A DNA stretch of 64,000 nt from an uncultured Thermodesulfobacteriota bacterium (GTDB lineage: Bacteria > Desulfobacterota > Anaeroferrophillalia > Anaeroferrophillales > Tharpellaceae), in contig CAYWGC010000001.1 of NCBI GenBank assembly GCA_964457755.1, positions 128,332 through 192,331 on the forward strand. Direction: 5' to 3'. Position 1 is the first letter of the stretch. Every line of letters begins with the position of its first letter. This document shows positions 1-64,000 of this stretch, piece after piece. Both the position numbers and the translations under genes were made by a program. Under the pieces are notes generated by a model, which was given only the letters and a program-made list of their open reading frames with translations, ran no database searches and was not told where the DNA came from.

Positions 1-215
1 AGAGGGATATACTATCTCTTTTCATACTTGATTGTTTAGCTATATTAATATATCATTATATGTCAACACAATATGCCAGCACAAGAAACACAACCACTGA
101 CATTTTCAATTTCAACGATAGCAACCAAACAAGGCCTCCTCTCAACGAAGAAAAGAACAGTTTTCACTCAACCATCACATTTAACAGAAAATCATGAGTT
201 CATTTAAACAAATGA

Positions 216-910
216 TTGAACAGGGGTAACTATTCAGCCAACCCGCAAATTCTGGGTACGCAACCCGATTTCCTTCGGAGAATCGGGTTGTGTCCCCAGA
301 ATTTACTGAAATCAATCTATTATTTGGGGCTTTTCTTTTTTTCGCTGAATAGTTACGAACAGGGTTTTGAAAATTTTACGGCCCTGATTATCAGGTTTCG
401 GTGGCCCGTGGTCGGCCTTATGCTGCTTTTAGCTTTGAGCACCTTCAGCCAACTGCCTAAGCTTACCATCGACATGTCGGACGAAGGTTTTCTGCATCCC
501 CAGGACGAAATCCTGCTCTCCTACAATAAGTTTCGTGATCAGTTCGGCCGTAACGATCTGATTGTCCTGGTGATTGAAAGCGATCAGATCTTCAGTCAAC
601 CTTTTCTGAAAAAACAAAAAAATTGCATATGGCGCTGGCCGACAAGGTTCCTTATCTCAACGATATTACCTCCCTGGTTAATGCCCGCAACACCAGAGGG
701 GTTACGGACGGCATTATTGTTGAAGACCTTCTCGAGTACACCGCCATTCATTCGGCCGCACAGAGCTATTTGATTGCCTTTATTGTAATCACCCTGATGA
801 TGGTTTTTCTGGTCGGCAGTTTGCGTTTAGGGACTCTCTGCATGCTGCCCAACCTCTTAACGATCCTGGCCCAAAGCCGGGCCGGACGAACGGCAATCGC
901 GACTTGTTAA
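216..910 (+). pseudogene. Degraded MMPL/RND-family exporter remnant. N-terminal TM plus periplasmic-loop segment (216-773) and a later TM segment in another frame (623-910); roughly 90% of a normal 800-1000-aa MMPL protein is missing.
   Basis: Two short overlapping ORFs in different frames with MMPL-like hydrophobic and loop motifs (RFRWPVVGLMLLLALSTF..., IVITLMMVFLVGSLRLG...); no full-length reading frame. Confidence 0.45.
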
Positions 911-948
911 AAGATTGCATTAATTCCAATAAATGGAGACAACTCATC

Positions 949-1770
949 ATGACAGCAAAAAACCTACGCTATTTTTTTCTGACTCTGACCCTTTTTTTAG
1001 GACTGGTTGCTTTCTGTTTTACGGCAACTGCGGCTCAGGCCCAGACTGCCCGCGAAATCATGGAGCAGGTCGATGCCCGGAATGACGGCGATAACAACTC
1101 GCTTAATACTGAAATGACCCTGATCGACAAAAATTTCCACCAACGTAAAAGGCTGATCAAAGCCTTCATGAAGGATAAGGGAGAAGACACCTGGCGCATC
1201 CAGTTCTTTCTTGAACCGGCTGATGTCCAAGATACCGGCTTTCTCACCTACGACTACTACAGTGGAGAAAAAGATGACGACCAGTGGCTCTACCTGCCTG
1301 AGCTTCACAAGACCAAAAGAATAGCTTCATCTGATAAATCCTCGGCCTTTATGGGCTCTGATTTTTCTTATGCCGACATGACCCGCCGGGTGCTTGACGA
1401 ATGGCACTATAAAATTTTAAAAGAGACCAAGGTCGGCGAACACCCGGTCTGGCTGATTGAAGCGGTGCCGGCATCAAAGATCGTAGAAGAACGCTACGGC
1501 TACACCAAGTCGGTAATTTTCATCCGCCAGGATATCCTTTTCCCGATCCGTGCCATCCACTGGATCAAAGATGGCAACCGGCTCAAATACATGGAAGTCA
1601 AGAAACTGGAATTGATTGATAATATCTGGGTGGCAACCGAAACCCACATGAAAACCACGAAAAATAAAAAGACCCTGCATCGGACTATCTTGCGCTTAAG
1701 CGATGTCAAGTTCAACCAACCCATTAACGAAAATCTGTTTACCGTACGCCGCCTTGAAAAAGGGATGTAA
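949..1770 (+). CDS. Outer-membrane lipoprotein-sorting (LolA-like) family protein, secreted
   Basis: ORF 904-1770. Start placed at the internal Met preceding signal peptide MTAKNLRYFFLTLTLFLGLVAFCFTATAAQA. Motifs typical of the LolA-like proteins that accompany MMPL exporters (WLYLPELHKTKRIASSDKSSAFMGSDFSYADM). Confidence 0.55.
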   Translation: MTAKNLRYFFLTLTLFLGLVAFCFTATAAQAQTAREIMEQVDARNDGDNNSLNTEMTLIDKNFHQRKRLIKAFMKDKGEDTWRIQFFLEPADVQDTGFLTYDYYSGEKDDDQWLYLPELHKTKRIASSDKSSAFMGSDFSYADMTRRVLDEWHYKILKETKVGEHPVWLIEAVPASKIVEERYGYTKSVIFIRQDILFPIRAIHWIKDGNRLKYMEVKKLELIDNIWVATETHMKTTKNKKTLHRTILRLSDVKFNQPINENLFTVRRLEKGM

Positions 1771-2092
1771 TGATCCTGCAATACGGCAAACTTTTGCTTT
1801 TGAAAAGTATCTGCAACTGGCCCCGATTTACGGCAAAAAGGATGATTTTCAATCGGTTTTCCGCTTGACTCGTAACTTCCGACATGATACATTGCAAGTA
1901 ACTCTACTCTTCTCCGCCTTCGGACTAACCGGTACTGGCGGCTCCCTGCAACGTATGAGTGCTACTTACGACATTTCTGACGACTTCAAACTCACCGGCG
2001 GCATTATTAACTATCAAAGTGGCGACCGGGCCCTGTTTCGCAAAATCGGCGACAACGACCGCTTATTCGGCGAACTGCGCTACTCTTTTTAG
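1703..2092 (+). pseudogene. C-terminal fragment of an outer-membrane beta-barrel protein (ends ...GELRYSF), no signal peptide; probable remnant
   Basis: Terminal aromatic residue and alternating beta-strand pattern; overlaps the preceding gene in another frame; lacks an N-terminal export signal. Confidence 0.3.
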
Positions 2093-2476
2093 AACTTCTT
2101 CCCTCCAAAACAAAACTGTTCAAAAAAAATTAGACACAAGCTTTCAAACAAACCTTACAAAATAATATATTTAATACAAATTAAAATAAGTTTTAGATTG
2201 TCATATAAAATAGTTACATATTTCTCAATTAAGAAACGACCCTAAATCACAGGCACCAGTTCAAAATAAAACTTGCGTTGTCTTGTTTTCTTGCTATACT
2301 TGACTAATAAAGTTGTTTATAGAGAGTTTCCAACCCATTTGCGGAGCATGGAGGTACATCGACTATAACCGGAAAAGATCACCAAAGTACAACTTCGTGG
2401 CTTCTTGGAGCTCGCCAACATCATTGAGCTCTCGAGATATTTCAGGTTTAACAGCAAGCACACAGGGAGGAACGTC

Positions 2477-4495
2477 ATGAGAAGAAAAAACTTTTCTTTT
2501 ATTTTGGGAATGGTAGCGATTTCCTGGTTCCTTGCATATCCAGTCTTGGCCGAAGACTATTTGCCATTCGATCTGGATCTGATTGTTAACCAGTGGATTA
2601 GTTCAAGTCATGCCGATGCCGATTCAGAATCATTCACCCACTGGGATGACGACGGTGAAATCCCCACCAGTTGCGCCACCTGTCATAGCAGTCCCGGCTA
2701 TCTTGATTTCCTTGGGGCTGACGGAACCAAAGCCGGGCAAGTAGATAAACCCGCACCTTTGGGCACCGTTGTCGGCTGCATTACCTGTCACAACGAGGAA
2801 GCTGCCTGGCTCGATGAAGTCACCTTTCCTTCAGGCGTAACGATCAACGATCTGGGTGCCGAAGCCCGCTGCATGGTCTGCCACCAGGGCCGCGCATCAG
2901 GCTTGGATGTCGATGCGGCGATTGCCGAGGCCGAGGTTGCCGATGATGATGAGGTCAGTGGCTCTCTTGGTTTTATCAACATCCATTATTACGCTACCGG
3001 GGCGACCCTTTACGGCGCTCAAGCGCATGGCGGCTATCAATATGAAGGCAAGAGCTATGACCTCAAATTCGACCATGTGGATGGCTTTGATACCTGCATA
3101 GGATGTCATGACCAGCATTCTCTTGAGGTCAGAATTAATGGAAAAGTCAGGGGCAGCGAGTGTAAAGATTGTCATGCCAAAGTTTCAACTGTAGCCGACC
3201 TGAAAAATATCCGCATGAACGGTTCTATGGTCGACTATGACGGTGACGGCAGTATTAGCGAAGGGATTGCCGGTGAAATCAGCACCCTCCAGGAAAAGTT
3301 GTATGAAATCATCCAGACTTATACCGGCTCCGTAACCGAAAGCCCGATTATTTACGATTCCCATTCCTATCCCTACTGGTTTGTCGACAGCAATGCCAAT
3401 AGTGAAGTCGATGCCGGCGAGACCTCTTACGGCAATCGCTATGGCTCTTGGAGCGCCCGCCTGCTCAAGGCAACTTACAACTATCAGACATCTCTCAAAG
3501 ACCCGGGCGCCTATGCCCACAATGCCAAATACATAATCGAGCTGCTTTATGATTCAATTGCCGATATCAACTCGGCCCTGCCCGAAGCTGAGCAAATGGA
3601 TATCAGCGCTCTCAATCGGGTTGACGGACCCCATTTTGACGGTACCAAAGAGGCTTTCCGGCATTGGGATGACGACGGCGAAGTTTCGGCCAGTTGTGGC
3701 AAATGTCACGGCCAGTACGGACTCGCCGAATTTCTCAACTACGGCAACAACCGTACCACCGAACTGATGACCGACGGTATGGCCTGCATCAACTGCCATG
3801 GAATTGATGCTGAGGGCCGCACCTCCTACAGCGAGATCTGGGATACCGGCAGTGGAGTAGTTTTCCCTTCCGGGGCTGAAGTCTCATTAGACAACAACAG
3901 CCAGCTCTGCATGAACTGTCATAGCGGTCGAGCTTTCGGGGGCGACGTCGTCGCCGGGAAATTCAGCAATATCCACTACTATCCTTCCGCCGCAGTCTTC
4001 TTTGGAGCCGAGGTTCAGGGTGGTTATGAGTATGCCGGCAAAAGCTACGCTGGCCAGAACCTCTACCCCAGCCACCCCGCCGACCTGAGCACCTGCAGCG
4101 GTTGCCATATCCAGGTGGACAATCGGGTTAAGCATCAATTCAAACCTTCGCTTGACCTCTGTAACTGGTGCCATAGCGGCGATTCATTTGCAAAATTGAG
4201 CGGTCTACCCAAAGCTTATCACGCCACGCTCATGAGCCTCGGAGAACAGCTAAGCACCCAGATCCAGAGTTATGCTGCAGCCAACGGGATGACGGCAGTA
4301 CACCTGGATCACTATCCCTACTGGTCGGGTACCAGTACCTGGGATATGAATTTATCCGGAGCAGCTTATAACTATCAAGTCTACCTCAAGGAACCAGGGG
4401 CTTACATGCACAACGGTGCCTATGTCGGCCAACTCTTGTATGACGCCATTGAAGATCTTGGAGGTCAGCCTACGGTAAACCGTCCCGGCAACTAA
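2477..4495 (+). CDS. Secreted decaheme c-type cytochrome (10 CxxCH) built from a tandem duplicated pentaheme module; occupies the MtrC/OmcA position of an mtrCAB-like cluster
   Basis: ATG at 2477 preceded by AGGGAGG; signal peptide MRRKNFSFILGMVAISWFLAYPVLA. Ten CxxCH motifs: CATCH, CITCH, CMVCH, CIGCH, CKDCH, CGKCH, CINCH, CMNCH, CSGCH, CNWCH. Clear repeat between halves (THWDDDGEIPTSCATCH vs FRHWDDDGEVSASCGKCH; YNYQTSLKDPGAYAHN vs YNYQVYLKEPGAYMHN). Confidence 0.85.
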   Translation: MRRKNFSFILGMVAISWFLAYPVLAEDYLPFDLDLIVNQWISSSHADADSESFTHWDDDGEIPTSCATCHSSPGYLDFLGADGTKAGQVDKPAPLGTVVGCITCHNEEAAWLDEVTFPSGVTINDLGAEARCMVCHQGRASGLDVDAAIAEAEVADDDEVSGSLGFINIHYYATGATLYGAQAHGGYQYEGKSYDLKFDHVDGFDTCIGCHDQHSLEVRINGKVRGSECKDCHAKVSTVADLKNIRMNGSMVDYDGDGSISEGIAGEISTLQEKLYEIIQTYTGSVTESPIIYDSHSYPYWFVDSNANSEVDAGETSYGNRYGSWSARLLKATYNYQTSLKDPGAYAHNAKYIIELLYDSIADINSALPEAEQMDISALNRVDGPHFDGTKEAFRHWDDDGEVSASCGKCHGQYGLAEFLNYGNNRTTELMTDGMACINCHGIDAEGRTSYSEIWDTGSGVVFPSGAEVSLDNNSQLCMNCHSGRAFGGDVVAGKFSNIHYYPSAAVFFGAEVQGGYEYAGKSYAGQNLYPSHPADLSTCSGCHIQVDNRVKHQFKPSLDLCNWCHSGDSFAKLSGLPKAYHATLMSLGEQLSTQIQSYAAANGMTAVHLDHYPYWSGTSTWDMNLSGAAYNYQVYLKEPGAYMHNGAYVGQLLYDAIEDLGGQPTVNRPGN

Positions 4496-4500
4496 GAGTG

Positions 4501-4550
4501 AAAAGAATAAAAGGGCTGTCCCCCCTACCGGGATGGCCCTTTTATTCTTC
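4501..4550 (+). terminator. Rho-independent terminator downstream of the decaheme cytochrome gene
   Basis: Stem AAGAATAAAAGGGC / GCCCTTTTATTCTT around a C-rich loop, followed by a T-rich tract. Confidence 0.6.
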
Positions 4551-4706
4551 ACCACCAATTTTAAAGAAAAATAAAGCTGGACCTAAACAGCTCTAATCGC
4601 TACACAGGAAACAACGTTATTCTGCTGGCGGAAAACTCCATCGACAGAATAACTGATTACAGATTCGAACAACAGATAAATCACAGCGCTGGAAAAGGAG
4701 GAGGGT

Positions 4707-5594
4707 ATGCCCAAAGAGGGAAAAAACAGACTCTTGTTGTCACTGAGTATTTTGCTGGTTCTTTCGGCTGGCTTGTTCACAGCCGTACCCGCCTGGACCG
4801 AGACCAATCTCTGCGCGGAATGCCATGAGGAGGTCAGTGCTGCTTTCACAAAGACCGTCCATGGTCGAGTTGGAATCAGCCATGATTTCGACTGCCAATC
4901 CTGCCATGGCAGCGCCGCAACTCACTTGAACGAGCCCTCCCGTAAAAATATTGTCTCTTTTGCTAAAGAGGCAGGACCGAGTGTTATCGAACAAAACCGG
5001 CGATGTCTGGAATGCCACGATAATACACCCCAAGTCGCCCTCTGGGAGATGGGAAGCCACAGCCGCAACGATGTTGCCTGTGTCAGCTGCCATTCGATTC
5101 ACAACCAGCGTTCCCAGGTTGATCAGCCAGCGGTTTGCTATACCTGCCACCGTTCGCTCCGCCTGACCGCGAACAAGATCTCGCATCACCCCATCACTGA
5201 AGGCAAAATTAAATGCAGCGACTGTCACAACAGCCATGGCACCCTTTTACCTAAGATGTTAGTGGAAGACAACATTAACCAACTCTGCTACCGCTGTCAC
5301 GCTGAAAAACGGGGGCCGTTTGTCTGGGAGCACCCACCGGTTGCAGAAAACTGCGCCACCTGTCATGAACCCCACGGCAGCCGCCATGAAAACTTGTTAA
5401 AAGAGAAGGTCGCCAACCTCTGCCAAGACTGCCATAATGCCGATCTCCATTCCAGCCGGGCTTACGATGCCAAAGCGGGTTTTTCCAGTGCTGGCCGAGC
5501 CCGCAGCATCGGCTTTGCCGGACGCTCCTGTTTGAACTGCCACGGCAACATTCACGGCAGCACCCAATTTGACCAACGCAGCTTCACAAGATAA
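4707..5594 (+). CDS. mtrA-like: Periplasmic decaheme c-type cytochrome, MtrA/DmsE/PioA family
   Basis: 295 aa. Signal peptide. Ten CxxCH motifs (CAECH, CQSCH, CLECH, CVSCH, CYTCH, CSDCH, CYRCH, CATCH, CQDCH, CLNCH) with the dense spacing typical of MtrA. RBS GGAGGAGGG upstream. Immediately followed (12 nt) by a large porin gene. Confidence 0.85.
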   Translation: MPKEGKNRLLLSLSILLVLSAGLFTAVPAWTETNLCAECHEEVSAAFTKTVHGRVGISHDFDCQSCHGSAATHLNEPSRKNIVSFAKEAGPSVIEQNRRCLECHDNTPQVALWEMGSHSRNDVACVSCHSIHNQRSQVDQPAVCYTCHRSLRLTANKISHHPITEGKIKCSDCHNSHGTLLPKMLVEDNINQLCYRCHAEKRGPFVWEHPPVAENCATCHEPHGSRHENLLKEKVANLCQDCHNADLHSSRAYDAKAGFSSAGRARSIGFAGRSCLNCHGNIHGSTQFDQRSFTR

Positions 5595-5605
5595 GGGAGG
5601 CAGAG

Positions 5606-7618
5606 ATGAAAAAAGCAGTTTATGCTCTGATTATTTTAGTTATGCTCGCCTCACAGACGTTTGCCGCAGCAGATGCAAAAGTCGAGGTTCAGGGATCAAT
5701 TGAGGCAGGTTACCGGATGGTTGATGATCAGAACGGCAACAATGCCCGTTTTCTCGAATACCGTGACCTTGATGATGATCCCTTCGGCGGTTTTGACCTG
5801 AGTCTGCAAAGGGGAACCTATTATTTGAACTTGCAGGGCAATAATATTGCCCAAGATGACCAGTCGTACCTGGTCGAAGGTACGGATTACCGGAACTTCG
5901 CCTTTACTCTTTTCTATGATGAAACACCCCATAATCTCAGCTTCGATGCCAGAGCTCCATATACGGGAATCGGCCACCAAGACCTTCAGCTGGCCCCGTC
6001 AACTAGCGACATGACCACTTTTGATTACAGCGTCGAGCGTGAAGAGTTTGGCGGCTATGCAACCCTCTCCTTAGGCACCCCTTTTTACCTTACCATGGGC
6101 GTTTTACGCCGCCAACAAGACGGCATTAAACCTCTGGGCAGTGGCGATTACTGGCGTAACCTGGAGTTGCCGGAACCGGTGGATTACACCACCGACGAGA
6201 TTACTTTTAAGGGGGGATACCACGGCCAAAACCTGCAGGCCTCTCTCAAGGGATACTGGAGTAAATTTGACAACGACAATGAGTCCATGACCCGGCCTTA
6301 CACAGGCGACATATTAACGTTACCTCCCGACAATGATTACGGTAAAATTGCTGCTCAGATGAGCTGGCGAAACCTGCCCTTACAATCCTTGCTGGCAATC
6401 CAGCTCAGCTATGCCAAACTGGAAAGCGACATCTCCCTTAAAGATATGGGCCTGACAAATACGGGCGGACTCTACAAAACTACCTTTGATGGTGATATAA
6501 CCTACACCAGAGGTGCCATCGCTCTTACCTCTCGGCCCACCTCTAAACTGGACACCCGAGTCTACTTCAACTATCTGGACAAGGATAATAACTCGGACAA
6601 GATCTCCGCCAGCCAAGAAAGCCAGATTTCTGACTACAATGAATACAAAACCGGCATCGACATGGGCTACAATCTGGCCCGGCATACCAAACTTTCCGCC
6701 GGCTATGAATATCGGGATATTGACCGTCACAACCGGCCTGATGCTGAAACAACCACCGACCAGTGTGTCTTTTTTGAGGTTAAAAACAGCAATCTCGATT
6801 TCCTGACTGCCAGACTGCACTACAAGAGATTGGAACGTGACTCGGACTTCGGTAACAAAAACCGTGGCACTGACCCGGTTACCAACAATGGGGAATGGAT
6901 AAAACGCTATATTCGGCCCTATGATGCCACCGATAAAAGTATGGATGAGATAAAACTGATTCTGGAACTTTATCCTCTACCACAACTGGACTTCGGCTTT
7001 GAATATAGTTATAAAATGAATGATTATGATGAGACCGATCTCGGCCTTACCAAAGACAAACGCCACACTCTAAATACTGATTTCGTTTGGCGGGCGACCG
7101 ACAAGGTTACCCTCAGCGGCTTTGTCGGTTACGAAAAGACGGAGGCTGACAGCGATCATCGGCAATTCGCAGCCGGTGAGTCAGCCGACATCTATGACAA
7201 CACTGACAGTGCCTTCAACTGGAATCAGGACAGAGACGATGATTATTGGGCCTGTGGTTTAGCCTTGGATTTTCCCAATATAGTGAAAAAACTGGATCTT
7301 CATTGCGCATGGCAATATCAGGATTCAGACGGCGAAGTCAGTTTCAGCTCCCCAGACGGACTGCTTGAAGATATCAATCAGTCCGACGATTATGACCTAC
7401 AGAAACTCGAGGTCCAGCTCACCTACGCCCTGCGAGACAACACCGATATAACCTTGGGCTACCTCTATGAGAAATATGACTATGACGACCTGCAGTTTGC
7501 AGATTATGAAGCTTACACACCGACCGGTACGATACCTGGCAGCTATCTTACCGGAGCCTATTATGAGCAAAGCTATAAGGCCAATGTCGGCTATCTCATG
7601 GTTTCTTATAATTTTTGA
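5606..7618 (+). CDS. mtrB-like: MtrB/PioB-family outer-membrane beta-barrel (porin partner of the decaheme cytochrome)
   Basis: 670 aa. Signal peptide MKKAVYALIILVMLASQTFAAADA. Alternating amphipathic beta-strands with short Asp/Asn-rich turns. C-terminal ...VGYLMVSYNF. Size and position 3' of the mtrA-like gene match MtrB/PioB. Confidence 0.75.
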   Translation: MKKAVYALIILVMLASQTFAAADAKVEVQGSIEAGYRMVDDQNGNNARFLEYRDLDDDPFGGFDLSLQRGTYYLNLQGNNIAQDDQSYLVEGTDYRNFAFTLFYDETPHNLSFDARAPYTGIGHQDLQLAPSTSDMTTFDYSVEREEFGGYATLSLGTPFYLTMGVLRRQQDGIKPLGSGDYWRNLELPEPVDYTTDEITFKGGYHGQNLQASLKGYWSKFDNDNESMTRPYTGDILTLPPDNDYGKIAAQMSWRNLPLQSLLAIQLSYAKLESDISLKDMGLTNTGGLYKTTFDGDITYTRGAIALTSRPTSKLDTRVYFNYLDKDNNSDKISASQESQISDYNEYKTGIDMGYNLARHTKLSAGYEYRDIDRHNRPDAETTTDQCVFFEVKNSNLDFLTARLHYKRLERDSDFGNKNRGTDPVTNNGEWIKRYIRPYDATDKSMDEIKLILELYPLPQLDFGFEYSYKMNDYDETDLGLTKDKRHTLNTDFVWRATDKVTLSGFVGYEKTEADSDHRQFAAGESADIYDNTDSAFNWNQDRDDDYWACGLALDFPNIVKKLDLHCAWQYQDSDGEVSFSSPDGLLEDINQSDDYDLQKLEVQLTYALRDNTDITLGYLYEKYDYDDLQFADYEAYTPTGTIPGSYLTGAYYEQSYKANVGYLMVSYNF

Positions 7619-7672
7619 TGGTTCATAATAACTTCAGCTTCCGTTTTCAGACAACCATAACAGAAACAAAAA

Positions 7673-7706
7673 AGGCCGTTTTCAATGAAGAAAACGGCCT
7701 TTTTGA
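7673..7706 (+). terminator. Rho-independent terminator after the mtrB-like gene
   Basis: GGCCGTTTT...AAAACGGCC hairpin followed by TTTTTG. Confidence 0.6.
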
Positions 7707-7916
7707 TATCTGGCTCAACCGTCTGGACAACTGCAATAACCTTCCAGATTCATTCCAAGATAAATCTAAGCCCTTGAAAACAGAGCCTTCTTTGAAGATC
7801 AAAAAGAAGAGCCCTCTGGGAGCAGCCGAAAAATCAAAAATTTAGCAAAAACCCTTGTCAAATCTTTTTTTTGTTCTTTTTAATTTTTTTACGCTGAATA
7901 GTTACCTATTTTGTAA

Positions 7917-8090
7917 CTATTTTCTGGTTACCGGATTAATGCTGCCAGCACAATGGGCCCCTTTATCTAGTTCATCATCGTAGATCTGAATATTGGTCTT
8001 ACCGCATTTGGGACAGACTTTCAGATCTTTTTGATCCGGGGTTAAATGTTTTTCGTAGTCACAATCCATACATAAGAGTCTTAAGGCCAT
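7917..8090 (-). CDS. Small zinc-ribbon protein, FmdB-like (57 aa); not in the ORF track because it is under 60 aa
   Basis: Hand translation of the minus strand: MALRLLCMDCDYEKHLTPDQKDLKVCPKCGKTNIQIYDDELDKGAHCAGSINPVTRK. CxxC...CPxCG zinc ribbon. AGGAGA RBS 6 nt upstream of the ATG. Confidence 0.6.
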   Translation of the reverse strand: MALRLLCMDCDYEKHLTPDQKDLKVCPKCGKTNIQIYDDELDKGAHCAGSINPVTRK

Positions 8091-8184
8091 GATTCATTCT
8101 CCTTTTAAATCTAAAGATTATGCTTAAATAAGTTTTGCAGAAGGAGCTCCGCTAATTGCAAGTTGCCCACCGCAAAACCAACCC

Positions 8185-9993
8185 CTACTTTTTCAAAAAT
8201 TGTCGCAGAAGATCTTCAGGCTTGGGGTCACCGCTCTTAGCGCCGGAGTCGCCATCTTTTTCAGCCAGTTTCTCTTCCAGTTTTTCGAACAGTTTTTTCT
8301 CCAACTTTTTCTGCAATTGTTTTTGCACTTTCTTCTCATCAAGACGCAGTTTAGGATTGCTCAAGGTTCCGGCCAAACTTAAGCCCACGGCCGCCTCCTC
8401 ATTTTCATTAAAGGTCTCTTTAAACCAGGGGTAGCGCTGCGCCATCTTAAGACTTAACTGCCGGCTTAAAACCAGATTAAGGGGCAGATCCAGAGACCCG
8501 TCAAGACCGATCTGGCCCTCCGCCTGACCGCTGAGTTGATTACCATCCCAGGAGCTCTTCAGACCAACCTTGCCATCTTTGAGCCGCAGATTGCCGTCAA
8601 GCTCGGCAATTTTGAGATTTTCCAACTCAGGTAGTCCCAATACTTGGGCAAGCGTCTTGGTCAAGGGAATATTATCAAGCCCACCCTGACGCAGACCATA
8701 TTCACCGGCAATCGATAAACTTTTCTGCAAAGCGGCGGCGTCTGCCCCCCGCCCACTGAACTTGAATTTCCCATATCCAGAACCACTCAGATTATCCTTT
8801 AAAGCGGGTTTCGCCATCGCCATTAAAGCCGGCACCTGCAGATCAGAAAAAGAAAACTCGCCCTGGAAATCGGGCTGTGCTAAAAATGGTTTAATTGCTG
8901 CTGCTGCCGTAAAGGAGCCGTCTGCCACCTCCCCTTTAAGCTCACTGATGGTCAAAAGAGCATCCTGATACTTATAGTCCAGAGTGAAACTATCAACCCT
9001 GTAATTTTCGTAAAGAGCTTGTTTGATATCAACCTTGCCATGAGCTGTAAGTTGCGGAGGAAATGGTACTGAGGAATCAGGTTTAGCTCTTTGCGATGAC
9101 TCAAGTGACACCGGTTTTGTCACGGCCGTACCCTTTATCGAAAGTTTCTGACCCAAGGCCGCGAGATAGGCGAGATCCAGCCGAGGTGAATCAAGATTGA
9201 GGACTATCGCCGGTTTTGCGCCCAGATAATCTTTTACCGAACCACTTAAGATACACTCTTCATTTTCTTGTTTGACAACGACCTGGTAAGCCACTTGCTG
9301 ACGATCAAAATCAACCTTCCCCTGAATTTCAGGGGCCAGAGACCGATATTGGGCATTCAGAACAAAATCAAGTTCACCATGAGCATTTATCGACGCCGGA
9401 GTCAGATCACCAAGATCAAGGCGAGTTTTAAGATTTGCTTTAAGTTCCACTTTGGGAAATTCGCCCAGCTCATCGTGAAAAGAGACGACGACATCTCTAA
9501 ATTCACAATGTTGGACAACCAGAGATAAAGGCAGAGCCGCCGCCGGAACCTTTGCATCCGCAGTTTTTTCGGGTAAAGAAGTTTGCACTTTATGGTTGTT
9601 CTGGAGAACCTTTAAATTAGAAAAATTATAGAGTCCCAGGCGATCGCGCCAGACCTTGATAACCGGGTTCTCAACCTTGACCTTTGTAATTTCCAGGCGT
9701 TTATCAAGCAGAGGCAGGAGACTGTAGCCCAGGCTGAACTCTTTAACCGCAACAAAATCGGTTTTGCCGTCGGCCTCTTTAACCACTAAACCCGCGATCT
9801 TGATACCGCTGAAAAGATCGATTTTTAAAGAGGCGATCTCAACTTCACGCCCCAAGGCCTCACGCATCGGCGGCAAGACCAGGGTTCGCAAGCGCTCTTC
9901 AGTGAGATATATTTTAAGCGCAACCCCGGCGATCACGAGCAAGCCGACACCGAGCACTCCTGCAACCAGCAAAAATCGGAACAGTTTTTTCAT
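8185..9993 (-). CDS. asmA: AsmA-family outer-membrane assembly protein with a C-terminal Lys/Glu-rich coiled-coil tail
   Basis: N-terminal TM anchor MKKLFRFLLVAGVLGVGLLVIAGVALKIY, then a long beta-rich AsmA-like region. ATG at 9993 preferred over the TTG at 10005. Confidence 0.65.
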   Translation of the reverse strand: MKKLFRFLLVAGVLGVGLLVIAGVALKIYLTEERLRTLVLPPMREALGREVEIASLKIDLFSGIKIAGLVVKEADGKTDFVAVKEFSLGYSLLPLLDKRLEITKVKVENPVIKVWRDRLGLYNFSNLKVLQNNHKVQTSLPEKTADAKVPAAALPLSLVVQHCEFRDVVVSFHDELGEFPKVELKANLKTRLDLGDLTPASINAHGELDFVLNAQYRSLAPEIQGKVDFDRQQVAYQVVVKQENEECILSGSVKDYLGAKPAIVLNLDSPRLDLAYLAALGQKLSIKGTAVTKPVSLESSQRAKPDSSVPFPPQLTAHGKVDIKQALYENYRVDSFTLDYKYQDALLTISELKGEVADGSFTAAAAIKPFLAQPDFQGEFSFSDLQVPALMAMAKPALKDNLSGSGYGKFKFSGRGADAAALQKSLSIAGEYGLRQGGLDNIPLTKTLAQVLGLPELENLKIAELDGNLRLKDGKVGLKSSWDGNQLSGQAEGQIGLDGSLDLPLNLVLSRQLSLKMAQRYPWFKETFNENEEAAVGLSLAGTLSNPKLRLDEKKVQKQLQKKLEKKLFEKLEEKLAEKDGDSGAKSGDPKPEDLLRQFLKK

Positions 9994-10096
9994 TACAGAC
10001 CCCAAGTTTACGAGTTAACGATATGACCTGTTTGCTAAACATAACACATTTTATCTAGATTGCAAGGAAAAAGTCGGTGGGTGGTCGGTGGAAGGA

Positions 10097-10285
10097 CTAA
10101 GTTAGATCGGAGAGCAGAACCCCTCCCTTACTTATATTATCCCTCTCCTCCTCATCGATAAAGATGATAATCGACTCTTTGGGCTTATTGGCAGCCCTGG
10201 AAATAACCTCGGTCACGCCTTCGCAGATCTCGGCTTTCTGGTCGCGATCAAGCTCTCCAGCGACCCGGATATTGACGTAGGGCAT
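10097..10285 (-). CDS. 4-oxalocrotonate tautomerase family protein
   Basis: 62 aa, N-terminal MPYVNIRV with the catalytic Pro1 signature; length typical of the 4-OT family. Confidence 0.7.
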   Translation of the reverse strand: MPYVNIRVAGELDRDQKAEICEGVTEVISRAANKPKESIIIFIDEEERDNISKGGVLLSDLT

Positions 10286-10420
10286 AGCTTTTCTCCTTTC
10301 TTAAATTTTAATTTCTAGAACTTCGCAAAACCCTCAAAAAAAAACAGTTACAATTGCAGATCAGTATGCTACATTATCATTATAAGATCAATCAACTTTT
10401 ACTACAGACAGGAGAAGAGC

Positions 10421-10888
10421 ATGAAAAGAAAGCAACTTTCATTAATCATTGCAACAATGTTGTGCGCCTTAATTCTCAGCAGTTCCTCAGTCTTTGCTGG
10501 TCAAAAGGTTAATGTTCCCTATGTCGTCTCCGCGTTAGATTGGTGGACAGGCATTGCCATCACCAACAACAGCGTCGACCCCATTACTGAGATGAAGCTC
10601 TACTTCACCACAAGTACAGGAGCTTCAGGTTTTTACACGCAACCATTCGACCCTCTTCCCAAACTTGCAATCCCTGGTATTTTCATAAACTACATGACCA
10701 ATCTCGATGAAATTGCAGGGAGCGCCATGCTGATCGGCACCATATCGGCTCTCTACGCCAAAACCCTACCCTCCGATGCCGGCTCCGTACTGTTTTCACA
10801 TTCGGGCTCCGAAAAGTTTTCAGTAACCGTCTACATCGGCAATAGTGCAGGCTTTGCCTTCCAAGTTTTTGAATCTGAGAGCTATTGA
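10421..10888 (+). CDS. Secreted hypothetical protein (155 aa)
   Basis: Signal peptide MKRKQLSLIIATMLCALILSSSSVFA; GGAGAAG RBS; no recognisable domain. Confidence 0.5.
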   Translation: MKRKQLSLIIATMLCALILSSSSVFAGQKVNVPYVVSALDWWTGIAITNNSVDPITEMKLYFTTSTGASGFYTQPFDPLPKLAIPGIFINYMTNLDEIAGSAMLIGTISALYAKTLPSDAGSVLFSHSGSEKFSVTVYIGNSAGFAFQVFESESY

Positions 10889-10944
10889 GGTTCATAGAAA
10901 CTGCTGGGATGCAGGCATTTTAAGAATGATCATTCTTAACTGAC

Positions 10945-10981
10945 AGACTGTCCGAAAAAATTGTATTTTTTCGGACAGTCT
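10945..10981. terminator. Bidirectional rho-independent terminator between convergent genes
   Basis: AGACTGTCCGAAAAAA-TTGTA-TTTTTTCGGACAGTCT perfect hairpin with an A/T run on each side. Confidence 0.75.
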
Positions 10982-10982
10982 T

Positions 10983-12275
10983 CTAATCGTAGCGCCGATC
11001 AAAGACTCTTCTGGTTTTACGTTCGCTACGCGGCAGCTCACCGTACGCCAAAAACTCGACTCTAGGGGTAACCATCAGGCGATGCTTGGTGCGGCTTATC
11101 AACTCTCGGCTTAAATCGTCATCCTGTTCTGCACTGGCACCTACCTGACGCTCGACTTTTAAGGTCATATAATCACGGCCGTCGGCCTGATGGTCGAGAT
11201 GAATCTGATATTCACTACCGAGTCCCGTGACCCCAGAAAGAACCGCGTCGATCTCACTGGGATAGATATTAACTCCTCGAATAATAAAGACATCATCGCT
11301 ACGCCCTAAAATTTCGCTGTGCCGTGGCATCAGAGAACCACAGGGACAGGGTCCGGCTACCGCCCGGGCCAGATCCCGGGAACGATAACGCACCAGCGGG
11401 GTCGCCTCTTTATAGAGAGTAGTATAGACCATCTCACCGATTTCGCCAGCGACCACCGGCTCCAGGGTTTCGGGATCGAGAAATTCGAGAAAATAGTAGT
11501 CGGCCCAATAGTGGATATTACTGCTACAACTGCAGTTAAGTCCGGTACCGGGGCCGTAGACTTCGGTAAGCCCCGGAATATCATAAAATTCTTCGAGCCC
11601 TAAAAGATCAACAATGCGCCGCCGCATCGCGGCACTGGTTCTCTCGGAACCACAGATAACCTTACGCAAACTTATCTGATCACGCAAGCCCCGACGCTGC
11701 ACCTCCTCTGCTAAAAGCAGGGCCATCGATGAGGTACAGCAGAGAATTGTCGTCGAAAAATCGACGAGAAAGGTACATTGCAGGTCGAGATTTCCGGGCC
11801 CGGTCGGCAGAGCCATCGCGCCATAACGCTCACAGGCGAGCTGAAACCCGGCGCCGGCCGTCCAGACTCCGTAACCAACACAGATCTGGACCCTATCCTC
11901 ACGAGTCAAACCAGCCATCTCATAACAACGACAGAACATCTCGAGCCAGTCATCTATATCTTTCTGCGTATAGGCCACTACTTTACGCTTACCGGTAGTC
12001 CCAGAAGAGGCATGGATCCGCACAATCTCACGATTAGCGACGGCTTGAAACGGCAACGGGTAACCATCCCGAAAATCTTCGGCCGTAGTTACAGGAAATT
12101 TCCGCAGGTCGGCGAACGTCGAAAAATCCTGCGGCGAGACTCCGGCCGCCGTAAAATGGCGGCGATAAAAATCGCTATGGCTATAGGCGTGGTTCAAGGT
12201 CCAGGAGAGCCGGTCAATCTGGAGCTCAGCCAACTCCTTGTGACTGTTAACCCGGGGAGCAAATCTTTTTAACAT
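10983..12275 (-). CDS. paaK-like: Phenylacetate-CoA ligase (PaaK) family adenylate-forming enzyme
   Basis: 430 aa. PaaK-type motifs SSGTTGKRKVV, YGLTE and the C-terminal domain; this length is characteristic of the PaaK/coenzyme F390 synthetase subfamily. Confidence 0.8.
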   Translation of the reverse strand: MLKRFAPRVNSHKELAELQIDRLSWTLNHAYSHSDFYRRHFTAAGVSPQDFSTFADLRKFPVTTAEDFRDGYPLPFQAVANREIVRIHASSGTTGKRKVVAYTQKDIDDWLEMFCRCYEMAGLTREDRVQICVGYGVWTAGAGFQLACERYGAMALPTGPGNLDLQCTFLVDFSTTILCCTSSMALLLAEEVQRRGLRDQISLRKVICGSERTSAAMRRRIVDLLGLEEFYDIPGLTEVYGPGTGLNCSCSSNIHYWADYYFLEFLDPETLEPVVAGEIGEMVYTTLYKEATPLVRYRSRDLARAVAGPCPCGSLMPRHSEILGRSDDVFIIRGVNIYPSEIDAVLSGVTGLGSEYQIHLDHQADGRDYMTLKVERQVGASAEQDDDLSRELISRTKHRLMVTPRVEFLAYGELPRSERKTRRVFDRRYD

Positions 12276-12513
12276 TTTCCCTCTCTAAAAATCAGTCTCA
12301 AAAAATCATCTCGATATTCTCAAAAAAAACGGGCCAAGCTCTAAAACATCTCTCTTTTTTTGTCAACCAACGATTGCCCCATCCCCTCTCCCAGACAAAC
12401 ACCCAGGTACAAATATCAGGCAGAAAATAGTTGCATCATATAATAAAAGAAAGTAATGAAGGCAGCTTACTAGTCATTTTAAAAAATCATTTTAAGAACA
12501 GAAGGAAAAGACC

Positions 12514-13551
12514 ATGACCAACTCAGCAAAAATCAGCAAAATGATCGTGACCCTGATCGCCTTGACTGGCATCCTTTTAACTTTGGCTCCCACCTCCGAG
12601 GCTGGAACCATGACCTTAAATTACGCCAATTTTCCACCAACTCCAACCTTTCCCTGTGTCCAGATGGAACGATGGGCCCAAGAGGTGGAAAAACGCAGCC
12701 ACGGCCAAGTCAAAATCGCAACCTTTCCCGGCGGCACCCTACTCGGCGCCAAAAATATGCTCAATGGAGTCAAGCAGGGCATTGCCGATATCGGCTGTTT
12801 CTGTCCACCTTACCTGCCGGGCCGTTTTCCCTTAATGGAGGGTGCCGATCTACCGAATGGCTTTACCAGTGCCGCAGTCGCCAGCGCCACCCTATGGGAT
12901 CTCTATGAGAAATACCAGCCCGAAAGTCTCAAAGGTGTCAAAGTTTTAACCATGTTCACCTGCGCCCCGGCCAACCTGATGCTCAAAAAATCTGGAGCCA
13001 ACCTTGAAGAATTGAACGGGATGGAAATCCGGGGAACCGGGATCTCGGGTCGCTACCTTGAAGCCCTGGGTGCGGTTCCAGTTGCCATGCCGATGTCAGC
13101 CGTACCGGAAGCCCTGCAAAAGGGAGTTGTCAAAGGCATTTTTTCATCACTCGAAATTATGAAAGATTTCAAGTTTGCCGAACTCTGCGGCCATGTCACC
13201 ATCGTCAATGGGCCGACAACCTCATTTGCGGTAGTCATGAACCTCAAAAAATGGCAGGCCTTAACCCCTGAGCTGCAAAAGATTTTTACTGATCTGGGCC
13301 GTGAACAAGCCCTCTGGACCGGCAAATATGAAGATAATCATGTCAAAGAAGCCCTGGCCTGGTCAGAGAAGAACCACCAGGTCAAGATCGAAACCATCTC
13401 TCCGGCCGAAAAAAGTGTCGTCACCGAAAAGGTTCATTTTATGACCGATGCCTACCTCAGCAAAACTGCCAAAGCGGGTCTGCCCGGCAAAGAGTTTCTC
13501 GCCGATCTCCAAACCTTCAAGGCTAAATACGAAAAAGAGTTCGGCAAATAG
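12514..13551 (+). CDS. dctP: TRAP transporter solute-binding protein (DctP family)
   Basis: 345 aa with signal peptide. DctP-like fold motifs. Followed by dctQ and dctM homologues. Confidence 0.8.
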   Translation: MTNSAKISKMIVTLIALTGILLTLAPTSEAGTMTLNYANFPPTPTFPCVQMERWAQEVEKRSHGQVKIATFPGGTLLGAKNMLNGVKQGIADIGCFCPPYLPGRFPLMEGADLPNGFTSAAVASATLWDLYEKYQPESLKGVKVLTMFTCAPANLMLKKSGANLEELNGMEIRGTGISGRYLEALGAVPVAMPMSAVPEALQKGVVKGIFSSLEIMKDFKFAELCGHVTIVNGPTTSFAVVMNLKKWQALTPELQKIFTDLGREQALWTGKYEDNHVKEALAWSEKNHQVKIETISPAEKSVVTEKVHFMTDAYLSKTAKAGLPGKEFLADLQTFKAKYEKEFGK

Positions 13552-13564
13552 TTAATCTGTTTCT

Positions 13565-13621
13565 ATCACGAAGGCGCAAAGAAAGAAGTTTTCAACTTCG
13601 CCATCTTTGCGCCTTCGTGAT
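13565..13621 (+). promoter_or_regulatory. 17-bp perfect inverted repeat (ATCACGAAGGCGCAAAG ... CTTTGCGCCTTCGTGAT) between dctP and dctQ; intra-operon attenuator or processing hairpin
   Basis: Seen directly; followed by ATTTATAAAAAA. Confidence 0.5.
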
Positions 13622-13670
13622 ATTTATAAAAAAGTACCCTCCTGCTTTCGACAATGCCGTAATAGAAAAG

Positions 13671-14177
13671 ATGAATAACGATATCTTTCGTAGTTTTCTA
13701 ATCAAGTTTCAGCAATTAAAACTGCTCATGGCTGGGATTTCCCTGTTGCTGATGGTGCTCATCGGCTTTGCCAATGTTGTCTGCCGTAACTTCTGGCAGC
13801 CTTTGAAGGGTTCGTTTGAGATAATCGGCTATCTCGGGGCGATCACTATCGCCCTCTCTCTAGGCAGTGCACAACTTGAAAAAAAACATATTATTGTTGA
13901 TATCATCACCCGTAAATACAGCCCCAGATGGCGGCGCTTAACCGCAGCGATCGGCCATTTTTGCGGGGCTCTCTTCTTCAGCCTGGCGGCTTGGCAGACC
14001 TGGCTCTGGGGCGACAATATCCGCCATGCCGGAGAAACCTCGGAAACCCTGCACCTGATCTTTTACCCTTTCATCTATCTGACCGCTTTCGGCTTTGCTT
14101 ACCTCGCCCTGGTTCTGCTTTCAGACTTAAATATAAGCCTGCAAAAACTTCCCGCCGATCAAGCTGAATCTTTATGA
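13671..14177 (+). CDS. dctQ: TRAP transporter small permease (DctQ family)
   Basis: Four TM helices, about 170 aa. Start moved to the internal ATG (MNNDIFRSF...) after the intergenic hairpin. Confidence 0.7.
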   Translation: MNNDIFRSFLIKFQQLKLLMAGISLLLMVLIGFANVVCRNFWQPLKGSFEIIGYLGAITIALSLGSAQLEKKHIIVDIITRKYSPRWRRLTAAIGHFCGALFFSLAAWQTWLWGDNIRHAGETSETLHLIFYPFIYLTAFGFAYLALVLLSDLNISLQKLPADQAESL

Positions 14178-15478
14178 GTCCTGAAACCGTTGGCATCATT
14201 GGCATCATCTTAATGATGGCGGCCATGCTCCTGCTCCAGATTCCGGTCGGCTTTGCAATGGCCCTGACTGGCTTTGCCGGGGTTGCCTGGCTGATCTCTG
14301 TAGATGCCGCCCTGGCCCTGATCGGCAACGACCTATGGACAACTTTTTCAGGTTACGGCCTGACCATTATCCCACTTTTTATCTTCATGGGCCATATCTG
14401 TTTCCACAGCAACGTCAACAGCCGCCTCTACAAATGTGCCTACGCCTGGCTCGGAGCAACTCGTGGCGGTCTGGCGATGGCGACGGTTGCGGCTTGTGCC
14501 GGTTTTGCCGCAATCAGCGGCTCCAACACGGCCACCGCCGCGACCATGACTTCGGTAGCGTTGCCGTCAATGAAGAAATATGGCTATCACCCAACCCTGA
14601 TTACCGGTTCAATAGCGGCTGGATCAACCTTAGGAGTCGTCATCCCCCCCAGCATTGTTCTGGTGGTTTACGGCATCTACACCGGGCAGTCGATCGCCAA
14701 ACTTTTTTTCGGCAGTATTATCCCCGGCCTGATCCTCGCGGCCTTACTGATTATAACAATTATTGTCATCTGTCGCCGTCACCCAGACTGGGGACCCCCA
14801 GGCGAAAAAACCACCTTCAAAGAAAAAATATTATCGCTCAAGGGCTCTTTCGAGATGCTGTTGCTTTTCGGTCTGGTTATGGGCGGCCTTTTTGTCGGCT
14901 TTTTCACGCCCAGTGAGGCTGGCGCCGTGGGCTCATTCTGCGCCGTAGTTTTAAGTTTTTTCCGCCGTTCACTCTCATATAAAAAATTTATTGCGGCCAT
15001 CAACGACACCTTAAAAATTTCAAGTTTCATCATTATAATTATTGCTGGAGCTGTCATCTTCGGCCGGTTTCTGGCCTTAACCAGGCTCCCCTACGCGATT
15101 GCCGAATGGGCCGCGGCTCTGCCCGTCGCACCAGCCATTATCCTCTGGATCATCATCCTGGTCTTTCTCGTCGGCGGCGCCATCATGGATGCCCTGGGCC
15201 TGCTCCTGATCACCATCCCGATCTTCTACCCCCTGGCCGTAAAGCTCAACTTCGACCCGATCTGGTTCGGGGTTTTGATTACTATTGTCACCACTATGGG
15301 CGCCATCACCCCTCCAGTTGGGGTCAACGCCTATGTTGTTGCCGGCATTGCCGAAGATATCCCATTAACAACTATCTTTAAAGGCATTGCCTATTTTCTA
15401 CCGACCTACATCATCACCATTATCCTGATCGAAATCTTCCCGCAGCTTATCCTCTGGCCAGCCGCTTCGGTTTATTGA
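14174..15478 (+). CDS. dctM: TRAP transporter large permease (DctM family)
   Basis: 434 aa polytopic membrane protein. Overlapping ATGA start/stop with dctQ. DctM-type motifs. Confidence 0.85.
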   Translation: MSPETVGIIGIILMMAAMLLLQIPVGFAMALTGFAGVAWLISVDAALALIGNDLWTTFSGYGLTIIPLFIFMGHICFHSNVNSRLYKCAYAWLGATRGGLAMATVAACAGFAAISGSNTATAATMTSVALPSMKKYGYHPTLITGSIAAGSTLGVVIPPSIVLVVYGIYTGQSIAKLFFGSIIPGLILAALLIITIIVICRRHPDWGPPGEKTTFKEKILSLKGSFEMLLLFGLVMGGLFVGFFTPSEAGAVGSFCAVVLSFFRRSLSYKKFIAAINDTLKISSFIIIIIAGAVIFGRFLALTRLPYAIAEWAAALPVAPAIILWIIILVFLVGGAIMDALGLLLITIPIFYPLAVKLNFDPIWFGVLITIVTTMGAITPPVGVNAYVVAGIAEDIPLTTIFKGIAYFLPTYIITIILIEIFPQLILWPAASVY

Positions 15479-15828
15479 CTTTGTAAAAACTCCTTCGACG
15501 GCGATCAAAAAATAAACCTAAAAAGACAGCAGTGAAATTTACAGTTGTTCACAACCACATCTTCGTGTAAAATTACGGAGATAATGAACAGATGTTATAG
15601 CCCCCTGAAACAGAATTTAAAACAAAAAAGTTTGCTGACTACCATAGACCTTCACCAGATGCTTTGATTATAGCTAAAACAGATCAATGAGAGCCGAAAC
15701 AGTTTGACGGAAAAACCCATTAACCTTGACAATCTCAAATAAATCCTGCAACTATACAGTTAAATCAATCGCCAGCAACCTCTCCTGATTGCCGGCTAAT
15801 ACGTATTCCGTGTGATCATCTGTAATCT

Positions 15829-17865
15829 ATGCGACAACTGATTCCCTCATCTAATATTATTAACGATCTCCTGGCCGAAAACTGGGAGCTGCGCTGGCGG
15901 GTTCTGGAAAACTTTTACCAGACCCAGCTTTTGCTACGCGATTTTGCCCATTCCTCAGAAGAACATAAACAGGCCCGCACCTTGTGCAAAGAGATGGCCG
16001 GCAGACTCAACGGTGCCAGTGATGTAAACCTGCATCTGGTTCTGACTGCAGCCTGGTTTTTAGGGGGCAACCACTTTCTCCTGCTGGCTTTAGAGGAGAT
16101 CGGAGTTGATGACCCGGAGACTGGTGATTCGGAAACCAAGCGTCTGAAAAAACCACTTATAAATAATCACCCAGAAGCCTCTTTCTTTGACTATTTCCAC
16201 TCCCTGTTGAGCCGTAACAAAGCCGTAGACGCTGCGACAGCCACCGCCATCAAATTTTTTCCCGCTGATCTCAGTCTTAAACTGCTCTGCGCCATCCCTG
16301 AACGTGAAGCAAGAGTTGCCGGTCTTAGTTTACTAAAAAACAATCAACCTGGACTTTTATTTAATGATTTTCTTCTCGCAAATAATCTCTTACTCCTGAA
16401 AGAGACGCCGGAACTTTTAGATTTTATCGGCCCCAATTTAACTCCTGAAACAGAGGCTGAAGTCACCAAGCTGGTATCAAAATTACTGGCCAGCAACAAC
16501 CTTATAGAATACGCAATCCGCGCGGCCGGGCGCCTGCAACTTGAAAGCTGCCGCCCCCAACTTAGAAAACTGATTGACGATGAACCCCTGGCAGCCGGAG
16601 CCCTGGCCCGGTTCGGTGATGAGATTGGGTGCAACAAACTGCTCAAATCCGGTAAATCATGGCGCCGCAAAAAACGCACCGCGGCCCTTTCCGAGCTGGC
16701 ATGGTGTAAGAGTCCCGAAGCCCTGGAACTTCTGCAAAGCCGGGCCCAGCAGAGTAATCTTGAAGAGCGCCATGAAGCTTTGCAGGCTCTTGGCCAAATG
16801 CGCAGCCCCGAAGCTCTGCAAATAATCCGCGATCTTCTTAACAAATCCCATAAAAAAGAGAACCTCAAGCTACTCTTACAAAGTATCACCGGCCCCAAGT
16901 GGCCGGCAGAGTGCCAACCTGAATGCCAAGATACAGCCAACCAACTCGCTCAATGGGCGGACAATGTTGAGTTTTACCCAACCCTGCTCCAGGCGCTGGC
17001 AGCCCTCGCCTACGATGATGCCTGGAACGACATTTTAAGCCGCATTAAAAGCCCCGTTCTCAAACCTCACTACCGAGAGATCGCCCTCTTCATGAGTCGT
17101 TTTGCGGATCAAGCCAAAATTCGGCAGAGCCTGCTGACTTTAACAAATGATATTGACTGGTCTTTTTCCTATCGCCTGATTAATCTATTATCCCCAAAAC
17201 TCAAAGGTTTAGACATCCCGCACTTGCTAAATCTACTGACCGATCGGGAAGAGGGACGGGCTTTGACTATCAAAGAACGTCTGACCAAAGGCCAGGATCT
17301 TGAGCGCATAACCGATGCCATGGCCGAATTCTTTGAACATCACCCAGAAATCGCCAACCTGACCATCGAAAAGTTGCTGACCGCCATCTCTATCGGCAGC
17401 CAACCCCCAAGTGAACTACTTTTTGCTGAAATAAGACAACAACCAAATGAATTAATCGATCTAATTCTTGGCAGTGGCCCGGGTAACGATCATGCTGATA
17501 TTACCGACCGTGACTTCCCCCTGCTGATGGCCATGCATTTACTCTCTGAAATCGAGGTTGAAGGCAGCGATTGTTTTGCGATAATAGTACACCGAACCCG
17601 GCGCTACAGCGGTTTCTTCCGAGAGTCTATAACTGCCGCCCTAAACCTTCTGCTTGACCAGGAAAATGAACTCAGCCATGTGCAAAATCTACCTATCTTA
17701 AATCAGATTATTGACTTTATTCGAGGGCGAATTCACTATGAAGATTTGCGCCAGAAAATCCTTCTAAGAATCAACCAGATAGTCCGCAAAAGCAAAGAAC
17801 TTAAGGTCTACAACGAAGCCTCTCAAACCAGAGAGCTCAAGATTTTCAAAGTGAAGAAACTCTGA
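15829..17865 (+). CDS. HEAT/PBS-lyase-type repeat protein (678 aa), function unknown
   Basis: Leu-rich helical repeats, e.g. SPEALELLQSRAQQSNLEERHEALQALGQMRSPEALQIIRDLL. No signal peptide. Stop overlaps the start of the next gene (TGATGG). Confidence 0.6.
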   Translation: MRQLIPSSNIINDLLAENWELRWRVLENFYQTQLLLRDFAHSSEEHKQARTLCKEMAGRLNGASDVNLHLVLTAAWFLGGNHFLLLALEEIGVDDPETGDSETKRLKKPLINNHPEASFFDYFHSLLSRNKAVDAATATAIKFFPADLSLKLLCAIPEREARVAGLSLLKNNQPGLLFNDFLLANNLLLLKETPELLDFIGPNLTPETEAEVTKLVSKLLASNNLIEYAIRAAGRLQLESCRPQLRKLIDDEPLAAGALARFGDEIGCNKLLKSGKSWRRKKRTAALSELAWCKSPEALELLQSRAQQSNLEERHEALQALGQMRSPEALQIIRDLLNKSHKKENLKLLLQSITGPKWPAECQPECQDTANQLAQWADNVEFYPTLLQALAALAYDDAWNDILSRIKSPVLKPHYREIALFMSRFADQAKIRQSLLTLTNDIDWSFSYRLINLLSPKLKGLDIPHLLNLLTDREEGRALTIKERLTKGQDLERITDAMAEFFEHHPEIANLTIEKLLTAISIGSQPPSELLFAEIRQQPNELIDLILGSGPGNDHADITDRDFPLLMAMHLLSEIEVEGSDCFAIIVHRTRRYSGFFRESITAALNLLLDQENELSHVQNLPILNQIIDFIRGRIHYEDLRQKILLRINQIVRKSKELKVYNEASQTRELKIFKVKKL

Positions 17866-19382
17866 TGGCTAAATCAATCTCAATCTTCTTTAACAATGTC
17901 AATCTGCAGGTCTACAGCCAGGATGAAGATAGCGGTCATATTGAGTCAGTCCACCTTGGCGACATTTCAACCACAGTCGAAATTAACACCCCTAAAGGTT
18001 CCGAAAAAATCCACCTGATCCCGGCCATGATCTGCTATGGCGATCGCATCTATTGCGGCCAGGAGGTTTTCAGCCATAAAAAATTCAACTCTACTGCGAC
18101 CTTCAAGTACATGAAGCAGTATATGGGCAAAAAACAGTACCTGCCCAGGATTATCAACGACCAGGAGATCAGTACCTTCCAGGCCGCTACTGATCTCCTG
18201 GTCAACATCATCGACCGCATCCATGCGCTCTACGGCAAAGATCAGATAGCAATGATCGTTTTCATTGTCCAGCCCCTTAACTTTTCCGTCTTCGCGGCAA
18301 CCATCGAAGAGTTCTGTCTGCGCATTGGCCTGATTAACTATAAGATTGTTGATGAAACCGTGTGCGCCCTTTTAGCTTACGATCTTGCTACCCAGATAAA
18401 CCAACACCTGGTCTATCTCCATTTCGGCTACACAACCATCGACCTCTATCTGGTCAAGATTGTCGAGAGCACTCGTGAACCCCGGCTCCAGAGCGTAATC
18501 ATCTGCAGTATGCATAAAAACTATGGTGGAGCCGACATCGACCGAGTGATCCAGGTCCATTTCGCCGAAAAAGTCAAATTCAATATGAAAAAGGCCCGTG
18601 AAATCAGAGGTAAACTTAACCTGAACCCCCAGTTTCATGAGACCATTGACGGAGTTGATCTCCATCTTTCACGCGAAGATCTCCATAAAATGCTTGACCA
18701 GAAAGGTTATGGCGATGAGCTGAAAGTTCTTTTACGCGATCTCTTTGACCTGGCGTCCGGTTTTGGGGTCACAAATGACAATGTAGGTTATGTTTTAGGC
18801 AGTGGTTTAAGCTTGCCGACCCACTACTACCATGACATATTGAAAAAATTTTTCGGCCCCAAGCTTCTGAGCAACCACGCCCATGAAGCGATCCCGATAG
18901 GGGCCTTGCGCTACCTTAAAAAAGGCGGAATTCAGGCTACTGTTAAAGCGAACTATGCGCTTCGCAGCCGCACCGCCAAAGGCGATGGCTACCGCTACGA
19001 CATCATCGTTCCCAAAGGCACCACCTTCCCAACCCAGAACGGTATCACCAGTATCGTTGCTAACGGTTTTTTTGCCGGCCAGCTTGAGGTGGAACTCGAT
19101 ATTTTCCGGATGGATCGCCCCGAATCGAGCAATGACCGGGAAATTGTCATTGATGCTGCGGGACACATGCAACTCGAAGAGAACTTAGGCGATACACAAC
19201 AATCTTTTATTAATGAGGCACGCCCGGAGATCATCCCGCTCGACCCCCCGGCCTTGGACAATGAACAACGCTTAGAAATTACGTTTGACATCAGCTTGAA
19301 CTGTGACTTACTGATTACGGTCAAAGACCTGCGCCGCAATCAGACTATCTGGAAAAGAAAAAAATCGGTGCGCCTGCAGTGA
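17865..19382 (+). CDS. Divergent Hsp70/actin-fold (ASKHA) ATPase, Hsp70-like protein (505 aa)
   Basis: Phosphate-2-like LVYLHFGYTTIDLYLV and adenosine-like VLGSGLSLP motifs; Hsp70 nucleotide-binding-domain length (about 380 aa) plus a short C-terminal domain. ATGA overlap with the upstream gene. Confidence 0.55.
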   Translation: MAKSISIFFNNVNLQVYSQDEDSGHIESVHLGDISTTVEINTPKGSEKIHLIPAMICYGDRIYCGQEVFSHKKFNSTATFKYMKQYMGKKQYLPRIINDQEISTFQAATDLLVNIIDRIHALYGKDQIAMIVFIVQPLNFSVFAATIEEFCLRIGLINYKIVDETVCALLAYDLATQINQHLVYLHFGYTTIDLYLVKIVESTREPRLQSVIICSMHKNYGGADIDRVIQVHFAEKVKFNMKKAREIRGKLNLNPQFHETIDGVDLHLSREDLHKMLDQKGYGDELKVLLRDLFDLASGFGVTNDNVGYVLGSGLSLPTHYYHDILKKFFGPKLLSNHAHEAIPIGALRYLKKGGIQATVKANYALRSRTAKGDGYRYDIIVPKGTTFPTQNGITSIVANGFFAGQLEVELDIFRMDRPESSNDREIVIDAAGHMQLEENLGDTQQSFINEARPEIIPLDPPALDNEQRLEITFDISLNCDLLITVKDLRRNQTIWKRKKSVRLQ

Positions 19383-19582
19383 CTGAAAAGCCCAATAAAA
19401 CTACCCCTCCCTCTGCAGCGCCCCTAAAAGAGGAGCTGCAGGTTCATATCCGCATTACAGAAAACGGTGAAATATGTGCCTGGGGCCTGGACCAAAAAGG
19501 CGAAGAGAAAATTTACGGATTGACCGGCAACCTCGATTTAATTAATAGATATAAGGCTATGTCATTTAACTTGTGCGGTTAA
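19379..19582 (+). CDS. Small hypothetical protein (67 aa), GTG start overlapping the stop of the Hsp70-like gene
   Basis: GTGA overlap implies translational coupling; no recognisable domain. Confidence 0.35.
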   Translation: MTEKPNKTTPPSAAPLKEELQVHIRITENGEICAWGLDQKGEEKIYGLTGNLDLINRYKAMSFNLCG

Positions 19583-19773
19583 ATTTGAAGTTTTATTAGA
19601 CTCTTGCCTGTGAAGTTTCACTCAAAACGATCAAAACCTTACTTTCAACTACAGATAGCAGTAGAGTACACAGAGGCTCCAGCAAGAAAGCTTTCGCTGT
19701 AAACCCTGTGGTAATTTTCTAACTTAAAACTTTAGCCTTTTTGGTTCCGGATACACCGGATTAGGAGTCGATA

Positions 19774-21264
19774 ATGACCTTTCTTGATCGCTTCAACACC
19801 ACCATTCGCAGCAACCACTCCCTGATCAACGTGGTAACTTACGAAGAGGACCGCTTTCTGACGATGATGGCTGAATCCCCGCTTTTCAAAGACAAAAACA
19901 TTATTATCTGGGATCTCGGGGATGGCTTTAAATCGATCAAGGGAGAGATGAGCGGCATCAAAAACAAGGATCGTCCCGACCCCATCAACTGCCTGCAGGA
20001 GATTAGTAAATTCAGCGGCAACACCATCTTTATTTTGCGTGATTTCCATCTCCATTTTCGTGAAAGTATTATTCTACGCTCCTTAAGAAACCTTAACCAT
20101 GACTTGCAGTTTACCAAAAAAACCATCATCTTGACCACGCCCAGCGCGACCTTGCCGATAGAGTTACGGGAAGATGTCTGCCAGATCGAGTTGGAACTCC
20201 CTGGCTACTATGAAATTGAAAAAAAGCTCGACAGTGTCGTTGCCAGCGCCGCCCAAGGTAAACCCCCAACCCCCCAACTCAAAGAGAAGATTGTTGAATC
20301 AACCCTCGGGCTCTCAATGGTCAACATTAAGAACCTTTTTTCCAAAATAATCATCACTAACGGAGCCGTTGACGAACGCGCCATAGAAATCATCCTGCAG
20401 GAAAAACGCGGCATTATTAAAAAAGGAGAAATTTTAGAATTTTTCCCGGTTCAAGAGAGCCTTAACGATATCGGCGGCCTCGATAATCTCAAAGGCTGGC
20501 TCCGCAAGCGCAGTCAGGTTTTCACCCACAAAGCCAAAGACTACGGCCTGCCATCACCTAAAGGTATTCTTATTATCGGAATCCAGGGAACCGGCAAGAG
20601 CCTCACCGCTAAAGCGACCGCCGGACTCTGGAAATTACCGTTATTACGGATGGATCTGGGCAAGGTTTTTGGAAGTTTACTGGGTGAATCTGAACAGAAC
20701 CTGCGGCAGGCAATTCACTTGGCCGAAACTATCTCACCCTGCATCTTGTGGATCGATGAACTCGAAAAAGCTTTCGCCGGAAGCTCCGGTTCGGCCGGCG
20801 ACGGCGGCACTTCGGCTCGGATCTTAGGAACCTTTCTCACCTGGATGCAGGAAAAGACTAAACCGGTTTTCATCATAGCTACCGGCAATGATGTCGCCCA
20901 GCTTCCCCCTGAACTGATGCGCAAGGGCCGTTTTGATGAGATTTTTTTTGTTGACCTGCCTTCAACCTCTGAACGACAAGCAATCTTTAAGGTTTTGCTG
21001 GAAAAGGTACGCCCCGTCATCCGGCAGTTCAATCTTGAGAAACTGGCAGATGCCACAACAGACTACAGTGGGGCTGAGATCGAACAGATTATTTACGATG
21101 CTATGTTTAACGCTTTTGACGATAACCAACGCGAATTCACGGAAGCTGACATTCTCTTAAGCGTTAACGAAATTATCCCGATATCACGCTTGATGAGCGA
21201 AAAAATCGATGGACTTAAGGCCTGGGCAGCCCAACGCACCCGTAAAGCTAACAGTGAATCATAA
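19774..21264 (+). CDS. AAA+ ATPase of the Ycf46-like class (N-terminal domain of unknown function plus a classic C-terminal AAA module)
   Basis: Walker A GIQGTGKS; Walker B ILWIDELEKAF; sensor-1 IATGN; arginine finger GRFDEIFFVDLP. 496 aa. GGAG RBS. Confidence 0.8.
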   Translation: MTFLDRFNTTIRSNHSLINVVTYEEDRFLTMMAESPLFKDKNIIIWDLGDGFKSIKGEMSGIKNKDRPDPINCLQEISKFSGNTIFILRDFHLHFRESIILRSLRNLNHDLQFTKKTIILTTPSATLPIELREDVCQIELELPGYYEIEKKLDSVVASAAQGKPPTPQLKEKIVESTLGLSMVNIKNLFSKIIITNGAVDERAIEIILQEKRGIIKKGEILEFFPVQESLNDIGGLDNLKGWLRKRSQVFTHKAKDYGLPSPKGILIIGIQGTGKSLTAKATAGLWKLPLLRMDLGKVFGSLLGESEQNLRQAIHLAETISPCILWIDELEKAFAGSSGSAGDGGTSARILGTFLTWMQEKTKPVFIIATGNDVAQLPPELMRKGRFDEIFFVDLPSTSERQAIFKVLLEKVRPVIRQFNLEKLADATTDYSGAEIEQIIYDAMFNAFDDNQREFTEADILLSVNEIIPISRLMSEKIDGLKAWAAQRTRKANSES

Positions 21265-21297
21265 TTACTTATTAAAACTGCTCAAGGGAGAACAACC

Positions 21298-21675
21298 ATG
21301 TCCCACTTCACCAAGATAAAAAGTAAAATCGCTGATAAGGTTTTTTTAAAAAAAGCGATCAGCGACATGGAGCTAGAGTACCAGGAAGGTAAATTGAAAG
21401 CCAAGGGTTGGCTCTGGAAAAAAGAGAAAGCCGATATTGTCATCCCGACTAAAAGCGGTTTCGATATCGGTTTTCGTTTCAATGGTGAAACCTTTGATGT
21501 AGTCGCCGACTGGGACTCAATCAAGGACGTCGACCAGACAACCTTCATGGATACCCTGAACCAACGCTATGCTTATAATGTTGTCAAAAACACTTTGGCA
21601 CAACAGGGCTTTCTCCTCACCAACGAGGAAGCCGAAGCGGGAAATATAAATATGACATTAAGCCGGAATATTTAA
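21298..21675 (+). CDS. DUF1257 / Ycf35-like protein (125 aa)
   Basis: The N-terminus MSHFTKIKSKI... and the central DIGFRFNGE...FDVVADWD motif resemble Ycf35-family proteins; this is recollection of the family, not a database search. Confidence 0.55.
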   Translation: MSHFTKIKSKIADKVFLKKAISDMELEYQEGKLKAKGWLWKKEKADIVIPTKSGFDIGFRFNGETFDVVADWDSIKDVDQTTFMDTLNQRYAYNVVKNTLAQQGFLLTNEEAEAGNINMTLSRNI

Positions 21676-21692
21676 CAGGAGATCACCAAATC

Positions 21693-21890
21693 ATGGAAAA
21701 AATAGATATTACGATCGGCAAAGATGGCGCCGTAGATCTGCAACTAGCTGGTTTTGAGGGTGGAAAGTGCCTTGAGGTTACCAAAATCCTGGAAACCCTG
21801 CTCGGCAATGAGATCGTTGAACGAAAGATGACCAGCGAATACTACACAACCAAGAATGTTCAGTTGGAAGAAAAACTACCCGGCTCCTGA
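21693..21890 (+). CDS. DUF2997-like small protein (65 aa)
   Basis: MEKIDITIGKDGAVDLQLAGFEGGKCLEVTKILETLLG...TSEYY matches the pattern of DUF2997 proteins, which usually sit next to DUF1257 genes. Confidence 0.5.
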   Translation: MEKIDITIGKDGAVDLQLAGFEGGKCLEVTKILETLLGNEIVERKMTSEYYTTKNVQLEEKLPGS

Positions 21891-21988
21891 AAAAAAGAGT
21901 TGTTTTGAGTAACCCCTAAAAAAGAACATTACTCTTTTTTGAATACACATCTTTTAGCGCTCATAAAAAACAAAAAATCAAAAAAAAC

Positions 21989-22016
21989 TTGACAACCTAA
22001 AATGTTTAGCTATAAT
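21989..22016 (+). promoter_or_regulatory. Near-consensus sigma-70 promoter (TTGACA-16 nt-TATAAT) with an A-rich UP-like tract
   Basis: TTGACA at 21989-21994 and TATAAT at 22011-22016, about 75 nt upstream of the 22094 ORF. Confidence 0.6.
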
Positions 22017-22093
22017 ATATAATGTAATATTTTCCAGCTGATACACTATTTGCCAGCCTAAAAGAGACAGGATCACCCAAGCACTAAATTCAC

Positions 22094-22528
22094 ATGCCTC
22101 CGGAGTGGACAATGACCCCCAGCCAAGCCCGAATTAACAGTTGCAACTACGGCTATCAAGACGACAAATCAACCGACATTTTTGAAATGATCCAGAGTAT
22201 TCCGACCTTGACCAAGATTGGGGCAATCTGCTTAGTTCTAGGCAAATGCTTCGGCATCATGGCAATCCCAGCGGCCTTCATCCCCGCTCTTAATATTTTA
22301 GTCGTACCTTTAATCTTAGTTTGGGGATCTTTTGTTTTCATCGCTATTGCCCTCTGCTCAGTGGATCACTTCAAAAAGAAAAAACTTGAAACTCAAAATG
22401 AGAAAAAAGATATTATAGCATCAATGATTGAAGAGACTCCTGAATTACGAGATCAGATTGTCGATGAATTTGAGCAAGTTGGTATGGGGTCTGCTGTCAT
22501 CGTACCTTTGGCTGTCGGTCAACGTTAA
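22094..22528 (+). CDS. Small membrane protein (two TM helices), hypothetical
   Basis: Hydrophobic segments LTKIGAICLVLGKCFGIMAIPAAF and ILVVPLILVWGSFVFIAIALC; followed by a terminator. Confidence 0.4.
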   Translation: MPPEWTMTPSQARINSCNYGYQDDKSTDIFEMIQSIPTLTKIGAICLVLGKCFGIMAIPAAFIPALNILVVPLILVWGSFVFIAIALCSVDHFKKKKLETQNEKKDIIASMIEETPELRDQIVDEFEQVGMGSAVIVPLAVGQR

Positions 22529-22551
22529 GCCTAAAATTTCAAGACCAGCCG

Positions 22552-22596
22552 ACTTCAAAAAGCACCCCAAATTTATCTGGGGTGCTTTTTTTTTTG
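22552..22596 (+). terminator. Rho-independent terminator
   Basis: AAGCACCCCA / TGGGGTGCTT stem followed by T10. Confidence 0.75.
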
Positions 22597-22903
22597 AAAA
22601 TAACCTACTTATATAAAAAACATACTATAACCTCAGGAGGCAAACATAACAAAAATCCGCTTACCCTGCTTAATCAAAAGACCCACATAAAGGGTGAAAA
22701 CAACCATCAAAGACCAACTCCACACAAAGAAAACCAATTTTTTTTATGGGTTTCCTCTTGTTTTTGGTTGACCAAACAAGTCAATTAATGTAGCTTAATG
22801 AGGCATTTGACACCAAACGCGATCTCATATCAAAAAACCGCACAACTTACGACCAGTATCGCAGGAAAGATCACTGGCAAACTATTAAACAGAGGATTTT
22901 TAG

Positions 22904-24301
22904 ATGGCTGGATTACAATGGCAAAAACTGAAGCTTATGGCCGGGCTGCTATTGGGGTGTTGCTTGCTGACAACATCCGGATTTGCCCTGGAGTTGGGTG
23001 GCGCCGATATCTCAATCAGGAGTACCACCGAATATCGACTGCAATGGTCTGACAGTCCGGCGAATTACATGATTGTCGACGAGGATCAGGACCAGGATAT
23101 TTTTGAAACCCTGGCGATTGATGTTAACTGGCAAGACTTAGGCCTGATCTTCTCTTCGATGGCCACCTACGTTAAAGATCTGGACGGCACCCGCCAAGGC
23201 TCAATCTTCCAGGACTACACTGATAGCCGTGGTAGCCATCGGCAGGATTTTCAATGCTATTACGCTTATCTGGAAAAAACCGGCCTCTTTAGCAACGATC
23301 TCACGGTCAGAGCTGGCCGCCAATATGCCTACGGCGCCGAGACCGTACAGTTTGACGGGGTCTGGGCCCATTACGACCGCCCCCAATGGCTGGGACTGGA
23401 AGTTGAAGCTTTTGGCGGCCTCGCGGTTCAGCACTACAGTGACCTTGGACCGGATGGCATTGGCGGAGCAAATGTTAGGATTCGCCCGCTGCCGGGCCTC
23501 TCTCTTGATTTAAATACTGTGATTTTTGAAGAGACCTCATGGGAGTCCTCAATCTACTGGCAGCCTTCTGAACTCTGGAAATTTCGCAGCCGCATCGCCT
23601 TCATTAATGATCATACTCGTTTTTTCGACAGCGGCCTTGAAACCACTATCGCGGCAACCGGCACTGTCCTCGATTTCTCCTTCTATCGGCGTTTCGCCAT
23701 CTCTTCAGAGGCCGACTTCCTTTTCGACTTCAGTTATACCCTCGATGAAGCTTTAAACTCGGAGATGAATCGCCTCTATCTGATGCAAGAACAGGGTTAT
23801 CTCGAATTTGATGTCCGCATCAGCCAACCGATCTCTATTGTCAAAGGACTTACCCTCTTCGGTCGCTACACCAATCGCAGTCTCGCTCATGGCGAGGATG
23901 AAAACCTCTACAACACCGATTTTGAAAGGGTAACCACCGGTTTTGACCTTGATCAGTGCTTTGGTTGGCAGGGTTTTCGCTGTAGTGCCGGATTCAGCCA
24001 ATGGTGGGAGGATCGAGATCAGTTTTACGAAGGGGAGTCAACCTCCTGGTTTGTCGATCTCGAACAGGAGTTATTCCACAGGCTTGAACTTGAAGCTGGC
24101 TACTACCATAAAACCGAGAATGTCAACAGCCTCCTCGAAGATGAGGCCTCAACCAGCTACCGGGCGGCGATCGCCTATCGACTTTGCGACCACTCGCGCG
24201 TCGAGATCTCTTATGAATACGCGCAAGATGATTTCTACGAAGATGAGCTGGGAGTTGACTACATTAACTCTCTAACTATCTCACTTGATCTTAATTTCTA
24301 A
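22904..24301 (+). CDS. Outer-membrane beta-barrel protein (465 aa), putative porin of a porin-cytochrome complex
   Basis: Signal peptide; beta-strand periodicity; C-terminal ...ISLDLNF; directly upstream of two multiheme cytochrome genes. Confidence 0.6.
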   Translation: MAGLQWQKLKLMAGLLLGCCLLTTSGFALELGGADISIRSTTEYRLQWSDSPANYMIVDEDQDQDIFETLAIDVNWQDLGLIFSSMATYVKDLDGTRQGSIFQDYTDSRGSHRQDFQCYYAYLEKTGLFSNDLTVRAGRQYAYGAETVQFDGVWAHYDRPQWLGLEVEAFGGLAVQHYSDLGPDGIGGANVRIRPLPGLSLDLNTVIFEETSWESSIYWQPSELWKFRSRIAFINDHTRFFDSGLETTIAATGTVLDFSFYRRFAISSEADFLFDFSYTLDEALNSEMNRLYLMQEQGYLEFDVRISQPISIVKGLTLFGRYTNRSLAHGEDENLYNTDFERVTTGFDLDQCFGWQGFRCSAGFSQWWEDRDQFYEGESTSWFVDLEQELFHRLELEAGYYHKTENVNSLLEDEASTSYRAAIAYRLCDHSRVEISYEYAQDDFYEDELGVDYINSLTISLDLNF

Positions 24302-24353
24302 AGTAACAAGGTCTCTCAAAATCATTAACAATTATATTATACAGGCAATTTCT

Positions 24354-25253
24354 ATGAGTATGCATAAGAGAAAATTATTCTGGGTTGGGCTTATGGCAAT
24401 CGCCCTTGGTGCCCTGGTTCTGGGAGCCTGCAAATCTTCGGTAGGCCTCAAATTCAGCCACCGCTCCCACATTGTCGAACAGGAAGCCACCTGTGACCAA
24501 TGCCACAAAAAAGATGCCAACGGCAATCTGGCTGCCGCCACTATGGCTGACTGCCAGGAGTGCCACGAGATCAATGTCAACGAGCCCTCTAAGGAGTGTC
24601 TTCTCTGCCATACACCGGAAAGTGCGGCCAAGGATTACGAGATCGAGAGAGCTGGAAAACCGGCAAATTACACTGACCTGATTTTCAGTCATAAGACTCA
24701 TACAGACCTTGCCTGCGACTCCTGCCACACCTCCATGGGCCAGAATTACAACCTTAAAAACGGTCCCTTTATGGTCGTTTGCCTCAACTGCCATAAGAAT
24801 CAGGGCGCTCCCATGGAGTGCGAAGCCTGCCACACTGTCTTAAGAGCTGATCAAGCTCCGGCAAGCCATCATCAAGACTGGGAAGCCAAACATGGCTTTG
24901 CCAGCCGTTTATCGGACTCCTGCTCCTACTGCCACCCGAACCGTCAGGCTTTTTGCGAAAAGTGCCACCAGACCGAAAAACCAAAAGATCACAAGTTTGG
25001 CTGGAAAACCACCGGCCACGGGGTTGAAGCGACCCATGATCGCCGCACCTGCGCCACCTGTCACTCGGCCGGCTACTGTGTCGATTGCCACAAACACCAG
25101 AAACCGGTCTCCCACTTTCGCGGCGACTGGATGGCCTATCAACGTGACAACGGTCACGGCGAGGCGGCCCGACGTAATTTCCGCAGCTGCAACGTCTGTC
25201 ATGAGACGGGTGAGTGTATGCAGTGTCATAAAGGTATAATTTTAAGGAAATAA
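24354..25253 (+). CDS. Dodecaheme c-type cytochrome, lipoprotein (12 CxxCH in about 300 aa)
   Basis: Lipobox LVLGAC after MSMHKRKLFWVGLMAIALGA. Twelve CxxCH motifs: CDQCH, CQECH, CLLCH, CDSCH, CLNCH, CEACH, CSYCH, CEKCH, CATCH, CVDCH, CNVCH, CMQCH. Confidence 0.85.
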   Translation: MSMHKRKLFWVGLMAIALGALVLGACKSSVGLKFSHRSHIVEQEATCDQCHKKDANGNLAAATMADCQECHEINVNEPSKECLLCHTPESAAKDYEIERAGKPANYTDLIFSHKTHTDLACDSCHTSMGQNYNLKNGPFMVVCLNCHKNQGAPMECEACHTVLRADQAPASHHQDWEAKHGFASRLSDSCSYCHPNRQAFCEKCHQTEKPKDHKFGWKTTGHGVEATHDRRTCATCHSAGYCVDCHKHQKPVSHFRGDWMAYQRDNGHGEAARRNFRSCNVCHETGECMQCHKGIILRK

Positions 25254-25340
25254 TATTTTCGCTGCAATGAGTTTTGTTTTTTATAAATTAAAATATTCTT
25301 TTTACCCTCACAATATTTTTCAACCCTTGGAGGTAGCTCG

Positions 25341-28300
25341 ATGAAAAAAATTTACCCCATTATCCTGGGAGCCTTCTTACTGGTCCTCACCCCTCTGCTG
25401 GTCGGTGCAACGCACCCCCCGGTAACCCTTTACGACGGTCACGGTAATCGCATCATTGATCAACTTGATGACAGCGAAATCGTTACTGCGGCCGGCGGCT
25501 CAACTTACAAAGCCGGGCCGCCCTACAGCCCCAAACAGACCTGCGGCAAATGTCATGACTACCACGAAGTCACCAAAGCCTACCATTTTCGTGAAGGCGC
25601 CGGTGAAGACGGCCAAGGTATCAGTGATACCTGGAGCAGTGAGAATCAGGACAACCCGCTCTACAAATACCTGGCCAATGCTTATGGACATCTTTTGAGC
25701 CCGGGTCAATTTGGAGCGTGGTGACCGCCGTCTTACCGCCAGGTGGCGGTAAAAAAAGAGCGCGGCCACTTCCTTGATCCTTTTACCTCTGAAGATAAAC
25801 CTTACTTTTTTGACATGGGAACCGCAGATCACATTGCCACTTGTGAATCTTGCCATCCCGGTGGTGGTCCGGTTGAAGGTATCGTCAATATGGATGGGAC
25901 GATGACCCAGTTTGACGACCCCAGTCTGGCACCCGAACACTCTTACGATCGTGACTTTTACGGTTACAGTTCCAACGATCTCACCATGGCTATTTATGGT
26001 TCTGATTCGATTTCGGAAACCATGGCCAATATCGGCGACCCCAAACCCCACGACTGGTCCAAATCCGGCGTCGTTGAAGCCGACTGCCTGCTCTGCCACA
26101 TCGATCCAGAAAGTGCTTACAGCTACCGAGCTGCTGATGGTCTTAAAGTGCAGTCCTTCCGCCCCCGGATGATGATTTTCGCGGAACGCGACGAAAATTT
26201 CAAGGCCCAGAAAATTTCTTTTGGGATGCCAACCAAAGTTGGCCTCGAAAACAGTTCGGCCCTCTACTACAGTGACAGCCTGCAACGCATGGGTCGACCG
26301 ACACCAATGATGGCTTTAGGTCAACTACCAAAAGAGATTGTCGGCGAGATGATGCAGATGTGGGTTGACGGTCTTGCCGGAATTGAAGCCCAGGGCATCA
26401 ACCTGCCTTTCGCCCTTTACGGCCAGAATATCAGTAAAATCTGGGAAACCAACGGCATGCTCAAGGCAGCCTACTGCGCCAACCCCAACGGCGTCATGGA
26501 TGAAATGGGCCGCCTCCAGGGAGCTCAAGCTGCAATTGGCTCACTCTTTCAGGGATTTCTCCAATTCATGATTGGCAAAGGTTTATTACCGCCGGATGCC
26601 GACATGAATATACTAATGGGCCTTTTCTTTAATGATTTCATCTACGCCTATCAGCTGCAATTTCCCAACGATATGCTTTTGCCGATTCCTTACGCTCTTA
26701 GAGCTTACGAACCCGGCAAATTCTACACTAACTGGGACAGTTTTCACGCCTCAACCCGTGACTATATCCGCTCCGGCCTGATCGAAGGCGAGGGCATTCC
26801 CTATGTCGGCAAAAACGGTACGGAATTGAGTGCCACCATGTACGGCATGGGCAAGATTATGCAGGGCGACTATACTTATGTCAACCAGGCAACCGGTCAA
26901 CTTGATCTCTCTCTGGTCATTCAGGACCTCCAGGAAGGTAAAATTCCGGAAGGTGAGATCAATCCGGTACTCCATGATTATCTGCCGAGTTTCTTCAACT
27001 ATATGCCCTCCGGCGAACTCATGGGCCTCGACTTTAACCAGGACGGGGCTCCAGTTACCTATCTGCGGATAGATCGCGATGGTGATGACTGGACACCAAA
27101 AGTCTTTTACAATCTCGCTGATATCGGGGCTGACGGGGTTCTCCCCATGGCCGAGATGTTTGGTGGCAGCAAAGACCGAGAAAGTTATAAATGGGTAAAA
27201 GTTTGTGGTCAGTGTCATGTCATGACCAAGGATCACGGCAACAGCGAATGGACCAAAGCCCGTCTCTACAATATGGGTTTCCCGGCCGATTATGTCAAAA
27301 ACGGTCACTACGTCAATTTTACCGATGATCAGGAAGATCGCGGCTACGATGTTCATATGTCGGGTAAATGGATGGGTTGCGGCAGCTGTCATCTGCGCGA
27401 TAACGGATCTTTGAACGACAAGCATAATTTTCTAAAAGGGGTCGATACGGCCCACATGGTGCGTAACGATCTTGATGCCAACCCCAGGGTCAAAAGCTGT
27501 GAAGGTTGTCACCTTGCAGGCGAAGGGCACGGCAGCAACCCAGCCCTCAAACATGAAGAAGTTTTCGGCGAAAGCACCGGTCGCCATCTCTCTGAAGTCT
27601 CCTGCCAGGCCTGTCATGTACCCTTCAGGAAAACCTGGCGCTTTAGAGCTTTTGATGACACTTTAGGCTACTACGCCAACTTTGATAACCTCATGGGTTA
27701 CAACATTCTGCCCGGCGGCGATGGCGCAATCATGGCCTTTCCCTCACCAGCTTATGCAATCTCACCGGTCTACTCCTGTTCCCCGGGCTATGGCATTCCT
27801 CACTTCAATATGCTTGCCAACCACATTGAAGCCGATGGCCAGGGCATTGAATCTATGGATGTCCAGTCGCAGATGGTTGACTACTTCTTTATGGACGGTG
27901 AGTCCGATCCCGGCCAGATGGTCAACGGCATGCCGACCAACTTTAAATTTGACTTCTGGAAATATTTTCTTCAGGCCGGTTACGAAGGCATGAAGGCGAT
28001 GGGTGTCCCCCTCGAGTATACCGATCTCACCGATAACGAAGTTTTTCCGCCGCTCTACTATGCAAACGGCATCAACGGTTATCCGCAGGTGGTTACTGGC
28101 AATCCGATCACGGTTATGACCTGGGTCGACACCAACCCCCAACCGGATGCTGACATGAGTGAGATGGCTTATAGCGGTGCCCGTATTCTCTATCTCAAAG
28201 AGATGAATGCGATCATTAGAGATTACAAACGCCCAACTAAACTGGGCATGGTTAACCCTATGGATCTGGCGATGATTCCGGCTAATGACCCGACCTGGGC

Positions 28301-29360
28301 TGAAAATCCCTATGTCGGACGCGTAATCCTTAAAGAGAGTGGTTACGTTATCTTTGACCATACCGGCGACATGTTCCCCGATATCTGGTGGGACGAAGAT
28401 GTCAGAGCGGTCCAGGAGTCCCTCAAAAAAGTCCTTATCGCTGAAGGCGGCACCGACCCCAACCCGGTAATGTTTCTTGCAGCTCACTACTTCTCCGACA
28501 GCCATGGGGTGCAACCTAAAGAGTACTCTTTAGGGGCCAAGTCCTGTAATGACTGTCATGGTGACGTAACCAAGGATGCCGGGGCCCTGCGGGTTACCGA
28601 CCGCATCATCTCTTATCTGCCTTGGGCTCCACCCTGGTTTAGAGATGAAAACCGGGCTATGCGTTACGACCCTGAACAGGGTATGATCCCAGCCAACCCC
28701 GACGGTCTCTTCATTGTTGATGGCGAAATCGACTACGTCCAAGCAATCGAAGCCAACGGCATGCGTTTTCTTGGCGCCAGAGAGAAAGATATTCTCAAAC
28801 TCAGTCACCATCATGCAGAAGCCCTCTTCACTTTAGCTTCCGAAGGAACGGTTACCGGTGACTCAATCTTCGGCGTTGACCCGACCCTGCTGTCTCCTGA
28901 AGAAAGAGCCACGGAATATGCTAAACAGGTCGTCAACGGCCCCTGGATGGATAAAACCCATTTCTACATCCCGCAAGAGCTTAAACCACAACTTGCCGGT
29001 TTAGGTTTTGTTGTCGGCGGTAAAGAGGATGTCTACTTAAGTGGCCGCGGCTTTGCTCAAGCCTACACGCTGCGCTATGAACTTATGGCTCCGCATGAAG
29101 TAGATAACGCAGCCGTCAGGACACATGCTTTACCGGCTGCCATTATCCGCCTGCCCTTTACCGGTAGCACGCCAGAAATCTGGACTATGGGTGAACACGA
29201 CACCTTCTTTAAACTTGACACCAACGCCGTTATTGTCGGCCACCAGAGCGCCTACGTTCTCGTCAAGGTCAATAACCCTGGCGAGTATGTCGCGGTCGAA
29301 CAGGGAGCCGGCGGTGGCAACGCTCTGCTTTATGACCTCTGGGGGGCTTTCTTCAAGTAG
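25341..29360 (+). CDS. Very large octaheme c-type cytochrome (about 1340 aa if read through). The N-terminal signal-peptide/monoheme segment (25341-25721) and the 1205-aa heptaheme body (25743-29360) are in the same frame, separated only by TGA at 25722-25724. Either a selenocysteine or read-through gene, or a recent pseudogene.
   Basis: Frame arithmetic: (25743-25341) is divisible by 3. The first segment has the signal peptide MKKIYPIILGAFLLVLTPLLVGA and CGKCH. The second has CESCH, CLLCH, CGQCH, CGSCH, CEGCH, CQACH and CNDCH but no export signal of its own. Haem density is low, implying large non-haem domains. Confidence 0.6.
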
Positions 29361-29392
29361 CCCCTGATTACCAAACAACCTCATAAAAAAGA

Positions 29393-29426
29393 GCTCTTTC
29401 CTTTACCGGAGAGAGCCCTTTTTTTT
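29393..29426. terminator. Rho-independent terminator (usable in both orientations) after the large cytochrome
   Basis: GCTCTTTCC-TTTACC-GGAGAGAGC hairpin followed by T8; A-run on the opposite side. Confidence 0.65.
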
Positions 29427-29444
29427 GTCAAAATAAAGCATTTT

Positions 29445-30173
29445 CTAAGTTTTATTTTTCGCTCCAACCGATTTCCAACTGCCAAAACCCACAGATTCCA
29501 CCGGCAGTACCGGACCGCCACCCCAAAGCCGCGGGCGAAGCCAGCCCTGGGTATCAATTGAATCATCAAAACCAGGTACCATCGCATTGCGATCAATCGA
29601 CAGAACCCGGATGCCATGTGCTTCCAAATCACCGACTCGTATGTTCGAGTCAAATTGGCGCAGTCCGCCAAATTCGATAAAACGACCACTCCACCCGGAT
29701 AACGTCAAGCCGACCCCGGCTGTAGCTCCGATAATACCATCATTGGTACCACCGTGACCAGATAAATGAACCCTGTCAGCTGCTTTTAAAGCCTCTTTTT
29801 GGGTTACAATTCGGGTACAAGCTGTACGCCCAAAAGCGATCAGATCATTAACCGCATCACTGTCGACCGAAGCCACACACAAACCCGGATCGCTACCCAC
29901 CATAAAATGCTCTTGAATATGCTCGGCGCCTCGTTCAATAATTTCATCTATTCCAGAGGGCTCGACATTATCCAGGATTAAGCAGGCCGCACTGTTATGA
30001 GAGGTATAGGGAATCCCCTCCAGGACGGGAAGCTGTTGCCGGACCACTCCGTATAAACGAACGCCTTCGGAAAGTTTCTTTTCAAACCAGCGGGCCATTT
30101 TACCAGTACCACGATCAGCACCAACAATATCCGTATCATCGAACCCAACATAAACTCTCAACTTGACCTCCAT
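29445..30173 (-). CDS. Conserved hypothetical protein (243 aa); co-directional with, and possibly functionally linked to, the downstream ECF transporter genes
   Basis: ORF 29445-30248, start moved to MEVKLRVYVGFDDTD. Gly-rich motif LSGHGGTNDGIIGATAGVG. Family not recognised. Confidence 0.35.
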   Translation of the reverse strand: MEVKLRVYVGFDDTDIVGADRGTGKMARWFEKKLSEGVRLYGVVRQQLPVLEGIPYTSHNSAACLILDNVEPSGIDEIIERGAEHIQEHFMVGSDPGLCVASVDSDAVNDLIAFGRTACTRIVTQKEALKAADRVHLSGHGGTNDGIIGATAGVGLTLSGWSGRFIEFGGLRQFDSNIRVGDLEAHGIRVLSIDRNAMVPGFDDSIDTQGWLRPRLWGGGPVLPVESVGFGSWKSVGAKNKT

Positions 30174-30328
30174 TTTCTGAACTTCAGCCGGAAGACTGAA
30201 AATTCTGTCTGCTATTATTTTTACTCTCTTGAAAATTACAATTTTCACCTAATGCAATAACCAGACAAAAAGGCAATTTTTCAAGAGCCTTATGGTTACA
30301 GGGTTATTCAACACCTAAAATAAAACGG

Positions 30329-30883
30329 TCATGGCCGGCCTTGTTCGTCGATCACACCATGGGATATCAATTTACGTATAACTGCCGGAACTGCGGCGCC
30401 GCTGGCCATACCGAAAAAAATACTTCCGGCGGACTTGATCAGAGCATGCTGGAGCATGATCGTTGTATCCATGCCCACCATAAAATCTATCAAAAGTGAA
30501 GTTAGTAAACGGCTGGCCGCAGCCAGCCCTGCGGCCAGCATACATAAAACAACCGATTGAAAAAGACCGGGAATAACTCCAGCCAGAAGATCAATGATAA
30601 GTCCCGGTAGAATAAATTTAACAATTAACAGGGGGCCGCCTTTGCCAAGCCCCAAAAGCATGGTTAAAATACCCGCCAGCAATCCCGAAAAAGAGGCTGC
30701 CAGCCGATGTTTGACACAGCCGCGGGCGATAAGCAGAAAAAACATCGTAAAAAACATGCTATGCCCAGGAATTTTCAAATGCAGTCTTAGAGCCATCTTG
30801 GCGGAAACAATAAAAACCGCACAAAATCCAAGAAACAGAGAATCTTTAAGAGATAGTTTCATAAATATCAATCTCCAGACCAA
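30329..30883 (-). CDS. Integral membrane protein (about 6 TM), candidate ECF-transporter substrate-capture (S) component
   Basis: 184 aa, highly hydrophobic; overlaps the start of the upstream fused EcfAA'T gene by 16 nt. Confidence 0.4.
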   Translation of the reverse strand: MVWRLIFMKLSLKDSLFLGFCAVFIVSAKMALRLHLKIPGHSMFFTMFFLLIARGCVKHRLAASFSGLLAGILTMLLGLGKGGPLLIVKFILPGLIIDLLAGVIPGLFQSVVLCMLAAGLAAASRLLTSLLIDFMVGMDTTIMLQHALIKSAGSIFFGMASGAAVPAVIRKLISHGVIDEQGRP

Positions 30884-33012
30884 ACCGTTCTTTTCGTGGA
30901 GATGCCAAAATCCCGGGCGCTTGCGGCAAGGGCAATATCACCAGCCAGTGAAAGAGTTTTGATCAGAGTCGGAACTGCCAAACAACTAAACCAATCCGGC
31001 CAGAAGCACGGATTTTTCAAATCCACAACCATAATCCGAGCTCCACGTAAAATCTGAGTTTCACGAATCTCCTCTATTTCAGTCAGTAACATTGGCAAAA
31101 ATCGCAGACAGACGGCTACAACAAAGGCGATGCGGTAGGGCAGGAAATGGGATAGCGTGCGCATGATTCGAGGCTGGGAATTGGACGAAATGAAAATCAT
31201 TCCCGGCCAGAAGGCGAGAAACAATTGCCAGGCCGTCTGTAATCCCGGGATTATCCCTTCCGGCAGACCAAAACGGAACCCATATAGTAAAACTACAAGC
31301 ACCGCCTGCCAGAAAAAAAAGACCACACTTTTGCGCATAAAACGCAACGGTTTAGGGCCTGAAACAATTATCAATCCAAAATTCATGGCTGTCAACCCCG
31401 CCAACAGAACTGGAGACCGGGCGGCAAAGGCTGCCATTGAAAGAGAAAGAGAGAGGATGAGCATCAGGCCGGTACCGAGAGATCTCTTTTGCACAGATGG
31501 TGGAGTTGCAATAAGGGTTTTTGCAGAGATCGGGCCGGGCTTTTTTTGACTATGGTTTAATTTCATTTCAGAAAGATCAATTACCCGGTCAGCCCAATTG
31601 GCAACGCTGTCAGTGTCATGAGAAGTCCAGATAATGGTGATCTCATTGGCATCTGCAATCTCTGTGACGAGCTCCATTATTTTGCGGGTTCGTTGGCGGT
31701 CGAGGCCGGCAAAAGGATCATCAAGTAACAAAATTTCCGGTTTGCCGGCCAAAACCGCAGCAAGCCCGACAAGATGTTTCTGTCCGTAACTGAGCAAATG
31801 TGGCGAAGCTGTGGCAAGGTGGTCCAGTTCCAGCCGTTCCAGGAGAGTGTTTACATGCTCAGATATCTGCATCTCGCTGAGGCCATTGCGGCGGGCGGAG
31901 AATGCGACTTCGGCAAAAACTGTGGTTTCAAAAATCTGCTTTTGCGGATCTTGAAAAAGTAACGAGACCCGGCCGCGCAGATCTGACATCCGGGGAGTAC
32001 GCCCAAAGATCTCGATGCTTCCGGTAAAAGGTTGAACCAACCCGACCAAGCTTCTCAATAATGTCGTTTTACCGGAGCCATTGGGTCCGCAAACAGCGAT
32101 TTTTTCGCCGCGAACAAGATCAAAAGAGAGGGCGGGTATAACCTGCCCATGATGACCATTTTCAAAACGGAAACCTTTAACCCTGATTATACACTCAGCA
32201 TCTGCCCGGGGTTGGTGAAGGATGTTGTCCTTCTGCGACTGTTTGTCGCGAAAAGAAGAGCTCTCTACGACTTTATTAATCTCTGAACCGGACGAATTGG
32301 AAAGATTTTCAGAAACCCTGGCGCGATCGTAAAGGGCTCCTTTCTCATCCAGATACCAGCTTTGATCGACAATTTCTTGGAGAAGTTCTGACCGATGATC
32401 ACAAACTAATACAGTCCGGCCTGATTTTTTCAGATCTCGAATCAGCGCAAGTGTCTTCTCTCGTCCTTCATGATCAAGCTGAGTCATGGGCTCATCGAAC
32501 ATTACAAAAAAAGGGTCCATTACCATAATTCCAGCCATGCAGGCCCGGTACTGCTGCCCCATGGAGAGACTGTCCACCGGCTGGCTAAAAGGCAGTTTAA
32601 GCCCGACTTGTTCCAGGGCTTGTTCCACTTTCAGGGGCATTTGCAATGGGTCAACCTGATTATTTTCCAAGCCAAAGGCCACATCTGACCCGAGAGTGGC
32701 ATTAAGTAACTGGGTTCTGGGATTCTGCATAATCAAACCGGCAAAACCCTGATCGTGGCCGGCATAATTCGAACTTACCCGCCGGATTTCACCGGTTTGT
32801 CGACTTCCCGTCGGCAGAAGTCCCCTGAGAGCCAGCATTAAGGTCGTTTTGCCGGAACCGGTTGGACCATGCAAAAAGTAACAATGCCCGGCTTTAATCT
32901 GCAAAGAGATGTCACGCAAAACCCAGTCTGAGCTACCCGGATAAGCGTAGGAAAATCGATCCAGAGAAATGATGGTCGATGATTGTTTAGAAACGATATT
33001 CGACCCCACCAT
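30868..33012 (-). CDS. Fused ECF-type ABC transporter: two ATPase domains (EcfA-EcfA') plus a C-terminal EcfT/CbiQ-like transmembrane domain
   Basis: Two Walker A motifs (GPTGSGKTT and GPNGSGKTT), two LSxGQ signatures and two Walker B motifs, then about 250 aa of TM helices. Start uncertain (33012 or 33096). Confidence 0.75.
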   Translation of the reverse strand: MVGSNIVSKQSSTIISLDRFSYAYPGSSDWVLRDISLQIKAGHCYFLHGPTGSGKTTLMLALRGLLPTGSRQTGEIRRVSSNYAGHDQGFAGLIMQNPRTQLLNATLGSDVAFGLENNQVDPLQMPLKVEQALEQVGLKLPFSQPVDSLSMGQQYRACMAGIMVMDPFFVMFDEPMTQLDHEGREKTLALIRDLKKSGRTVLVCDHRSELLQEIVDQSWYLDEKGALYDRARVSENLSNSSGSEINKVVESSSFRDKQSQKDNILHQPRADAECIIRVKGFRFENGHHGQVIPALSFDLVRGEKIAVCGPNGSGKTTLLRSLVGLVQPFTGSIEIFGRTPRMSDLRGRVSLLFQDPQKQIFETTVFAEVAFSARRNGLSEMQISEHVNTLLERLELDHLATASPHLLSYGQKHLVGLAAVLAGKPEILLLDDPFAGLDRQRTRKIMELVTEIADANEITIIWTSHDTDSVANWADRVIDLSEMKLNHSQKKPGPISAKTLIATPPSVQKRSLGTGLMLILSLSLSMAAFAARSPVLLAGLTAMNFGLIIVSGPKPLRFMRKSVVFFFWQAVLVVLLYGFRFGLPEGIIPGLQTAWQLFLAFWPGMIFISSNSQPRIMRTLSHFLPYRIAFVVAVCLRFLPMLLTEIEEIRETQILRGARIMVVDLKNPCFWPDWFSCLAVPTLIKTLSLAGDIALAASARDFGISTKRTVWSGD

Positions 33013-34969
33013 AAATCGTGCGGCCGGGCTGAGGTAAGCCGTAACTCTCTTCGTAATCTTCGTCAAAAAGATTGTCAGCACCAGCGTAAATTTCAAATCC
33101 GGAATTTAAGATGGGTTGGCTGAATTTGAGATTAACTACTGTAAAATTATCCAACTTCTTCTTTTCCAGAGGATCTTTATTATCAGCATCATAGTAATAT
33201 TGGTCGGCAATATATTGCATAGAGGCATAAGCAGTCAGACCGAAACTGAAACGGTAACGTCCTTCAGCGTTCACCGTCCATTCGGGACGATACTGCATCT
33301 CATCGCGACCAGAGTCGTCCGACTTATCTTCAGTATCAAGCCAGGTAACAGCCAGGCGGAGCATCATTTGCTCAAGGGGACGCATAGTCAGATCGGTTTC
33401 GATCCCGGCAAATTCCAAATCCTGATAATTACGGTTCTCATCACTGTCATCCTTCTCAATGAAGTCTTCAGCATCTATTATAAATCCGGTTACGGCAAAA
33501 GTCGTTCCTGCGGGTAGTTGTTGTTCGATTCCGACTTCGTAGTGCAGAGTGACCTCAGTATCAAGCTCGGGATTGCCGGAATCGCCGTCATAAAGCTGCT
33601 TAATTGAAGCAAAACGAATTTTCCGGGCATGATTGAGACGCAGTTGAGTGGTCTTGGTAAGATCCAGAGAAGCCCCGATTAGATAAGAAAAATCATTGTC
33701 GTTACCACCGTCCCGTTCTTGAAAATGATGTCCGTAACCGGCTACAACTTCAACTCGATCAGCGATTTTCTGCTCATATTCCAAAGCTATCGAATAGACC
33801 TGGATATCATGATCGCTAGAAAAATTTTCCGCCTTATTAGACTTATTGATACTGTAGCCGTCAGCATCCCAATTGTCATTAGTGGCATTCAAACCCAGGG
33901 TCACGACAGAGTTTTCGTTTATCTCGTAATTTATCTGGGTGCTTACACCGAATATTTCTGTATCTGAATCCTGTTTATAAGCCCCATTTTTTTTTCGGGT
34001 CACATAGCTGTCGTCATCATAACGACTCTCTTTCACGTCTGACTGGCTGTAAAACCCCCAACCGCGAAAGCTTAATGGGCCGTCGGTTTTATGGTTAAAG
34101 GACAATTGTAACGAGTTGGTTGAGAAATCGTCAATGCGTTCATATTTAACTTTTTTGGTAAAGGGATCACTCTTATCGTAGTTGGTTACCGGGGGTTTTC
34201 CGTTTTCTCCAGTCTGAAAACCCAGTACCAGACCGAGTCGGGTTTGATCACTCAACTGATAGCCGAGATTACCGAAAAGGCTGCTCCGTTCTCGATCACT
34301 GTTTTCACGCCAGTTACCGCTCTCCTCTTTGGTTTCCTGAAAATCATCGGAAAGCCTTAATTTATTGCGCTTAAAATGGTTGAGATTGGCATAAAAATCA
34401 AATTTTTCTTGCCCACCACTAAAACTAGCTTCACCAAGATAGCGACCACCCTCACCCACCTCTCCACTCATTGCGGCATGGGTTCCTTTCTGTCCACCCT
34501 TGGTGATGATATCGATAGCCCCACCATTGCCTCCGGGGCCATAAAGCACCGAACTACCACCGGCAGTTACCTTGATCTCAGCAATAATTGAAGCCGGAAT
34601 ACGGGTTGGGTCAAACTGTCCATCAAAGGTATCCCGGATCAAGATGCCATCAAGAAATAATTGAACATGACGGGTGCGAAAACCCCGGATATCGATTCTT
34701 GGGGTACCTTCTGCACCTTCTCTAACAACCAGTCCAGGAACCATCTGTAGTGCTTCATCAAGGGTCCGCGCACCCTGATCTTTTATCTCCTGAGATGTAA
34801 TCCGGTAGACTGTACCGACATTCTCGACCCCGCTTTCCGGTGCGGCTGAGACCACAATCTCTCCCAAGCGAAAAGCTTTTGTCGACGAATCATTTTCGGC
34901 GCAGTAAGATAATCCCACCGTGACAACCACAATAAACAGAGCAAACACCCCACGAAACAGATATTTCAT
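32987..34969 (-). CDS. TonB-dependent outer-membrane receptor (BtuB/CirA-like)
   Basis: Signal peptide; TonB box region (IVVSA); plug-domain motifs (ALQMVPGLVV, IDIRGF); 22-strand barrel length; C-terminal ...GGVEYRF. Confidence 0.85.
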   Translation of the reverse strand: MKYLFRGVFALFIVVVTVGLSYCAENDSSTKAFRLGEIVVSAAPESGVENVGTVYRITSQEIKDQGARTLDEALQMVPGLVVREGAEGTPRIDIRGFRTRHVQLFLDGILIRDTFDGQFDPTRIPASIIAEIKVTAGGSSVLYGPGGNGGAIDIITKGGQKGTHAAMSGEVGEGGRYLGEASFSGGQEKFDFYANLNHFKRNKLRLSDDFQETKEESGNWRENSDRERSSLFGNLGYQLSDQTRLGLVLGFQTGENGKPPVTNYDKSDPFTKKVKYERIDDFSTNSLQLSFNHKTDGPLSFRGWGFYSQSDVKESRYDDDSYVTRKKNGAYKQDSDTEIFGVSTQINYEINENSVVTLGLNATNDNWDADGYSINKSNKAENFSSDHDIQVYSIALEYEQKIADRVEVVAGYGHHFQERDGGNDNDFSYLIGASLDLTKTTQLRLNHARKIRFASIKQLYDGDSGNPELDTEVTLHYEVGIEQQLPAGTTFAVTGFIIDAEDFIEKDDSDENRNYQDLEFAGIETDLTMRPLEQMMLRLAVTWLDTEDKSDDSGRDEMQYRPEWTVNAEGRYRFSFGLTAYASMQYIADQYYYDADNKDPLEKKKLDNFTVVNLKFSQPILNSGFEIYAGADNLFDEDYEESYGLPQPGRTIYGGVEYRF

Positions 34970-35194
34970 AGCTTACCTCATCAAGTTTCTTGTTTTACCA
35001 AATCAAGTTCTGCAATCAGCATTGAACAAACGGATAGTTTGCGGTAAATAGTGCCTAAAGAACTCCAAGTCAATAAAAATTACAAAAAGTTACATAAAAT
35101 TACAAATAGACACACAACTGTTCATATCCTCCTCAATTACGAAAACTCAGCTATCGAAGTGACAGTGCCGGGTTAGGTCTCGGCTAATGTGGGC

Positions 35195-35234
35195 AAAAAA
35201 AAGCGGGCCGTCTCCTTTCTCGGAGACAGCCCGC
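35195..35234 (-). terminator. Rho-independent terminator for the minus-strand gene 35339-36043
   Basis: Minus-strand read: GCGGGCTGTCTCC-GAGAAA-GGAGACGGCCCGC followed by T8. Confidence 0.8.
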
Positions 35235-35338
35235 TTTCATCTTAGTCTAACAATAGCGACAGTACAGAGGGTTTTCTATAAAGAACACCTTTAGAGAAAA
35301 CCCTCTGAGCGATCCGCACCTGCAAGTTAAATAGTTAT

Positions 35339-36043
35339 TTACTCTTTGAGTTTGATCCGTAACTGACCATCACTGATTTTAATATCCTCGACACCTGCCG
35401 CAAAAGCTTTCCAGAAACCTCTCTCCTGACCAAATTTTTCTACCAAATCGATATTTTTCAGGTTACCGAGCCAGGCATTCGGCACCGGCACTCCCCATAA
35501 ACTGACACCTTTGAGGATGACCGTCGGCTTGCCGCCGCTATAGCTTAGCTCGAGACCGGTACTGGCCTTGATGGTTTTGCCTCCGAGCACCGGGAAATCC
35601 TTATCGACATGCAGAATCAGCCTGGCACTGGCAAGATTGTCGGAAAAATCGATAGACAACTTTTTCGCCAATTCGGTATTTTTAGCGAGCAGAGCATTGA
35701 CTTCTCTCTCGGTAAAGGTAACCTCACGCCGAGCCCCAACCTCACTGTAAGGCTGCGGTTTGAAATCATCAGCACCATTTTTTGATTTTTCAGTCCGCCG
35801 CGAGACAGTTTGTCGCGATTTTGGCGGAGCCTCAAGATACCGGAATTTAGCCTGCAGAACCTGCTCTTCAGCCGGCTTTAAAGTAACCGGTTTAAATTCG
35901 CGGGGAAAGAGGAAAACCGTGACCAGCCATATGGCAAAGGCACCGCCAAGCGCCGTCGCTACGCTGATAATCGCAAAGAGTTTAAACCAGCTAAAGGACG
36001 ATTTTTTATTATCTGCTGTTGGCAGATGGGAATCTTGAACCAT
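35339..36043 (-). CDS. Membrane-anchored hypothetical protein (234 aa)
   Basis: Single N-terminal TM helix FKLFAIISVATALGGAFAIWLVTVFLF; GGAGG RBS; its own terminator. Confidence 0.5.
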   Translation of the reverse strand: MVQDSHLPTADNKKSSFSWFKLFAIISVATALGGAFAIWLVTVFLFPREFKPVTLKPAEEQVLQAKFRYLEAPPKSRQTVSRRTEKSKNGADDFKPQPYSEVGARREVTFTEREVNALLAKNTELAKKLSIDFSDNLASARLILHVDKDFPVLGGKTIKASTGLELSYSGGKPTVILKGVSLWGVPVPNAWLGNLKNIDLVEKFGQERGFWKAFAAGVEDIKISDGQLRIKLKE

Positions 36044-36295
36044 TATTTTACCTCCTGATCTTTTTTGATAACCTCTACAGTAGATTATGTGATATCTTCT
36101 TTATCACATTAAAGTCAATGTTCTTAAAGCACCAGAGGGTAATGGTGAACTTTGCTTCGCCCTCATAAACGGGGTCACACCCCAAGAGTGCTTCCTCGCC
36201 AAGCTCACTGCGAAGCCCGGGGTGCTAGCGCACCTGTCACCAGCAATGACCCCAATCCCGACAGGTTGAAGCAACCCAAAGCCAAATATTTACAT

Positions 36296-37024
36296 ATGAT
36301 GAACTCAAAAATAAAAACCTTAAAAAATATCGAAGTGGCAATCATTATTCCGGTTTTGAACGAGGAAGAGGCGATTGTTAAAGTTTTAGAAGATCTGCCG
36401 GAGCACCGCCGCCAGTTGGTTTTGGTTGTCGATAACGGCAGTCTCGACAAGAGCATGGAAGTCGCCAGAAAGGCTGGGGCCAAGGTTCTTTTTGAACCGC
36501 AAAAAGGCTATGGCCGAGCCTGCCTTAAGGGATTAAAATGGCTTAAAGCGAATGATATTAAACCACAAATTGTGGTTTTTCTGGATGGCGATTACAGTGA
36601 TTTTCCAGCCGAGATCGAACTGCTTCTGGAGCCCCTGCTGAGTCGTAATTTCGATTTTGTTCTGGGCTCAAGAACCATAAAAAAGGAATCACGGCGAGCT
36701 TTAACGCCACAGGCCCGTTTCGGCAACCTTCTGGCAACCCGATTAATCGACCTCATCTGGGGGTTCTCTTATAGCGATCTGGGGCCCTTTCGCGCTCTCG
36801 ACTACAGCCTCTTAAAAAACTTAAAGATGGATGACAAAACCTACGGTTGGACCGTGCAGATGCAGATCCGGGCTCTGCAATCCCAAGCCCGCATCCTCGA
36901 AATTCCAGTTTCATATCGCTACCGCATGGGCCAATCAAAAATCAGCGGCACCATAAAAGGTACTATTTTAGCCGGTTATAAAATCCTCTCAACTATCTGG
37001 TTTGAGAGAAAGAGACGTTTTTAA
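36296..37024 (+). CDS. Family 2 glycosyltransferase (DPM1-like, soluble catalytic type)
   Basis: IIIPVLNEEEAI, VVDNGSLDKS, DGDYSD motifs. Start moved to the internal ATG at 36296. Confidence 0.75.
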   Translation: MMNSKIKTLKNIEVAIIIPVLNEEEAIVKVLEDLPEHRRQLVLVVDNGSLDKSMEVARKAGAKVLFEPQKGYGRACLKGLKWLKANDIKPQIVVFLDGDYSDFPAEIELLLEPLLSRNFDFVLGSRTIKKESRRALTPQARFGNLLATRLIDLIWGFSYSDLGPFRALDYSLLKNLKMDDKTYGWTVQMQIRALQSQARILEIPVSYRYRMGQSKISGTIKGTILAGYKILSTIWFERKRRF

Positions 37025-37124
37025 CTTTCCCACAAATATCCGATATCGGTTTTTCCACTCTCGCAACAAACTAAATTGGAAAATCGTATTGGCTTTAACA
37101 GGGGCTTTTTGCTATCCTTATAAG

Positions 37125-38603
37125 ATGAACTTTGATTTTTTCGCACTCTCAGTAGTTATCTACTACGGCCTCCTTTTTTTGCTGGCAATCTTCTGTCTGC
37201 ATCGTTTTTTTCTGGTTCGCCTCTACTACAAAACCCGGCGCCATGATCCCGCGCTGCCGCTTATAAAGTCCCACGACTGGCCTCAGGTTACGGTACAGCT
37301 GCCACTCTTTAACGAAAAATATGTCGCCGAACGACTCCTGCGACAAACTGCAGCCTTAGATTATCCGAATGGCAAACTGGAGATTCAGGTTCTTGACGAT
37401 TCAACCGATGAGACCACTGCATTAATCGCTGACATAGTCGCTGCACTACAAAAAAAAGGCCACCGGATTGTCCATCTGCACCGGAACGACCGGCGCGGGT
37501 TTAAGGCTGGAGCTCTGGCAGCCGGACTCTCCTGCTGCCGAGGCGAAATGGTGGCTGTTTTTGATGCTGATTTTCTGCCTTCAAGCGATTTTCTACGACG
37601 TACCGTGCCCTACTTTAAAGAGCCCGATATCGGCATGGTTCAAGCCCGCTGGGAGTTTATCAATCGTGACTACTCCTGGTTGACGCGGGTGCAGGCGATG
37701 CTTTTAGACGGTCATTTTGTCATCGAGCATGCGGCCCGTAACCGTTCCGGACGTTTTTTCAACTTTAACGGCACGGCCGGGATCTGGCGTAAAACCGCGA
37801 TTGCCGATGCTGGCGGTTGGCGCGCCGACACCCTGACTGAAGATCTTGATTTAAGTTATCGGGCTCAGATGCGGGGCTGGCAGTTTCTTTATCTCAAAGA
37901 CCTGACCGTTGACAGTGAGTTACCGGAAGATATGAATGCCTTTAAAACCCAGCAACATCGCTGGGCCAAGGGTTCGGCCGAAACCCTTTTAAGATTGGCC
38001 AAGCCGCTCGTAAAGAGCTCGCTGCCGCTCCCGATAAAGATCGAAGCCTTTTTCCATATGGCCGGAAATTTCGCCTACCTACTGCTCCTGGCCCTGGCTC
38101 TGGTTATGTATCCTTCGCTGATCGGGCGTTTCAACCTGCCCTGGCAGCACCTGTTAATTATTGACGTACCCCTGTTTTTGGCCACCAGCTGCGCGGTCTC
38201 ACTCTTTTTTCTGGTTTCGCAATGGGAAAACGGCCACTATTGCCGCCGCACCCTGATCACCCTGCCGCTGGCTCTGGCGGTCGGTGTCGGCCTCGCGATA
38301 AATAACGGAAAAGCGGTGTTTGAAGCCCTCTTCAACTACCACACCCCTTTCATAAGAACCCCGAAATTAAACCTATTAGAGAGTCAAAAATTAAGTCCCG
38401 CATATCGCCAACCGCTCTATATCGTACCTGTCCTGGAGGTTTTTGTCGGCCTCTACTTTTGCCTGATTATGGCGGTCGCCATCAACCTTGACAAATTTGC
38501 ACTTCTCCCTTTTCTGGCTCTCTTCGCCTGCGGCTTTTTTGGTAATGGCATCTTGAGCCTGATTCACAGTAAGCGCCGCATCTGGAGATGGCAGAAAGCA
38601 TGA
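37125..38603 (+). CDS. Membrane-embedded processive family 2 glycosyltransferase (cellulose/hyaluronan-synthase-like)
   Basis: DDSTDET, DADF, TED and QQHRW (QxxRW) motifs flanked by TM helices. Confidence 0.75.
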   Translation: MNFDFFALSVVIYYGLLFLLAIFCLHRFFLVRLYYKTRRHDPALPLIKSHDWPQVTVQLPLFNEKYVAERLLRQTAALDYPNGKLEIQVLDDSTDETTALIADIVAALQKKGHRIVHLHRNDRRGFKAGALAAGLSCCRGEMVAVFDADFLPSSDFLRRTVPYFKEPDIGMVQARWEFINRDYSWLTRVQAMLLDGHFVIEHAARNRSGRFFNFNGTAGIWRKTAIADAGGWRADTLTEDLDLSYRAQMRGWQFLYLKDLTVDSELPEDMNAFKTQQHRWAKGSAETLLRLAKPLVKSSLPLPIKIEAFFHMAGNFAYLLLLALALVMYPSLIGRFNLPWQHLLIIDVPLFLATSCAVSLFFLVSQWENGHYCRRTLITLPLALAVGVGLAINNGKAVFEALFNYHTPFIRTPKLNLLESQKLSPAYRQPLYIVPVLEVFVGLYFCLIMAVAINLDKFALLPFLALFACGFFGNGILSLIHSKRRIWRWQKA

Positions 38604-39658
38604 CAAACAACGTCAAGAACCTGCTTGAAAACTGCACAGAGTGCAACCTCTGCGTCGAGGATTGTGACTTTTTAACGAACTACGGCAACCCTAAAGAGAT
38701 AGATGCGCAATTAAGTAATTCCTTAAATCCGAAGATTCCCTACTCCTGTTCTCTCTGCTCCGCCTGTGAAAGCATTTGTCCAAACGACGTCCCCATTAGT
38801 GAGTATTTTTTAACCCGCCGCCAAGAGATCGTCGCAACCGGATCAGGCCCTCTACCTGCCCATCGGGGCCTCATCTTTTATGAACGGCTGGTCTCATCAT
38901 CACTCTTTACCGCTTATTTTCTGCCAACCGGTGCCAAGAGGGTACTTTTCCCCGGCTGTGGGGCAATCGGCAAGGCCCCGCAAACAATCAGGAAACTCTA
39001 TACTAAATTACAACAAGAATCACCGGAACCTCTGGGCCTGGTACTCGATTGCTGCCTTAAAATATCCCACGATCTCGGCCGCCAGAAGTTTTTCGAAAAA
39101 GAGTTCTCCATTTTAAAAGAGCGTCTTAAGAGCGCCGGGATCACTGAAGTAATCACCTTGTGTCCCAGCTGTACTGAGGTTTTTCGAAACTACTCCGATT
39201 TTCTCGTGACGCCCGTCTACCATCTGCTGACGACTAGCGCAGATAAAAAATTGCGGCCTGTGGCCTGCTACTCGGTGCACGACGCCTGCGTCATGCGCCG
39301 AGATCAAAAAACCCAAACCGCAGTCCGCCAGATCATAACCCAAAACGGAGCGACACTGGCTCCACTACCCCGGGAAGGCAAAGAGACAGTCTGCTGTGGT
39401 GAGGGCGGGGCCGCCTGGTGCATCGACAAGGATTTGCCGGACCGCTACCGTGAACGACGCTTACAGGGTTTAATTGAAACCATGATCGTCTACTGTTATG
39501 CCTGCCGGGATTTTCTAGATCCGGAAGATAAATTGGGAATGCTGCACATCCTCGAACTGGTCTGCGGACGCGAAAAACGCTACCCCAACTGGCGCACTTG
39601 GCTTAATCGTCGGGCTCTGAAAAAATATGTCAAAAAGCTGGTGTCAAGGCAACCTTAA
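38588..39658 (+). CDS. Fe-S oxidoreductase with an N-terminal 2x[4Fe-4S] ferredoxin motif and two Cys-rich CCG domains (HdrD/GlcF/GlpC-like)
   Basis: CTECNLCVEDC...CSLCSACESICP, then CPSC...C and CCGEGG/CYAC cysteine clusters. Confidence 0.7.
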   Translation: MAESMTNNVKNLLENCTECNLCVEDCDFLTNYGNPKEIDAQLSNSLNPKIPYSCSLCSACESICPNDVPISEYFLTRRQEIVATGSGPLPAHRGLIFYERLVSSSLFTAYFLPTGAKRVLFPGCGAIGKAPQTIRKLYTKLQQESPEPLGLVLDCCLKISHDLGRQKFFEKEFSILKERLKSAGITEVITLCPSCTEVFRNYSDFLVTPVYHLLTTSADKKLRPVACYSVHDACVMRRDQKTQTAVRQIITQNGATLAPLPREGKETVCCGEGGAAWCIDKDLPDRYRERRLQGLIETMIVYCYACRDFLDPEDKLGMLHILELVCGREKRYPNWRTWLNRRALKKYVKKLVSRQP

Positions 39659-39719
39659 AGAGTCATCAGATATGAAAATTTTTATCAAACAGCTTAATAA
39701 TTAATCTGGTAGTGTTAAA

Positions 39720-40643
39720 ATGTCCTATATTTCGACTCTGTTTTTACTTATATCAGCTTGTTTATTGCCTTTTCCGACTCAGGCCGCTGCAACCATGAAA
39801 CTTTACTCAGCTGAGAAACTCAAAACTAAAATCGCTGAACCGGAACTGGTTGTCGTCGATTGCCGCAACGCTTATGCCTATCGCAAAGGCCATATAAAAG
39901 GTGCTATTCACCTTGATTCAGGCTGCAGTGGCCCCCTGGTACATAAACTTGGGAAAGTCCCTTGTACGCTTAAGAGCCCTGGGGAGCTCTTAAGCCTGCT
40001 CACGCAAAAGGGACTCTGTCCAGATCAAGATATCATTGTCTATGGCGATCACAACTCCTGGGGTGCCGAGGGCCGCCTCCTCTGGCTTTTGCAGAAACTG
40101 GGCTACAGTAAAATTGCCCTGCTTAATGGTGGTTATGATCACTGGCAGCAACTTTCGGAACCGACGGCTGCCCTCTTTGCCGACCACAAAGAGCCCTGCC
40201 AAGAACAGCTTATGCAGAACCTTACTGTCAGCACACTCGAAAAGGCTAAAATCGGTGCCGACGCTCTTTGGCAACTTTACCGACAGGGTAATCTCATCTT
40301 TCTTGATGTCCGCAGTCAGGCTGAATATGATGGCGAAATCCTCTATCGCGAAGAACGCGGCGGTCATCTACCGGACGCCCTGCACTTTGACTGGAAAGAT
40401 TTCTGGAACGATGACTATACCCTCAAAACCAAAGCCGAGCTCCAGGCCCGGCTCACTCATGCAGGCCTGCCCCTACCGGAACAGACCGGAGAAAAGCTGA
40501 TTGTCACCTACTGTACCGGCGGTATCCGCTCCGGTTACGCCTGGTTTGTCTTAGACTGGCTCGGCTATCCTCAAGTCGAAAATTACGACAACGGCTTCTG
40601 GGAATGGGCCGCATCTCCGAATCTACCACTCCAACACCAATAA
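39720..40643 (+). CDS. Secreted tandem-rhodanese sulfurtransferase (thiosulfate/3-mercaptopyruvate sulfurtransferase-like)
   Basis: Signal peptide. Two rhodanese domains: the first inactive-type (CRNAYAYRKGHIKGAIH), the second with an active-site Cys loop YCTGGIRSG. Confidence 0.8.
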   Translation: MSYISTLFLLISACLLPFPTQAAATMKLYSAEKLKTKIAEPELVVVDCRNAYAYRKGHIKGAIHLDSGCSGPLVHKLGKVPCTLKSPGELLSLLTQKGLCPDQDIIVYGDHNSWGAEGRLLWLLQKLGYSKIALLNGGYDHWQQLSEPTAALFADHKEPCQEQLMQNLTVSTLEKAKIGADALWQLYRQGNLIFLDVRSQAEYDGEILYREERGGHLPDALHFDWKDFWNDDYTLKTKAELQARLTHAGLPLPEQTGEKLIVTYCTGGIRSGYAWFVLDWLGYPQVENYDNGFWEWAASPNLPLQHQ

Positions 40644-41121
40644 TCGCCCAACTCTCGCCTTGACTCAATTGCCCGGATAAACCTAAAACATCTTTCCAGG
40701 CAACCCCTGAAACCTCCTGCGAACACATATCACCTCAAACCCTATCCATCCCGCTGCAGACCCTTACTAAAATAACTTTTTAAGTAATAAATAGAGGGTT
40801 GACTGCAGTTCTGGATGTCGTGTATGGATATAGATTAAAATTATTCAATATACAGATGTAATAGCTCCAGACACCCGGAGTGTGCAAGGATGGCTCATGG
40901 ATTACAGGATTGCGACAGAAAAGATAACTGAATTAATTCGGCCTCAATATTTTCCTTTAGGCGTCAAAATTGTAAAGAAAGGTGAGACCCTGCCAAACGG
41001 TTCTGTGAGACCGTCAAAATACGATCTGAAGATCTCTCTTTGTCAGTGGACAACCCTTGCAAGCAAATTTATAGATTAACAATAATCTCTAAATAGCCTC
41101 TCTCTAAATAGGCGCTATTCC

Positions 41122-43086
41122 ATGATCTTGATCAATTTGCTCAAAAATAGCCGGCTGCGCACTAAAATATTTTTTATCGTATTGCCATTGGTCATCATTC
41201 CGATGATTCTGGTGGGCAGTATCATTGGCTATTTTTCAGTTCAGCAGGCTCGCAAAGGAATTACCCAGGCCTGCAAAAATGACCTTGCCCATATGGCCAG
41301 TTTCACCTGCCATCTTCTGGAGGCCCATTATCGCCAGTTCCAAGAATATCAACAGGAACGTCAAGAATGCTTCATCGCCGAATTGACCTCTTTGGCCCAT
41401 CTGTCAGCCAACCTGGTAACCGCCGAATACCGCCTCTACAAAAACGGAAACATCTCTTTAGACCGCGCCCGTGAACGAGCACGCAAAGCGTTAAAGCAGA
41501 TCAATATCGGTGAAAGCGGCTATGTCTATGCCATGACCAGCAATGGCCTGCTGCAGGTTCATGTTGCGTTGGAGAATAAAAATATCTACGAGCAACAAGA
41601 TGGCAACGGCCGTTACTTTATCAGTGAAATGTGCCAGAAAGCGGTAGAAGAAAAAGCCGGCAAAGTTCATTATATCCGCTATCCTTGGCGCAACCCAGTC
41701 CTTGGCGATACAGTTTTCCGGGAGAAACTCGCGGCCTATCTTTATTTCCCGGAATGGGACTGGATTATCGCAGCAACCGGCTATATTGGAGAACACTATA
41801 AAGACGCGGCCTATGAAGAACAGGCAATGGCTGATCTTAAAGAACATATCAAACAAAAAAAAGTAGGCCAAACCGGCTATATTTTCTGCATGGACAGCGC
41901 CGGCACCTTCACCATCCACCCGGATAAGGAGGGGGAAAATTTAATCGACTTCCGTGATGCCGACGGCAACGCTTTTATCAAAGAAATGTGTGAAAAGAAG
42001 CGCGGCTGGATCAGATACCCCTGGCGCAACTCCGACAAGGCGGCGGCCAGGATGAAAATTGTCTGCTATGACTATTTCGAGCCTTGGGACTGGATCGTTG
42101 CCGTGGGTTCGTATGAAGATGAATTTTATCAACCAGCAGACCTGATTGCTCGACGCAGTGCCCAGGCTACCATTTTGATCACCATTCTGGCATGTATAAT
42201 CTCGCTGTTACTGGCCGTCTATACCTCAAAAATACTGACCCAACCCATCCGGCACATGATCCAGGTAATCCGGAAAGTCAAAGCCGGTAAGCTCGAAGAG
42301 AAGATGCAGATCGACACCCAAGATGAGTTAGGTGAGTTGGCCAGAACATTCAACAGAATGACTCAAATCATCACAGAAAACAGAGCCATGGAAAAAACTC
42401 TGGCCCATCACGATCGCATGGCTTCCCTGGGAATCTTTTCCTCCGGCATCGCCCACGAAATCAATAACCCTTTAGGCATCATCCTTGGCTATGCCGGATA
42501 TCTGGAAAGTAAAATTGATCGAGAGGATGAAAACTATAAATATATCCACGAAATCAAACACGAAAGTAAACGCTGCCGTGTTATTGTGCAAAACCTGCTC
42601 AGCTATGCTCGGCCACCCGAACCCACATTAAAGAAAACCGATATCAAAAACCTCCTAGAAAACATTATCGACTTTGCAGCCATCCACAGCGACCTACACC
42701 ATATTATCATTACCAGAAAGATAGCTTCGGATCTGCCCCCAGCCATGGTTGATGGTGACCAAATGAGGCAAGTGGCCATCAACCTGATCCTTAATGCCGG
42801 AGCCGCCATGCAGCCTGGAGGCCAGTTACATGTAGAAGCTCGCCGCGACAAGCAAGATCTGTTGATTCTCTTTGATGACAACGGGTGTGGTATCCCAGCT
42901 GATGATCTTGATAAAATATTTGAACCTTTTTTTACTACCAGAAATAAGGGTACCGGTCTCGGGCTGGCTATTTCCAAGCGCATTATTGAACAACATCACG
43001 GTACCATAACCGTAGTCAGTACTCCAAACCAGGGGACAACGTTCACTATCCGCCTGCCGTGGCAACCGAAGGACTATGGCCTATGA
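41122..43086 (+). CDS. Sensor histidine kinase with a periplasmic double-Cache domain, HAMP, HisKA and HATPase_c
   Basis: TM, Cache motifs (YVYAMTSNGLLQVHV, GYIFCMDSAGTFTIHPD), TM, HAMP, H-box SSGIAHEINNPL, N/G boxes. Confidence 0.85.
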   Translation: MILINLLKNSRLRTKIFFIVLPLVIIPMILVGSIIGYFSVQQARKGITQACKNDLAHMASFTCHLLEAHYRQFQEYQQERQECFIAELTSLAHLSANLVTAEYRLYKNGNISLDRARERARKALKQINIGESGYVYAMTSNGLLQVHVALENKNIYEQQDGNGRYFISEMCQKAVEEKAGKVHYIRYPWRNPVLGDTVFREKLAAYLYFPEWDWIIAATGYIGEHYKDAAYEEQAMADLKEHIKQKKVGQTGYIFCMDSAGTFTIHPDKEGENLIDFRDADGNAFIKEMCEKKRGWIRYPWRNSDKAAARMKIVCYDYFEPWDWIVAVGSYEDEFYQPADLIARRSAQATILITILACIISLLLAVYTSKILTQPIRHMIQVIRKVKAGKLEEKMQIDTQDELGELARTFNRMTQIITENRAMEKTLAHHDRMASLGIFSSGIAHEINNPLGIILGYAGYLESKIDREDENYKYIHEIKHESKRCRVIVQNLLSYARPPEPTLKKTDIKNLLENIIDFAAIHSDLHHIIITRKIASDLPPAMVDGDQMRQVAINLILNAGAAMQPGGQLHVEARRDKQDLLILFDDNGCGIPADDLDKIFEPFFTTRNKGTGLGLAISKRIIEQHHGTITVVSTPNQGTTFTIRLPWQPKDYGL

Positions 43087-44477
43087 GCTCCAAGAAAATT
43101 CTTTTGATCGACAACGAAGAAGGTCTGTGCCGTATGATGAAGGCCGTGCTCAATGACAGCGGTTACCAAGTCAAGGCATTTACACAACCACTTGAAGCCG
43201 TGACCATGTTCCAGGCCAAGCAGTGGGATCTGGTAATCAGCGATATCAAAATGCCCGGTATGAGTGGCTTGGAAGTCCTGCAAAACATCAAAACAAGAGA
43301 CCCCTCCATCCCAGTGATCATGATCACCGCATACGCTACGGTTGAAACATCCATTCAGGCTCTTCGCAAGGGGGCCTATGACATGCTGACAAAACCCTTT
43401 GAGCCGGAAGAGCTGCTCTATCGAGTTAAAAACGCTTTAAAACACAACCAGTTGCTGGCAGAAAACAGTGAGCTGAAAAAAAGACTAGCGGGCAACTTCA
43501 CCTTTGATAAAATCATCGGATCTTCACAGAAACTGAAAAACATTCTTGAAACGGTAACCAAGATTGCCGCCCGTGACATGCCCGTCCTGATCAGCGGTGA
43601 ATCCGGCACCGGCAAGGAGCTTATCGCCCAAGCCATCCACTATAATTCACCCCGCCGCGAACACCGGTTCATGGCTATCAACTGCGGCGCCCTGCCCGAG
43701 TCAGTACTGGAAAGTGAACTTTTCGGCTATAAAAAAGGAGCTTTTACCGGCGCCCACAATGACCGTAAAGGAATTATTGAGGCAGCTGACAGGGGCACCC
43801 TTTTTCTCGACGAAGTCGGAAATCTATCCACCAATGTGCAGAAAACCCTGCTCCGGGCTCTACAAGAACAGGAATTTATGCGCATCGGTGACCGGCATGC
43901 AACCAAAGTCGACGTTCGCATCATCTCTGCCACCAATAGCGACCTGCTTGATCAGGTTCGCTCAAAAAGCTTTCGTGAGGATCTCTACTACCGTTTGAAC
44001 GTCATCAATCTCCACCTCCCGCCGCTGCGGGAACGGCGCGAAGACATCCCAATGCTGACCACCCACTTCATAAAGGAACAGAATCGAAAATTTAATACCC
44101 ATATCCAAGGTTTTACTCCGGAAACCTTAAAAGCCATGATCAACTTTCCCTGGCCGGGCAATATCCGCCAACTGAGCAATGTCATAGAAGCCTGCATGGC
44201 GGTTGAATTTGGCGACAGCATCAGCTTATCGGTAGCGACCCAGTTTCTCTCCGGAACTTCTCCTTACAACCCATCACCTCCAGACCCTTCTGAGGAACAG
44301 GCGGCGGAAGGAAATTATTCGAACTATCTGGCCCGCTTCGAAACAGAATACCTCATAAAGCTGCTCCAGACCTCCAGTGGTAATGTCGAAAAGGCGGCCC
44401 GGCAAGCAGGAATCAATATGGCGACCATCTATCGCAAACTGAAGAAATACCATATAAATAAAGAAGATTACTGCTAA
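43083..44477 (+). CDS. Sigma-54-dependent response regulator (NtrC family: REC, AAA+ sigma-54 activator, Fis-type HTH)
   Basis: D-box DLVISDIKMPGMSG; GESGTGKE Walker A; GAFTGA; ESELFG; C-terminal HTH. ATGA overlap with the kinase gene. Confidence 0.9.
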   Translation: MSSKKILLIDNEEGLCRMMKAVLNDSGYQVKAFTQPLEAVTMFQAKQWDLVISDIKMPGMSGLEVLQNIKTRDPSIPVIMITAYATVETSIQALRKGAYDMLTKPFEPEELLYRVKNALKHNQLLAENSELKKRLAGNFTFDKIIGSSQKLKNILETVTKIAARDMPVLISGESGTGKELIAQAIHYNSPRREHRFMAINCGALPESVLESELFGYKKGAFTGAHNDRKGIIEAADRGTLFLDEVGNLSTNVQKTLLRALQEQEFMRIGDRHATKVDVRIISATNSDLLDQVRSKSFREDLYYRLNVINLHLPPLRERREDIPMLTTHFIKEQNRKFNTHIQGFTPETLKAMINFPWPGNIRQLSNVIEACMAVEFGDSISLSVATQFLSGTSPYNPSPPDPSEEQAAEGNYSNYLARFETEYLIKLLQTSSGNVEKAARQAGINMATIYRKLKKYHINKEDYC

Positions 44478-44499
44478 CTGACGTTAGTTTCTCTCCTAA

Positions 44500-44565
44500 T
44501 TTTGCAGAAATGCAAAAGGATCTGTTTTTTTTTGCACCTCTGCAAAAAAAAACAGATCCCCATTA
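44500..44565. promoter_or_regulatory. TGCA-N4-TGCA palindromes (TTTGCAgaaaTGCAAA; TTGCAcctcTGCAA) nested in a 16-bp perfect inverted repeat (GGATCTGTTTTTTTTT...AAAAAAAAACAGATCC): terminator of the regulator gene and/or enhancer (UAS) for the downstream sigma-54 promoter
   Basis: Seen directly in sequence. Confidence 0.5.
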
Positions 44566-44717
44566 ACAACTACCAGATTGAACCACCTAAGCAAAATCCT
44601 CCTACCTTAAATGCGATTTCAGAACAACGATTTTCGCTTTTTTGCGAAAAAAATCATCCCCGACTCAAGCAACCAGCCACAACTAGTTGATATTAATAGG
44701 AAAACTCTTTAACGATT

Positions 44718-44737
44718 AACTGGTATAAACATTGCTG
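44718..44737 (+). promoter_or_regulatory. Candidate sigma-54 (-24/-12) promoter, TGGTAT-N5-TTGCT (GG-N10-GC), about 70 nt upstream of satP
   Basis: GG at 44722-44723 and GC at 44734-44735 with correct spacing; -12 TTGCT matches the consensus. Adjacent NtrC-type regulator and upstream TGCA palindromes. Confidence 0.45.
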
Positions 44738-44804
44738 ACGATACTTCCACGATTGTAATTTGCGACAAGGCATCATTAACGTTAATGTTTCTAAGGAGGG
44801 TTAC

Positions 44805-45374
44805 ATGACTGAGAAAGTAACAACCACAGGAAATCCCGGTGTTGTGGGACTGGCCGGCTTTGGTCTCGCCACCTTGCTGCTTCAATTTCACAATGTCGGC
44901 TGGTGTGGGGTTGGTCCCATTGTTGCAATGGGGTTAATTTTCGGAGGCCTGGCCCAAATGATCGCCGGCTTCCAGGAATTTAAATGTGGAAATAATTTCG
45001 GATACAGCGCTTTTGTCTCCTACGGCAGTTTCTGGATAGCACTGGGCATTATCTTTATTTTTAACCATTTTGATATCTATCATTCATCCACTACAGACGT
45101 CGGCTGGTTTCTCGTCGGTTGGACATTATACACCTTTATTATGTGGATTCCGGCAATGAAGATTCATGGGGCCATGGCCACAACCTTCACCCTGCTACTT
45201 ATCGGTTTTATCCTTCTCGATATAGCTCACTTCGGATATCCTGAATTCATCAAAATCGCTGGCTTTGAACTAATGCTCTGCGCCCTTTCAGCCTGGTACA
45301 TGATGGCCCATACCATCTTTGCTCAGGTTTTTGAGCGGGATATCCTGCCCGTCGGCAAACCCTGGATAAAATAA
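44805..45374 (+). CDS. satP: Acetate/succinate uptake transporter, GPR1/FUN34/YaaH (SatP) family
   Basis: Six TM helices; NPGVVGLAGFGLATLLLQ and YGSFWIALG motifs; AGGAGG RBS before the ATG at 44805. Confidence 0.8.
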   Translation: MTEKVTTTGNPGVVGLAGFGLATLLLQFHNVGWCGVGPIVAMGLIFGGLAQMIAGFQEFKCGNNFGYSAFVSYGSFWIALGIIFIFNHFDIYHSSTTDVGWFLVGWTLYTFIMWIPAMKIHGAMATTFTLLLIGFILLDIAHFGYPEFIKIAGFELMLCALSAWYMMAHTIFAQVFERDILPVGKPWIK

Positions 45375-45406
45375 CAACCAACCCCTATCTGCAACGGGAG
45401 AAAAAA

Positions 45407-45886
45407 ATGAAAAAACTATCCATTTTCTTTACTGCAATAACCCTTCTTTTGCTTTCTCTAAATGCTTTTGCTGATACGATTGCCAGCAAAGATGAATGTG
45501 TCATGAAGTGTCATGAAGCCGCAGCATTGATCAATTCAAAAGGCCTGGAAGAAGCCAAAAAAACCATTGAAGATCCTAATGGCCCTTATGTCTGGAAAGA
45601 TTCCTATGTTTTCTTAATGAATCTTGATGGCAAGATGCTTGCGCACCCTATCAAACCAGAATTAACCCGCAGAAACCATGTGCTGCTAATTACCGATCCC
45701 AAAGATAAAGCGCTCTTTGTTCATTTTGTCAACATGGCCAGAAACCCAGGGCATGGCTGGGTGGAATACCTATGGCCCAAACCCGGCAAAAACACTCCCT
45801 GGAAAAAGGTCACCTACATCTACAGGGTGCCGGGAACAGACCTCTTTGTCGGAGCTGGGGTCTATGTCGGCGGGATGATGTACTGA
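45407..45886 (+). CDS. Secreted single Cache-like sensor domain protein carrying one c-type haem-binding motif (CVMKCH)
   Basis: Signal peptide. CxxCH at residues 31-35. Cache-type motif YVFLMNLDGKMLAHPIKPEL shared with the sensor domains of the neighbouring kinase and PAS protein. Confidence 0.6.
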   Translation: MKKLSIFFTAITLLLLSLNAFADTIASKDECVMKCHEAAALINSKGLEEAKKTIEDPNGPYVWKDSYVFLMNLDGKMLAHPIKPELTRRNHVLLITDPKDKALFVHFVNMARNPGHGWVEYLWPKPGKNTPWKKVTYIYRVPGTDLFVGAGVYVGGMMY

Positions 45887-46067
45887 TCCTATAATTCAAG
45901 CTTGGTGGCTCCCCGACTTTTTACGCCGCACAAAAGGTTTCCTTGGAGGTGTAAAACCATCAAGCTTGACTTATTTACTAAATCGTTATAACAAAAAGAT
46001 TACTAACCAAAATCAGCATAATCCCCCCTCTTCGCTACTGCAGCAGACAAAAACCGTCAGGTGAAAC

Positions 46068-48968
46068 ATGAAACATCGCACCGGTAAAAATTTTTTCCTA
46101 AGAATAATATTTCCGACTCTGCTCGCCATCCTTCTCTTTGTCACCTCCATGTTTTTCATTATCATTCCTTTATTGGAAGGGGAATTGATGGAGGACAAAA
46201 GGGAGCTGATCCGAAAACTCACAAATTCCGCATGGAGCCTTATGGAAGAGCATTACAATCAGGAGAAGGAAGGTCTTTTGACTAAGCCCGAGGCCCAAAA
46301 AAGAGCCATACAGGCAATCCGGAGTCTGCGTTACGGAGATCAAAGAAAGGATTATTTCTGGATAACCGACTCCACTCCAACCTTGATAATGCATCCCTAT
46401 CGGGACGATTTGATCGGCACCGATCTTTCAGAGTACACCGATAAAAATGACAAAAAACTGTTTCGTGAAATAGTCGAGATTGCACAAAAATATGGGGACG
46501 GCTTTATTGACTACTATTGGCAGTGGCAAGATGACCAGACGAAAATCGTCCCTAAAGTCTCCTACGTCAAGAGTTTTACTCCCTGGGATTGGATTATCGG
46601 TACCGGGATCTATCTGGATGATGTCGAAGTGGAAATCGATGCCATGAGCAGCACGATAACCAAGATATCTTTTTTCATAACCCTCCTTATCGCTCTAATG
46701 CTCTTTTACATTACCCTAGAAAGCCGGAAAATTGAGAAAAACCGGGCCCAGGCAGAAACCGGTCTTAAAGAATCCGAGAAAAAATACCGAGCCCTGGTTG
46801 AAGCTTCCACCGAAGGTGTTTTGATGTTCATTGAGGGCCATCTGGTCTACAGCAACAAACCAGTTTTGGAGATGCTTGGCTATAGCGAAGGACTCACTGA
46901 AACCGATCTAGAGGCTATTTTCAGTCGGGATAGAGAGAGTTATCAAGCTGTCCAAGAGGTTCTCAAAAATCCCCAAGCGGGCCGCAATTTTGAAGCTAAA
47001 GTGCTGACAGCCCACAACAACTTGCTGGAGACCCAGATTTCGGCCGCCAACATAACCCTTGAAAACCAGCAAGGGATTATTCTAACCCTCAAAGACATCA
47101 GTAAAAACAAGAAAATAGAGGAAAAATTAGGGCTCAGTCAACAACGCTACCTGTCTCTTACCGACAACCTGCATATTGGAGTTTTTCGCATAGATGCTTC
47201 GAAAAAAGGAAATTTCATTGACGTCAACCCGGCAATGGCCAAGATCTTCGGCTTTGCAAACCACGAACAACTTTTCCAGACCCCCTTTTCACAACTATTT
47301 ACGGAACCCCACGACTGGGAAAATCTGAAGGCCCAAGTCAAAGAAAAAGGCTTTGTGAAAAAGAGTGTTCTCCCCTTAAAGAGAGATGATGGGAGCCTCA
47401 CAGTGATCTCGATTTCAATGCGAAAGATCTTGAATGATGAAGGCATCATTGAAGATTTTGAAGGCATCATTGAAGATATAAGCGAACGAGTAAAGGACGA
47501 ACAGGAGCGTGAAAACCTCATCGTTGAACTCCAGACCTCACTCCTCTTCATCAATCAACCAATCAAAGAATTTACCACCCCGCCCCTGACCTGCAAAATG
47601 AACTCTACTATCCTCAAAGCTGCCGGGATCATGAAAAAGCATCACCAAAGTGCACTTCTTATTCAGTCTGAAACGGGTGATGATCTTGGCATCGTCACCG
47701 ATTACGACATCTCCCATCGAGTCGTCGCCGAAAATATGGCCCTGGAAACTCCAGTTTATCAAATCATGAGCTCCCCGATTATTTCCGTGCCGGATGATGC
47801 TCTGGTCTTCGAAGCCGCCCTGCTCATCCAGGAAGAATTTATCAGCCATTTGTTCACAAAAGGAGAAGATGGCCGGGTCAACGGCATTATTGAAAATCGG
47901 GATCTGCTTCACTTTCACCAATATTCATCTTCACTCCTAATTCGGGAAATCCATGATGCTGAATCGGTCGAAACTCTGGCTGAGGCCCATACGCGACTAC
48001 CGAGACTGATCAAAACCTTGATCGATAGTGGCGCAAAATCGGAAAACATCACCAAACTGATCAGTAAGGTTTCCGATCTGATCAACGAAAAAATCATTGC
48101 TTTTGCAATTGAGGAACTCGGGCCTGCCCCGACCGAGTTTTCATTTTTAGCTTTAGGCAGCGAAGGACGCTCTGAACAAACCTTGGTAACCGACCAGGAT
48201 AATGCCATTATTTATGAAGATGTTGAGGAGGATAAAAAGGAGGCGGTCCAAGCTTATTTCTTGTCGCTGGGGGAAAAAATTTGCAAAAATCTAGATCAGG
48301 TTGGCTATAGTCTCTGCGAAGGCGAAATCATGGCAATGAACCCCAAATGGTGTCAGCCCATCTCCTCTTGGAAAGATTATTTCCATCACTGGATAACCGC
48401 AGCGAGCGCCCAAGACCTACTGGAGATCAATATTTTCTTTGATTTCAGAAGTCTCCATGGAACCCGCCGACTTACCGATGAGTTACGACAATATATTAAT
48501 GACTTACTGCAACAACACACTCTTTTTTTCATCACTTTTGCCCAAAACGTTCTGCAGTATAAGCCACCCATAGATTTTTTCGGCAAGATTGTAGTGGGTT
48601 TGTCGGATGAAAAACCTAAATCTTTCAATATCAAAGACGCTATGAAACTCCTCTTGAACTTTGCCAGAATCTATTCCCTGGAATATAATGTCAGCGAAAC
48701 CAACACCCTTTTACGAATAAAAAAACTCTATGAACTCGGGGCCATCAAAGAAAGCACCTATAGAGAGACCACCGGGGTCTATAATTATCTGATGCAGAGC
48801 CGCTTAAAACATCAGATTATCATGATGGACGGCCACTTACCTCCAGATAATTTCATCGATCCCAAAAGCCTAACCGACATTGAGCTGGCAATGCTCAAGA
48901 GAGCCCTTTCCCATCTGGCTGAAATTCAGGCAAAAGTCAGTTCCCACTTCAAAGTAAGTAGTGGGTAA
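46068..48968 (+). CDS. Multidomain signalling protein: TM-Cache-TM, two PAS domains, tandem CBS domains, and C-terminal DUF294 putative nucleotidyltransferase domains
   Basis: Cache motif YFWITDSTPTLIMHPYRDDLIGTD; PAS region; CBS pair; DUF294-like LALGSEGRSEQTLVTDQDNAIIYED. Confidence 0.7.
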   Translation: MKHRTGKNFFLRIIFPTLLAILLFVTSMFFIIIPLLEGELMEDKRELIRKLTNSAWSLMEEHYNQEKEGLLTKPEAQKRAIQAIRSLRYGDQRKDYFWITDSTPTLIMHPYRDDLIGTDLSEYTDKNDKKLFREIVEIAQKYGDGFIDYYWQWQDDQTKIVPKVSYVKSFTPWDWIIGTGIYLDDVEVEIDAMSSTITKISFFITLLIALMLFYITLESRKIEKNRAQAETGLKESEKKYRALVEASTEGVLMFIEGHLVYSNKPVLEMLGYSEGLTETDLEAIFSRDRESYQAVQEVLKNPQAGRNFEAKVLTAHNNLLETQISAANITLENQQGIILTLKDISKNKKIEEKLGLSQQRYLSLTDNLHIGVFRIDASKKGNFIDVNPAMAKIFGFANHEQLFQTPFSQLFTEPHDWENLKAQVKEKGFVKKSVLPLKRDDGSLTVISISMRKILNDEGIIEDFEGIIEDISERVKDEQERENLIVELQTSLLFINQPIKEFTTPPLTCKMNSTILKAAGIMKKHHQSALLIQSETGDDLGIVTDYDISHRVVAENMALETPVYQIMSSPIISVPDDALVFEAALLIQEEFISHLFTKGEDGRVNGIIENRDLLHFHQYSSSLLIREIHDAESVETLAEAHTRLPRLIKTLIDSGAKSENITKLISKVSDLINEKIIAFAIEELGPAPTEFSFLALGSEGRSEQTLVTDQDNAIIYEDVEEDKKEAVQAYFLSLGEKICKNLDQVGYSLCEGEIMAMNPKWCQPISSWKDYFHHWITAASAQDLLEINIFFDFRSLHGTRRLTDELRQYINDLLQQHTLFFITFAQNVLQYKPPIDFFGKIVVGLSDEKPKSFNIKDAMKLLLNFARIYSLEYNVSETNTLLRIKKLYELGAIKESTYRETTGVYNYLMQSRLKHQIIMMDGHLPPDNFIDPKSLTDIELAMLKRALSHLAEIQAKVSSHFKVSSG

Positions 48969-49196
48969 ACAAAAACACAACCGGTAGACAAGCGCAACTT
49001 CCATCACCTGTAACCTTTCCTGGCCATCAACCACAATCAATTAAGATATGAATAAAACCTCACTTACAATCATAACCTCTTCCAATTTATGCCTACGGCC
49101 TTAATCCCTGCAGGGCAAACTTTGAATTCAAAAGAGCATTTTGACTTTCAGCTAACTGAAGATATAATTGTTGAATAATTTTTGCGCATAACGACC

Positions 49197-49240
49197 GGGT
49201 TCACGTGTGTCTGAGCGAAACGAAAACACACGTGAACCCA
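49197..49240. repeat. 14-bp perfect inverted repeat GGGTTCACGTGTGT...ACACACGTGAACCC (15-nt loop) between convergent genes; terminator or islet boundary
   Basis: Seen directly; contains a CACGTG core. Confidence 0.55.
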
Positions 49241-49262
49241 TGGTTATAGATTACTTTTTTTC

Positions 49263-50072
49263 TTAGGACAAATCTGCAGCTGTATCAGCGAATAAGCTTT
49301 GAAGGTCTTTTGCTTCTCGCTCGGTTTGTCCTCCATGCTTCAAAAATGTATTGATGATGATTTGGGTTTTTTCTTCTTTAGCTCGTTCCAAGAAATAAAT
49401 TAGTTCGGTTTCAGTACCTTTTTGTTCATCCACAATAGATTTAGATATGATATCTTTATACATAACAATATCTCGTAGTTCCCAGGTTCTTGCAACTGAG
49501 AGTATTTGATCTAGAAAGCTATTTAAATCTGAGCTTGAAACATATTGGGTAATGATGTTTAAACTTTCGGCCTGTTGCGAGGTGAAGTCTATACCTGTCA
49601 ATAATGCTTGTAGCGCTTTGCCTTTACCCATACGACGTGCAAACTGTACGGCACCTTGTCCACCTGTTGGAATATTGACATATAATTCAGGCTGAGCAAA
49701 AACAGCATTTTCAGTGCCATAAGCTAGATCGCATGCCATGGTAAATTCATTTCCTCCTCCACGAGCAACACCATCGACAACGGCGATAGAAAGTTGTTTG
49801 ATTTCTTTTATATTGTTGATCATGTGACTAAATTGAATACATGCACTTTGTCCATCTTGTGTGCCATTAATTATATTGAGGTCTAGATGAGCAATAAAAA
49901 ATTGTTCATGAGCAGACTTAAATACAACTACTTTTGTGCTGCTATCATTTTTTAATGAAAGAATAAATTCATTCAACTCATTAATTAAATCAATTGTCAA
50001 TATATTTACTGGTGGATTACTAATCACTACAGTAGCAACACCTAGCTCGTTTGTGATATTTAATTTCTTCAT
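49263..50072 (-). CDS. Enoyl-CoA hydratase/isomerase (crotonase-fold) family protein in a markedly AT-rich (about 36% GC) segment
   Basis: Crotonase motifs (VVISNPPVN, AVVDGVARGGGNEF). Composition contrasts with flanking DNA at about 50% GC. Confidence 0.75.
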   Translation of the reverse strand: MKKLNITNELGVATVVISNPPVNILTIDLINELNEFILSLKNDSSTKVVVFKSAHEQFFIAHLDLNIINGTQDGQSACIQFSHMINNIKEIKQLSIAVVDGVARGGGNEFTMACDLAYGTENAVFAQPELYVNIPTGGQGAVQFARRMGKGKALQALLTGIDFTSQQAESLNIITQYVSSSDLNSFLDQILSVARTWELRDIVMYKDIISKSIVDEQKGTETELIYFLERAKEEKTQIIINTFLKHGGQTEREAKDLQSLFADTAADLS

Positions 50073-50314
50073 TTTGATCTCCTTAATTTTTTATTGAGGA
50101 TATTTAAGCAACATTATGGTGTATTCGCCTTACGTTAAATATCATATCATAAACGCGATAGCGATCTATAGAGCAGTATACATAAAGATATCCACCACCT
50201 GAAGAGTCTTGTTCGTATTGCTCACTCAAGACACAAAGACGCCAGGAAAAACTATAAGACAACTTGATTGTTTGATCTCTTTACTTCTTGGTATCTTTGC
50301 GGGAAACATCACAT

Positions 50315-51877
50315 TTAATTGGTCTCGACTTTAAGATCTTTTTTCAAGATTTTTCCTGTCGCACTCATCGGCAGAGAGCCCCGGATATCAACAATGCGAG
50401 GGTACTTATAGGCCGCCATCTGCTCTTTCGACCAAGCAATAATCTCTTCAGGTGTCGCCAGGGCTCCCTCTTTAAGCACAACTACCGCTTTAACCTCTTC
50501 ACCATGCTGTTCATGCGGCACCCCGATAACCGCGACCAGCGAAATCGCCGGATGAGTCAGTAACACCTCCTCAAGCTCACGGGGATAAACATTAAATCCA
50601 CCCCTGATAACCATATCCTTAACCCGATCAACGATATAGAAAAAACCATCCTCATCCATTTTTCCCAGATCACCGGTATGAAACCATTTGCCGCCCTTGA
50701 AGGCTTTGGCGGTCTCCTCCGGTTTGTTGTAATAGCCTTTCATAATATTATGGCCACTGATAACAACTTCACCAACCTCACCAACCGGAACCTCTTGATC
50801 TTGTTTGTTAAAAATTTTGACCTCAATCCCCCATATTGGGAAACCAATAGAGCCCGGTTTACAGGGTCTATGAGTTTGGTTGAAGGTTGCAACCGGGCAG
50901 GTCTCCGAAAGACCGTAACCTTCAAGTATCGGCAGCTGATATTTTTCCTGGTATTGTTTGATGATTTCAACCGGCAACGCGGCACCACCGGAGACTCCTA
51001 TACGTAAATTTTTACGAATCACGGCAAAATCAAAAAGACCCTCTTTATCCTCAAAATTGAGCAACATCCAATACATCGTTGGAACCCCGATAAAAATCGA
51101 GGCCTTATAATTCTGGATAGCAGCAAATACAGCTTCCGGAATAAATTTGGCGAGCAGAACAATTGTACAACCATTCATAAAAGAGGCATTCATCTGCACG
51201 GTCTGCCCAAATGAGTGGAAAAGGGGCAGACACACAACCTGAATATCATCTTCCCTCATTGAGACAATATCACGACTGGCAATTGCATTCATAACCATAC
51301 CAGAATGAGACAACTCTGCCCCTTTGGGAAAACCTGTAGTCCCAGAGGTGTACAAAATAACCGCGCTATCATCTGCATTAGTCGCGACCGACTCAAACTC
51401 ATCGTCCTGAGAAACCATCATCATGCCTAAAGTTTCAGCCCCGGCAAGAGGAGATGGTGCAGCCGGGTCAGCCGTTATAAGCCAGAAGTGTTCACATGAT
51501 TCAGTTTCCTGAAAAGCCTTAAAACCATATTCACCCATCGGCAGTTCCGGAGTTCCCTCAAAACAGAAAAAGGCTTTGGCATCGCTATCTTTCAGATGAT
51601 AAGCAATCTCCCGGCTTTTAGACAAAACACTAATCGGCACAACTACAGCCCCGGCTTTCAAAATGGCATAGTAGACCATCGAGAAATAGGGCAGGTTGAG
51701 ACAACTCAAAACAACCTTATCGCCTTTGCCCACGCCAGCCGCAACCAGACCATTGGCGATTTTGCAGCAAAACATATTAAGCTGAGAGAAAGTAATCTTT
51801 TGTTCACCAAAAATAATTGCCACTTTATCGGGCTGTTGGGATGCACTGTAATCTAAAACTGAGGCTAGGTTAAGCAT
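50315..51877 (-). CDS. AMP-forming acyl-CoA synthetase/ligase (fatty-acid or aromatic-acid CoA ligase class)
   Basis: AMP-binding motif YTSGTTGFPKGA; GEVGEVVISG...GY; TGD...DGFFYIVDRVKDMV; the C-terminal Lys. Confidence 0.85.
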   Translation of the reverse strand: MLNLASVLDYSASQQPDKVAIIFGEQKITFSQLNMFCCKIANGLVAAGVGKGDKVVLSCLNLPYFSMVYYAILKAGAVVVPISVLSKSREIAYHLKDSDAKAFFCFEGTPELPMGEYGFKAFQETESCEHFWLITADPAAPSPLAGAETLGMMMVSQDDEFESVATNADDSAVILYTSGTTGFPKGAELSHSGMVMNAIASRDIVSMREDDIQVVCLPLFHSFGQTVQMNASFMNGCTIVLLAKFIPEAVFAAIQNYKASIFIGVPTMYWMLLNFEDKEGLFDFAVIRKNLRIGVSGGAALPVEIIKQYQEKYQLPILEGYGLSETCPVATFNQTHRPCKPGSIGFPIWGIEVKIFNKQDQEVPVGEVGEVVISGHNIMKGYYNKPEETAKAFKGGKWFHTGDLGKMDEDGFFYIVDRVKDMVIRGGFNVYPRELEEVLLTHPAISLVAVIGVPHEQHGEEVKAVVVLKEGALATPEEIIAWSKEQMAAYKYPRIVDIRGSLPMSATGKILKKDLKVETN

Positions 51878-51922
51878 TTCATACTCCTGTAAATTTGGTT
51901 AGTAATTTATCAATTTATTTTG

Positions 51923-54856
51923 CTACCAGGCTTTATCGTAAATCTCCTTGAAATCAGCCAAAGAGTAGAGAATCGGATTAGCGCCGGAAGCTAGGTCATT
52001 AGACGCATGGGCAACCAGCTCGGGAATATCGTCTTTACTGATTTTGATCCGACAGACATCGGCAAGTTCGGTGACCGTTTTCGGTACTCCGATACTCTCC
52101 ATGAGAATTTTAACCGCTCCGACAGCCTTGTCGGCAGCAGCATCGACACTTAAACCAGCCGTATCGACACCCATCGCCTGAGCAATTTCCGCCATCAGCT
52201 CGGGCACCGCCGACTTGTTCCTGGTCATAACGTAAGGCAGCATAATCGCGTTGGCATTACCATGGGGCATACTGTAAATTGCCCCAAGCGCATGCGCCAA
52301 AGAGTGAGCATTACCAAGTTGGGCGCTGTTAAAGGCGAGACCGGCACTGTACTGAGCCTGACACATAATGTCGCGAGCTTCCAAATCATCGCCATTTTCT
52401 ACAGCGCGGGGCAGAGCTTTAGCGATCATTTTGATGGCACCCAAAGCCAGACCCTGAGCATAGGGAGTCGTAAGCTTAGAGGTGTAGGATTCAATCGCAT
52501 GAGTCAAGGCATCCATCCCCGTCCCGGCCGTGATGTGAGGCGGCATGGAACGAGTCAGTAAAGGATCATTAACGGCAACGATAGGCAATAGTTTTGGGTC
52601 GACAATCGGGGCTTTGAGGTGGCGTTCAGGATCAGAAATAACCGCCACAACTGTGGCCTCAGCTCCGGTTCCCGAAGTCGTATTGACCGCAACCAATACC
52701 GGACCCGACTGCCAAACTCCAAACAGTCCCATGTAATCGACAATACTGCCGGGATTATTGACCATTACGCCGATGGCCTTGGCACAATCATGCGGGCTAC
52801 CGCCGCCAAGAGAAACCAGACAATCACACTTTTCCTGACGAAAAACATCAAGACCTTCCTCAACATTGGTAACTGTAGGATTGGGCTGAGTTCCGTCATA
52901 AACAGCGTAATCGAAAAATTTAGCATCCATAGCATCTGTAAGAATTTCAAGGATGCCAACATCAACCACCCCTTTATCGGTAACAATCAAAGCTTTTTTC
53001 AAACCCATAGCTGCAAGATTATCAGGCACCAGCATATGGCAGCCCTCCCCCATCAAAGCTATCGGTGGGGCAAAGGCCATTTTCGTATTACCCATAATTT
53101 TAAGAATGATGCCAGTATGGTTATGGACTTCGTCAAGGATCTCTTCCGGTACATCGAAAACTGAGTTATGCGGAGGCAGGGCCTCTTTAGTCATCCATTC
53201 CGGCAGGCGATCATCTTTGCTCGTAAAACCGGCTCTTCGATTAAAATCCCGCTCCATCCGCAAAATGCGAATGCCGAAGGCGGCAAACGTATTTTCATTA
53301 AAACCAAGTCCGGTAAAGGCACTCATGCTTTCCAGAATATATTTAATAACTTCGGGTTTGTCTATAGAGGCCATTCCCAAGAAAAGACAAAAACCGGTGG
53401 TATCAAATGCAGCGGCACTGATCTGAGCCACAGCTGAAGGCAAAAGTTGATTATCCTTATCTAAAGGGCCGGAAGATGGCTCCAAGCCAAACAAGTGATT
53501 ACCCAACGTAAAACCGGCAGTATGATCAGCACCCATAGTTGACGTGGCATACGTAACCCCCATCCCCTTCATAGCCCGGGGATCGTAGGCAGGCATCGCC
53601 TGGCCTTTCATCACCGGTGCCCGTTCAACGCCGTAATGTTTAGCCACGGTCGCCGTTCCGGAACCGAATAGGCGGCCTTTATCCGTCCCCTTGCCAATCT
53701 CCAAGAGAAGTTTAAGTACGCCTTGGGCATCACCAAATGCCAGTTCACCGGCTTCCATAAGCACACCCATGGTGCAGCCGGTCTCGATCGTATCCAGACC
53801 AAAATCATCATTTAAGCGATCCATCCGAGCAATCGCATCGAGATCGGCAATCCCGCAATTACCGCCATGCGCCCAGAGGGTTTCATATTCCGGTTGTTTA
53901 CTGACAAAGTTACCATCTTTATCATTGAACGTGCCGGAACATTTAATTATACACCCATTATGACAGGCGTGCGTCGCTGCACCTTTACCGCCGCGCTCCT
54001 CTTCAAGCGCAGACAGGGTTGGCCCGTTGATAGCATCAGCCTGATCAAATTGCCCCTTGGAACAGTTGTAAGCGGGAAAGCATCCGGCTTGATTAGTAAT
54101 ATCCATCAAAATTGCAGTGCCATAAGCCGGCAGGCCCTGGCCGGTCATTTCGGAAGAACGCACAGTCTCTGCCAATTTACGGTTGGCCTCCTTAAAAGCT
54201 TCAGGAGCAACCGGCTTACGCAGAGAGCTACCGTTGGAATCGACCACGATAACCTTAATTCCTTTAGCCCCCATAACTGCACCAACTCCACCTCGAGCCG
54301 CATGCCGGGTTGGCCGAAAATCAGTATCCGTAAAAGCTACAGTAGAGTTAGCAAGACCCTGTTCACCCGCCGGGCCGATGCTGATCATCGCCACCTTGGC
54401 GCCGTGTTCGGTCTTTATTTTTTCAGCCAGATCGTAGTTACCGAGCATCCGATACTCATTACATAAAGAGATCTTAACCCCACTCTTATCGATAATAATT
54501 TTGTAAAGGTCATCATTCTTTCTTTCGCCTTCCAGAACTACGGCTGCATATCCCAACCGAGCTAGATATTGAGAGGCCTGCCCACCGGTGTTGGCCTCCT
54601 TGATGCCGCCGGTTAACGGACTTTTACAACCAACGGAAAGTCTACCCGAAGTAGTCGCCGCCGAACCGCTCATCATACCCGGCGCTAAAATCAGCTTATT
54701 TTCCGAACCTAAAGGGTCACATTGAGGAGGCACCTCCTCCCAAACTATTGTTGAAGTCATGGCCCGCCCGCCAAGGCCAGAGTAACGTCCAACCGAACTG
54801 ATTGTTACAGCGGGGCCACCCATGGTGCCAACATCGATCCGCAAAATATTTTCCAT
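51923..54856 (-). CDS. Fusion protein: tungsten-type aldehyde:ferredoxin oxidoreductase (AOR, N-terminal about 600 aa) plus iron-containing alcohol dehydrogenase (Fe-ADH, C-terminal about 380 aa)
   Basis: Single uninterrupted ORF. AOR motifs (N-terminal LRIDVGT, pterin/4Fe-4S cysteines, ...GxDxxxxG). Then Fe-ADH motifs (GGGSPHDCAKAIG; metal-binding His cluster HAIESYT / GNAHSLAHALG). Start moved to the ATG at 54856 with an AGGAGA RBS. Confidence 0.7.
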   Translation of the reverse strand: MENILRIDVGTMGGPAVTISSVGRYSGLGGRAMTSTIVWEEVPPQCDPLGSENKLILAPGMMSGSAATTSGRLSVGCKSPLTGGIKEANTGGQASQYLARLGYAAVVLEGERKNDDLYKIIIDKSGVKISLCNEYRMLGNYDLAEKIKTEHGAKVAMISIGPAGEQGLANSTVAFTDTDFRPTRHAARGGVGAVMGAKGIKVIVVDSNGSSLRKPVAPEAFKEANRKLAETVRSSEMTGQGLPAYGTAILMDITNQAGCFPAYNCSKGQFDQADAINGPTLSALEEERGGKGAATHACHNGCIIKCSGTFNDKDGNFVSKQPEYETLWAHGGNCGIADLDAIARMDRLNDDFGLDTIETGCTMGVLMEAGELAFGDAQGVLKLLLEIGKGTDKGRLFGSGTATVAKHYGVERAPVMKGQAMPAYDPRAMKGMGVTYATSTMGADHTAGFTLGNHLFGLEPSSGPLDKDNQLLPSAVAQISAAAFDTTGFCLFLGMASIDKPEVIKYILESMSAFTGLGFNENTFAAFGIRILRMERDFNRRAGFTSKDDRLPEWMTKEALPPHNSVFDVPEEILDEVHNHTGIILKIMGNTKMAFAPPIALMGEGCHMLVPDNLAAMGLKKALIVTDKGVVDVGILEILTDAMDAKFFDYAVYDGTQPNPTVTNVEEGLDVFRQEKCDCLVSLGGGSPHDCAKAIGVMVNNPGSIVDYMGLFGVWQSGPVLVAVNTTSGTGAEATVVAVISDPERHLKAPIVDPKLLPIVAVNDPLLTRSMPPHITAGTGMDALTHAIESYTSKLTTPYAQGLALGAIKMIAKALPRAVENGDDLEARDIMCQAQYSAGLAFNSAQLGNAHSLAHALGAIYSMPHGNANAIMLPYVMTRNKSAVPELMAEIAQAMGVDTAGLSVDAAADKAVGAVKILMESIGVPKTVTELADVCRIKISKDDIPELVAHASNDLASGANPILYSLADFKEIYDKAW

Positions 54857-55269
54857 TCCGATTCTCCTTTTTCCCTGGAATATAAAAAAAACTACGGCGG
54901 GCGCGGCCCGCATCCCAATCAAGTGATTTTAATTAAATTTGAAAAAATACGAACTTTGCTTTCGCCCTCTTGAGAAGTAACTTTAACAGTAAAAGACAAA
55001 ACAATAATATCTACCCATCTACCAACGGCAACATATATGCCACCCATTACAGACCGCTCGACCGACCATTCTACAACATTGTAAAGACGGGATTTCAATT
55101 TACAAGGGTGTCATTAATGACCCTATCTAATAAGAAAATTGCTTTACACATTTGATTTTACAGATAAATACCAGACATTGCCAAAAATGGCGCCAAACGC
55201 ACCCATTATCAATAAAAAAGAAGAAACGGACCACCGAACTATCAGAAAAAGGCGGCTGCCAGGGAGGGA

Positions 55270-55551
55270 TCAAGCTGGAAGTTTATTAATATCTGTAACA
55301 TCTTGTTGCAGAATTTCAATTCCAATACTAGTTACAATCTGATCCGGGGCCAAATCTTTTTCGACCTGACCCATGATGCCGAATATATTTGAAATGCCAC
55401 AGGACACCTGGGTTTTAACAACATTCCTGATAACCGCAACAGTTTTTTCAGAAGATCTTTTTCTCAGGGTTATGGCTGCCATTGGCCCAGATGCCGAACC
55501 GCCGATAATTACTACATCACTTTTTTCATTACTTTCTCTATATAATTTCAA
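55270..55551 (-). pseudogene. N-terminal 93-aa fragment of an FAD-dependent pyridine-nucleotide-disulfide oxidoreductase (truncated)
   Basis: Rossmann dinucleotide motif DVVIIGGSASGPMAA but only 93 codons; about 350 nt of non-coding DNA downstream. Confidence 0.5.
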
Positions 55552-55559
55552 TAGGACGC

Positions 55560-56309
55560 TTAGATGTATAACCCACCATTACAGGAAATAACCTGACCTG
55601 TGATGTAAGACGAATCATCGGAAGAGAGGAATTTGACCAAGTTGGCAACATCCTGAGAGCTTCCGGCACGACCTAAGGGGATCCCCTTGATGATAGACTT
55701 TTTAATATGATCCGGAATAGACTCAGTCATCGGGGTTTCAATAAAACCCGGGGCAACGGCATTTACCATAATTTGATACCGGGCCAGCTCTTTGGCCAGG
55801 GTTTTTGTCATACCGATAACCCCGGCCTTGGAAGCTGCATAGTTGACCTGTCCCACGTTTCCGGTGAGGGCGGTTACTGATGTCAGATTGACAATCCTGC
55901 CGGAGCCTTGCTCCTTCATTATGGCCGCCGCCGCACGGATACAGTAAAAAACCCCTTTGAGGTTAACATCCATAACCTGGTCCCACTCCTGATCACTCAT
56001 TTGCAAAAGCATGTTATCCCTGGTGATACCGGCATTATTAACCAGTATATCCAGATGCTTGAACTCACTTTTAATCTTTGAGAACATCGCATTCACATCC
56101 TCTATCACCCCAACACTCCCGCAACAAACAAGAACTTTTCCGCCAAAACTCTCAATATCCTTGACCAATTTTTCAGCAGCATCAAGATCAACATCGTTAA
56201 TAACAATATCCGCCCCGGCTTGCGCTAGAGTTTTGGCAATGGCCTTACCAATCCCTCTACCACATCCGGTTACCAGAGCGGTTTTGCCGGATAATGATTT
56301 TCTTGTCAT
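55560..56309 (-). CDS. fabG: 3-oxoacyl-[ACP]/acyl-CoA reductase, SDR family (FabG-like)
   Basis: TGxxxGIG cofactor motif (VTGCGRGIGKAIA), NNAG, catalytic YAASKAG. Confidence 0.85.
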   Translation of the reverse strand: MTRKSLSGKTALVTGCGRGIGKAIAKTLAQAGADIVINDVDLDAAEKLVKDIESFGGKVLVCCGSVGVIEDVNAMFSKIKSEFKHLDILVNNAGITRDNMLLQMSDQEWDQVMDVNLKGVFYCIRAAAAIMKEQGSGRIVNLTSVTALTGNVGQVNYAASKAGVIGMTKTLAKELARYQIMVNAVAPGFIETPMTESIPDHIKKSIIKGIPLGRAGSSQDVANLVKFLSSDDSSYITGQVISCNGGLYI

Positions 56310-56356
56310 ATCATCCTCATTTAAAAAGGTTAAAAGTTCGTAATTTATTTACCCTT

Positions 56357-57199
56357 TCAATCTGTGGGGGCAGCCTTTTCTTTGTCGGATTTTATGCGTA
56401 TTTCAACTTTTTGTCGATTGATCTTACCCATTCCAAACCACCGGAAAAGGATATCAACCAGGCGTGGGAATATTACACCAAGTATTATTAACGGCTTAAC
56501 CGGCATACTGTTTACAAATACCCGACTTTTATATCTTGAGGTGCAATTAATAACTTCGTCTGCAACCTCCCGAGTTGTGCAAGATCCGAGAAAAGCTGGA
56601 TAGTTCACCCCAATATTAAAAATCATACCGGCGTCAGCAACACCTCCCGGATTAACCGAAGAAACTTTTACGCCGGTCTCGTGTAACTCCTGGCGCAGAG
56701 CGTCGGTCCACATCTCCATTCCACCTTTTGACGTATCATAAAGAGAGTTGTAGATTTCACCCAACTTACCAGCCAGTGAGCTGATATTGATGATGTGTCC
56801 TTTTCTTCGAGCCAGCATCTTCGGCAGCAACAACTTTGTCATTTCCATGGGAGCGATCAGGTTGACATTAATGATAGAGGTGATGTCCTCTAAGTCATAC
56901 TTTACAAAGTAACCATATTTCTCCAGCCCTGCATTGTTAACCAGAACATCAATATGGGGGGCGAGTTCATTTATCTGCTCGACCAAATTTCTAATTTGCG
57001 ATACTTCTCCCAGGTCAAAGGCAATGGCGTGGGCTTTGCCACCCAAGGCTTCAACCCGTTCACAGGTTTTTTGTAGACCTTCCATCGATCTCGCGACCAG
57101 AATCAAATTGGCCTTTTTTTTAGCAAATTCTTCGGCAATATTAACCCCGAGTCCGCGACTCGCGCCGGTAACGATCACCCAGGCATTTTCTAAATTCAT
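56357..57199 (-). CDS. SDR-family oxidoreductase (280 aa)
   Basis: VTGASRGLG, NNAG, and the Y..SK catalytic pair YDTSKGG. Confidence 0.8.
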   Translation of the reverse strand: MNLENAWVIVTGASRGLGVNIAEEFAKKKANLILVARSMEGLQKTCERVEALGGKAHAIAFDLGEVSQIRNLVEQINELAPHIDVLVNNAGLEKYGYFVKYDLEDITSIINVNLIAPMEMTKLLLPKMLARRKGHIINISSLAGKLGEIYNSLYDTSKGGMEMWTDALRQELHETGVKVSSVNPGGVADAGMIFNIGVNYPAFLGSCTTREVADEVINCTSRYKSRVFVNSMPVKPLIILGVIFPRLVDILFRWFGMGKINRQKVEIRIKSDKEKAAPTD

Positions 57200-57296
57200 T
57201 TTTATTCTCCTAAATATTTATAACTTCAAAAAAATGGGATCAAGATCAACCCGTTCGAAAATCTTGACCCCATCTTAAAGATTTATCTGTAATTTT

Positions 57297-58562
57297 TTAC
57301 AAGGTTTCGCATTCGAACCAGTAGCGAGCATTTTCCAGGGTCTTCAAACCATATCCACCCATCCAGAGGCTAATAATCTTACTGTCCCGCCAATGCTTCT
57401 CAAGCCCGTACTCTCGGGCGTACCCGGCTGAACTCATAAAATCCATGGCTCGACTGCAAACCCGCTCTACGGCAATACTTGCATGCACGGCCAAGCCTCT
57501 GCTTTTAAGGGTGAATCCTTCATCCCAAGATTTTGTGCCATAAATTTCAGGATGATCCCATTCCCTTATATAGGCCCACATCCAGGCGGATGTCGATTCA
57601 ATGTTGATGGCTACTTCAGAAAGCATGTCAGCACAAATGCTGTGTTCTTTTAGAGGTTTGCCGGCAACGATTCGTTCGGTAGTCCATGTTTTAATAATAT
57701 CATAAACCCCTTTCATAATCCCCACAGCCATGGCTGCAGCCCCGATTTGGCCCATGCTGACGGTTCGCAACCAGTACTTTGCATCGTCACCCGGTCCGTG
57801 CAAGCGATATCGTTTGGGGATCCTGACATGGTCGAACCAGACATCCGAGTTCATATCCGCAGACATCCCGGCCTTATGATAAGGATTACCAACCGCGACC
57901 CCTTCACTGTCACGCGGAACCAGGAAAAGGCCGAAGTCATTAAGATCCGTACTTCCTTTTTTGGTTGTTGCTATTACGACATAGAGGTCTCCGACCGTAC
58001 CGGTGTTGGTGGCCCAGATTTTATGCCCGTTGATCACCCATTCATTGCCTTCAAGGGTGGCCGTAGTCTGTATGGTTTTCCCTTTCAAAACCCCAAGGTT
58101 TTCAACGTCAGCCCCACTTGCGGGTTCGGTGATCAGGTGGCTACCCATATATAATTCTTTGCCACAGAATTTAGGAGCAAACTCCTTAAGCAGTTCCATA
58201 TTTCTTGTCGGTTTCATCAAGATCGGTACAAGTCCCCAAGTTGAACACAAGCAGGCCGTGGCAAATCCTGAATCAATTCGACTCAGCTCTTCAGCAACCA
58301 TGCAGGTCAGGGCCATATATTCGTTTTCCGGTACATCTTGACCACCAAATTCAGCCGGGAAAAAAGCGGCATTAAGGCCGAAATCAACCAAGATCTCTTT
58401 TAAGAGCGGCTCGACCAGCTTGTGATCTTTCCAGTCTTCATCTACGTGCTCTACGATTGGTTTCAATCGGTCTTCCGCCCATTTTCTAACAGTGAGCCGC
58501 ATTTGCGTTTGCAACTCTGAGCCCCACTCCTTCGGCCTAATAAAATCATCAATACCCGGCAT
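57297..58562 (-). CDS. Acyl-CoA dehydrogenase family protein
   Basis: ACAD N-terminal, middle and C-terminal domain motifs. Start moved to the ATG at 58562 (GGAGA RBS) rather than 58598. Confidence 0.8.
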   Translation of the reverse strand: MPGIDDFIRPKEWGSELQTQMRLTVRKWAEDRLKPIVEHVDEDWKDHKLVEPLLKEILVDFGLNAAFFPAEFGGQDVPENEYMALTCMVAEELSRIDSGFATACLCSTWGLVPILMKPTRNMELLKEFAPKFCGKELYMGSHLITEPASGADVENLGVLKGKTIQTTATLEGNEWVINGHKIWATNTGTVGDLYVVIATTKKGSTDLNDFGLFLVPRDSEGVAVGNPYHKAGMSADMNSDVWFDHVRIPKRYRLHGPGDDAKYWLRTVSMGQIGAAAMAVGIMKGVYDIIKTWTTERIVAGKPLKEHSICADMLSEVAINIESTSAWMWAYIREWDHPEIYGTKSWDEGFTLKSRGLAVHASIAVERVCSRAMDFMSSAGYAREYGLEKHWRDSKIISLWMGGYGLKTLENARYWFECETL

Positions 58563-58886
58563 ATCAAGTCTCCACTTTTTGTTAGCTGTAGCCAACATGG
58601 CCCAGCATCAGGTTTTAAAGGCAGCCTAATTTGTCCCGCTAAACAGCAACCTTAACTTCATTATATCTATGACTGTATTTAGTTTGCAGGAAATGTGCCA
58701 GGCCGACTTATTCAAAAATTAACCTATAAATTCAACTTGTTACTTAACTAAAAGCGGAATATGGAATGCATTTGAAATTTCAATTAAACAGGACAGAAAT
58801 GACCCGAAGCAGGCATGCCGGTTCTCAACCCATTACAATGACAAGACATATTGCGATATGCCAATTACGGCCCACTCATGGGTCAT

Positions 58887-61800
58887 TTACAACCCATCTT
58901 CGTGAGATAGGAGTCCGCATGATTTCATCTTGCGATAAAGCGTCTTGCGGCCTATGCCGAGAATTGATGCGACTCGAGTCCGGCTCCACTGATTCTCTTC
59001 CAGAAGACGGCCAATATATCTTTTCTCAAACTCCACCACAACTTCATGTAAAGGACGGTCGGAAGATTCCACAGGTTCTATATTCAGCTCAACTGAGTCA
59101 GCCGGACTCTCGTCAGAATCAGCAATCCCCAAAAAATCCAGACGATTAAGGGCGACATACCGGTGCAATGTGTTTTGTAACTCCCGAACATTCCCGGACC
59201 ACTCATAGTCCAACATCCGGGAGACAACTTGGGCGGGCAAATGAGGCTCAGTTTTTTCATACCCGTTTGCATGCCAAAAATGTTCGATGAGCAGAGGGAT
59301 ATCTTCACGTCTTTCGCGCAGGGATGGCATATGTATAGGGAAGATATTAACCCGATAATAAAAATCTTCCCGCATCAGGCCTTTCACAACCTGATTTTTC
59401 AGACCCAGATTAGTTGCGGCGACAATGCGAAAGTCGGGTTTTTTTAACTCGCGACTTCCCAAAGGCGTAAAACCTCCCCCCTCCAGAGCCCGCAAAAGTT
59501 TAACTTGTAAATTGAGGCTGAGTTCACCTAATTCATCCAAAAACAGGGTACCCTTGTCAGCCAGCTCCAAAAAACCCTCTTTATCTGTAACGGCACCGGT
59601 AAAAGCCCCTTTTTTGTATCCGAAAAACTCACTTTCGAGTAAATTTTCCGGGATCGCACCACAGTTAACCGGAAGAAATCGGCCGCCTTTACGATCGCTC
59701 ATATCGTGAATAGCGCGAGCCGCCAACTCTTTGCCCGTACCTGATTTTCCATATATTATTACCGGCACATCAGTAGCTGCAGCCTTAATAATAAGTTCGT
59801 AAATTTCCTGCATAATCGCACTTTTGCCTATGATGTTGGCGAATTTATAGCGATCTTTAATGTTGGAACGTAAACGAATATTTTCTTTTCTCAGGTATTC
59901 TTCCCGACCCTGCAAAGCTTCCACAGCCTGCTTACATTCCGTTATATCAACAAAGAATCCTTCGATCAGTTTTATTGCTCCATTCTCCTCATAGACCGTT
60001 CGTGCATGCAGGGAAGCCCACATAACGCTTCCATCTTTACGCCGAAACTGAACTTCCAAGCCGGATATAGCTTGTTCACTCTGGATGAGATCGAGAAATT
60101 TATGCCGATCCGCCGAAGCCACGTACAACTGTTTGCCAATGTCATCGACACTATCTAACAACTCTTTGGTAGAGTCGTAACCCAAGAGCCGGGCCATAGC
60201 TGGATTGGCACTTAAAAACTTACCGTCCGGCGTAATTTGTAAAATACCTTCCACCGCATTTTCGAAAATACTGCGGTATTGTGCTTCGGTGGTTTTAAGG
60301 TTTGAAAAGAGTTTGGCATTTTCGACCGAAATGGCAATCTGAGTAGCCAGGATTTTTATTACTTCAAGCCTCTCAATCGTAAAAACCCCGGCCGACAAGC
60401 TGTTTTCCAGATAGATTATACCAGTCAGTTCCATCTTATGGATAATCGGGACGCACAAGATTGACCTAGAATTATTTCCTCTAATATATGGATCTTGCAC
60501 AAACCGTCCTTCGCGGAAAGCGTCGTATAAAACCACATTTTCCATGGTTCGAACCACATGCTCGACAATCTCCAAGCTTATATCTTTAAAATCTTCAACC
60601 GGAACTCCCGATCGCGAGAGCACTATCTCCTGGTCCAGAGTACTGTAAGCTTCGACCTCCAGACCGCCACTCTGCTTAAACATAAGAACACCTTTTTGGG
60701 CTCCAACATTCTCCATCAAGACTTTCATGAAAATATTGATAAGCTCGTCAATAAGGATCTCACTTGAGACGGCCTGGGAGGCTTTTATAACCGAGACCAG
60801 GTCGATGCCATCGAGCCGGGATTGTGCGGCGGCACCGGTGAAAGCAATTTCACCTTTGGCAATATAGTTAATCGCAGAATCGCTATTTTTCATCAGGTCG
60901 GGGTATTTTTTTTCCAGATGTTTTACCTTTCGCAGAGCCCCCCATTGCCTATAGCTGCTCCAAGCTTTATGCATATAGAGCCGGGCCAGAGTATCTTTAC
61001 CTTTATTCAGCCAGAACTTTGCGGTCAGTTCAAAGGAGAGAGCTTCTTCATTGATATAACCATTTTTATGGGCCTCAGCTATGGCCAGGTCGTAATGCTC
61101 GAAAGCCTCCATCTCACACCCCAAGATACGCAGACGCTCAGCTTCCACTAAAAGGTATTTATGACGATGATTCATCGGGGCATGATTGGCCCAAATTTCC
61201 ATCTTGCCTTGATTCTGAACCACTTTTCGTAATATTTCAGCCTTTTCCCCTTGCGCGGCCTTTGCATAGCAGGCCAAACGAATCAAAGAATCATAGAAGT
61301 AAAAAACCGGGACAACAAACATGGCGAGGGTGCCATCAAGGTAGCTCTCGGCCTGTCGAGCATCCTCCAATGCAAGTTCATATTCTGCAAACAGATAACC
61401 GAGAATCATCTTATTTAGGTAGAAATAGTTGAGTGCGTGTCGATCTTCAACTTGTCGATGCTGAGCCGGCATTACCCGTTCATCATACACCTCCCCCAGC
61501 AAGATGTGAGGCTCCCCCTTGCCTCCTCTCAGGTTTAAAACCGCCTGTTGAAAAACCGAATGAAAATGCAAAACGGTCACCTGCCGATGTTGCTTTAGCG
61601 CCAGATTGAAACGCTCCATCTCCTCCACTACCCAGGCCAGATCCTGACCTGATAAATAGGCGTGGGAGCATCGATTAAAGGCGCAGAAATCGGCAAATTG
61701 AAGGTCGCCGGTCGCCATGCCGCTCTGATACCCAGCCAGTAGAGGATCAAGCGTTTCACGAAGATGTTCCCTGTTATGACGAATATGGACATTAAAAACC

Positions 61801-64000
61801 TCGATGTTTTTACAACGGAATTCACTGCAATCTTTCTTTTCGGCAAGTTCCATTCCCAACTTGCCATATTGATAGCCGGTATCGATATCTGCATAAAGAC
61901 CGGTCAAGATAAAACCATATACCGAATATAAAAAAGCGGACTCGGGTAAGTTGCCGTAAATAACCGACAAGGTGACGGTTTTAAAGACCATCAACGGAAA
62001 AAGACGCGGACGGGAAAAATAGACCGGAACACAAATATCGGACAACAACTTAAATGCAGCCTTTTTAACGAGATCAGTCATACTTGGCATTTGCACCAGT
62101 TCCTCAATCGTTTTTTTCTGCAAAAGTGATCTGGTCTCCACAAAGGCAGCCTGTACATCCTTGATCTCGGGGTGCTCAGGAAAACAGATACCCAACAGCT
62201 TCAGTATTGCAAAGCCCGAATCTATCGCCTCCGTTAACCGATTCTGGGCAAGATAGGCCTGGATACGGCTCCTGTAAGCGCTGACCTGATCAAGAGGATT
62301 CCTAGAATTCCTTTTTACCTCTCCAAACAGAACTTCTATCTCGTCTAGATTCACGTTCATATAGGCTGTCTGTAAGGTTTCCGTGTAGAGAGATAAGGTC
62401 AGATCATAATTAGTTTTCCAAGCCTCTGAAGAGAGGAGCCCCAAGCCGGTCTTTGCATACTGAAAAGCATGTTCGAATGCTGCAGAATTCTTGGCTTGCC
62501 GGCTGGCGATCAAGTTAAATTCCGCCACCTGGTTACGTTCATCCCGATCTTTGATAAGTTTTTCGGAGATATTCAGATGACGAACAATTTCAAAAACTTC
62601 ATCCTCAAGTTTCCCGGGATTGGTAGATTTAATTTTATTCCGACCAAGCTCCAGGTGTATCTCTCTACTCCACTCTTGATCAGTCATCTCAAATATGGCC
62701 TGCTGGATACGATCATGCAAAAACTTGAACGTGACAACTTCATCAGAACCTGTACCTGCATTAACACCTTGATAGTCAACACTGGAAATAAGTAAGCCAT
62801 TTTCGACCGCGGGCAAGATCTCCTGCAACAAGCGGTTGAAACCTTTTTCCATAATCGCATCCAGGGTAACAAGGTCAAATCGATTCCCGATACAGGCCCC
62901 TACTTTAACAATACTCAGAGTGTCGGCAGGAAGTCGTTCAACAGTTCTTATAAGCAAATCAACTACGTTTTCCGTAACGCTCAACTCCTTGATCTTCTGC
63001 AGATCCCATTGCCAACGCCGATTATCCAACGCAAACCACAACAAACCTTCCTGAAATATTGCATTAAGAAAACAGGTAATAAAGAACGGATTGCCATTGG
63101 TTTTTTCCCATACCGTACGCGTCAGAAAACTGACTTGGGATTTTTTCAATTTAAGTGTATCAGCGATAAATTGGGTGATATCGATCAAATCCAATGGCTC
63201 TAAAACAATCTCCTCGACACAGCCCCCTTCAGACCGCAACACTTCAATGGTATCATTCAATGCATTAAATTGGGCCACTTCATTTGAACGATAGGCACAA
63301 ATCAATAAAATGTACTTCGTCTCTTCATCCGCCATAACCGAGCTAAGCAGCTTAAGTGAAGCGACATCGGCCCATTGCAAGTCATCGAGAAAGACCACCA
63401 GAGAATGACCGGCCTCTCCAAAAATCCTGAAAAACTTTGTAATGGTATGAATGAACCGGTTTTGTGACTCTATCGGTTTCAATTCTTCAATCGCTGGTTG
63501 AGGGCCAATGATTAATTCCATTTCCGGATAAATATCGATAATTATCTGCCCGTTAGCACCGAGCGCAGTTAATATTTTCTCTTTCCAGCGCTTGAGATTA
63601 TCCGGGCTCTCTCTTAAAAGCTGACGGATCAGGGAAACAAAAATATCAACCAAGACACCATAGGGAATGTGTTGGGCGGCCCGATTAAATTTACCCGACA
63701 AAAGAAAACCCATTTTTTGTGGTGTCAGAAAATAAATTTCATTTACGATTGAGGTTTTTCCGATGCCAGCGTCACCGGATATCAGGATTAATTCCTTACG
63801 ACCTTGGCATACATTCTCAAAACTCTTAGAAAGAAGGCTTAATTCCCGATTGCGCCCATAAAGTTTTTCCGGGATTTTTAAGAGGTGAGAAAAATCAAAC
63901 TGACCAAGGCTGAAGTCATCTATCCAACCGCTTGCCGCCAACCGGCTAAGACATTTTTCCAGGTCTGCGACCAGACCGGAAGCACTTTGATAGCGCTGCT
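58887..64000 (-). CDS. Giant multidomain sigma-54-dependent regulator, partial (its N-terminus lies beyond the window): C-terminal end of a Ser/Thr protein-kinase domain, AAA_16/STAND NTPase, TPR-like helical array, GAF, PAS, AAA+ sigma-54 activator, Fis HTH
   Basis: The frame stays open to the window end and encodes ...QQRYQSASGLVADLEKCL (kinase-domain C-terminus) before MAASGWIDD. STAND P-loop GDAGIGKTS. GAF and PAS regions. Sigma-54 module GKSGTGKE / GAFTGA / ESEFFG. Terminal HTH. Confidence 0.75.
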   Translation of the reverse strand, partial: QRYQSASGLVADLEKCLSRLAASGWIDDFSLGQFDFSHLLKIPEKLYGRNRELSLLSKSFENVCQGRKELILISGDAGIGKTSIVNEIYFLTPQKMGFLLSGKFNRAAQHIPYGVLVDIFVSLIRQLLRESPDNLKRWKEKILTALGANGQIIIDIYPEMELIIGPQPAIEELKPIESQNRFIHTITKFFRIFGEAGHSLVVFLDDLQWADVASLKLLSSVMADEETKYILLICAYRSNEVAQFNALNDTIEVLRSEGGCVEEIVLEPLDLIDITQFIADTLKLKKSQVSFLTRTVWEKTNGNPFFITCFLNAIFQEGLLWFALDNRRWQWDLQKIKELSVTENVVDLLIRTVERLPADTLSIVKVGACIGNRFDLVTLDAIMEKGFNRLLQEILPAVENGLLISSVDYQGVNAGTGSDEVVTFKFLHDRIQQAIFEMTDQEWSREIHLELGRNKIKSTNPGKLEDEVFEIVRHLNISEKLIKDRDERNQVAEFNLIASRQAKNSAAFEHAFQYAKTGLGLLSSEAWKTNYDLTLSLYTETLQTAYMNVNLDEIEVLFGEVKRNSRNPLDQVSAYRSRIQAYLAQNRLTEAIDSGFAILKLLGICFPEHPEIKDVQAAFVETRSLLQKKTIEELVQMPSMTDLVKKAAFKLLSDICVPVYFSRPRLFPLMVFKTVTLSVIYGNLPESAFLYSVYGFILTGLYADIDTGYQYGKLGMELAEKKDCSEFRCKNIEVFNVHIRHNREHLRETLDPLLAGYQSGMATGDLQFADFCAFNRCSHAYLSGQDLAWVVEEMERFNLALKQHRQVTVLHFHSVFQQAVLNLRGGKGEPHILLGEVYDERVMPAQHRQVEDRHALNYFYLNKMILGYLFAEYELALEDARQAESYLDGTLAMFVVPVFYFYDSLIRLACYAKAAQGEKAEILRKVVQNQGKMEIWANHAPMNHRHKYLLVEAERLRILGCEMEAFEHYDLAIAEAHKNGYINEEALSFELTAKFWLNKGKDTLARLYMHKAWSSYRQWGALRKVKHLEKKYPDLMKNSDSAINYIAKGEIAFTGAAAQSRLDGIDLVSVIKASQAVSSEILIDELINIFMKVLMENVGAQKGVLMFKQSGGLEVEAYSTLDQEIVLSRSGVPVEDFKDISLEIVEHVVRTMENVVLYDAFREGRFVQDPYIRGNNSRSILCVPIIHKMELTGIIYLENSLSAGVFTIERLEVIKILATQIAISVENAKLFSNLKTTEAQYRSIFENAVEGILQITPDGKFLSANPAMARLLGYDSTKELLDSVDDIGKQLYVASADRHKFLDLIQSEQAISGLEVQFRRKDGSVMWASLHARTVYEENGAIKLIEGFFVDITECKQAVEALQGREEYLRKENIRLRSNIKDRYKFANIIGKSAIMQEIYELIIKAAATDVPVIIYGKSGTGKELAARAIHDMSDRKGGRFLPVNCGAIPENLLESEFFGYKKGAFTGAVTDKEGFLELADKGTLFLDELGELSLNLQVKLLRALEGGGFTPLGSRELKKPDFRIVAATNLGLKNQVVKGLMREDFYYRVNIFPIHMPSLRERREDIPLLIEHFWHANGYEKTEPHLPAQVVSRMLDYEWSGNVRELQNTLHRYVALNRLDFLGIADSDESPADSVELNIEPVESSDRPLHEVVVEFEKRYIGRLLEENQWSRTRVASILGIGRKTLYRKMKSCGLLSHEDGL

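Follow-up and report, generated by a model that had tools for sequence, protein, structure and literature searches.

An in-frame UGA and a conserved minimal SECIS-like hairpin predict a selenocysteine-containing octahaem cytochrome in Thermodesulfobacteriota

Two adjacent open reading frames (ORFs) in a 64,000-nucleotide stretch of DNA from an uncultured Thermodesulfobacteriota bacterium (the whole stretch is called the window below) raise the question of whether a UGA codon ends a small gene or is decoded within a larger one. The first ORF (25341-25724) encodes 127 aa with a signal-peptide-like N-terminus and a CGKCH haem motif, and the second (25743-29360) encodes 1205 aa with seven CxxCH motifs and no signal peptide. 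The ORF translations agree with an earlier, sequence-only reading of this DNA, which had noticed that both lie in the same frame and are split by a single TGA (25722-25724) plus 18 nt. The read-through protein, which that reading had put at about 1340 aa, comes to 1339 residues with the same junction, GQFGAW-U-PPSYRQVAV. It contains eight CxxCH motifs, whose first residues are 68, 168, 249, 622, 680, 720, 755 and 1069. The following features belong to the predicted gene.

25329-25333, + strand: Shine-Dalgarno sequence GGAGG, 7 nt 5′ of the ATG at 25341, read from the sequence
25341-29360, + strand: predicted gene for an octahaem c-type cytochrome selenoprotein of 1339 residues, with selenocysteine (Sec) as residue 128 and the stop codon TAG at 29358-29360
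25341-25409, + strand: signal-peptide-like N-terminus (MKKIYPIILGAFLLVLTPLLVGA, then T), judged by eye from KK, a hydrophobic core and VGA
25542-25556, + strand: haem-1 motif CGKCH, residues 68-72, the sole haem motif 5′ of the Sec codon
25722-25724, + strand: predicted UGA selenocysteine codon, residue 128
25743-25745, + strand: GTG taken by gene callers as the start, probably a false one, of a 1205-aa “gene”

The layout of this N-terminus is common to all N-terminal stubs that we compared, and the haem-1 CGKCH is invariant across 51 N-terminal stubs. Sec128 is located in the segment that joins the haem-1 and haem-2 motifs.

It could be supposed that both ORFs are real genes, namely a 127-aa monohaem mini-cytochrome and a 1205-aa protein that is initiated at GTG 25743 by termination-reinitiation. 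Gene callers annotate the split everywhere, and a potential start codon ([GTA]TG) is retained in homologues where this GTG lies. However, the 1205-aa part lacks a signal peptide despite its seven CxxCH motifs, and haem attachment in cytochrome c maturation requires export. Moreover, inspection of the sequence revealed no Shine-Dalgarno-like motif in front of the GTG, which lies inside a hairpin and consists of its last two loop bases and the first base of its 3′ arm. The 18 nt that separate the two ORFs are also conserved as in-frame coding sequence, and the gene is uninterrupted in paralogues with Cys or Leu at the site and in a compact relative (P0309), all of which are continuous single proteins. 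We consider two separate genes very improbable. Judging by these comparisons, the two “hypothetical” genes are one 1339-residue, eight-haem selenoprotein gene, a structure that is common to 56 species genomes.

Of 59 species-representative genomes, 56 have the TGA at this position. Counted by gene over the orthologues and paralogues in such genomes, the codon is TGA in 57 of 60 cases, TGC or TGT in two and CTG in one; neither TAA nor TAG occurs there in any of the 60 genes. The same TGA is present in 66 metagenome contigs, every one of which is open on both sides. Combined, the species genomes and metagenome contigs provide 105 distinct sequence contexts that carry the TGA. The site also occurs in subfamilies with only 25-33 % protein identity, each with eight CxxCH motifs, and a distant N-terminal stub also terminates in W-TGA-CCGCCCTCT. 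TGA terminates 8 of the 31 remaining genes of the window, and the code used here is therefore the standard one.

A recent nonsense mutation, which the sequence-only reading had named as its alternative, or a sequencing error could likewise split an intact gene, and one window alone leaves room for a mutation. However, the identical TGA is found in 56 other species-level genomes and in the metagenome contigs, which were assembled independently. The protein is conserved 5′ and 3′ of the TGA despite synonymous variation on either side, and an identical sequence is found on independent public assemblies. We give a pseudogene or an error virtually no credence, and this comparative evidence leads us to regard the pseudogene alternative as excluded.

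The three paralogues without the TGA encode Cys, Cys and Leu at the site. In the two Cys paralogues, the codon aligned to the UGA is TGC (P0083/L056) or TGT (L057), and both lack the hairpin. Thus, the alignment to which the earlier reading had looked for Cys or Sec at this position reveals a predominant TGA among the homologues, with Cys in the two paralogues that have no hairpin. The Cys-paralogue peptide is closely similar, PVSFRQLAA versus PPSYRQLAA, with the same RQLAA, but is written in different codons. Wider relatives have His, Met or Cys in the aligned column, but also Leu, Ser or Asp, which means that the residue is not essential in every relative.

The hairpin downstream of the TGA has two parts, which differ in their conservation.

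25736-25749, + strand: conserved core of the candidate SECIS, a 5-bp stem CCGCC/GGCGG with the tetraloop AGGU, whose loop begins 16 nt past the UGA
25725-25765, + strand: extended, interrupted lower helix of the window lineage (CCGC..UCU / AGA..GCGG around the core), predicted with RNAfold

The sequence-only reading had described an 8-bp stem with an AGGU loop. This stem is present where it was reported, with TTACCGCC (25733-25740) and GGCGGTAA (25745-25752) enclosing the loop AGGT (25741-25744), and begins 8 nt 3′ of the TGA. However, only the inner 5 bp and the tetraloop are conserved, and we take these, rather than the full 8-bp stem, to be the functional element. The tetraloop is AGGU in the window gene and AGUU in most relatives. 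Apart from four U-G variants, the core is invariant in all Sec-type genes, and it is kept in the subfamilies at 25-33 % protein identity. The entropy of synonymous codons is approximately 0 at codons +4 to +8, compared to 1-2.5 bits in the flanking codons. A 15-mer of the hairpin core occurs once in the window.

RNAfold prolongs the 8-bp stem into an interrupted helix at 25725-25765 with a dG of -21.5 kcal/mol and a z of -2.4; among 200 shuffled sequences, 4 fold equally well. The lower stems vary by lineage and are absent from distant subfamilies. One lower-stem pair (9-35) changes from C-G to U-A in 9 sequences, although the covariation found there at fixed register is modest, and the sole structure called by RNAalifold is the invariant 5-bp stem. 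This upper stem never varies and so offers no compensatory changes. Given that such changes are limited to the lineage-specific lower stem, the argument for an RNA element rests on synonymous-site conservation and not on covariation. As judged by their recurrence in 105 distinct homologous contexts, the TGA and the hairpin are more than a chance association.

The bacterial SECIS (bSECIS) consensus of Zhang and Gladyshev, as summarised in PMC13188914, calls for a loop of 3-9 nt, an upper stem of 4-16 bp, a G in the first two loop positions (G[G|U]), 16-37 nt between the UGA and the loop and an MFE of at most -7.5 kcal/mol. The hairpin lies within all of these limits in their summarised form, with its A-G-[G/U]-U loop, 5-bp stem (8 bp in the window) and 16-nt spacing. 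Across homologues, its MFE ranges from -9.4 to -28.1 kcal/mol. Thus, the likeness to bacterial SECIS elements that had been seen in the hairpin's position and AGGU loop extends to the published constraints, insofar as the summary gives them.

We conclude that the UGA at 25722-25724 is very probably decoded as Sec by means of a minimal SECIS, which would make the product a single secreted octahaem cytochrome. The selenocysteine suggested by the sequence-only reading is supported by the conserved TGA, the Cys paralogues without the hairpin and a core with next to no synonymous variation. If decoding follows the canonical bacterial route, SelB with Sec-tRNA(Sec) would bind the minimal SECIS and deliver Sec with the UGA in the A site. 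The minimal SECIS would consist of the CCGCC/GGCGG 5-bp stem capped by A-G-[G/U]-U, set on the extended lower helix in the window lineage.

Programmed read-through could also occur independently of Sec, if the hairpin delayed translation and the UGA were read by a suppressor or by a near-cognate tRNA for Trp, Cys or Arg. A stable hairpin right after a stop codon can promote read-through in some systems, and Leu is tolerated at the site in one paralogue. In addition, no Sec machinery (selA, selB, selD or tRNA-Sec) was found in the 64-kb window or the 44 fetched loci, although linkage is not expected. By contrast, TGA is the only codon found across the 105 contexts, which argues for Sec. For an ordinary residue, a sense codon would be simpler. 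Cys in the hairpin-less paralogues is the classic signature of a Sec/Cys pair, the loop sequence and 16-nt spacing fit the SelB-type bSECIS consensus as summarised, and the host phylum is reported to be among the most selenoprotein-rich. Sec-independent read-through is consequently improbable in our estimation, and decoding as Sec is preferred. No Rfam family was found in the window or the fetched loci, and there is no second in-frame-TGA (selenoprotein) gene in the window.

Public gene calls for an identical contig contain the split into 127 aa and 1205 aa, and every annotation pipeline that we sampled lists these two products as “hypothetical protein”. Public data hold 104 clusters of N-terminal stubs, all ending at the TGA, and approximately 85 homologue bodies that are truncated at the same N-terminal point. 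Our MAFFT alignment was made of the 1200-aa bodies, and the 130-aa N-terminal stubs were not used as rows. On the sequences available, the split annotation affects bacterial genomes and metagenome contigs that together number well over 100. Re-annotation would alter the set of selenoproteins and cytochromes predicted for the carriers, and a 31-nt nucleotide signature finds family members directly in DNA. In the literature that we searched, which was not exhaustive, there is no description of this octahaem cytochrome family as a selenoprotein. The core, frozen at 25-33 % protein identity, also presents a clean natural case of overlapping RNA and protein constraints.

Carriers are widespread in Thermodesulfobacteriota and come from sulfidic and hydrothermal settings. 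One of them, Thermodesulfobacteriota bacterium B35 (JBKIWM010000001.1), which has the gene near position 1,737,000, is recorded as an isolate and not as a MAG. Given this listing, cultures may allow the prediction to be put to the test.

Two genes upstream of the predicted selenoprotein gene share its orientation.

22904-24301, + strand: outer-membrane beta-barrel, 465 aa, about 22 strands, C-terminal Phe (AF2 pLDDT 80)
24354-25253, + strand: cytochrome with 12 CxxCH motifs and a lipobox-like LVLGAC, 299 aa in the public call (the mechanical ORF starts at 24285)

Foldseek matches the barrel model to outer-membrane barrels at E-values of 1e-11 to 1e-8. An Mtr-like cassette was considered, but MtrB is not in the top 50 matches, and the protein appears to be a generic outer-membrane barrel. 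The 12-haem cytochrome has weak matches to QrcA and cytochrome c7. Directly 5′ of the selenoprotein gene, the barrel is present in 41 of 59 loci and the 12-haem cytochrome in 43 of 59. In strain B35, the selenoprotein gene is solitary, and therefore the partnership with the barrel and cytochrome is not obligatory. Some homologues have surface-type C-terminal domains (PF07603, PF11617), an indirect hint that the large cytochrome might be exposed on the cell surface.

The modelled body has an OTR-like fold, with eight haem motifs in the full protein; the model covers the body only, starting at the codon after the TGA. This suggests that the haem core is related to octahaem tetrathionate reductase (OTR) but much expanded, with a likeness at the level of the fold only. 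The body model has no significant Foldseek match in the PDB, the window cytochrome has no PDB sequence match, and PDB chains searched by sequence and by profile yielded neither OTR nor MccSep, a Geobacter selenoprotein. The OTR family model TIGR04315, which NCBIfam lists as including GenBank-annotated selenoproteins, scores 33.7 bits (residues 650-762 only; sub-region 30.9 bits), far from its curated cutoff of 375. WP_331457571.1 is such an OTR-family protein annotated in GenBank as a selenoprotein. In OTR, haem 2 is catalytic and has an unusual ligand, Lys56, which is supplied by a segment between haem motifs. Sec128 lies in what would be the segment corresponding to the Lys56 segment, although sequence profiles do not reach OTR.

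By analogy with MccSep, Sec128 may be situated at a haem active site and act as a redox nucleophile on a sulfur or selenium compound, e.g., polysulfide, elemental sulfur or tetrathionate, and the partner cytochrome might supply the electrons. The gene points to a likely selenium-dependent terminal oxidoreductase as part of an outer-membrane cytochrome module. A more specific and doubtful idea is that Sec128 serves as distal axial ligand to a c-type haem (His/selenolate), probably haem 2, the active-site haem of OTR, and that the enzyme acts within the barrel/cytochrome module on insoluble or polymeric sulfur. In that case Sec128 would replace the Cys, His or Met in the column of the relatives, and the enzyme would be the selenium counterpart of TsdA, SoxAX, DsrJ and MccSep with their His/Cys haems. 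We know of no description of a natural haem with a selenolate ligand. The notion that the Sec column always provides a haem ligand is weakened by the Leu, Ser and Asp of some relatives.

The predicted gene resembles bacterial selenoprotein genes of the E. coli fdhF type in its in-frame UGA, the stem-loop within the ORF right downstream and the existence of Cys homologues. In line with the summarised bSECIS consensus, there is also a small apical loop with G and then G or U, located 16 nt from the UGA, and an MFE well under -7.5 kcal/mol. However, this spacing is at the lower limit of the range given in the summary. Unlike known bSECIS genes, the 14-nt core is conserved at the nucleotide level across subfamilies at 25-33 % protein identity, and many relatives have no lower helix.

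As in porin-cytochrome (Pcc/Ext/Mtr) conduits, three adjacent, co-oriented genes encode a barrel, a small haem-dense cytochrome and a large multihaem cytochrome. However, this barrel has no detectable relation to MtrB/PioB and matches no Pfam or NCBIfam family, the lipobox-like signal is on the small 12-haem cytochrome and not the large one, and the cassette is missing from some genomes. The large cytochrome is also an OTR-like putative enzyme instead of an MtrC/OmcB-type wire. Compared to the Shewanella OTR (PDB 1sp3; TIGR04315), it is three times longer and has large beta-rich insertions.

Another parallel is MccSep/ExtKL (GSU2937-2936), a pentahaem selenoprotein polysulfide reductase of Geobacter (Sci Adv 2026, PMC13510729; NCBIfam NF040886). 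MccSep was reported in 2026 to be essential for Geobacter sulfur respiration and, once assumed to be surface-located, proved to be periplasmic (PMC13510729). Both proteins are multihaem c-type cytochromes with one Sec (predicted in our case), for each of which annotation has historically given a pair of genes divided at the UGA, and in both the Sec is followed by Pro (DG-U-PT in MccSep, AW-U-PP in the window). Both also occur in Desulfobacterota/Thermodesulfobacteriota sensu lato, with a porin-like gene nearby and Cys-type variants. However, MccSep has 5 haems and about 49 kDa, as opposed to 8 haems and 1339 aa, and its Sec325 is near the C-terminus, in an Ig-like domain, whereas Sec128 is near the N-terminus. 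MccSep has a conserved haem-ligating Cys, while the conserved Cys of the octahaem cytochrome are all inside CxxCH motifs. NF040886 gives no match at E <= 0.01, which places the window protein outside the MccSep family. The octahaem cytochromes would thus represent a second family of multihaem cytochrome selenoproteins after MccSep, unrelated to it in sequence and much larger.

The gene comprises two ORFs on either side of a TGA codon:

25341-25724, + strand: upstream ORF of 127 residues; its N-terminus resembles a signal peptide, and it has a single CGKCH motif
25743-29360, + strand: downstream ORF of 1205 residues; it has seven CxxCH motifs and lacks a signal peptide

Both share one frame and are separated by the TGA (25722-25724) plus 18 nt, so the sequence-only reading had the coordinates, haem motifs and signal-peptide layout right. 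It had also predicted a read-through product of about 1340 aa; translation across the TGA yields 1339 residues that read GQFGAW-U-PPSYRQVAV at the junction, with CxxCH motifs starting at residues 68, 168, 249, 622, 680, 720, 755 and 1069. A GGAGG lies 7 nt 5′ of the ATG at 25341.

With the read-through protein as query, about 85 strong homologues were retrieved, at 41-90 % identity. In nearly every case the homologue is 1170-1216 aa long, covers just 88-90 % of the query and starts at the same place, with [M/L/V]A[A/V]K immediately past the TGA position. The 127-aa piece retrieved 104 clusters, every one of 84-157 aa; the clusters examined stop at the TGA, and those with a source name are all labelled “hypothetical protein”. 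The NCBI locus tags of some stubs adjoin those of the matching body (KAI46_10800/10805, ENN66_00770/00775, GXO58_05615/05620), and on a contig identical to the window, public gene calling likewise yields a split into 127 and 1205 residues. The family is systematically mis-annotated in public data.

For comparison, 69 loci were fetched from species-representative genomes, almost all of them Thermodesulfobacteriota MAGs (Desulfobulbia, Dissulfuribacterales, Thermodesulfatator, Desulfuromonadaceae) and one from the isolate “Thermodesulfobacteriota bacterium B35”. The N-terminus is included in 59 of these loci. In 56 of the 59, a stop falls at exactly the equivalent codon, between G[A/G]W and PPSYRQ[L/V]AAK, and this stop is TGA in 56/56. 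The other three carry TGC (Cys), TGT (Cys) and CTG (Leu); these genes are additional paralogues, and their MAGs carry a TGA copy too. A 31-nt signature (TGG TGA CCN CCN TCN TAC CGY CAG KTG GCG G), which occurs once per Sec-type locus, identified 66 more metagenome contigs, all open on both sides of the TGA. A recent nonsense mutation, the fallback of the sequence-only reading, does not fit an identical TGA in 56/59 loci and 66 metagenome contigs. Loci and contigs together provide 105 distinct 210-nt contexts with the same TGA, open on both sides, which rules out a pseudogene or sequencing error.

The Sec-type copy coexists with Cys-type or Leu-type paralogues in MAG S144_17 (loci L056, L058, L064) and MAG M17 bin.112 (L044, L057). 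The Cys-type and Leu-type copies have extra domains: a Cys-rich repeat region of 1000 aa at the C-terminus of P0083, which is Cys-type, and an additional 550-aa N-terminal multihaem domain in P0067.

Separate 127-aa and 1205-aa proteins from two genes would be an alternative to recoding, but this explanation fails. The 1205-aa body would have seven haem motifs yet no export signal, and its start, GTG 25743, sits within a hairpin and lacks a preceding Shine-Dalgarno sequence (no GGAGG-like motif is present ahead of it in the window sequence). Moreover, the 18-nt linker is kept as coding sequence, and in the Cys, Leu and compact relatives the protein is uninterrupted.

As had been described, a stem with an AGGU loop occupies 25733-25752, beginning 8 nt past the TGA: TTACCGCC (25733-25740) pairs with GGCGGTAA (25745-25752). 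RNAfold extends it to an interrupted helix, 25725-25765 (-21.5 kcal/mol, z = -2.4), and 4/200 shuffles fold as well. Across 57 sequences aligned without gaps, the CCGCC/GGCGG stem and its flanks are invariant except for four C-to-U changes that keep a G-U pair. Pairing in the hairpin register is found in 86 % of cells, versus 30-56 % in slid controls, and one lower-stem pair changes from C-G to U-A in nine sequences. The lower stems vary by lineage and are absent from distant subfamilies, which keep just a 5-bp stem and AGUU loop (-9.4 kcal/mol). The conserved functional core is therefore a minimal stem-loop at a fixed distance from the UGA. The loop is AGUU in 91 of the 105 contexts and AGGU in 14.

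At codons +4 to +8 (TAC, CGC/CGT, CAG, TTG, GCG), synonymous-codon entropy is at or close to zero, against 0.8-2.5 bits in flanking codons. For example, Leu uses six codons at -9 and -10 and TTG in 45/45 sequences at +7, while Arg uses six codons at +13 and only CGC or CGT at +5. The Cys paralogues encode PVSFRQLAA, compared with PPSYRQLAA in Sec genes, and the residues in common are encoded by different codons (AGG, CTT, GCA), which abolishes the hairpin. Thus, the constraint on the peptide acts at the protein level, and that on codon choice in Sec-type genes at the RNA level.

The hairpin, which had been likened to bacterial SECIS elements, agrees with every published bSECIS constraint:

Published bSECIS limits (PMC13188914) and values found here
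Apical loop: 3-9 nt; here 4 nt
Upper stem: 4-16 bp; here 5-8 bp
G within the first two loop positions, usually G[G/U]: required; here A-G-[G/U]-U
UGA-to-loop spacing: 16-37 nt; here 16 nt
MFE: <= -7.5 kcal/mol; here -9.4 to -28.1 kcal/mol

Selenocysteine, the main interpretation of the sequence-only reading, is upheld by the conserved TGA, the hairpin-less Cys paralogues, RNA-level selection and the bSECIS fit, and the recoding mechanism is, on sequence grounds, canonical. Sec-independent read-through of the UGA would also yield the full-length protein. This explanation is disfavoured by the exclusive use of TGA, by the Sec/Cys pairing with the hairpin missing from Cys genes, and by the SelB-type loop and spacing. 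A reassigned genetic code is ruled out, since TGA terminates 8/31 family-supported genes in the window. The 64-kb window contains no selA, selB, selD or tRNA-Sec and no second selenoprotein candidate, and tRNA-Sec was not found in 44 fetched loci. Thermodesulfobacteriota are among the most selenoprotein-rich organisms (2026 selenoproteome review).

Used as a profile in an exhaustive search, the N-terminal module matched 233 representatives; all those spanning the whole module are 116-153-aa stubs that end at the TGA position. Scanning metagenomes revealed more subfamilies (...KSHYGGW-U, ...FGDDGAW-U, ...APGQFGAW-U and ...PGQFGFW-U, each followed by PPSYRQLAA), with 25-33 % identity to the window protein, eight CxxCH and 1150-1530 aa (loci L078, L085, L112, L126, L136, L128). 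A remoter stub (locus L072, 1461-1492) ends GKW-TGA-CCG CCC TCT, after which an AGCC-AGUU-GGC hairpin starts and the contig ends. Given the TGA site, U-PPS and AGUU hairpin common to these subfamilies and the stub, the recoding site is older than the window's family. Read-through relatives, aligned with Sec masked, have various residues at this column:

P0309 (588-aa compact octahaem protein): His
P0401: Met
P0083 and P0321: Cys
P0067: Leu
P0311: Ser
P0402: Asp

A gene upstream, in the same orientation, encodes a 465-aa protein that ends in a C-terminal Phe and is modelled as a beta-barrel with about 22 strands (pLDDT 80); its matches to outer-membrane barrels are generic only. Between this gene and the selenoprotein gene lies one for a 299-aa cytochrome that has 12 CxxCH as well as a lipobox-like LVLGAC. 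This order is kept, with the barrel in 41/59 loci and the 12-haem cytochrome in 43/59; conservation does not extend to the genes downstream. The selenoprotein gene is solitary in strain B35 and its subclade. Some homologues have C-terminal surface-protein-type domains (PF07603, PF11617). The barrel of locus L004 shares 90 % identity with the window's and the selenoprotein body only 67 %, whereas in L062 both are about 91 % identical. The cassette thus looks mosaic, which suggests recombination or cytochrome-gene replacement. Just 5′ of it (19774-22528, + strand) are genes for an AAA+ ATPase (CDC48/FtsH-like), small DUF1257 and DUF2997 proteins and a 138-aa ORF, a block with 92-95 % identity across seven closely related loci.

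Elsewhere in the window, a second outer-membrane cytochrome module (2405-7618, + strand) has mtrCAB order and no in-frame TGA:

2405-4495, + strand: 696-aa multihaem cytochrome
4707-5594, + strand: DmsE/MtrA-family decahaem cytochrome, above the curated cutoff
5606-7618, + strand: MtrB/PioB-family barrel, also weakly matching the GSU2204 '(seleno)protein' model

A TonB-dependent receptor (32987-34969, - strand) has weak, far-below-cutoff matches to NCBIfam selenoprotein-type TonB receptors (FCYXU, PUIUD and CU motif types) and no associated in-frame TGA. At 38588-40643 (+ strand), a 356-aa protein matches just the C-terminal half of NF045663 ('diclust_near_Sec' oxidoreductase/dicluster-binding protein), and the adjoining double-rhodanese protein weakly matches rhodanese selenoprotein models and ExtH; the pair has a sulfur/selenium-trafficking flavour, without TGA involvement. 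A 999-aa ORF (51923-54922, - strand) appears to be a fusion of an aldehyde:ferredoxin oxidoreductase-like N-terminal part (24-231) and an iron-containing alcohol dehydrogenase / lactaldehyde reductase domain (618-994). The sigma-54-dependent activator at 58887-63941 (- strand) is unusually long at 1684 aa, with the activator module in only the last ~480 residues.

Our analysis demonstrates Sec-type recoding signals, one exported octahaem protein, a core resembling octahaem tetrathionate reductase (OTR) and a barrel/cytochrome cassette. Sec128 falls within the segment that separates the haem-1 motif from the haem-2 motif. In OTR, this segment provides Lys56 as axial ligand to catalytic haem 2; by this analogy, Sec would be placed at a haem active site. 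Given Sec insertion, our preferred, though tentative, reading is that Sec128 is a catalytic selenolate. As in MccSep, it would attack a sulfur or selenium substrate at its S-S or Se-O bonds, and the 12-haem partner would provide the electrons. Direct His/Sec haem ligation would be more novel and is less likely. The enzyme could work either in the periplasm or at the cell surface; MccSep was long presumed surface-exposed and turned out to be periplasmic (PMC13510729).

Curated-library matches are weak, namely to the MtrC/MtrF pentahaem domain (residues 614-763) and TIGR04315, the OTR family (33.7 bits versus a cutoff of 375). No match in these libraries covers the Sec region, and sequence searches of all PDB chains gave none. 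The haem selenoproteins in the 2026 selenoproteome review are only ExtKL, the GSU2204 family and TIGR04315, and we found no prior description of the present family in the literature searched. The family appears to be unrecognised and to add to the small class of multihaem cytochrome selenoproteins. We rejected identity with MccSep/ExtKL, as there is no match to its model, NF040886. MccSep/ExtKL is a pentahaem, 49-kDa, periplasmic polysulfide reductase with Sec325 beside a Cys-ligated haem (PMC13510729), whereas the window protein has eight haems, Sec128 and conserved Cys confined to CxxCH.

What the first reader, a model, noticed from the sequence alone, without database searches (positions are those of the whole stretch)
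51923..54856. Single-polypeptide fusion of tungsten aldehyde:ferredoxin oxidoreductase and Fe-alcohol dehydrogenase
One uninterrupted 977-codon reading frame joins a complete AOR-family domain to a complete Fe-ADH domain. Such a fusion would channel carboxylate to aldehyde to alcohol (or the reverse) without releasing the toxic aldehyde. It sits next to an acyl-CoA ligase, a crotonase, two SDRs and an acyl-CoA dehydrogenase, so it may belong to an alcohol/acid interconversion or degradation pathway. AOR and Fe-ADH are usually separate proteins, so this architecture is uncommon.
Basis: partly seen in the sequence, partly recalled or inferred. Interest (0 to 1): 0.6.

Follow-up and report, generated by a model that had tools for sequence, protein, structure and literature searches.

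The report
Natural tungsten AOR–iron ADH fusion enzyme
One gene really does encode an intact pterin-dependent aldehyde oxidoreductase joined by a 12-residue linker to an intact iron alcohol dehydrogenase; it probably converts an alcohol to its acid without releasing the aldehyde and feeds fatty-acid breakdown, and I found no published description of such a fusion.

Summary
Window 51923-54856 (minus strand) is an uninterrupted 977-codon gene with a good RBS. Residues 1-580 are a complete AOR/WOR-family domain and residues 593-977 a complete group-III Fe-ADH, joined by about 12 residues. All cofactor and catalytic residues of both halves are present and invariant in 16 full-length homologs (60-88% identity, no junction gaps), so it is not a frameshift or assembly artefact. 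Eleven fusion-bearing loci were examined. An AMP-forming acyl-CoA ligase is directly adjacent in six and two genes away in a seventh. Beta-oxidation genes, a DUF1302/DUF1329/BNR/MMPL uptake set, sulfatases or an alkylsulfatase, sigma-54 activators, and pterin-cofactor synthesis genes recur. The best reading is a two-step oxidation, alcohol to aldehyde (NAD+) to acid (ferredoxin), feeding CoA activation and beta-oxidation. The substrate is probably a hydrophobic alcohol released from esters, but this is the weakest inference. AOR/Fe-ADH fusions arose several times, in both domain orders, including in Heimdallarchaeota. Two stand-alone AORs nest inside this fusion clade, probably by secondary fission. 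No paper describing the fusion was found. Verdict: real, a new variant of a known kind, moderately interesting.

The parts
51923..54856 (-). AOR-ADH fusion gene, 977 codons plus stop (stop codon 51923-51925)
   Evidence: ORF; four Pfam domains; 100%-identical database protein P0001 and 20 fusion clusters
54239..54850 (-). AOR domain 1 (AFOR_N, residues 3-206); carries the pterin/Mg contacts R72 and N89
   Evidence: Pfam E 2e-54; mapped to P. furiosus AOR R76 and N93; invariant in A1
53120..54187 (-). AOR domains 2 and 3 (AFOR_C, residues 224-579); carries E325, D350, D355, H445, D485 and C490
   Evidence: Pfam E 8e-76; alignment to 1aor, 9mqx and 9g7j; invariant columns
53939..53965 (-). [4Fe-4S] cysteine motif C298-x3-C302-x3-C306; the fourth ligand is C490
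   Evidence: Invariant in the fusions and shared with stand-alone clade members; spacing differs from C-x2-C-x3-C in P. furiosus AOR
53081..53116 (-). Inter-domain linker, residues 581-592 (TGIILKIMGNTK)
   Evidence: Typical stand-alone AORs end at ...VFNW, aligned to residues 577-580. This segment plus the ADH is the only fusion-specific addition. It is ungapped in 16 homologs
52562..53068 (-). Fe-ADH N-terminal (NAD-binding) domain, residues 597-765; D627 and GGGSPHD 684-690
   Evidence: Pfam E 5e-45; D627 aligns to Asp39 of Z. mobilis ADH2; invariant
51926..52531 (-). Fe-ADH C-terminal (metal-binding) domain, residues 776-977; D782, H786, H851, H865
   Evidence: Pfam E 2e-50; aligns residue for residue to the ADH2 (3owo) metal ligands D194, H198, H263, H277; invariant
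55028..55042 (-). Sigma-54-type -24/-12 box TGGCATATATGTTGC, about 170 nt upstream of the fusion ATG
   Evidence: 1 mismatch to TGGCAC-N5-TTGC; aligned with the equivalent box in L090
50315..51877 (-). AMP-forming acyl-CoA ligase, 45 nt downstream of the fusion
   Evidence: Pfam AMP-binding; NF004837 long-chain-fatty-acid-CoA ligase 467.7 bits against a cutoff of 476; 81-82% orthologs directly after the fusion in L003 and L006
49263..50072 (-). Enoyl-CoA hydratase (crotonase family)
   Evidence: Pfam ECH_1; NCBIfam enoyl-CoA hydratase models, all below their cutoffs
55560..56309 (-). FabG-type SDR (3-oxoacyl reductase or 3-hydroxyacyl dehydrogenase-like)
   Evidence: NF004198 315.4 bits against a cutoff of 296
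56357..57199 (-). Second SDR
   Evidence: Pfam adh_short
57297..58598 (-). Acyl-CoA dehydrogenase
   Evidence: Pfam ACAD N, M and C domains
58686..58700 (-). Second sigma-54-type box TGGCACATTTCCTGC, about 90 nt upstream of the ACAD gene
58887..63941 (-). 1684-aa sigma-54 activator (AAA_16, GAF, PAS, sigma-54 AAA+, HTH_8); probable regulator of the cluster
   Evidence: Pfam; GAF/PAS sigma-54 activators also flank the fusion in L002, L003 and L090

Best explanation
The gene encodes a genuine bifunctional enzyme. The C-terminal NAD-dependent iron alcohol dehydrogenase oxidises a primary alcohol to its aldehyde. The N-terminal tungsto- (or molybdo-) pterin aldehyde:ferredoxin oxidoreductase oxidises that aldehyde irreversibly to the carboxylate and passes the electrons through its [4Fe-4S] cluster to a ferredoxin. 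Joining the two on one chain keeps the aldehyde concentration low, which pulls the unfavourable first step and limits toxicity, and it yields NADH and reduced ferredoxin in a fixed 1:1 two-electron ratio. The acid is then activated by the adjacent AMP-forming acyl-CoA ligase and degraded by the neighbouring ACAD, hydratase and SDR genes. Expression is probably sigma-54 dependent through the giant activator upstream. The likely substrates are hydrophobic, medium- to long-chain alcohols released from esters such as sulfate or wax-type esters. Shown here: the architecture, intact active sites, conservation, and gene context. Inferred: direction, substrate class, channelling, the metal, and the electron acceptor.
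For: Architecture and intact sites. AOR residues R72, N89, E325, D350, D355, H445, D485 and C298/C302/C306/C490 are invariant, as are ADH residues D627, GGGSxHD, D782, H786, H851 and H865. The gene is real and under selection: 16 full-length homologs at 60-88% identity with no junction gaps. Link to acid activation: an AMP-ligase is directly adjacent in the window, L003, L004, L006, L089 and L090 and two genes away in L088. It is an ortholog (81-82%) in some loci and a non-ortholog (35%) in L004. Beta-oxidation genes occur in the window, L003, L004, L088, L089 and L090. Hydrophobic or ester substrate: DUF1302-DUF1329-BNR-MMPL lies immediately upstream in L002, L003, L086 and L087, and these genes are co-fit for growth on Tween 20 and butyl stearate in Pseudomonas. 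Four sulfatases flank the fusion in L001 and an SdsA-type alkylsulfatase in L002. The closest unfused AOR, in cultured Desulforhopalus singaporensis, sits in a syntenic cluster of MMPL, sulfatases, Zn-ADH, AOR, SDR and ligase. Functional pterin enzyme: MoaD/MoeB follow the fusion in L004 and L089, and in L004 an oxyanion ABC transporter, MoeA and MoaA follow as well. Precedent: unfused Fe-Adh plus Aor interconvert ethanol and acetate in Solidesulfovibrio and give NADH plus reduced ferredoxin to a confurcating hydrogenase. Regulation: sigma-54 boxes occur in every locus that has a sigma-54 activator and in none of the TetR-associated loci.
Against: There are no biochemical data, so direction, metal and substrate are all inferred. 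The ADH half is most similar to short-chain or diol enzymes (Z. mobilis ADH2, methanol DH, DhaT, FucO), which argues against long-chain specificity. The window itself has no sulfatase or DUF1302/MMPL set next to the fusion. No ferredoxin gene is consistently adjacent. The AF2 model was too poor (pLDDT 68, pTM 0.48) to show whether the two active sites face each other. The AOR half also carries no fusion-specific loops of the kind that build the AdhE/BdhE channel. L001 has two WS/DGAT wax-ester synthase genes 5-9 kb away, which would fit the reductive direction.
Confidence: 0.6

Rival explanations
1. Same bifunctional enzyme working in the reductive direction. Reduced ferredoxin drives acid to aldehyde on the AOR half and NADH drives aldehyde to alcohol on the ADH half. 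The alcohol serves as a fermentative electron sink or supplies fatty alcohols for wax esters.
For: The AOR plus ADH route from acid to alcohol is established in acetogens, and in S. fructosivorans during pyruvate fermentation. L001 carries two WS/DGAT genes downstream of the fusion. Both reactions are reversible in principle.
Against: The most conserved neighbour is an AMP-forming ligase that consumes free acid, together with beta-oxidation genes. That context is hard to reconcile with net acid reduction. The WS/DGAT genes occur in one locus only and are separated from the fusion by an opposite-strand gene and several small ORFs.
Confidence: 0.2
2. Same chemistry, but the substrates are short-chain alcohols or diols (ethanol, propanol, propanediols), as for Desulfovibrio Adh/Aor. 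The hydrophobic-uptake and sulfatase neighbours would be coincidental.
For: The ADH half is closest to ADH2, FucO, DhaT and methanol DH. The stand-alone clade includes Desulfovibrionaceae AORs. Eight of 77 stand-alone loci have an Fe-ADH within the fetched flanks of up to 10 kb, five of them next to the AOR.
Against: MMPL/DUF1302/DUF1329/BNR, sulfatases, an alkylsulfatase, a 2,4-dienoyl-CoA-reductase-like gene and a ligase scoring just under the long-chain-fatty-acid-CoA ligase cutoff recur in independent loci.
Confidence: 0.3
3. The fusion is an artefact: two adjacent genes merged by a sequencing or assembly error or a missed stop codon.
For: Unfused adjacent AOR and Fe-ADH genes do exist in related genomes (L009, L010, L042, L067, L084).
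Against: The same ungapped 977-980 aa frame is found in about 20 independent 90% clusters from NCBI, JGI, ENA and Logan assemblies, down to 60% identity. The linker shows a conserved hydrophobic pattern. The adjacent unfused ADHs are only 30-45% identical to the fused ADH.
Confidence: 0.02
4. One half is non-catalytic, for example an ErcA-like regulatory ADH domain or an AOR domain that only relays electrons.
For: NCBIfam lists the ErcA regulatory ADH-like model among the hits, at 320 bits against a cutoff of 550.
Against: Every metal, NAD, pterin, cluster and catalytic residue is invariant across the family. Fe-ADH has no flavin, so it cannot accept single electrons from a [4Fe-4S] cluster.
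Confidence: 0.05

Closest known systems
Unfused Fe-ADH plus tungsten AOR pathway of Desulfovibrio-type sulfate reducers and acetogens (e.g. Adh3929 and Aor2487 of Solidesulfovibrio fructosivorans, PMC10084766)
   Same: Same two enzyme families and the same two consecutive reactions, with NAD(H) for the alcohol step and ferredoxin for the aldehyde step. The AOR half is 56-59% identical to the stand-alone ~578-aa AORs of Desulfobacterales, Syntrophobacteraceae and Desulfovibrionaceae.
   Different: Here the two are one polypeptide with a 12-residue linker. The context points to acyl-CoA formation and beta-oxidation rather than acetate excretion.
AdhE and BdhE (ALDH-ADH and ADH-ALDH fusions; PMC12454647)
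   Same: A Fe-ADH domain fused to the enzyme that handles the aldehyde on the other side. Fusion is recurrent and convergent, in both domain orders. The proposed benefit is aldehyde channelling and detoxification.
   Different: The partner is a pterin/[4Fe-4S] AOR that makes free acid with ferredoxin, not a CoA-acylating NAD-dependent ALDH. The NF010378 AdhE model matches only the ADH half (252.8 bits against a cutoff of 951). No fusion-specific interface loops were detected in the AOR half.
Pyrococcus furiosus AOR (1aor) and bacterial AORs (9mqx, 9g7j, 8c0z)
   Same: Three-domain fold signature and all cofactor ligands.
   Different: About 25-40 residues shorter at the C-terminus of the AOR part. 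The cluster motif is C-x3-C-x3-C instead of C-x2-C-x3-C. The active-site segment reads MGADHTAG instead of RGGCHIKN, so P. furiosus K450 is Ala here. These differences are clade-wide and not fusion-specific.
LaoABC long-chain alcohol oxidation system of Pseudomonas aeruginosa (from my own knowledge; not checked here)
   Same: Proposed physiological role: oxidising long-chain alcohols released from alkyl sulfates or alkanes to fatty acids.
   Different: Unrelated enzymes (a GMC-type oxidoreductase plus an ALDH) working aerobically. The comparison is functional only.

Membership tests
AOR/WOR family (tungsten-containing aldehyde:ferredoxin oxidoreductases) | AFOR_N plus AFOR_C three-domain architecture | tested here: met
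   Pfam 184.7 and 256.1 bits, far above the cutoffs; PDB hits 9mqx 5e-77 and 1aor 3e-67
AOR/WOR family (tungsten-containing aldehyde:ferredoxin oxidoreductases) | Four cysteine ligands of the [4Fe-4S] cluster | tested here: met
   C298, C302, C306 and C490 are invariant. The spacing is C-x3-C-x3-C rather than C-x2-C-x3-C, and this is clade-wide
AOR/WOR family (tungsten-containing aldehyde:ferredoxin oxidoreductases) | Pterin/Mg-binding residues and catalytic Glu/His (P. furiosus R76, N93, D338, D343, D489, E313, H448) | tested here: met
   R72, N89, D350, D355, D485, E325 and H445 are all invariant. P. furiosus K450 is Ala447 here
AOR/WOR family (tungsten-containing aldehyde:ferredoxin oxidoreductases) | Contains tungsten (rather than Mo) and oxidises aldehydes with ferredoxin | not testable with these tools
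   Only indirect support: MoaD/MoeB follow the fusion in L004 and L089, plus an oxyanion ABC transporter, MoeA and MoaA in L004. The binding protein hits both PBP_like_2 and SBP_bac_11, so W versus Mo is open
Group III iron-containing alcohol dehydrogenases | Fe-ADH plus ADH_Fe_C domains with the GGGSxxD dinucleotide motif | tested here: met
   Pfam 153.5 and 171.8 bits; GGGSPHD 684-690 invariant
Group III iron-containing alcohol dehydrogenases | Asp/His/His/His metal site (ADH2 D194, H198, H263, H277) | tested here: met
   D782, H786, H851 and H865 align without gaps to 3owo and are invariant
Group III iron-containing alcohol dehydrogenases | Asp39-type NAD (not NADP) preference | tested here: met
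   D627 aligns to position 39 of ADH2 and is invariant. Cofactor preference is inferred, not measured
Lactaldehyde reductase FucO (TIGR02638 / NF007911 equivalogs) | Score above the curated equivalog cutoff | tested here: not met
   381.9 against 523 bits and 334.6 against 537 bits
AdhE bifunctional acetaldehyde-CoA/alcohol dehydrogenase | N-terminal CoA-acylating ALDH domain | tested here: not met
   No Aldedh domain. NF010378 matches only model positions 480-864, at 252.8 against 951 bits
AorABC-type NAD-linked AOR (Aromatoleum) | Adjacent AorA polyferredoxin and AorC FAD subunit genes | tested here: not met
   No Fer4 or FAD subunit genes flank the fusion in the window. Fer4 proteins appear only in L005 and L088

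The most novel reading that the evidence does not exclude
AOR-ADH fusions are a previously unrecognised, convergently evolved class of 'ferredoxin-type AdhE'. In this reading they are self-contained alcohol-to-acid (or acid-to-alcohol) modules with a true intramolecular or inter-subunit aldehyde tunnel, and possibly higher-order assemblies, because both parent enzymes self-associate. In this clade they would serve as the anaerobic counterpart of long-chain alcohol oxidation systems, degrading sulfated or esterified lipids in marine and hydrothermal sediments.
Probability: 0.25. Interest if true: 0.75.

Novelty: new variant of a known kind. Interest (0 to 1): 0.55.

Why it matters
AOR plus ADH is the route by which anaerobes interconvert carboxylic acids and alcohols, and it is the route used for bio-alcohol production from acids with reduced ferredoxin. 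A natural single-chain version gives a compact, stoichiometrically fixed catalyst. It is also a natural experiment on aldehyde channelling, parallel to AdhE/BdhE but with a completely different aldehyde-handling partner. Its repeated origin, in both domain orders and in Bacteria and Heimdallarchaeota, together with an apparent secondary fission, makes it a useful system for studying how fusion of consecutive enzymes evolves. The gene context also suggests an undescribed anaerobic route for alcohols released from sulfate or fatty esters in sediments. That route can be tested in the cultured Desulforhopalus singaporensis, which has the unfused equivalent.

Tried and rejected
- **AlphaFold2 on the 16-sequence fusion alignment.** Mean pLDDT 68 and pTM 0.48, with AOR domains 2/3 and the junction below 50. 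It is unusable for inter-domain geometry, so no fold search was run.
- **Exact look-up of the window's own protein (P0001).** No contig was returned, so the source genome was not identified. Cluster mates are MAGs labelled Pseudomonadota, Deltaproteobacteria or Ca. Tharpellaceae.
- **Riboswitch or attenuator in the 5' leader.** This was prompted by a perfect GC hairpin plus T-run at 54911-54885. Rfam gave no hit near any gathering score. The leader folds no better than shuffles, z = +1.29. The hairpin is an insertion absent from the orthologous leaders. Rejected as a conserved element.
- **Simple read-through of an AOR-then-ADH gene pair as the origin.** The downstream-type neighbour ADHs are only 30-34% identical to the fused ADH, and the upstream-type ones 44-45%. 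No direct precursor pair was found.
- **First sigma-54 scan script.** It had an index error and was repeated correctly. The window-wide count of 2-mismatch sigma-54 matches is not above chance, so the argument rests on position, strand and co-occurrence with activators.
- **First tree script.** It timed out and was redone with numpy distances.
- **Literature searches for a described AOR-ADH fusion.** Nothing was found. This includes the 2026 92-clade WOR classification and the 2025 ALDH-ADH fusion paper. The held library is incomplete, so this is absence of evidence only.
Full report
**1.
The minus strand carries one uninterrupted ORF from 54922 to 51923. It has an AGGAG box 7 nt upstream and coincides with the N-terminus of every homolog. 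Pfam places AFOR_N at residues 3-206, AFOR_C at 224-579, Fe-ADH at 597-765 and ADH_Fe_C at 776-977, each 120-230 bits above its cutoff. Solved structures match the two halves separately. Z. mobilis ADH2, methanol dehydrogenases, DhaT and FucO match residues ~595-977 (E 1e-80 to 1e-90). AORs 9mqx, 9g7j, 1aor and 8c0z match residues ~5-565 (E 1e-64 to 1e-77).

**2. It is not an artefact, and both halves look catalytically competent.**
A search of 5.8 billion proteins returned an identical protein plus about 20 further 90%-identity clusters of 977-980 aa. These come from NCBI, JGI, ENA and Logan assemblies and go down to 60% identity. An alignment of 16 of them has no gap anywhere near the junction.

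The HMMER alignment to P. furiosus AOR maps the key residues as follows, and all are invariant:

| Role | P. furiosus AOR | This protein |
|---|---|---|
| Pterin/Mg contacts | R76, N93, D338, D343, D489 | R72, N89, D350, D355, D485 |
| Catalytic pair | E313, H448 | E325, H445 |
| Fourth cluster cysteine | C494 | C490 |

The other three cluster cysteines are invariant too, but spaced C298-x3-C302-x3-C306 rather than C-x2-C-x3-C. The active-site segment reads MGADHTAG, so P. furiosus K450 is Ala here. Both peculiarities are shared with stand-alone relatives, so they are features of the clade and not of the fusion.

In the ADH half, D627 aligns to Asp39 of ADH2, the NAD-preference position. GGGSPHD lies at 684-690. 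D782, H786, H851 and H865 align without gaps to the four metal ligands of ADH2. All are invariant.

**3. Anatomy of the junction.**
Typical stand-alone AORs of this clade are 578-580 aa and end '...DxVFNW'. This aligns with '...DEVHNH' at residues 575-580 of the fusion. The ADH homology starts at about residue 593. The linker is therefore about 12 residues (TGIILKIMGNTK, nt 53081-53116), with a conserved hydrophobic pattern. Compared with stand-alone AORs, the AOR half has no fusion-specific insertions or deletions. AlphaFold2 on the shallow family alignment gave pLDDT 68 and pTM 0.48, so it says nothing reliable about how the domains pack.

**4. Context.**
In the window the cluster reads, all on the minus strand:
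- a 1684-aa sigma-54 activator
- ACAD
- SDR
- FabG-type SDR
- a 93-aa Pyr_redox remnant
- the fusion
- an acyl-CoA ligase, 45 nt downstream
- an enoyl-CoA hydratase

Eleven distinct fusion-bearing loci were examined (window, L001-L006, L086/L087, L088-L090). Recurring features:
- **Acyl-CoA ligase.** An AMP-forming ligase is directly adjacent in six loci and two genes away in a seventh. In L003 and L006 it is an 81-82% ortholog. In L004 it is a different ligase (35%) on the other side of the fusion, which suggests the association is selected rather than inherited.
- **Beta-oxidation genes.** ACAD, thiolase, FadB-like, MaoC, ECH and a 2,4-dienoyl-CoA-reductase-like gene occur in six loci.
- **Uptake set.** DUF1302, DUF1329, BNR and MMPL lie immediately upstream in L002, L003 and L086/L087. 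In Pseudomonas these genes are co-fit for growth on Tween 20 and butyl stearate.
- **Sulfatases.** Four formylglycine-type sulfatases surround the fusion in L001, and an SdsA-type alkylsulfatase follows it in L002.
- **Cofactor genes.** In L004 and L089 the fusion is followed by MoaD and MoeB. In L004 an oxyanion ABC transporter, MoeA and MoaA follow as well, which fits an active pterin enzyme.
- **Regulation.** Sigma-54 activators flank the fusion in four loci, and each of these has a -24/-12-like box in the expected intergenic region. The window has two such boxes, and the one at 55028-55042 aligns with that of L090. The TetR-associated loci have none.

**5. Mechanism.**
Fe-ADH has no flavin, so it cannot exchange single electrons with a [4Fe-4S] cluster. 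Each half must therefore use its own redox partner: NAD(H) for the ADH, and ferredoxin or an equivalent carrier for the AOR.

From established thermodynamics of the two couples (my own knowledge), alcohol oxidation with NAD+ is unfavourable and aldehyde oxidation with ferredoxin is strongly favourable. Coupling the two on one chain would pull the first step and keep the toxic aldehyde low. Unfused Fe-Adh plus Aor are proposed to do this in Solidesulfovibrio fructosivorans, in both directions, handing NADH and reduced ferredoxin to a confurcating hydrogenase.

The consistent presence of an acid-consuming ligase and beta-oxidation genes favours the oxidative, catabolic direction here. The reductive direction remains possible, and the wax-ester synthases near L001 would fit it. 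Substrate class is the weakest inference. The context points to hydrophobic alcohols released from esters, whereas the ADH half resembles short-chain and diol enzymes most closely.

**6. Evolution.**
An exhaustive HMMER search of 1.84 billion representatives collapses this family into one 50% cluster, but it also reveals other AOR/Fe-ADH fusions:
- **AOR then ADH:** P0158, P0167 and P0211/P0323, about 950 aa.
- **ADH then AOR:** P0200, P0206 (26 members) and P0249, about 1004-1029 aa. P0249 includes a Candidatus Heimdallarchaeota protein.

Both domains of our family are closer to stand-alone proteins (AOR 54-64%, ADH 40-48%) than to the matching domains of those other fusions (23-39%). That points to several independent fusion events.

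Stand-alone clade members have an Fe-ADH within the fetched flanks (up to 10 kb) in 8 of 77 loci. In five of these the ADH lies next to the AOR, in either order.

In an NJ tree of AOR domains, the fusions plus two stand-alone AORs form a clade in 200 of 200 bootstraps, and the fusions alone are never monophyletic. The two stand-alones are P0022 from cultured Desulforhopalus singaporensis and P0157. Both keep short tails beyond the usual C-terminus, which suggests secondary loss of the ADH domain. The Desulforhopalus gene lies in a cluster syntenic with fusion locus L001 and has a Zn-ADH immediately upstream. The same logic is therefore kept there with a different, unfused alcohol dehydrogenase.

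**7. Comparison with known systems, and novelty.**
By every sequence criterion tested, the protein belongs to both the AOR/WOR family and the group-III Fe-ADH family. It is not AdhE (no ALDH domain). It does not reach the FucO equivalog cutoffs. It has no AorABC-type partner genes. Functionally it is the ferredoxin-linked analogue of AdhE/BdhE, whose convergent fusion and channelling were described in 2025.

No paper describing a natural AOR-ADH fusion was found. This includes the 2026 classification of WORs into 92 clades. Database annotators label these proteins only 'iron-containing alcohol dehydrogenase' or 'aldehyde:ferredoxin oxidoreductase'. I rate it a new variant of a known kind. It is real, conserved and mechanistically sensible, and it matters for enzymology, biocatalysis and the study of fusion evolution. 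It is not conceptually surprising, because consecutive pathway enzymes often fuse.

Noticed in passing
window 2405-7618 (+): MtrCAB-like extracellular electron-transfer module: a 696-aa multihaem cytochrome, a 295-aa paired-CXXCH/NrfB-like cytochrome, and a 670-aa MtrB/PioB outer-membrane porin.
   Followed up: no
window 24285-29360 (+): Further multihaem cytochromes, including a 1205-aa protein with an MtrC/MtrF-like domain.
   Followed up: no
window 55270-55551 (-): A 93-aa ORF resembling only the N-terminal FAD-binding part of a Pyr_redox_2 oxidoreductase (E 2.6e-4, below the Pfam cutoff). It lies between the FabG-type SDR and the fusion and is probably a gene remnant.
   Followed up: partly
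window 54885-54911 (-): A perfect 6-GC-pair hairpin followed by a T-run, inside the predicted 5' leader between the sigma-54 box and the fusion's RBS. There is no Rfam match, the leader fold is not better than shuffles, and the element is absent from the orthologous leaders of L090 and L006. It is a window-specific insertion of unknown role.
   Followed up: yes
window 58887-63941 (-): An unusually large (1684 aa) sigma-54 activator with an N-terminal AAA_16 (STAND-like) ATPase region ahead of GAF, PAS, the sigma-54 AAA+ domain and HTH_8. The activators next to other fusion loci are only ~640-690 aa.
   Followed up: partly
window 41122-48968 (+): A signalling and transport block: a Cache histidine kinase, a sigma-54 response regulator, a GPR1/FUN34/YaaH-family (acetate/succinate channel-like) protein, a small Cache protein, and a 966-aa sCache-PAS-CBS-DUF294 nucleotidyltransferase.
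   Followed up: no
P0249/P0319 (Ca. Heimdallarchaeota), P0200, P0206: Reverse-order ADH-then-AOR fusions of 1004-1029 aa with a full-length classical AOR half. One family is from Asgard archaea and another has 26 cluster members.
   Followed up: partly
L091/L092 (Desulforhopalus singaporensis GCA_900104445.1), 1-15123: A cluster of MMPL, SDR, an SRPBCC-like protein, two sulfatases, Zn-ADH, an unfused AOR (64% to the fusion), SDR, an AMP-ligase and a sulfatase. It is syntenic with fusion locus L001 and offers a cultured handle on the pathway.
   Followed up: partly
P0264 (791 aa) and P0299 (867 aa): Other Fe-ADH fusions seen among the hits: FIST_N/FIST_C sensor domains fused to a Fe-ADH, and an ADH-then-ALDH (BdhE-like order) fusion.
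   Followed up: no
L005/L007 4421-6280: One fusion locus also carries a second, 619-aa AOR (28% identical), together with a POR-like 2-oxoacid:ferredoxin oxidoreductase and a 306-aa polyferredoxin.
   Followed up: no
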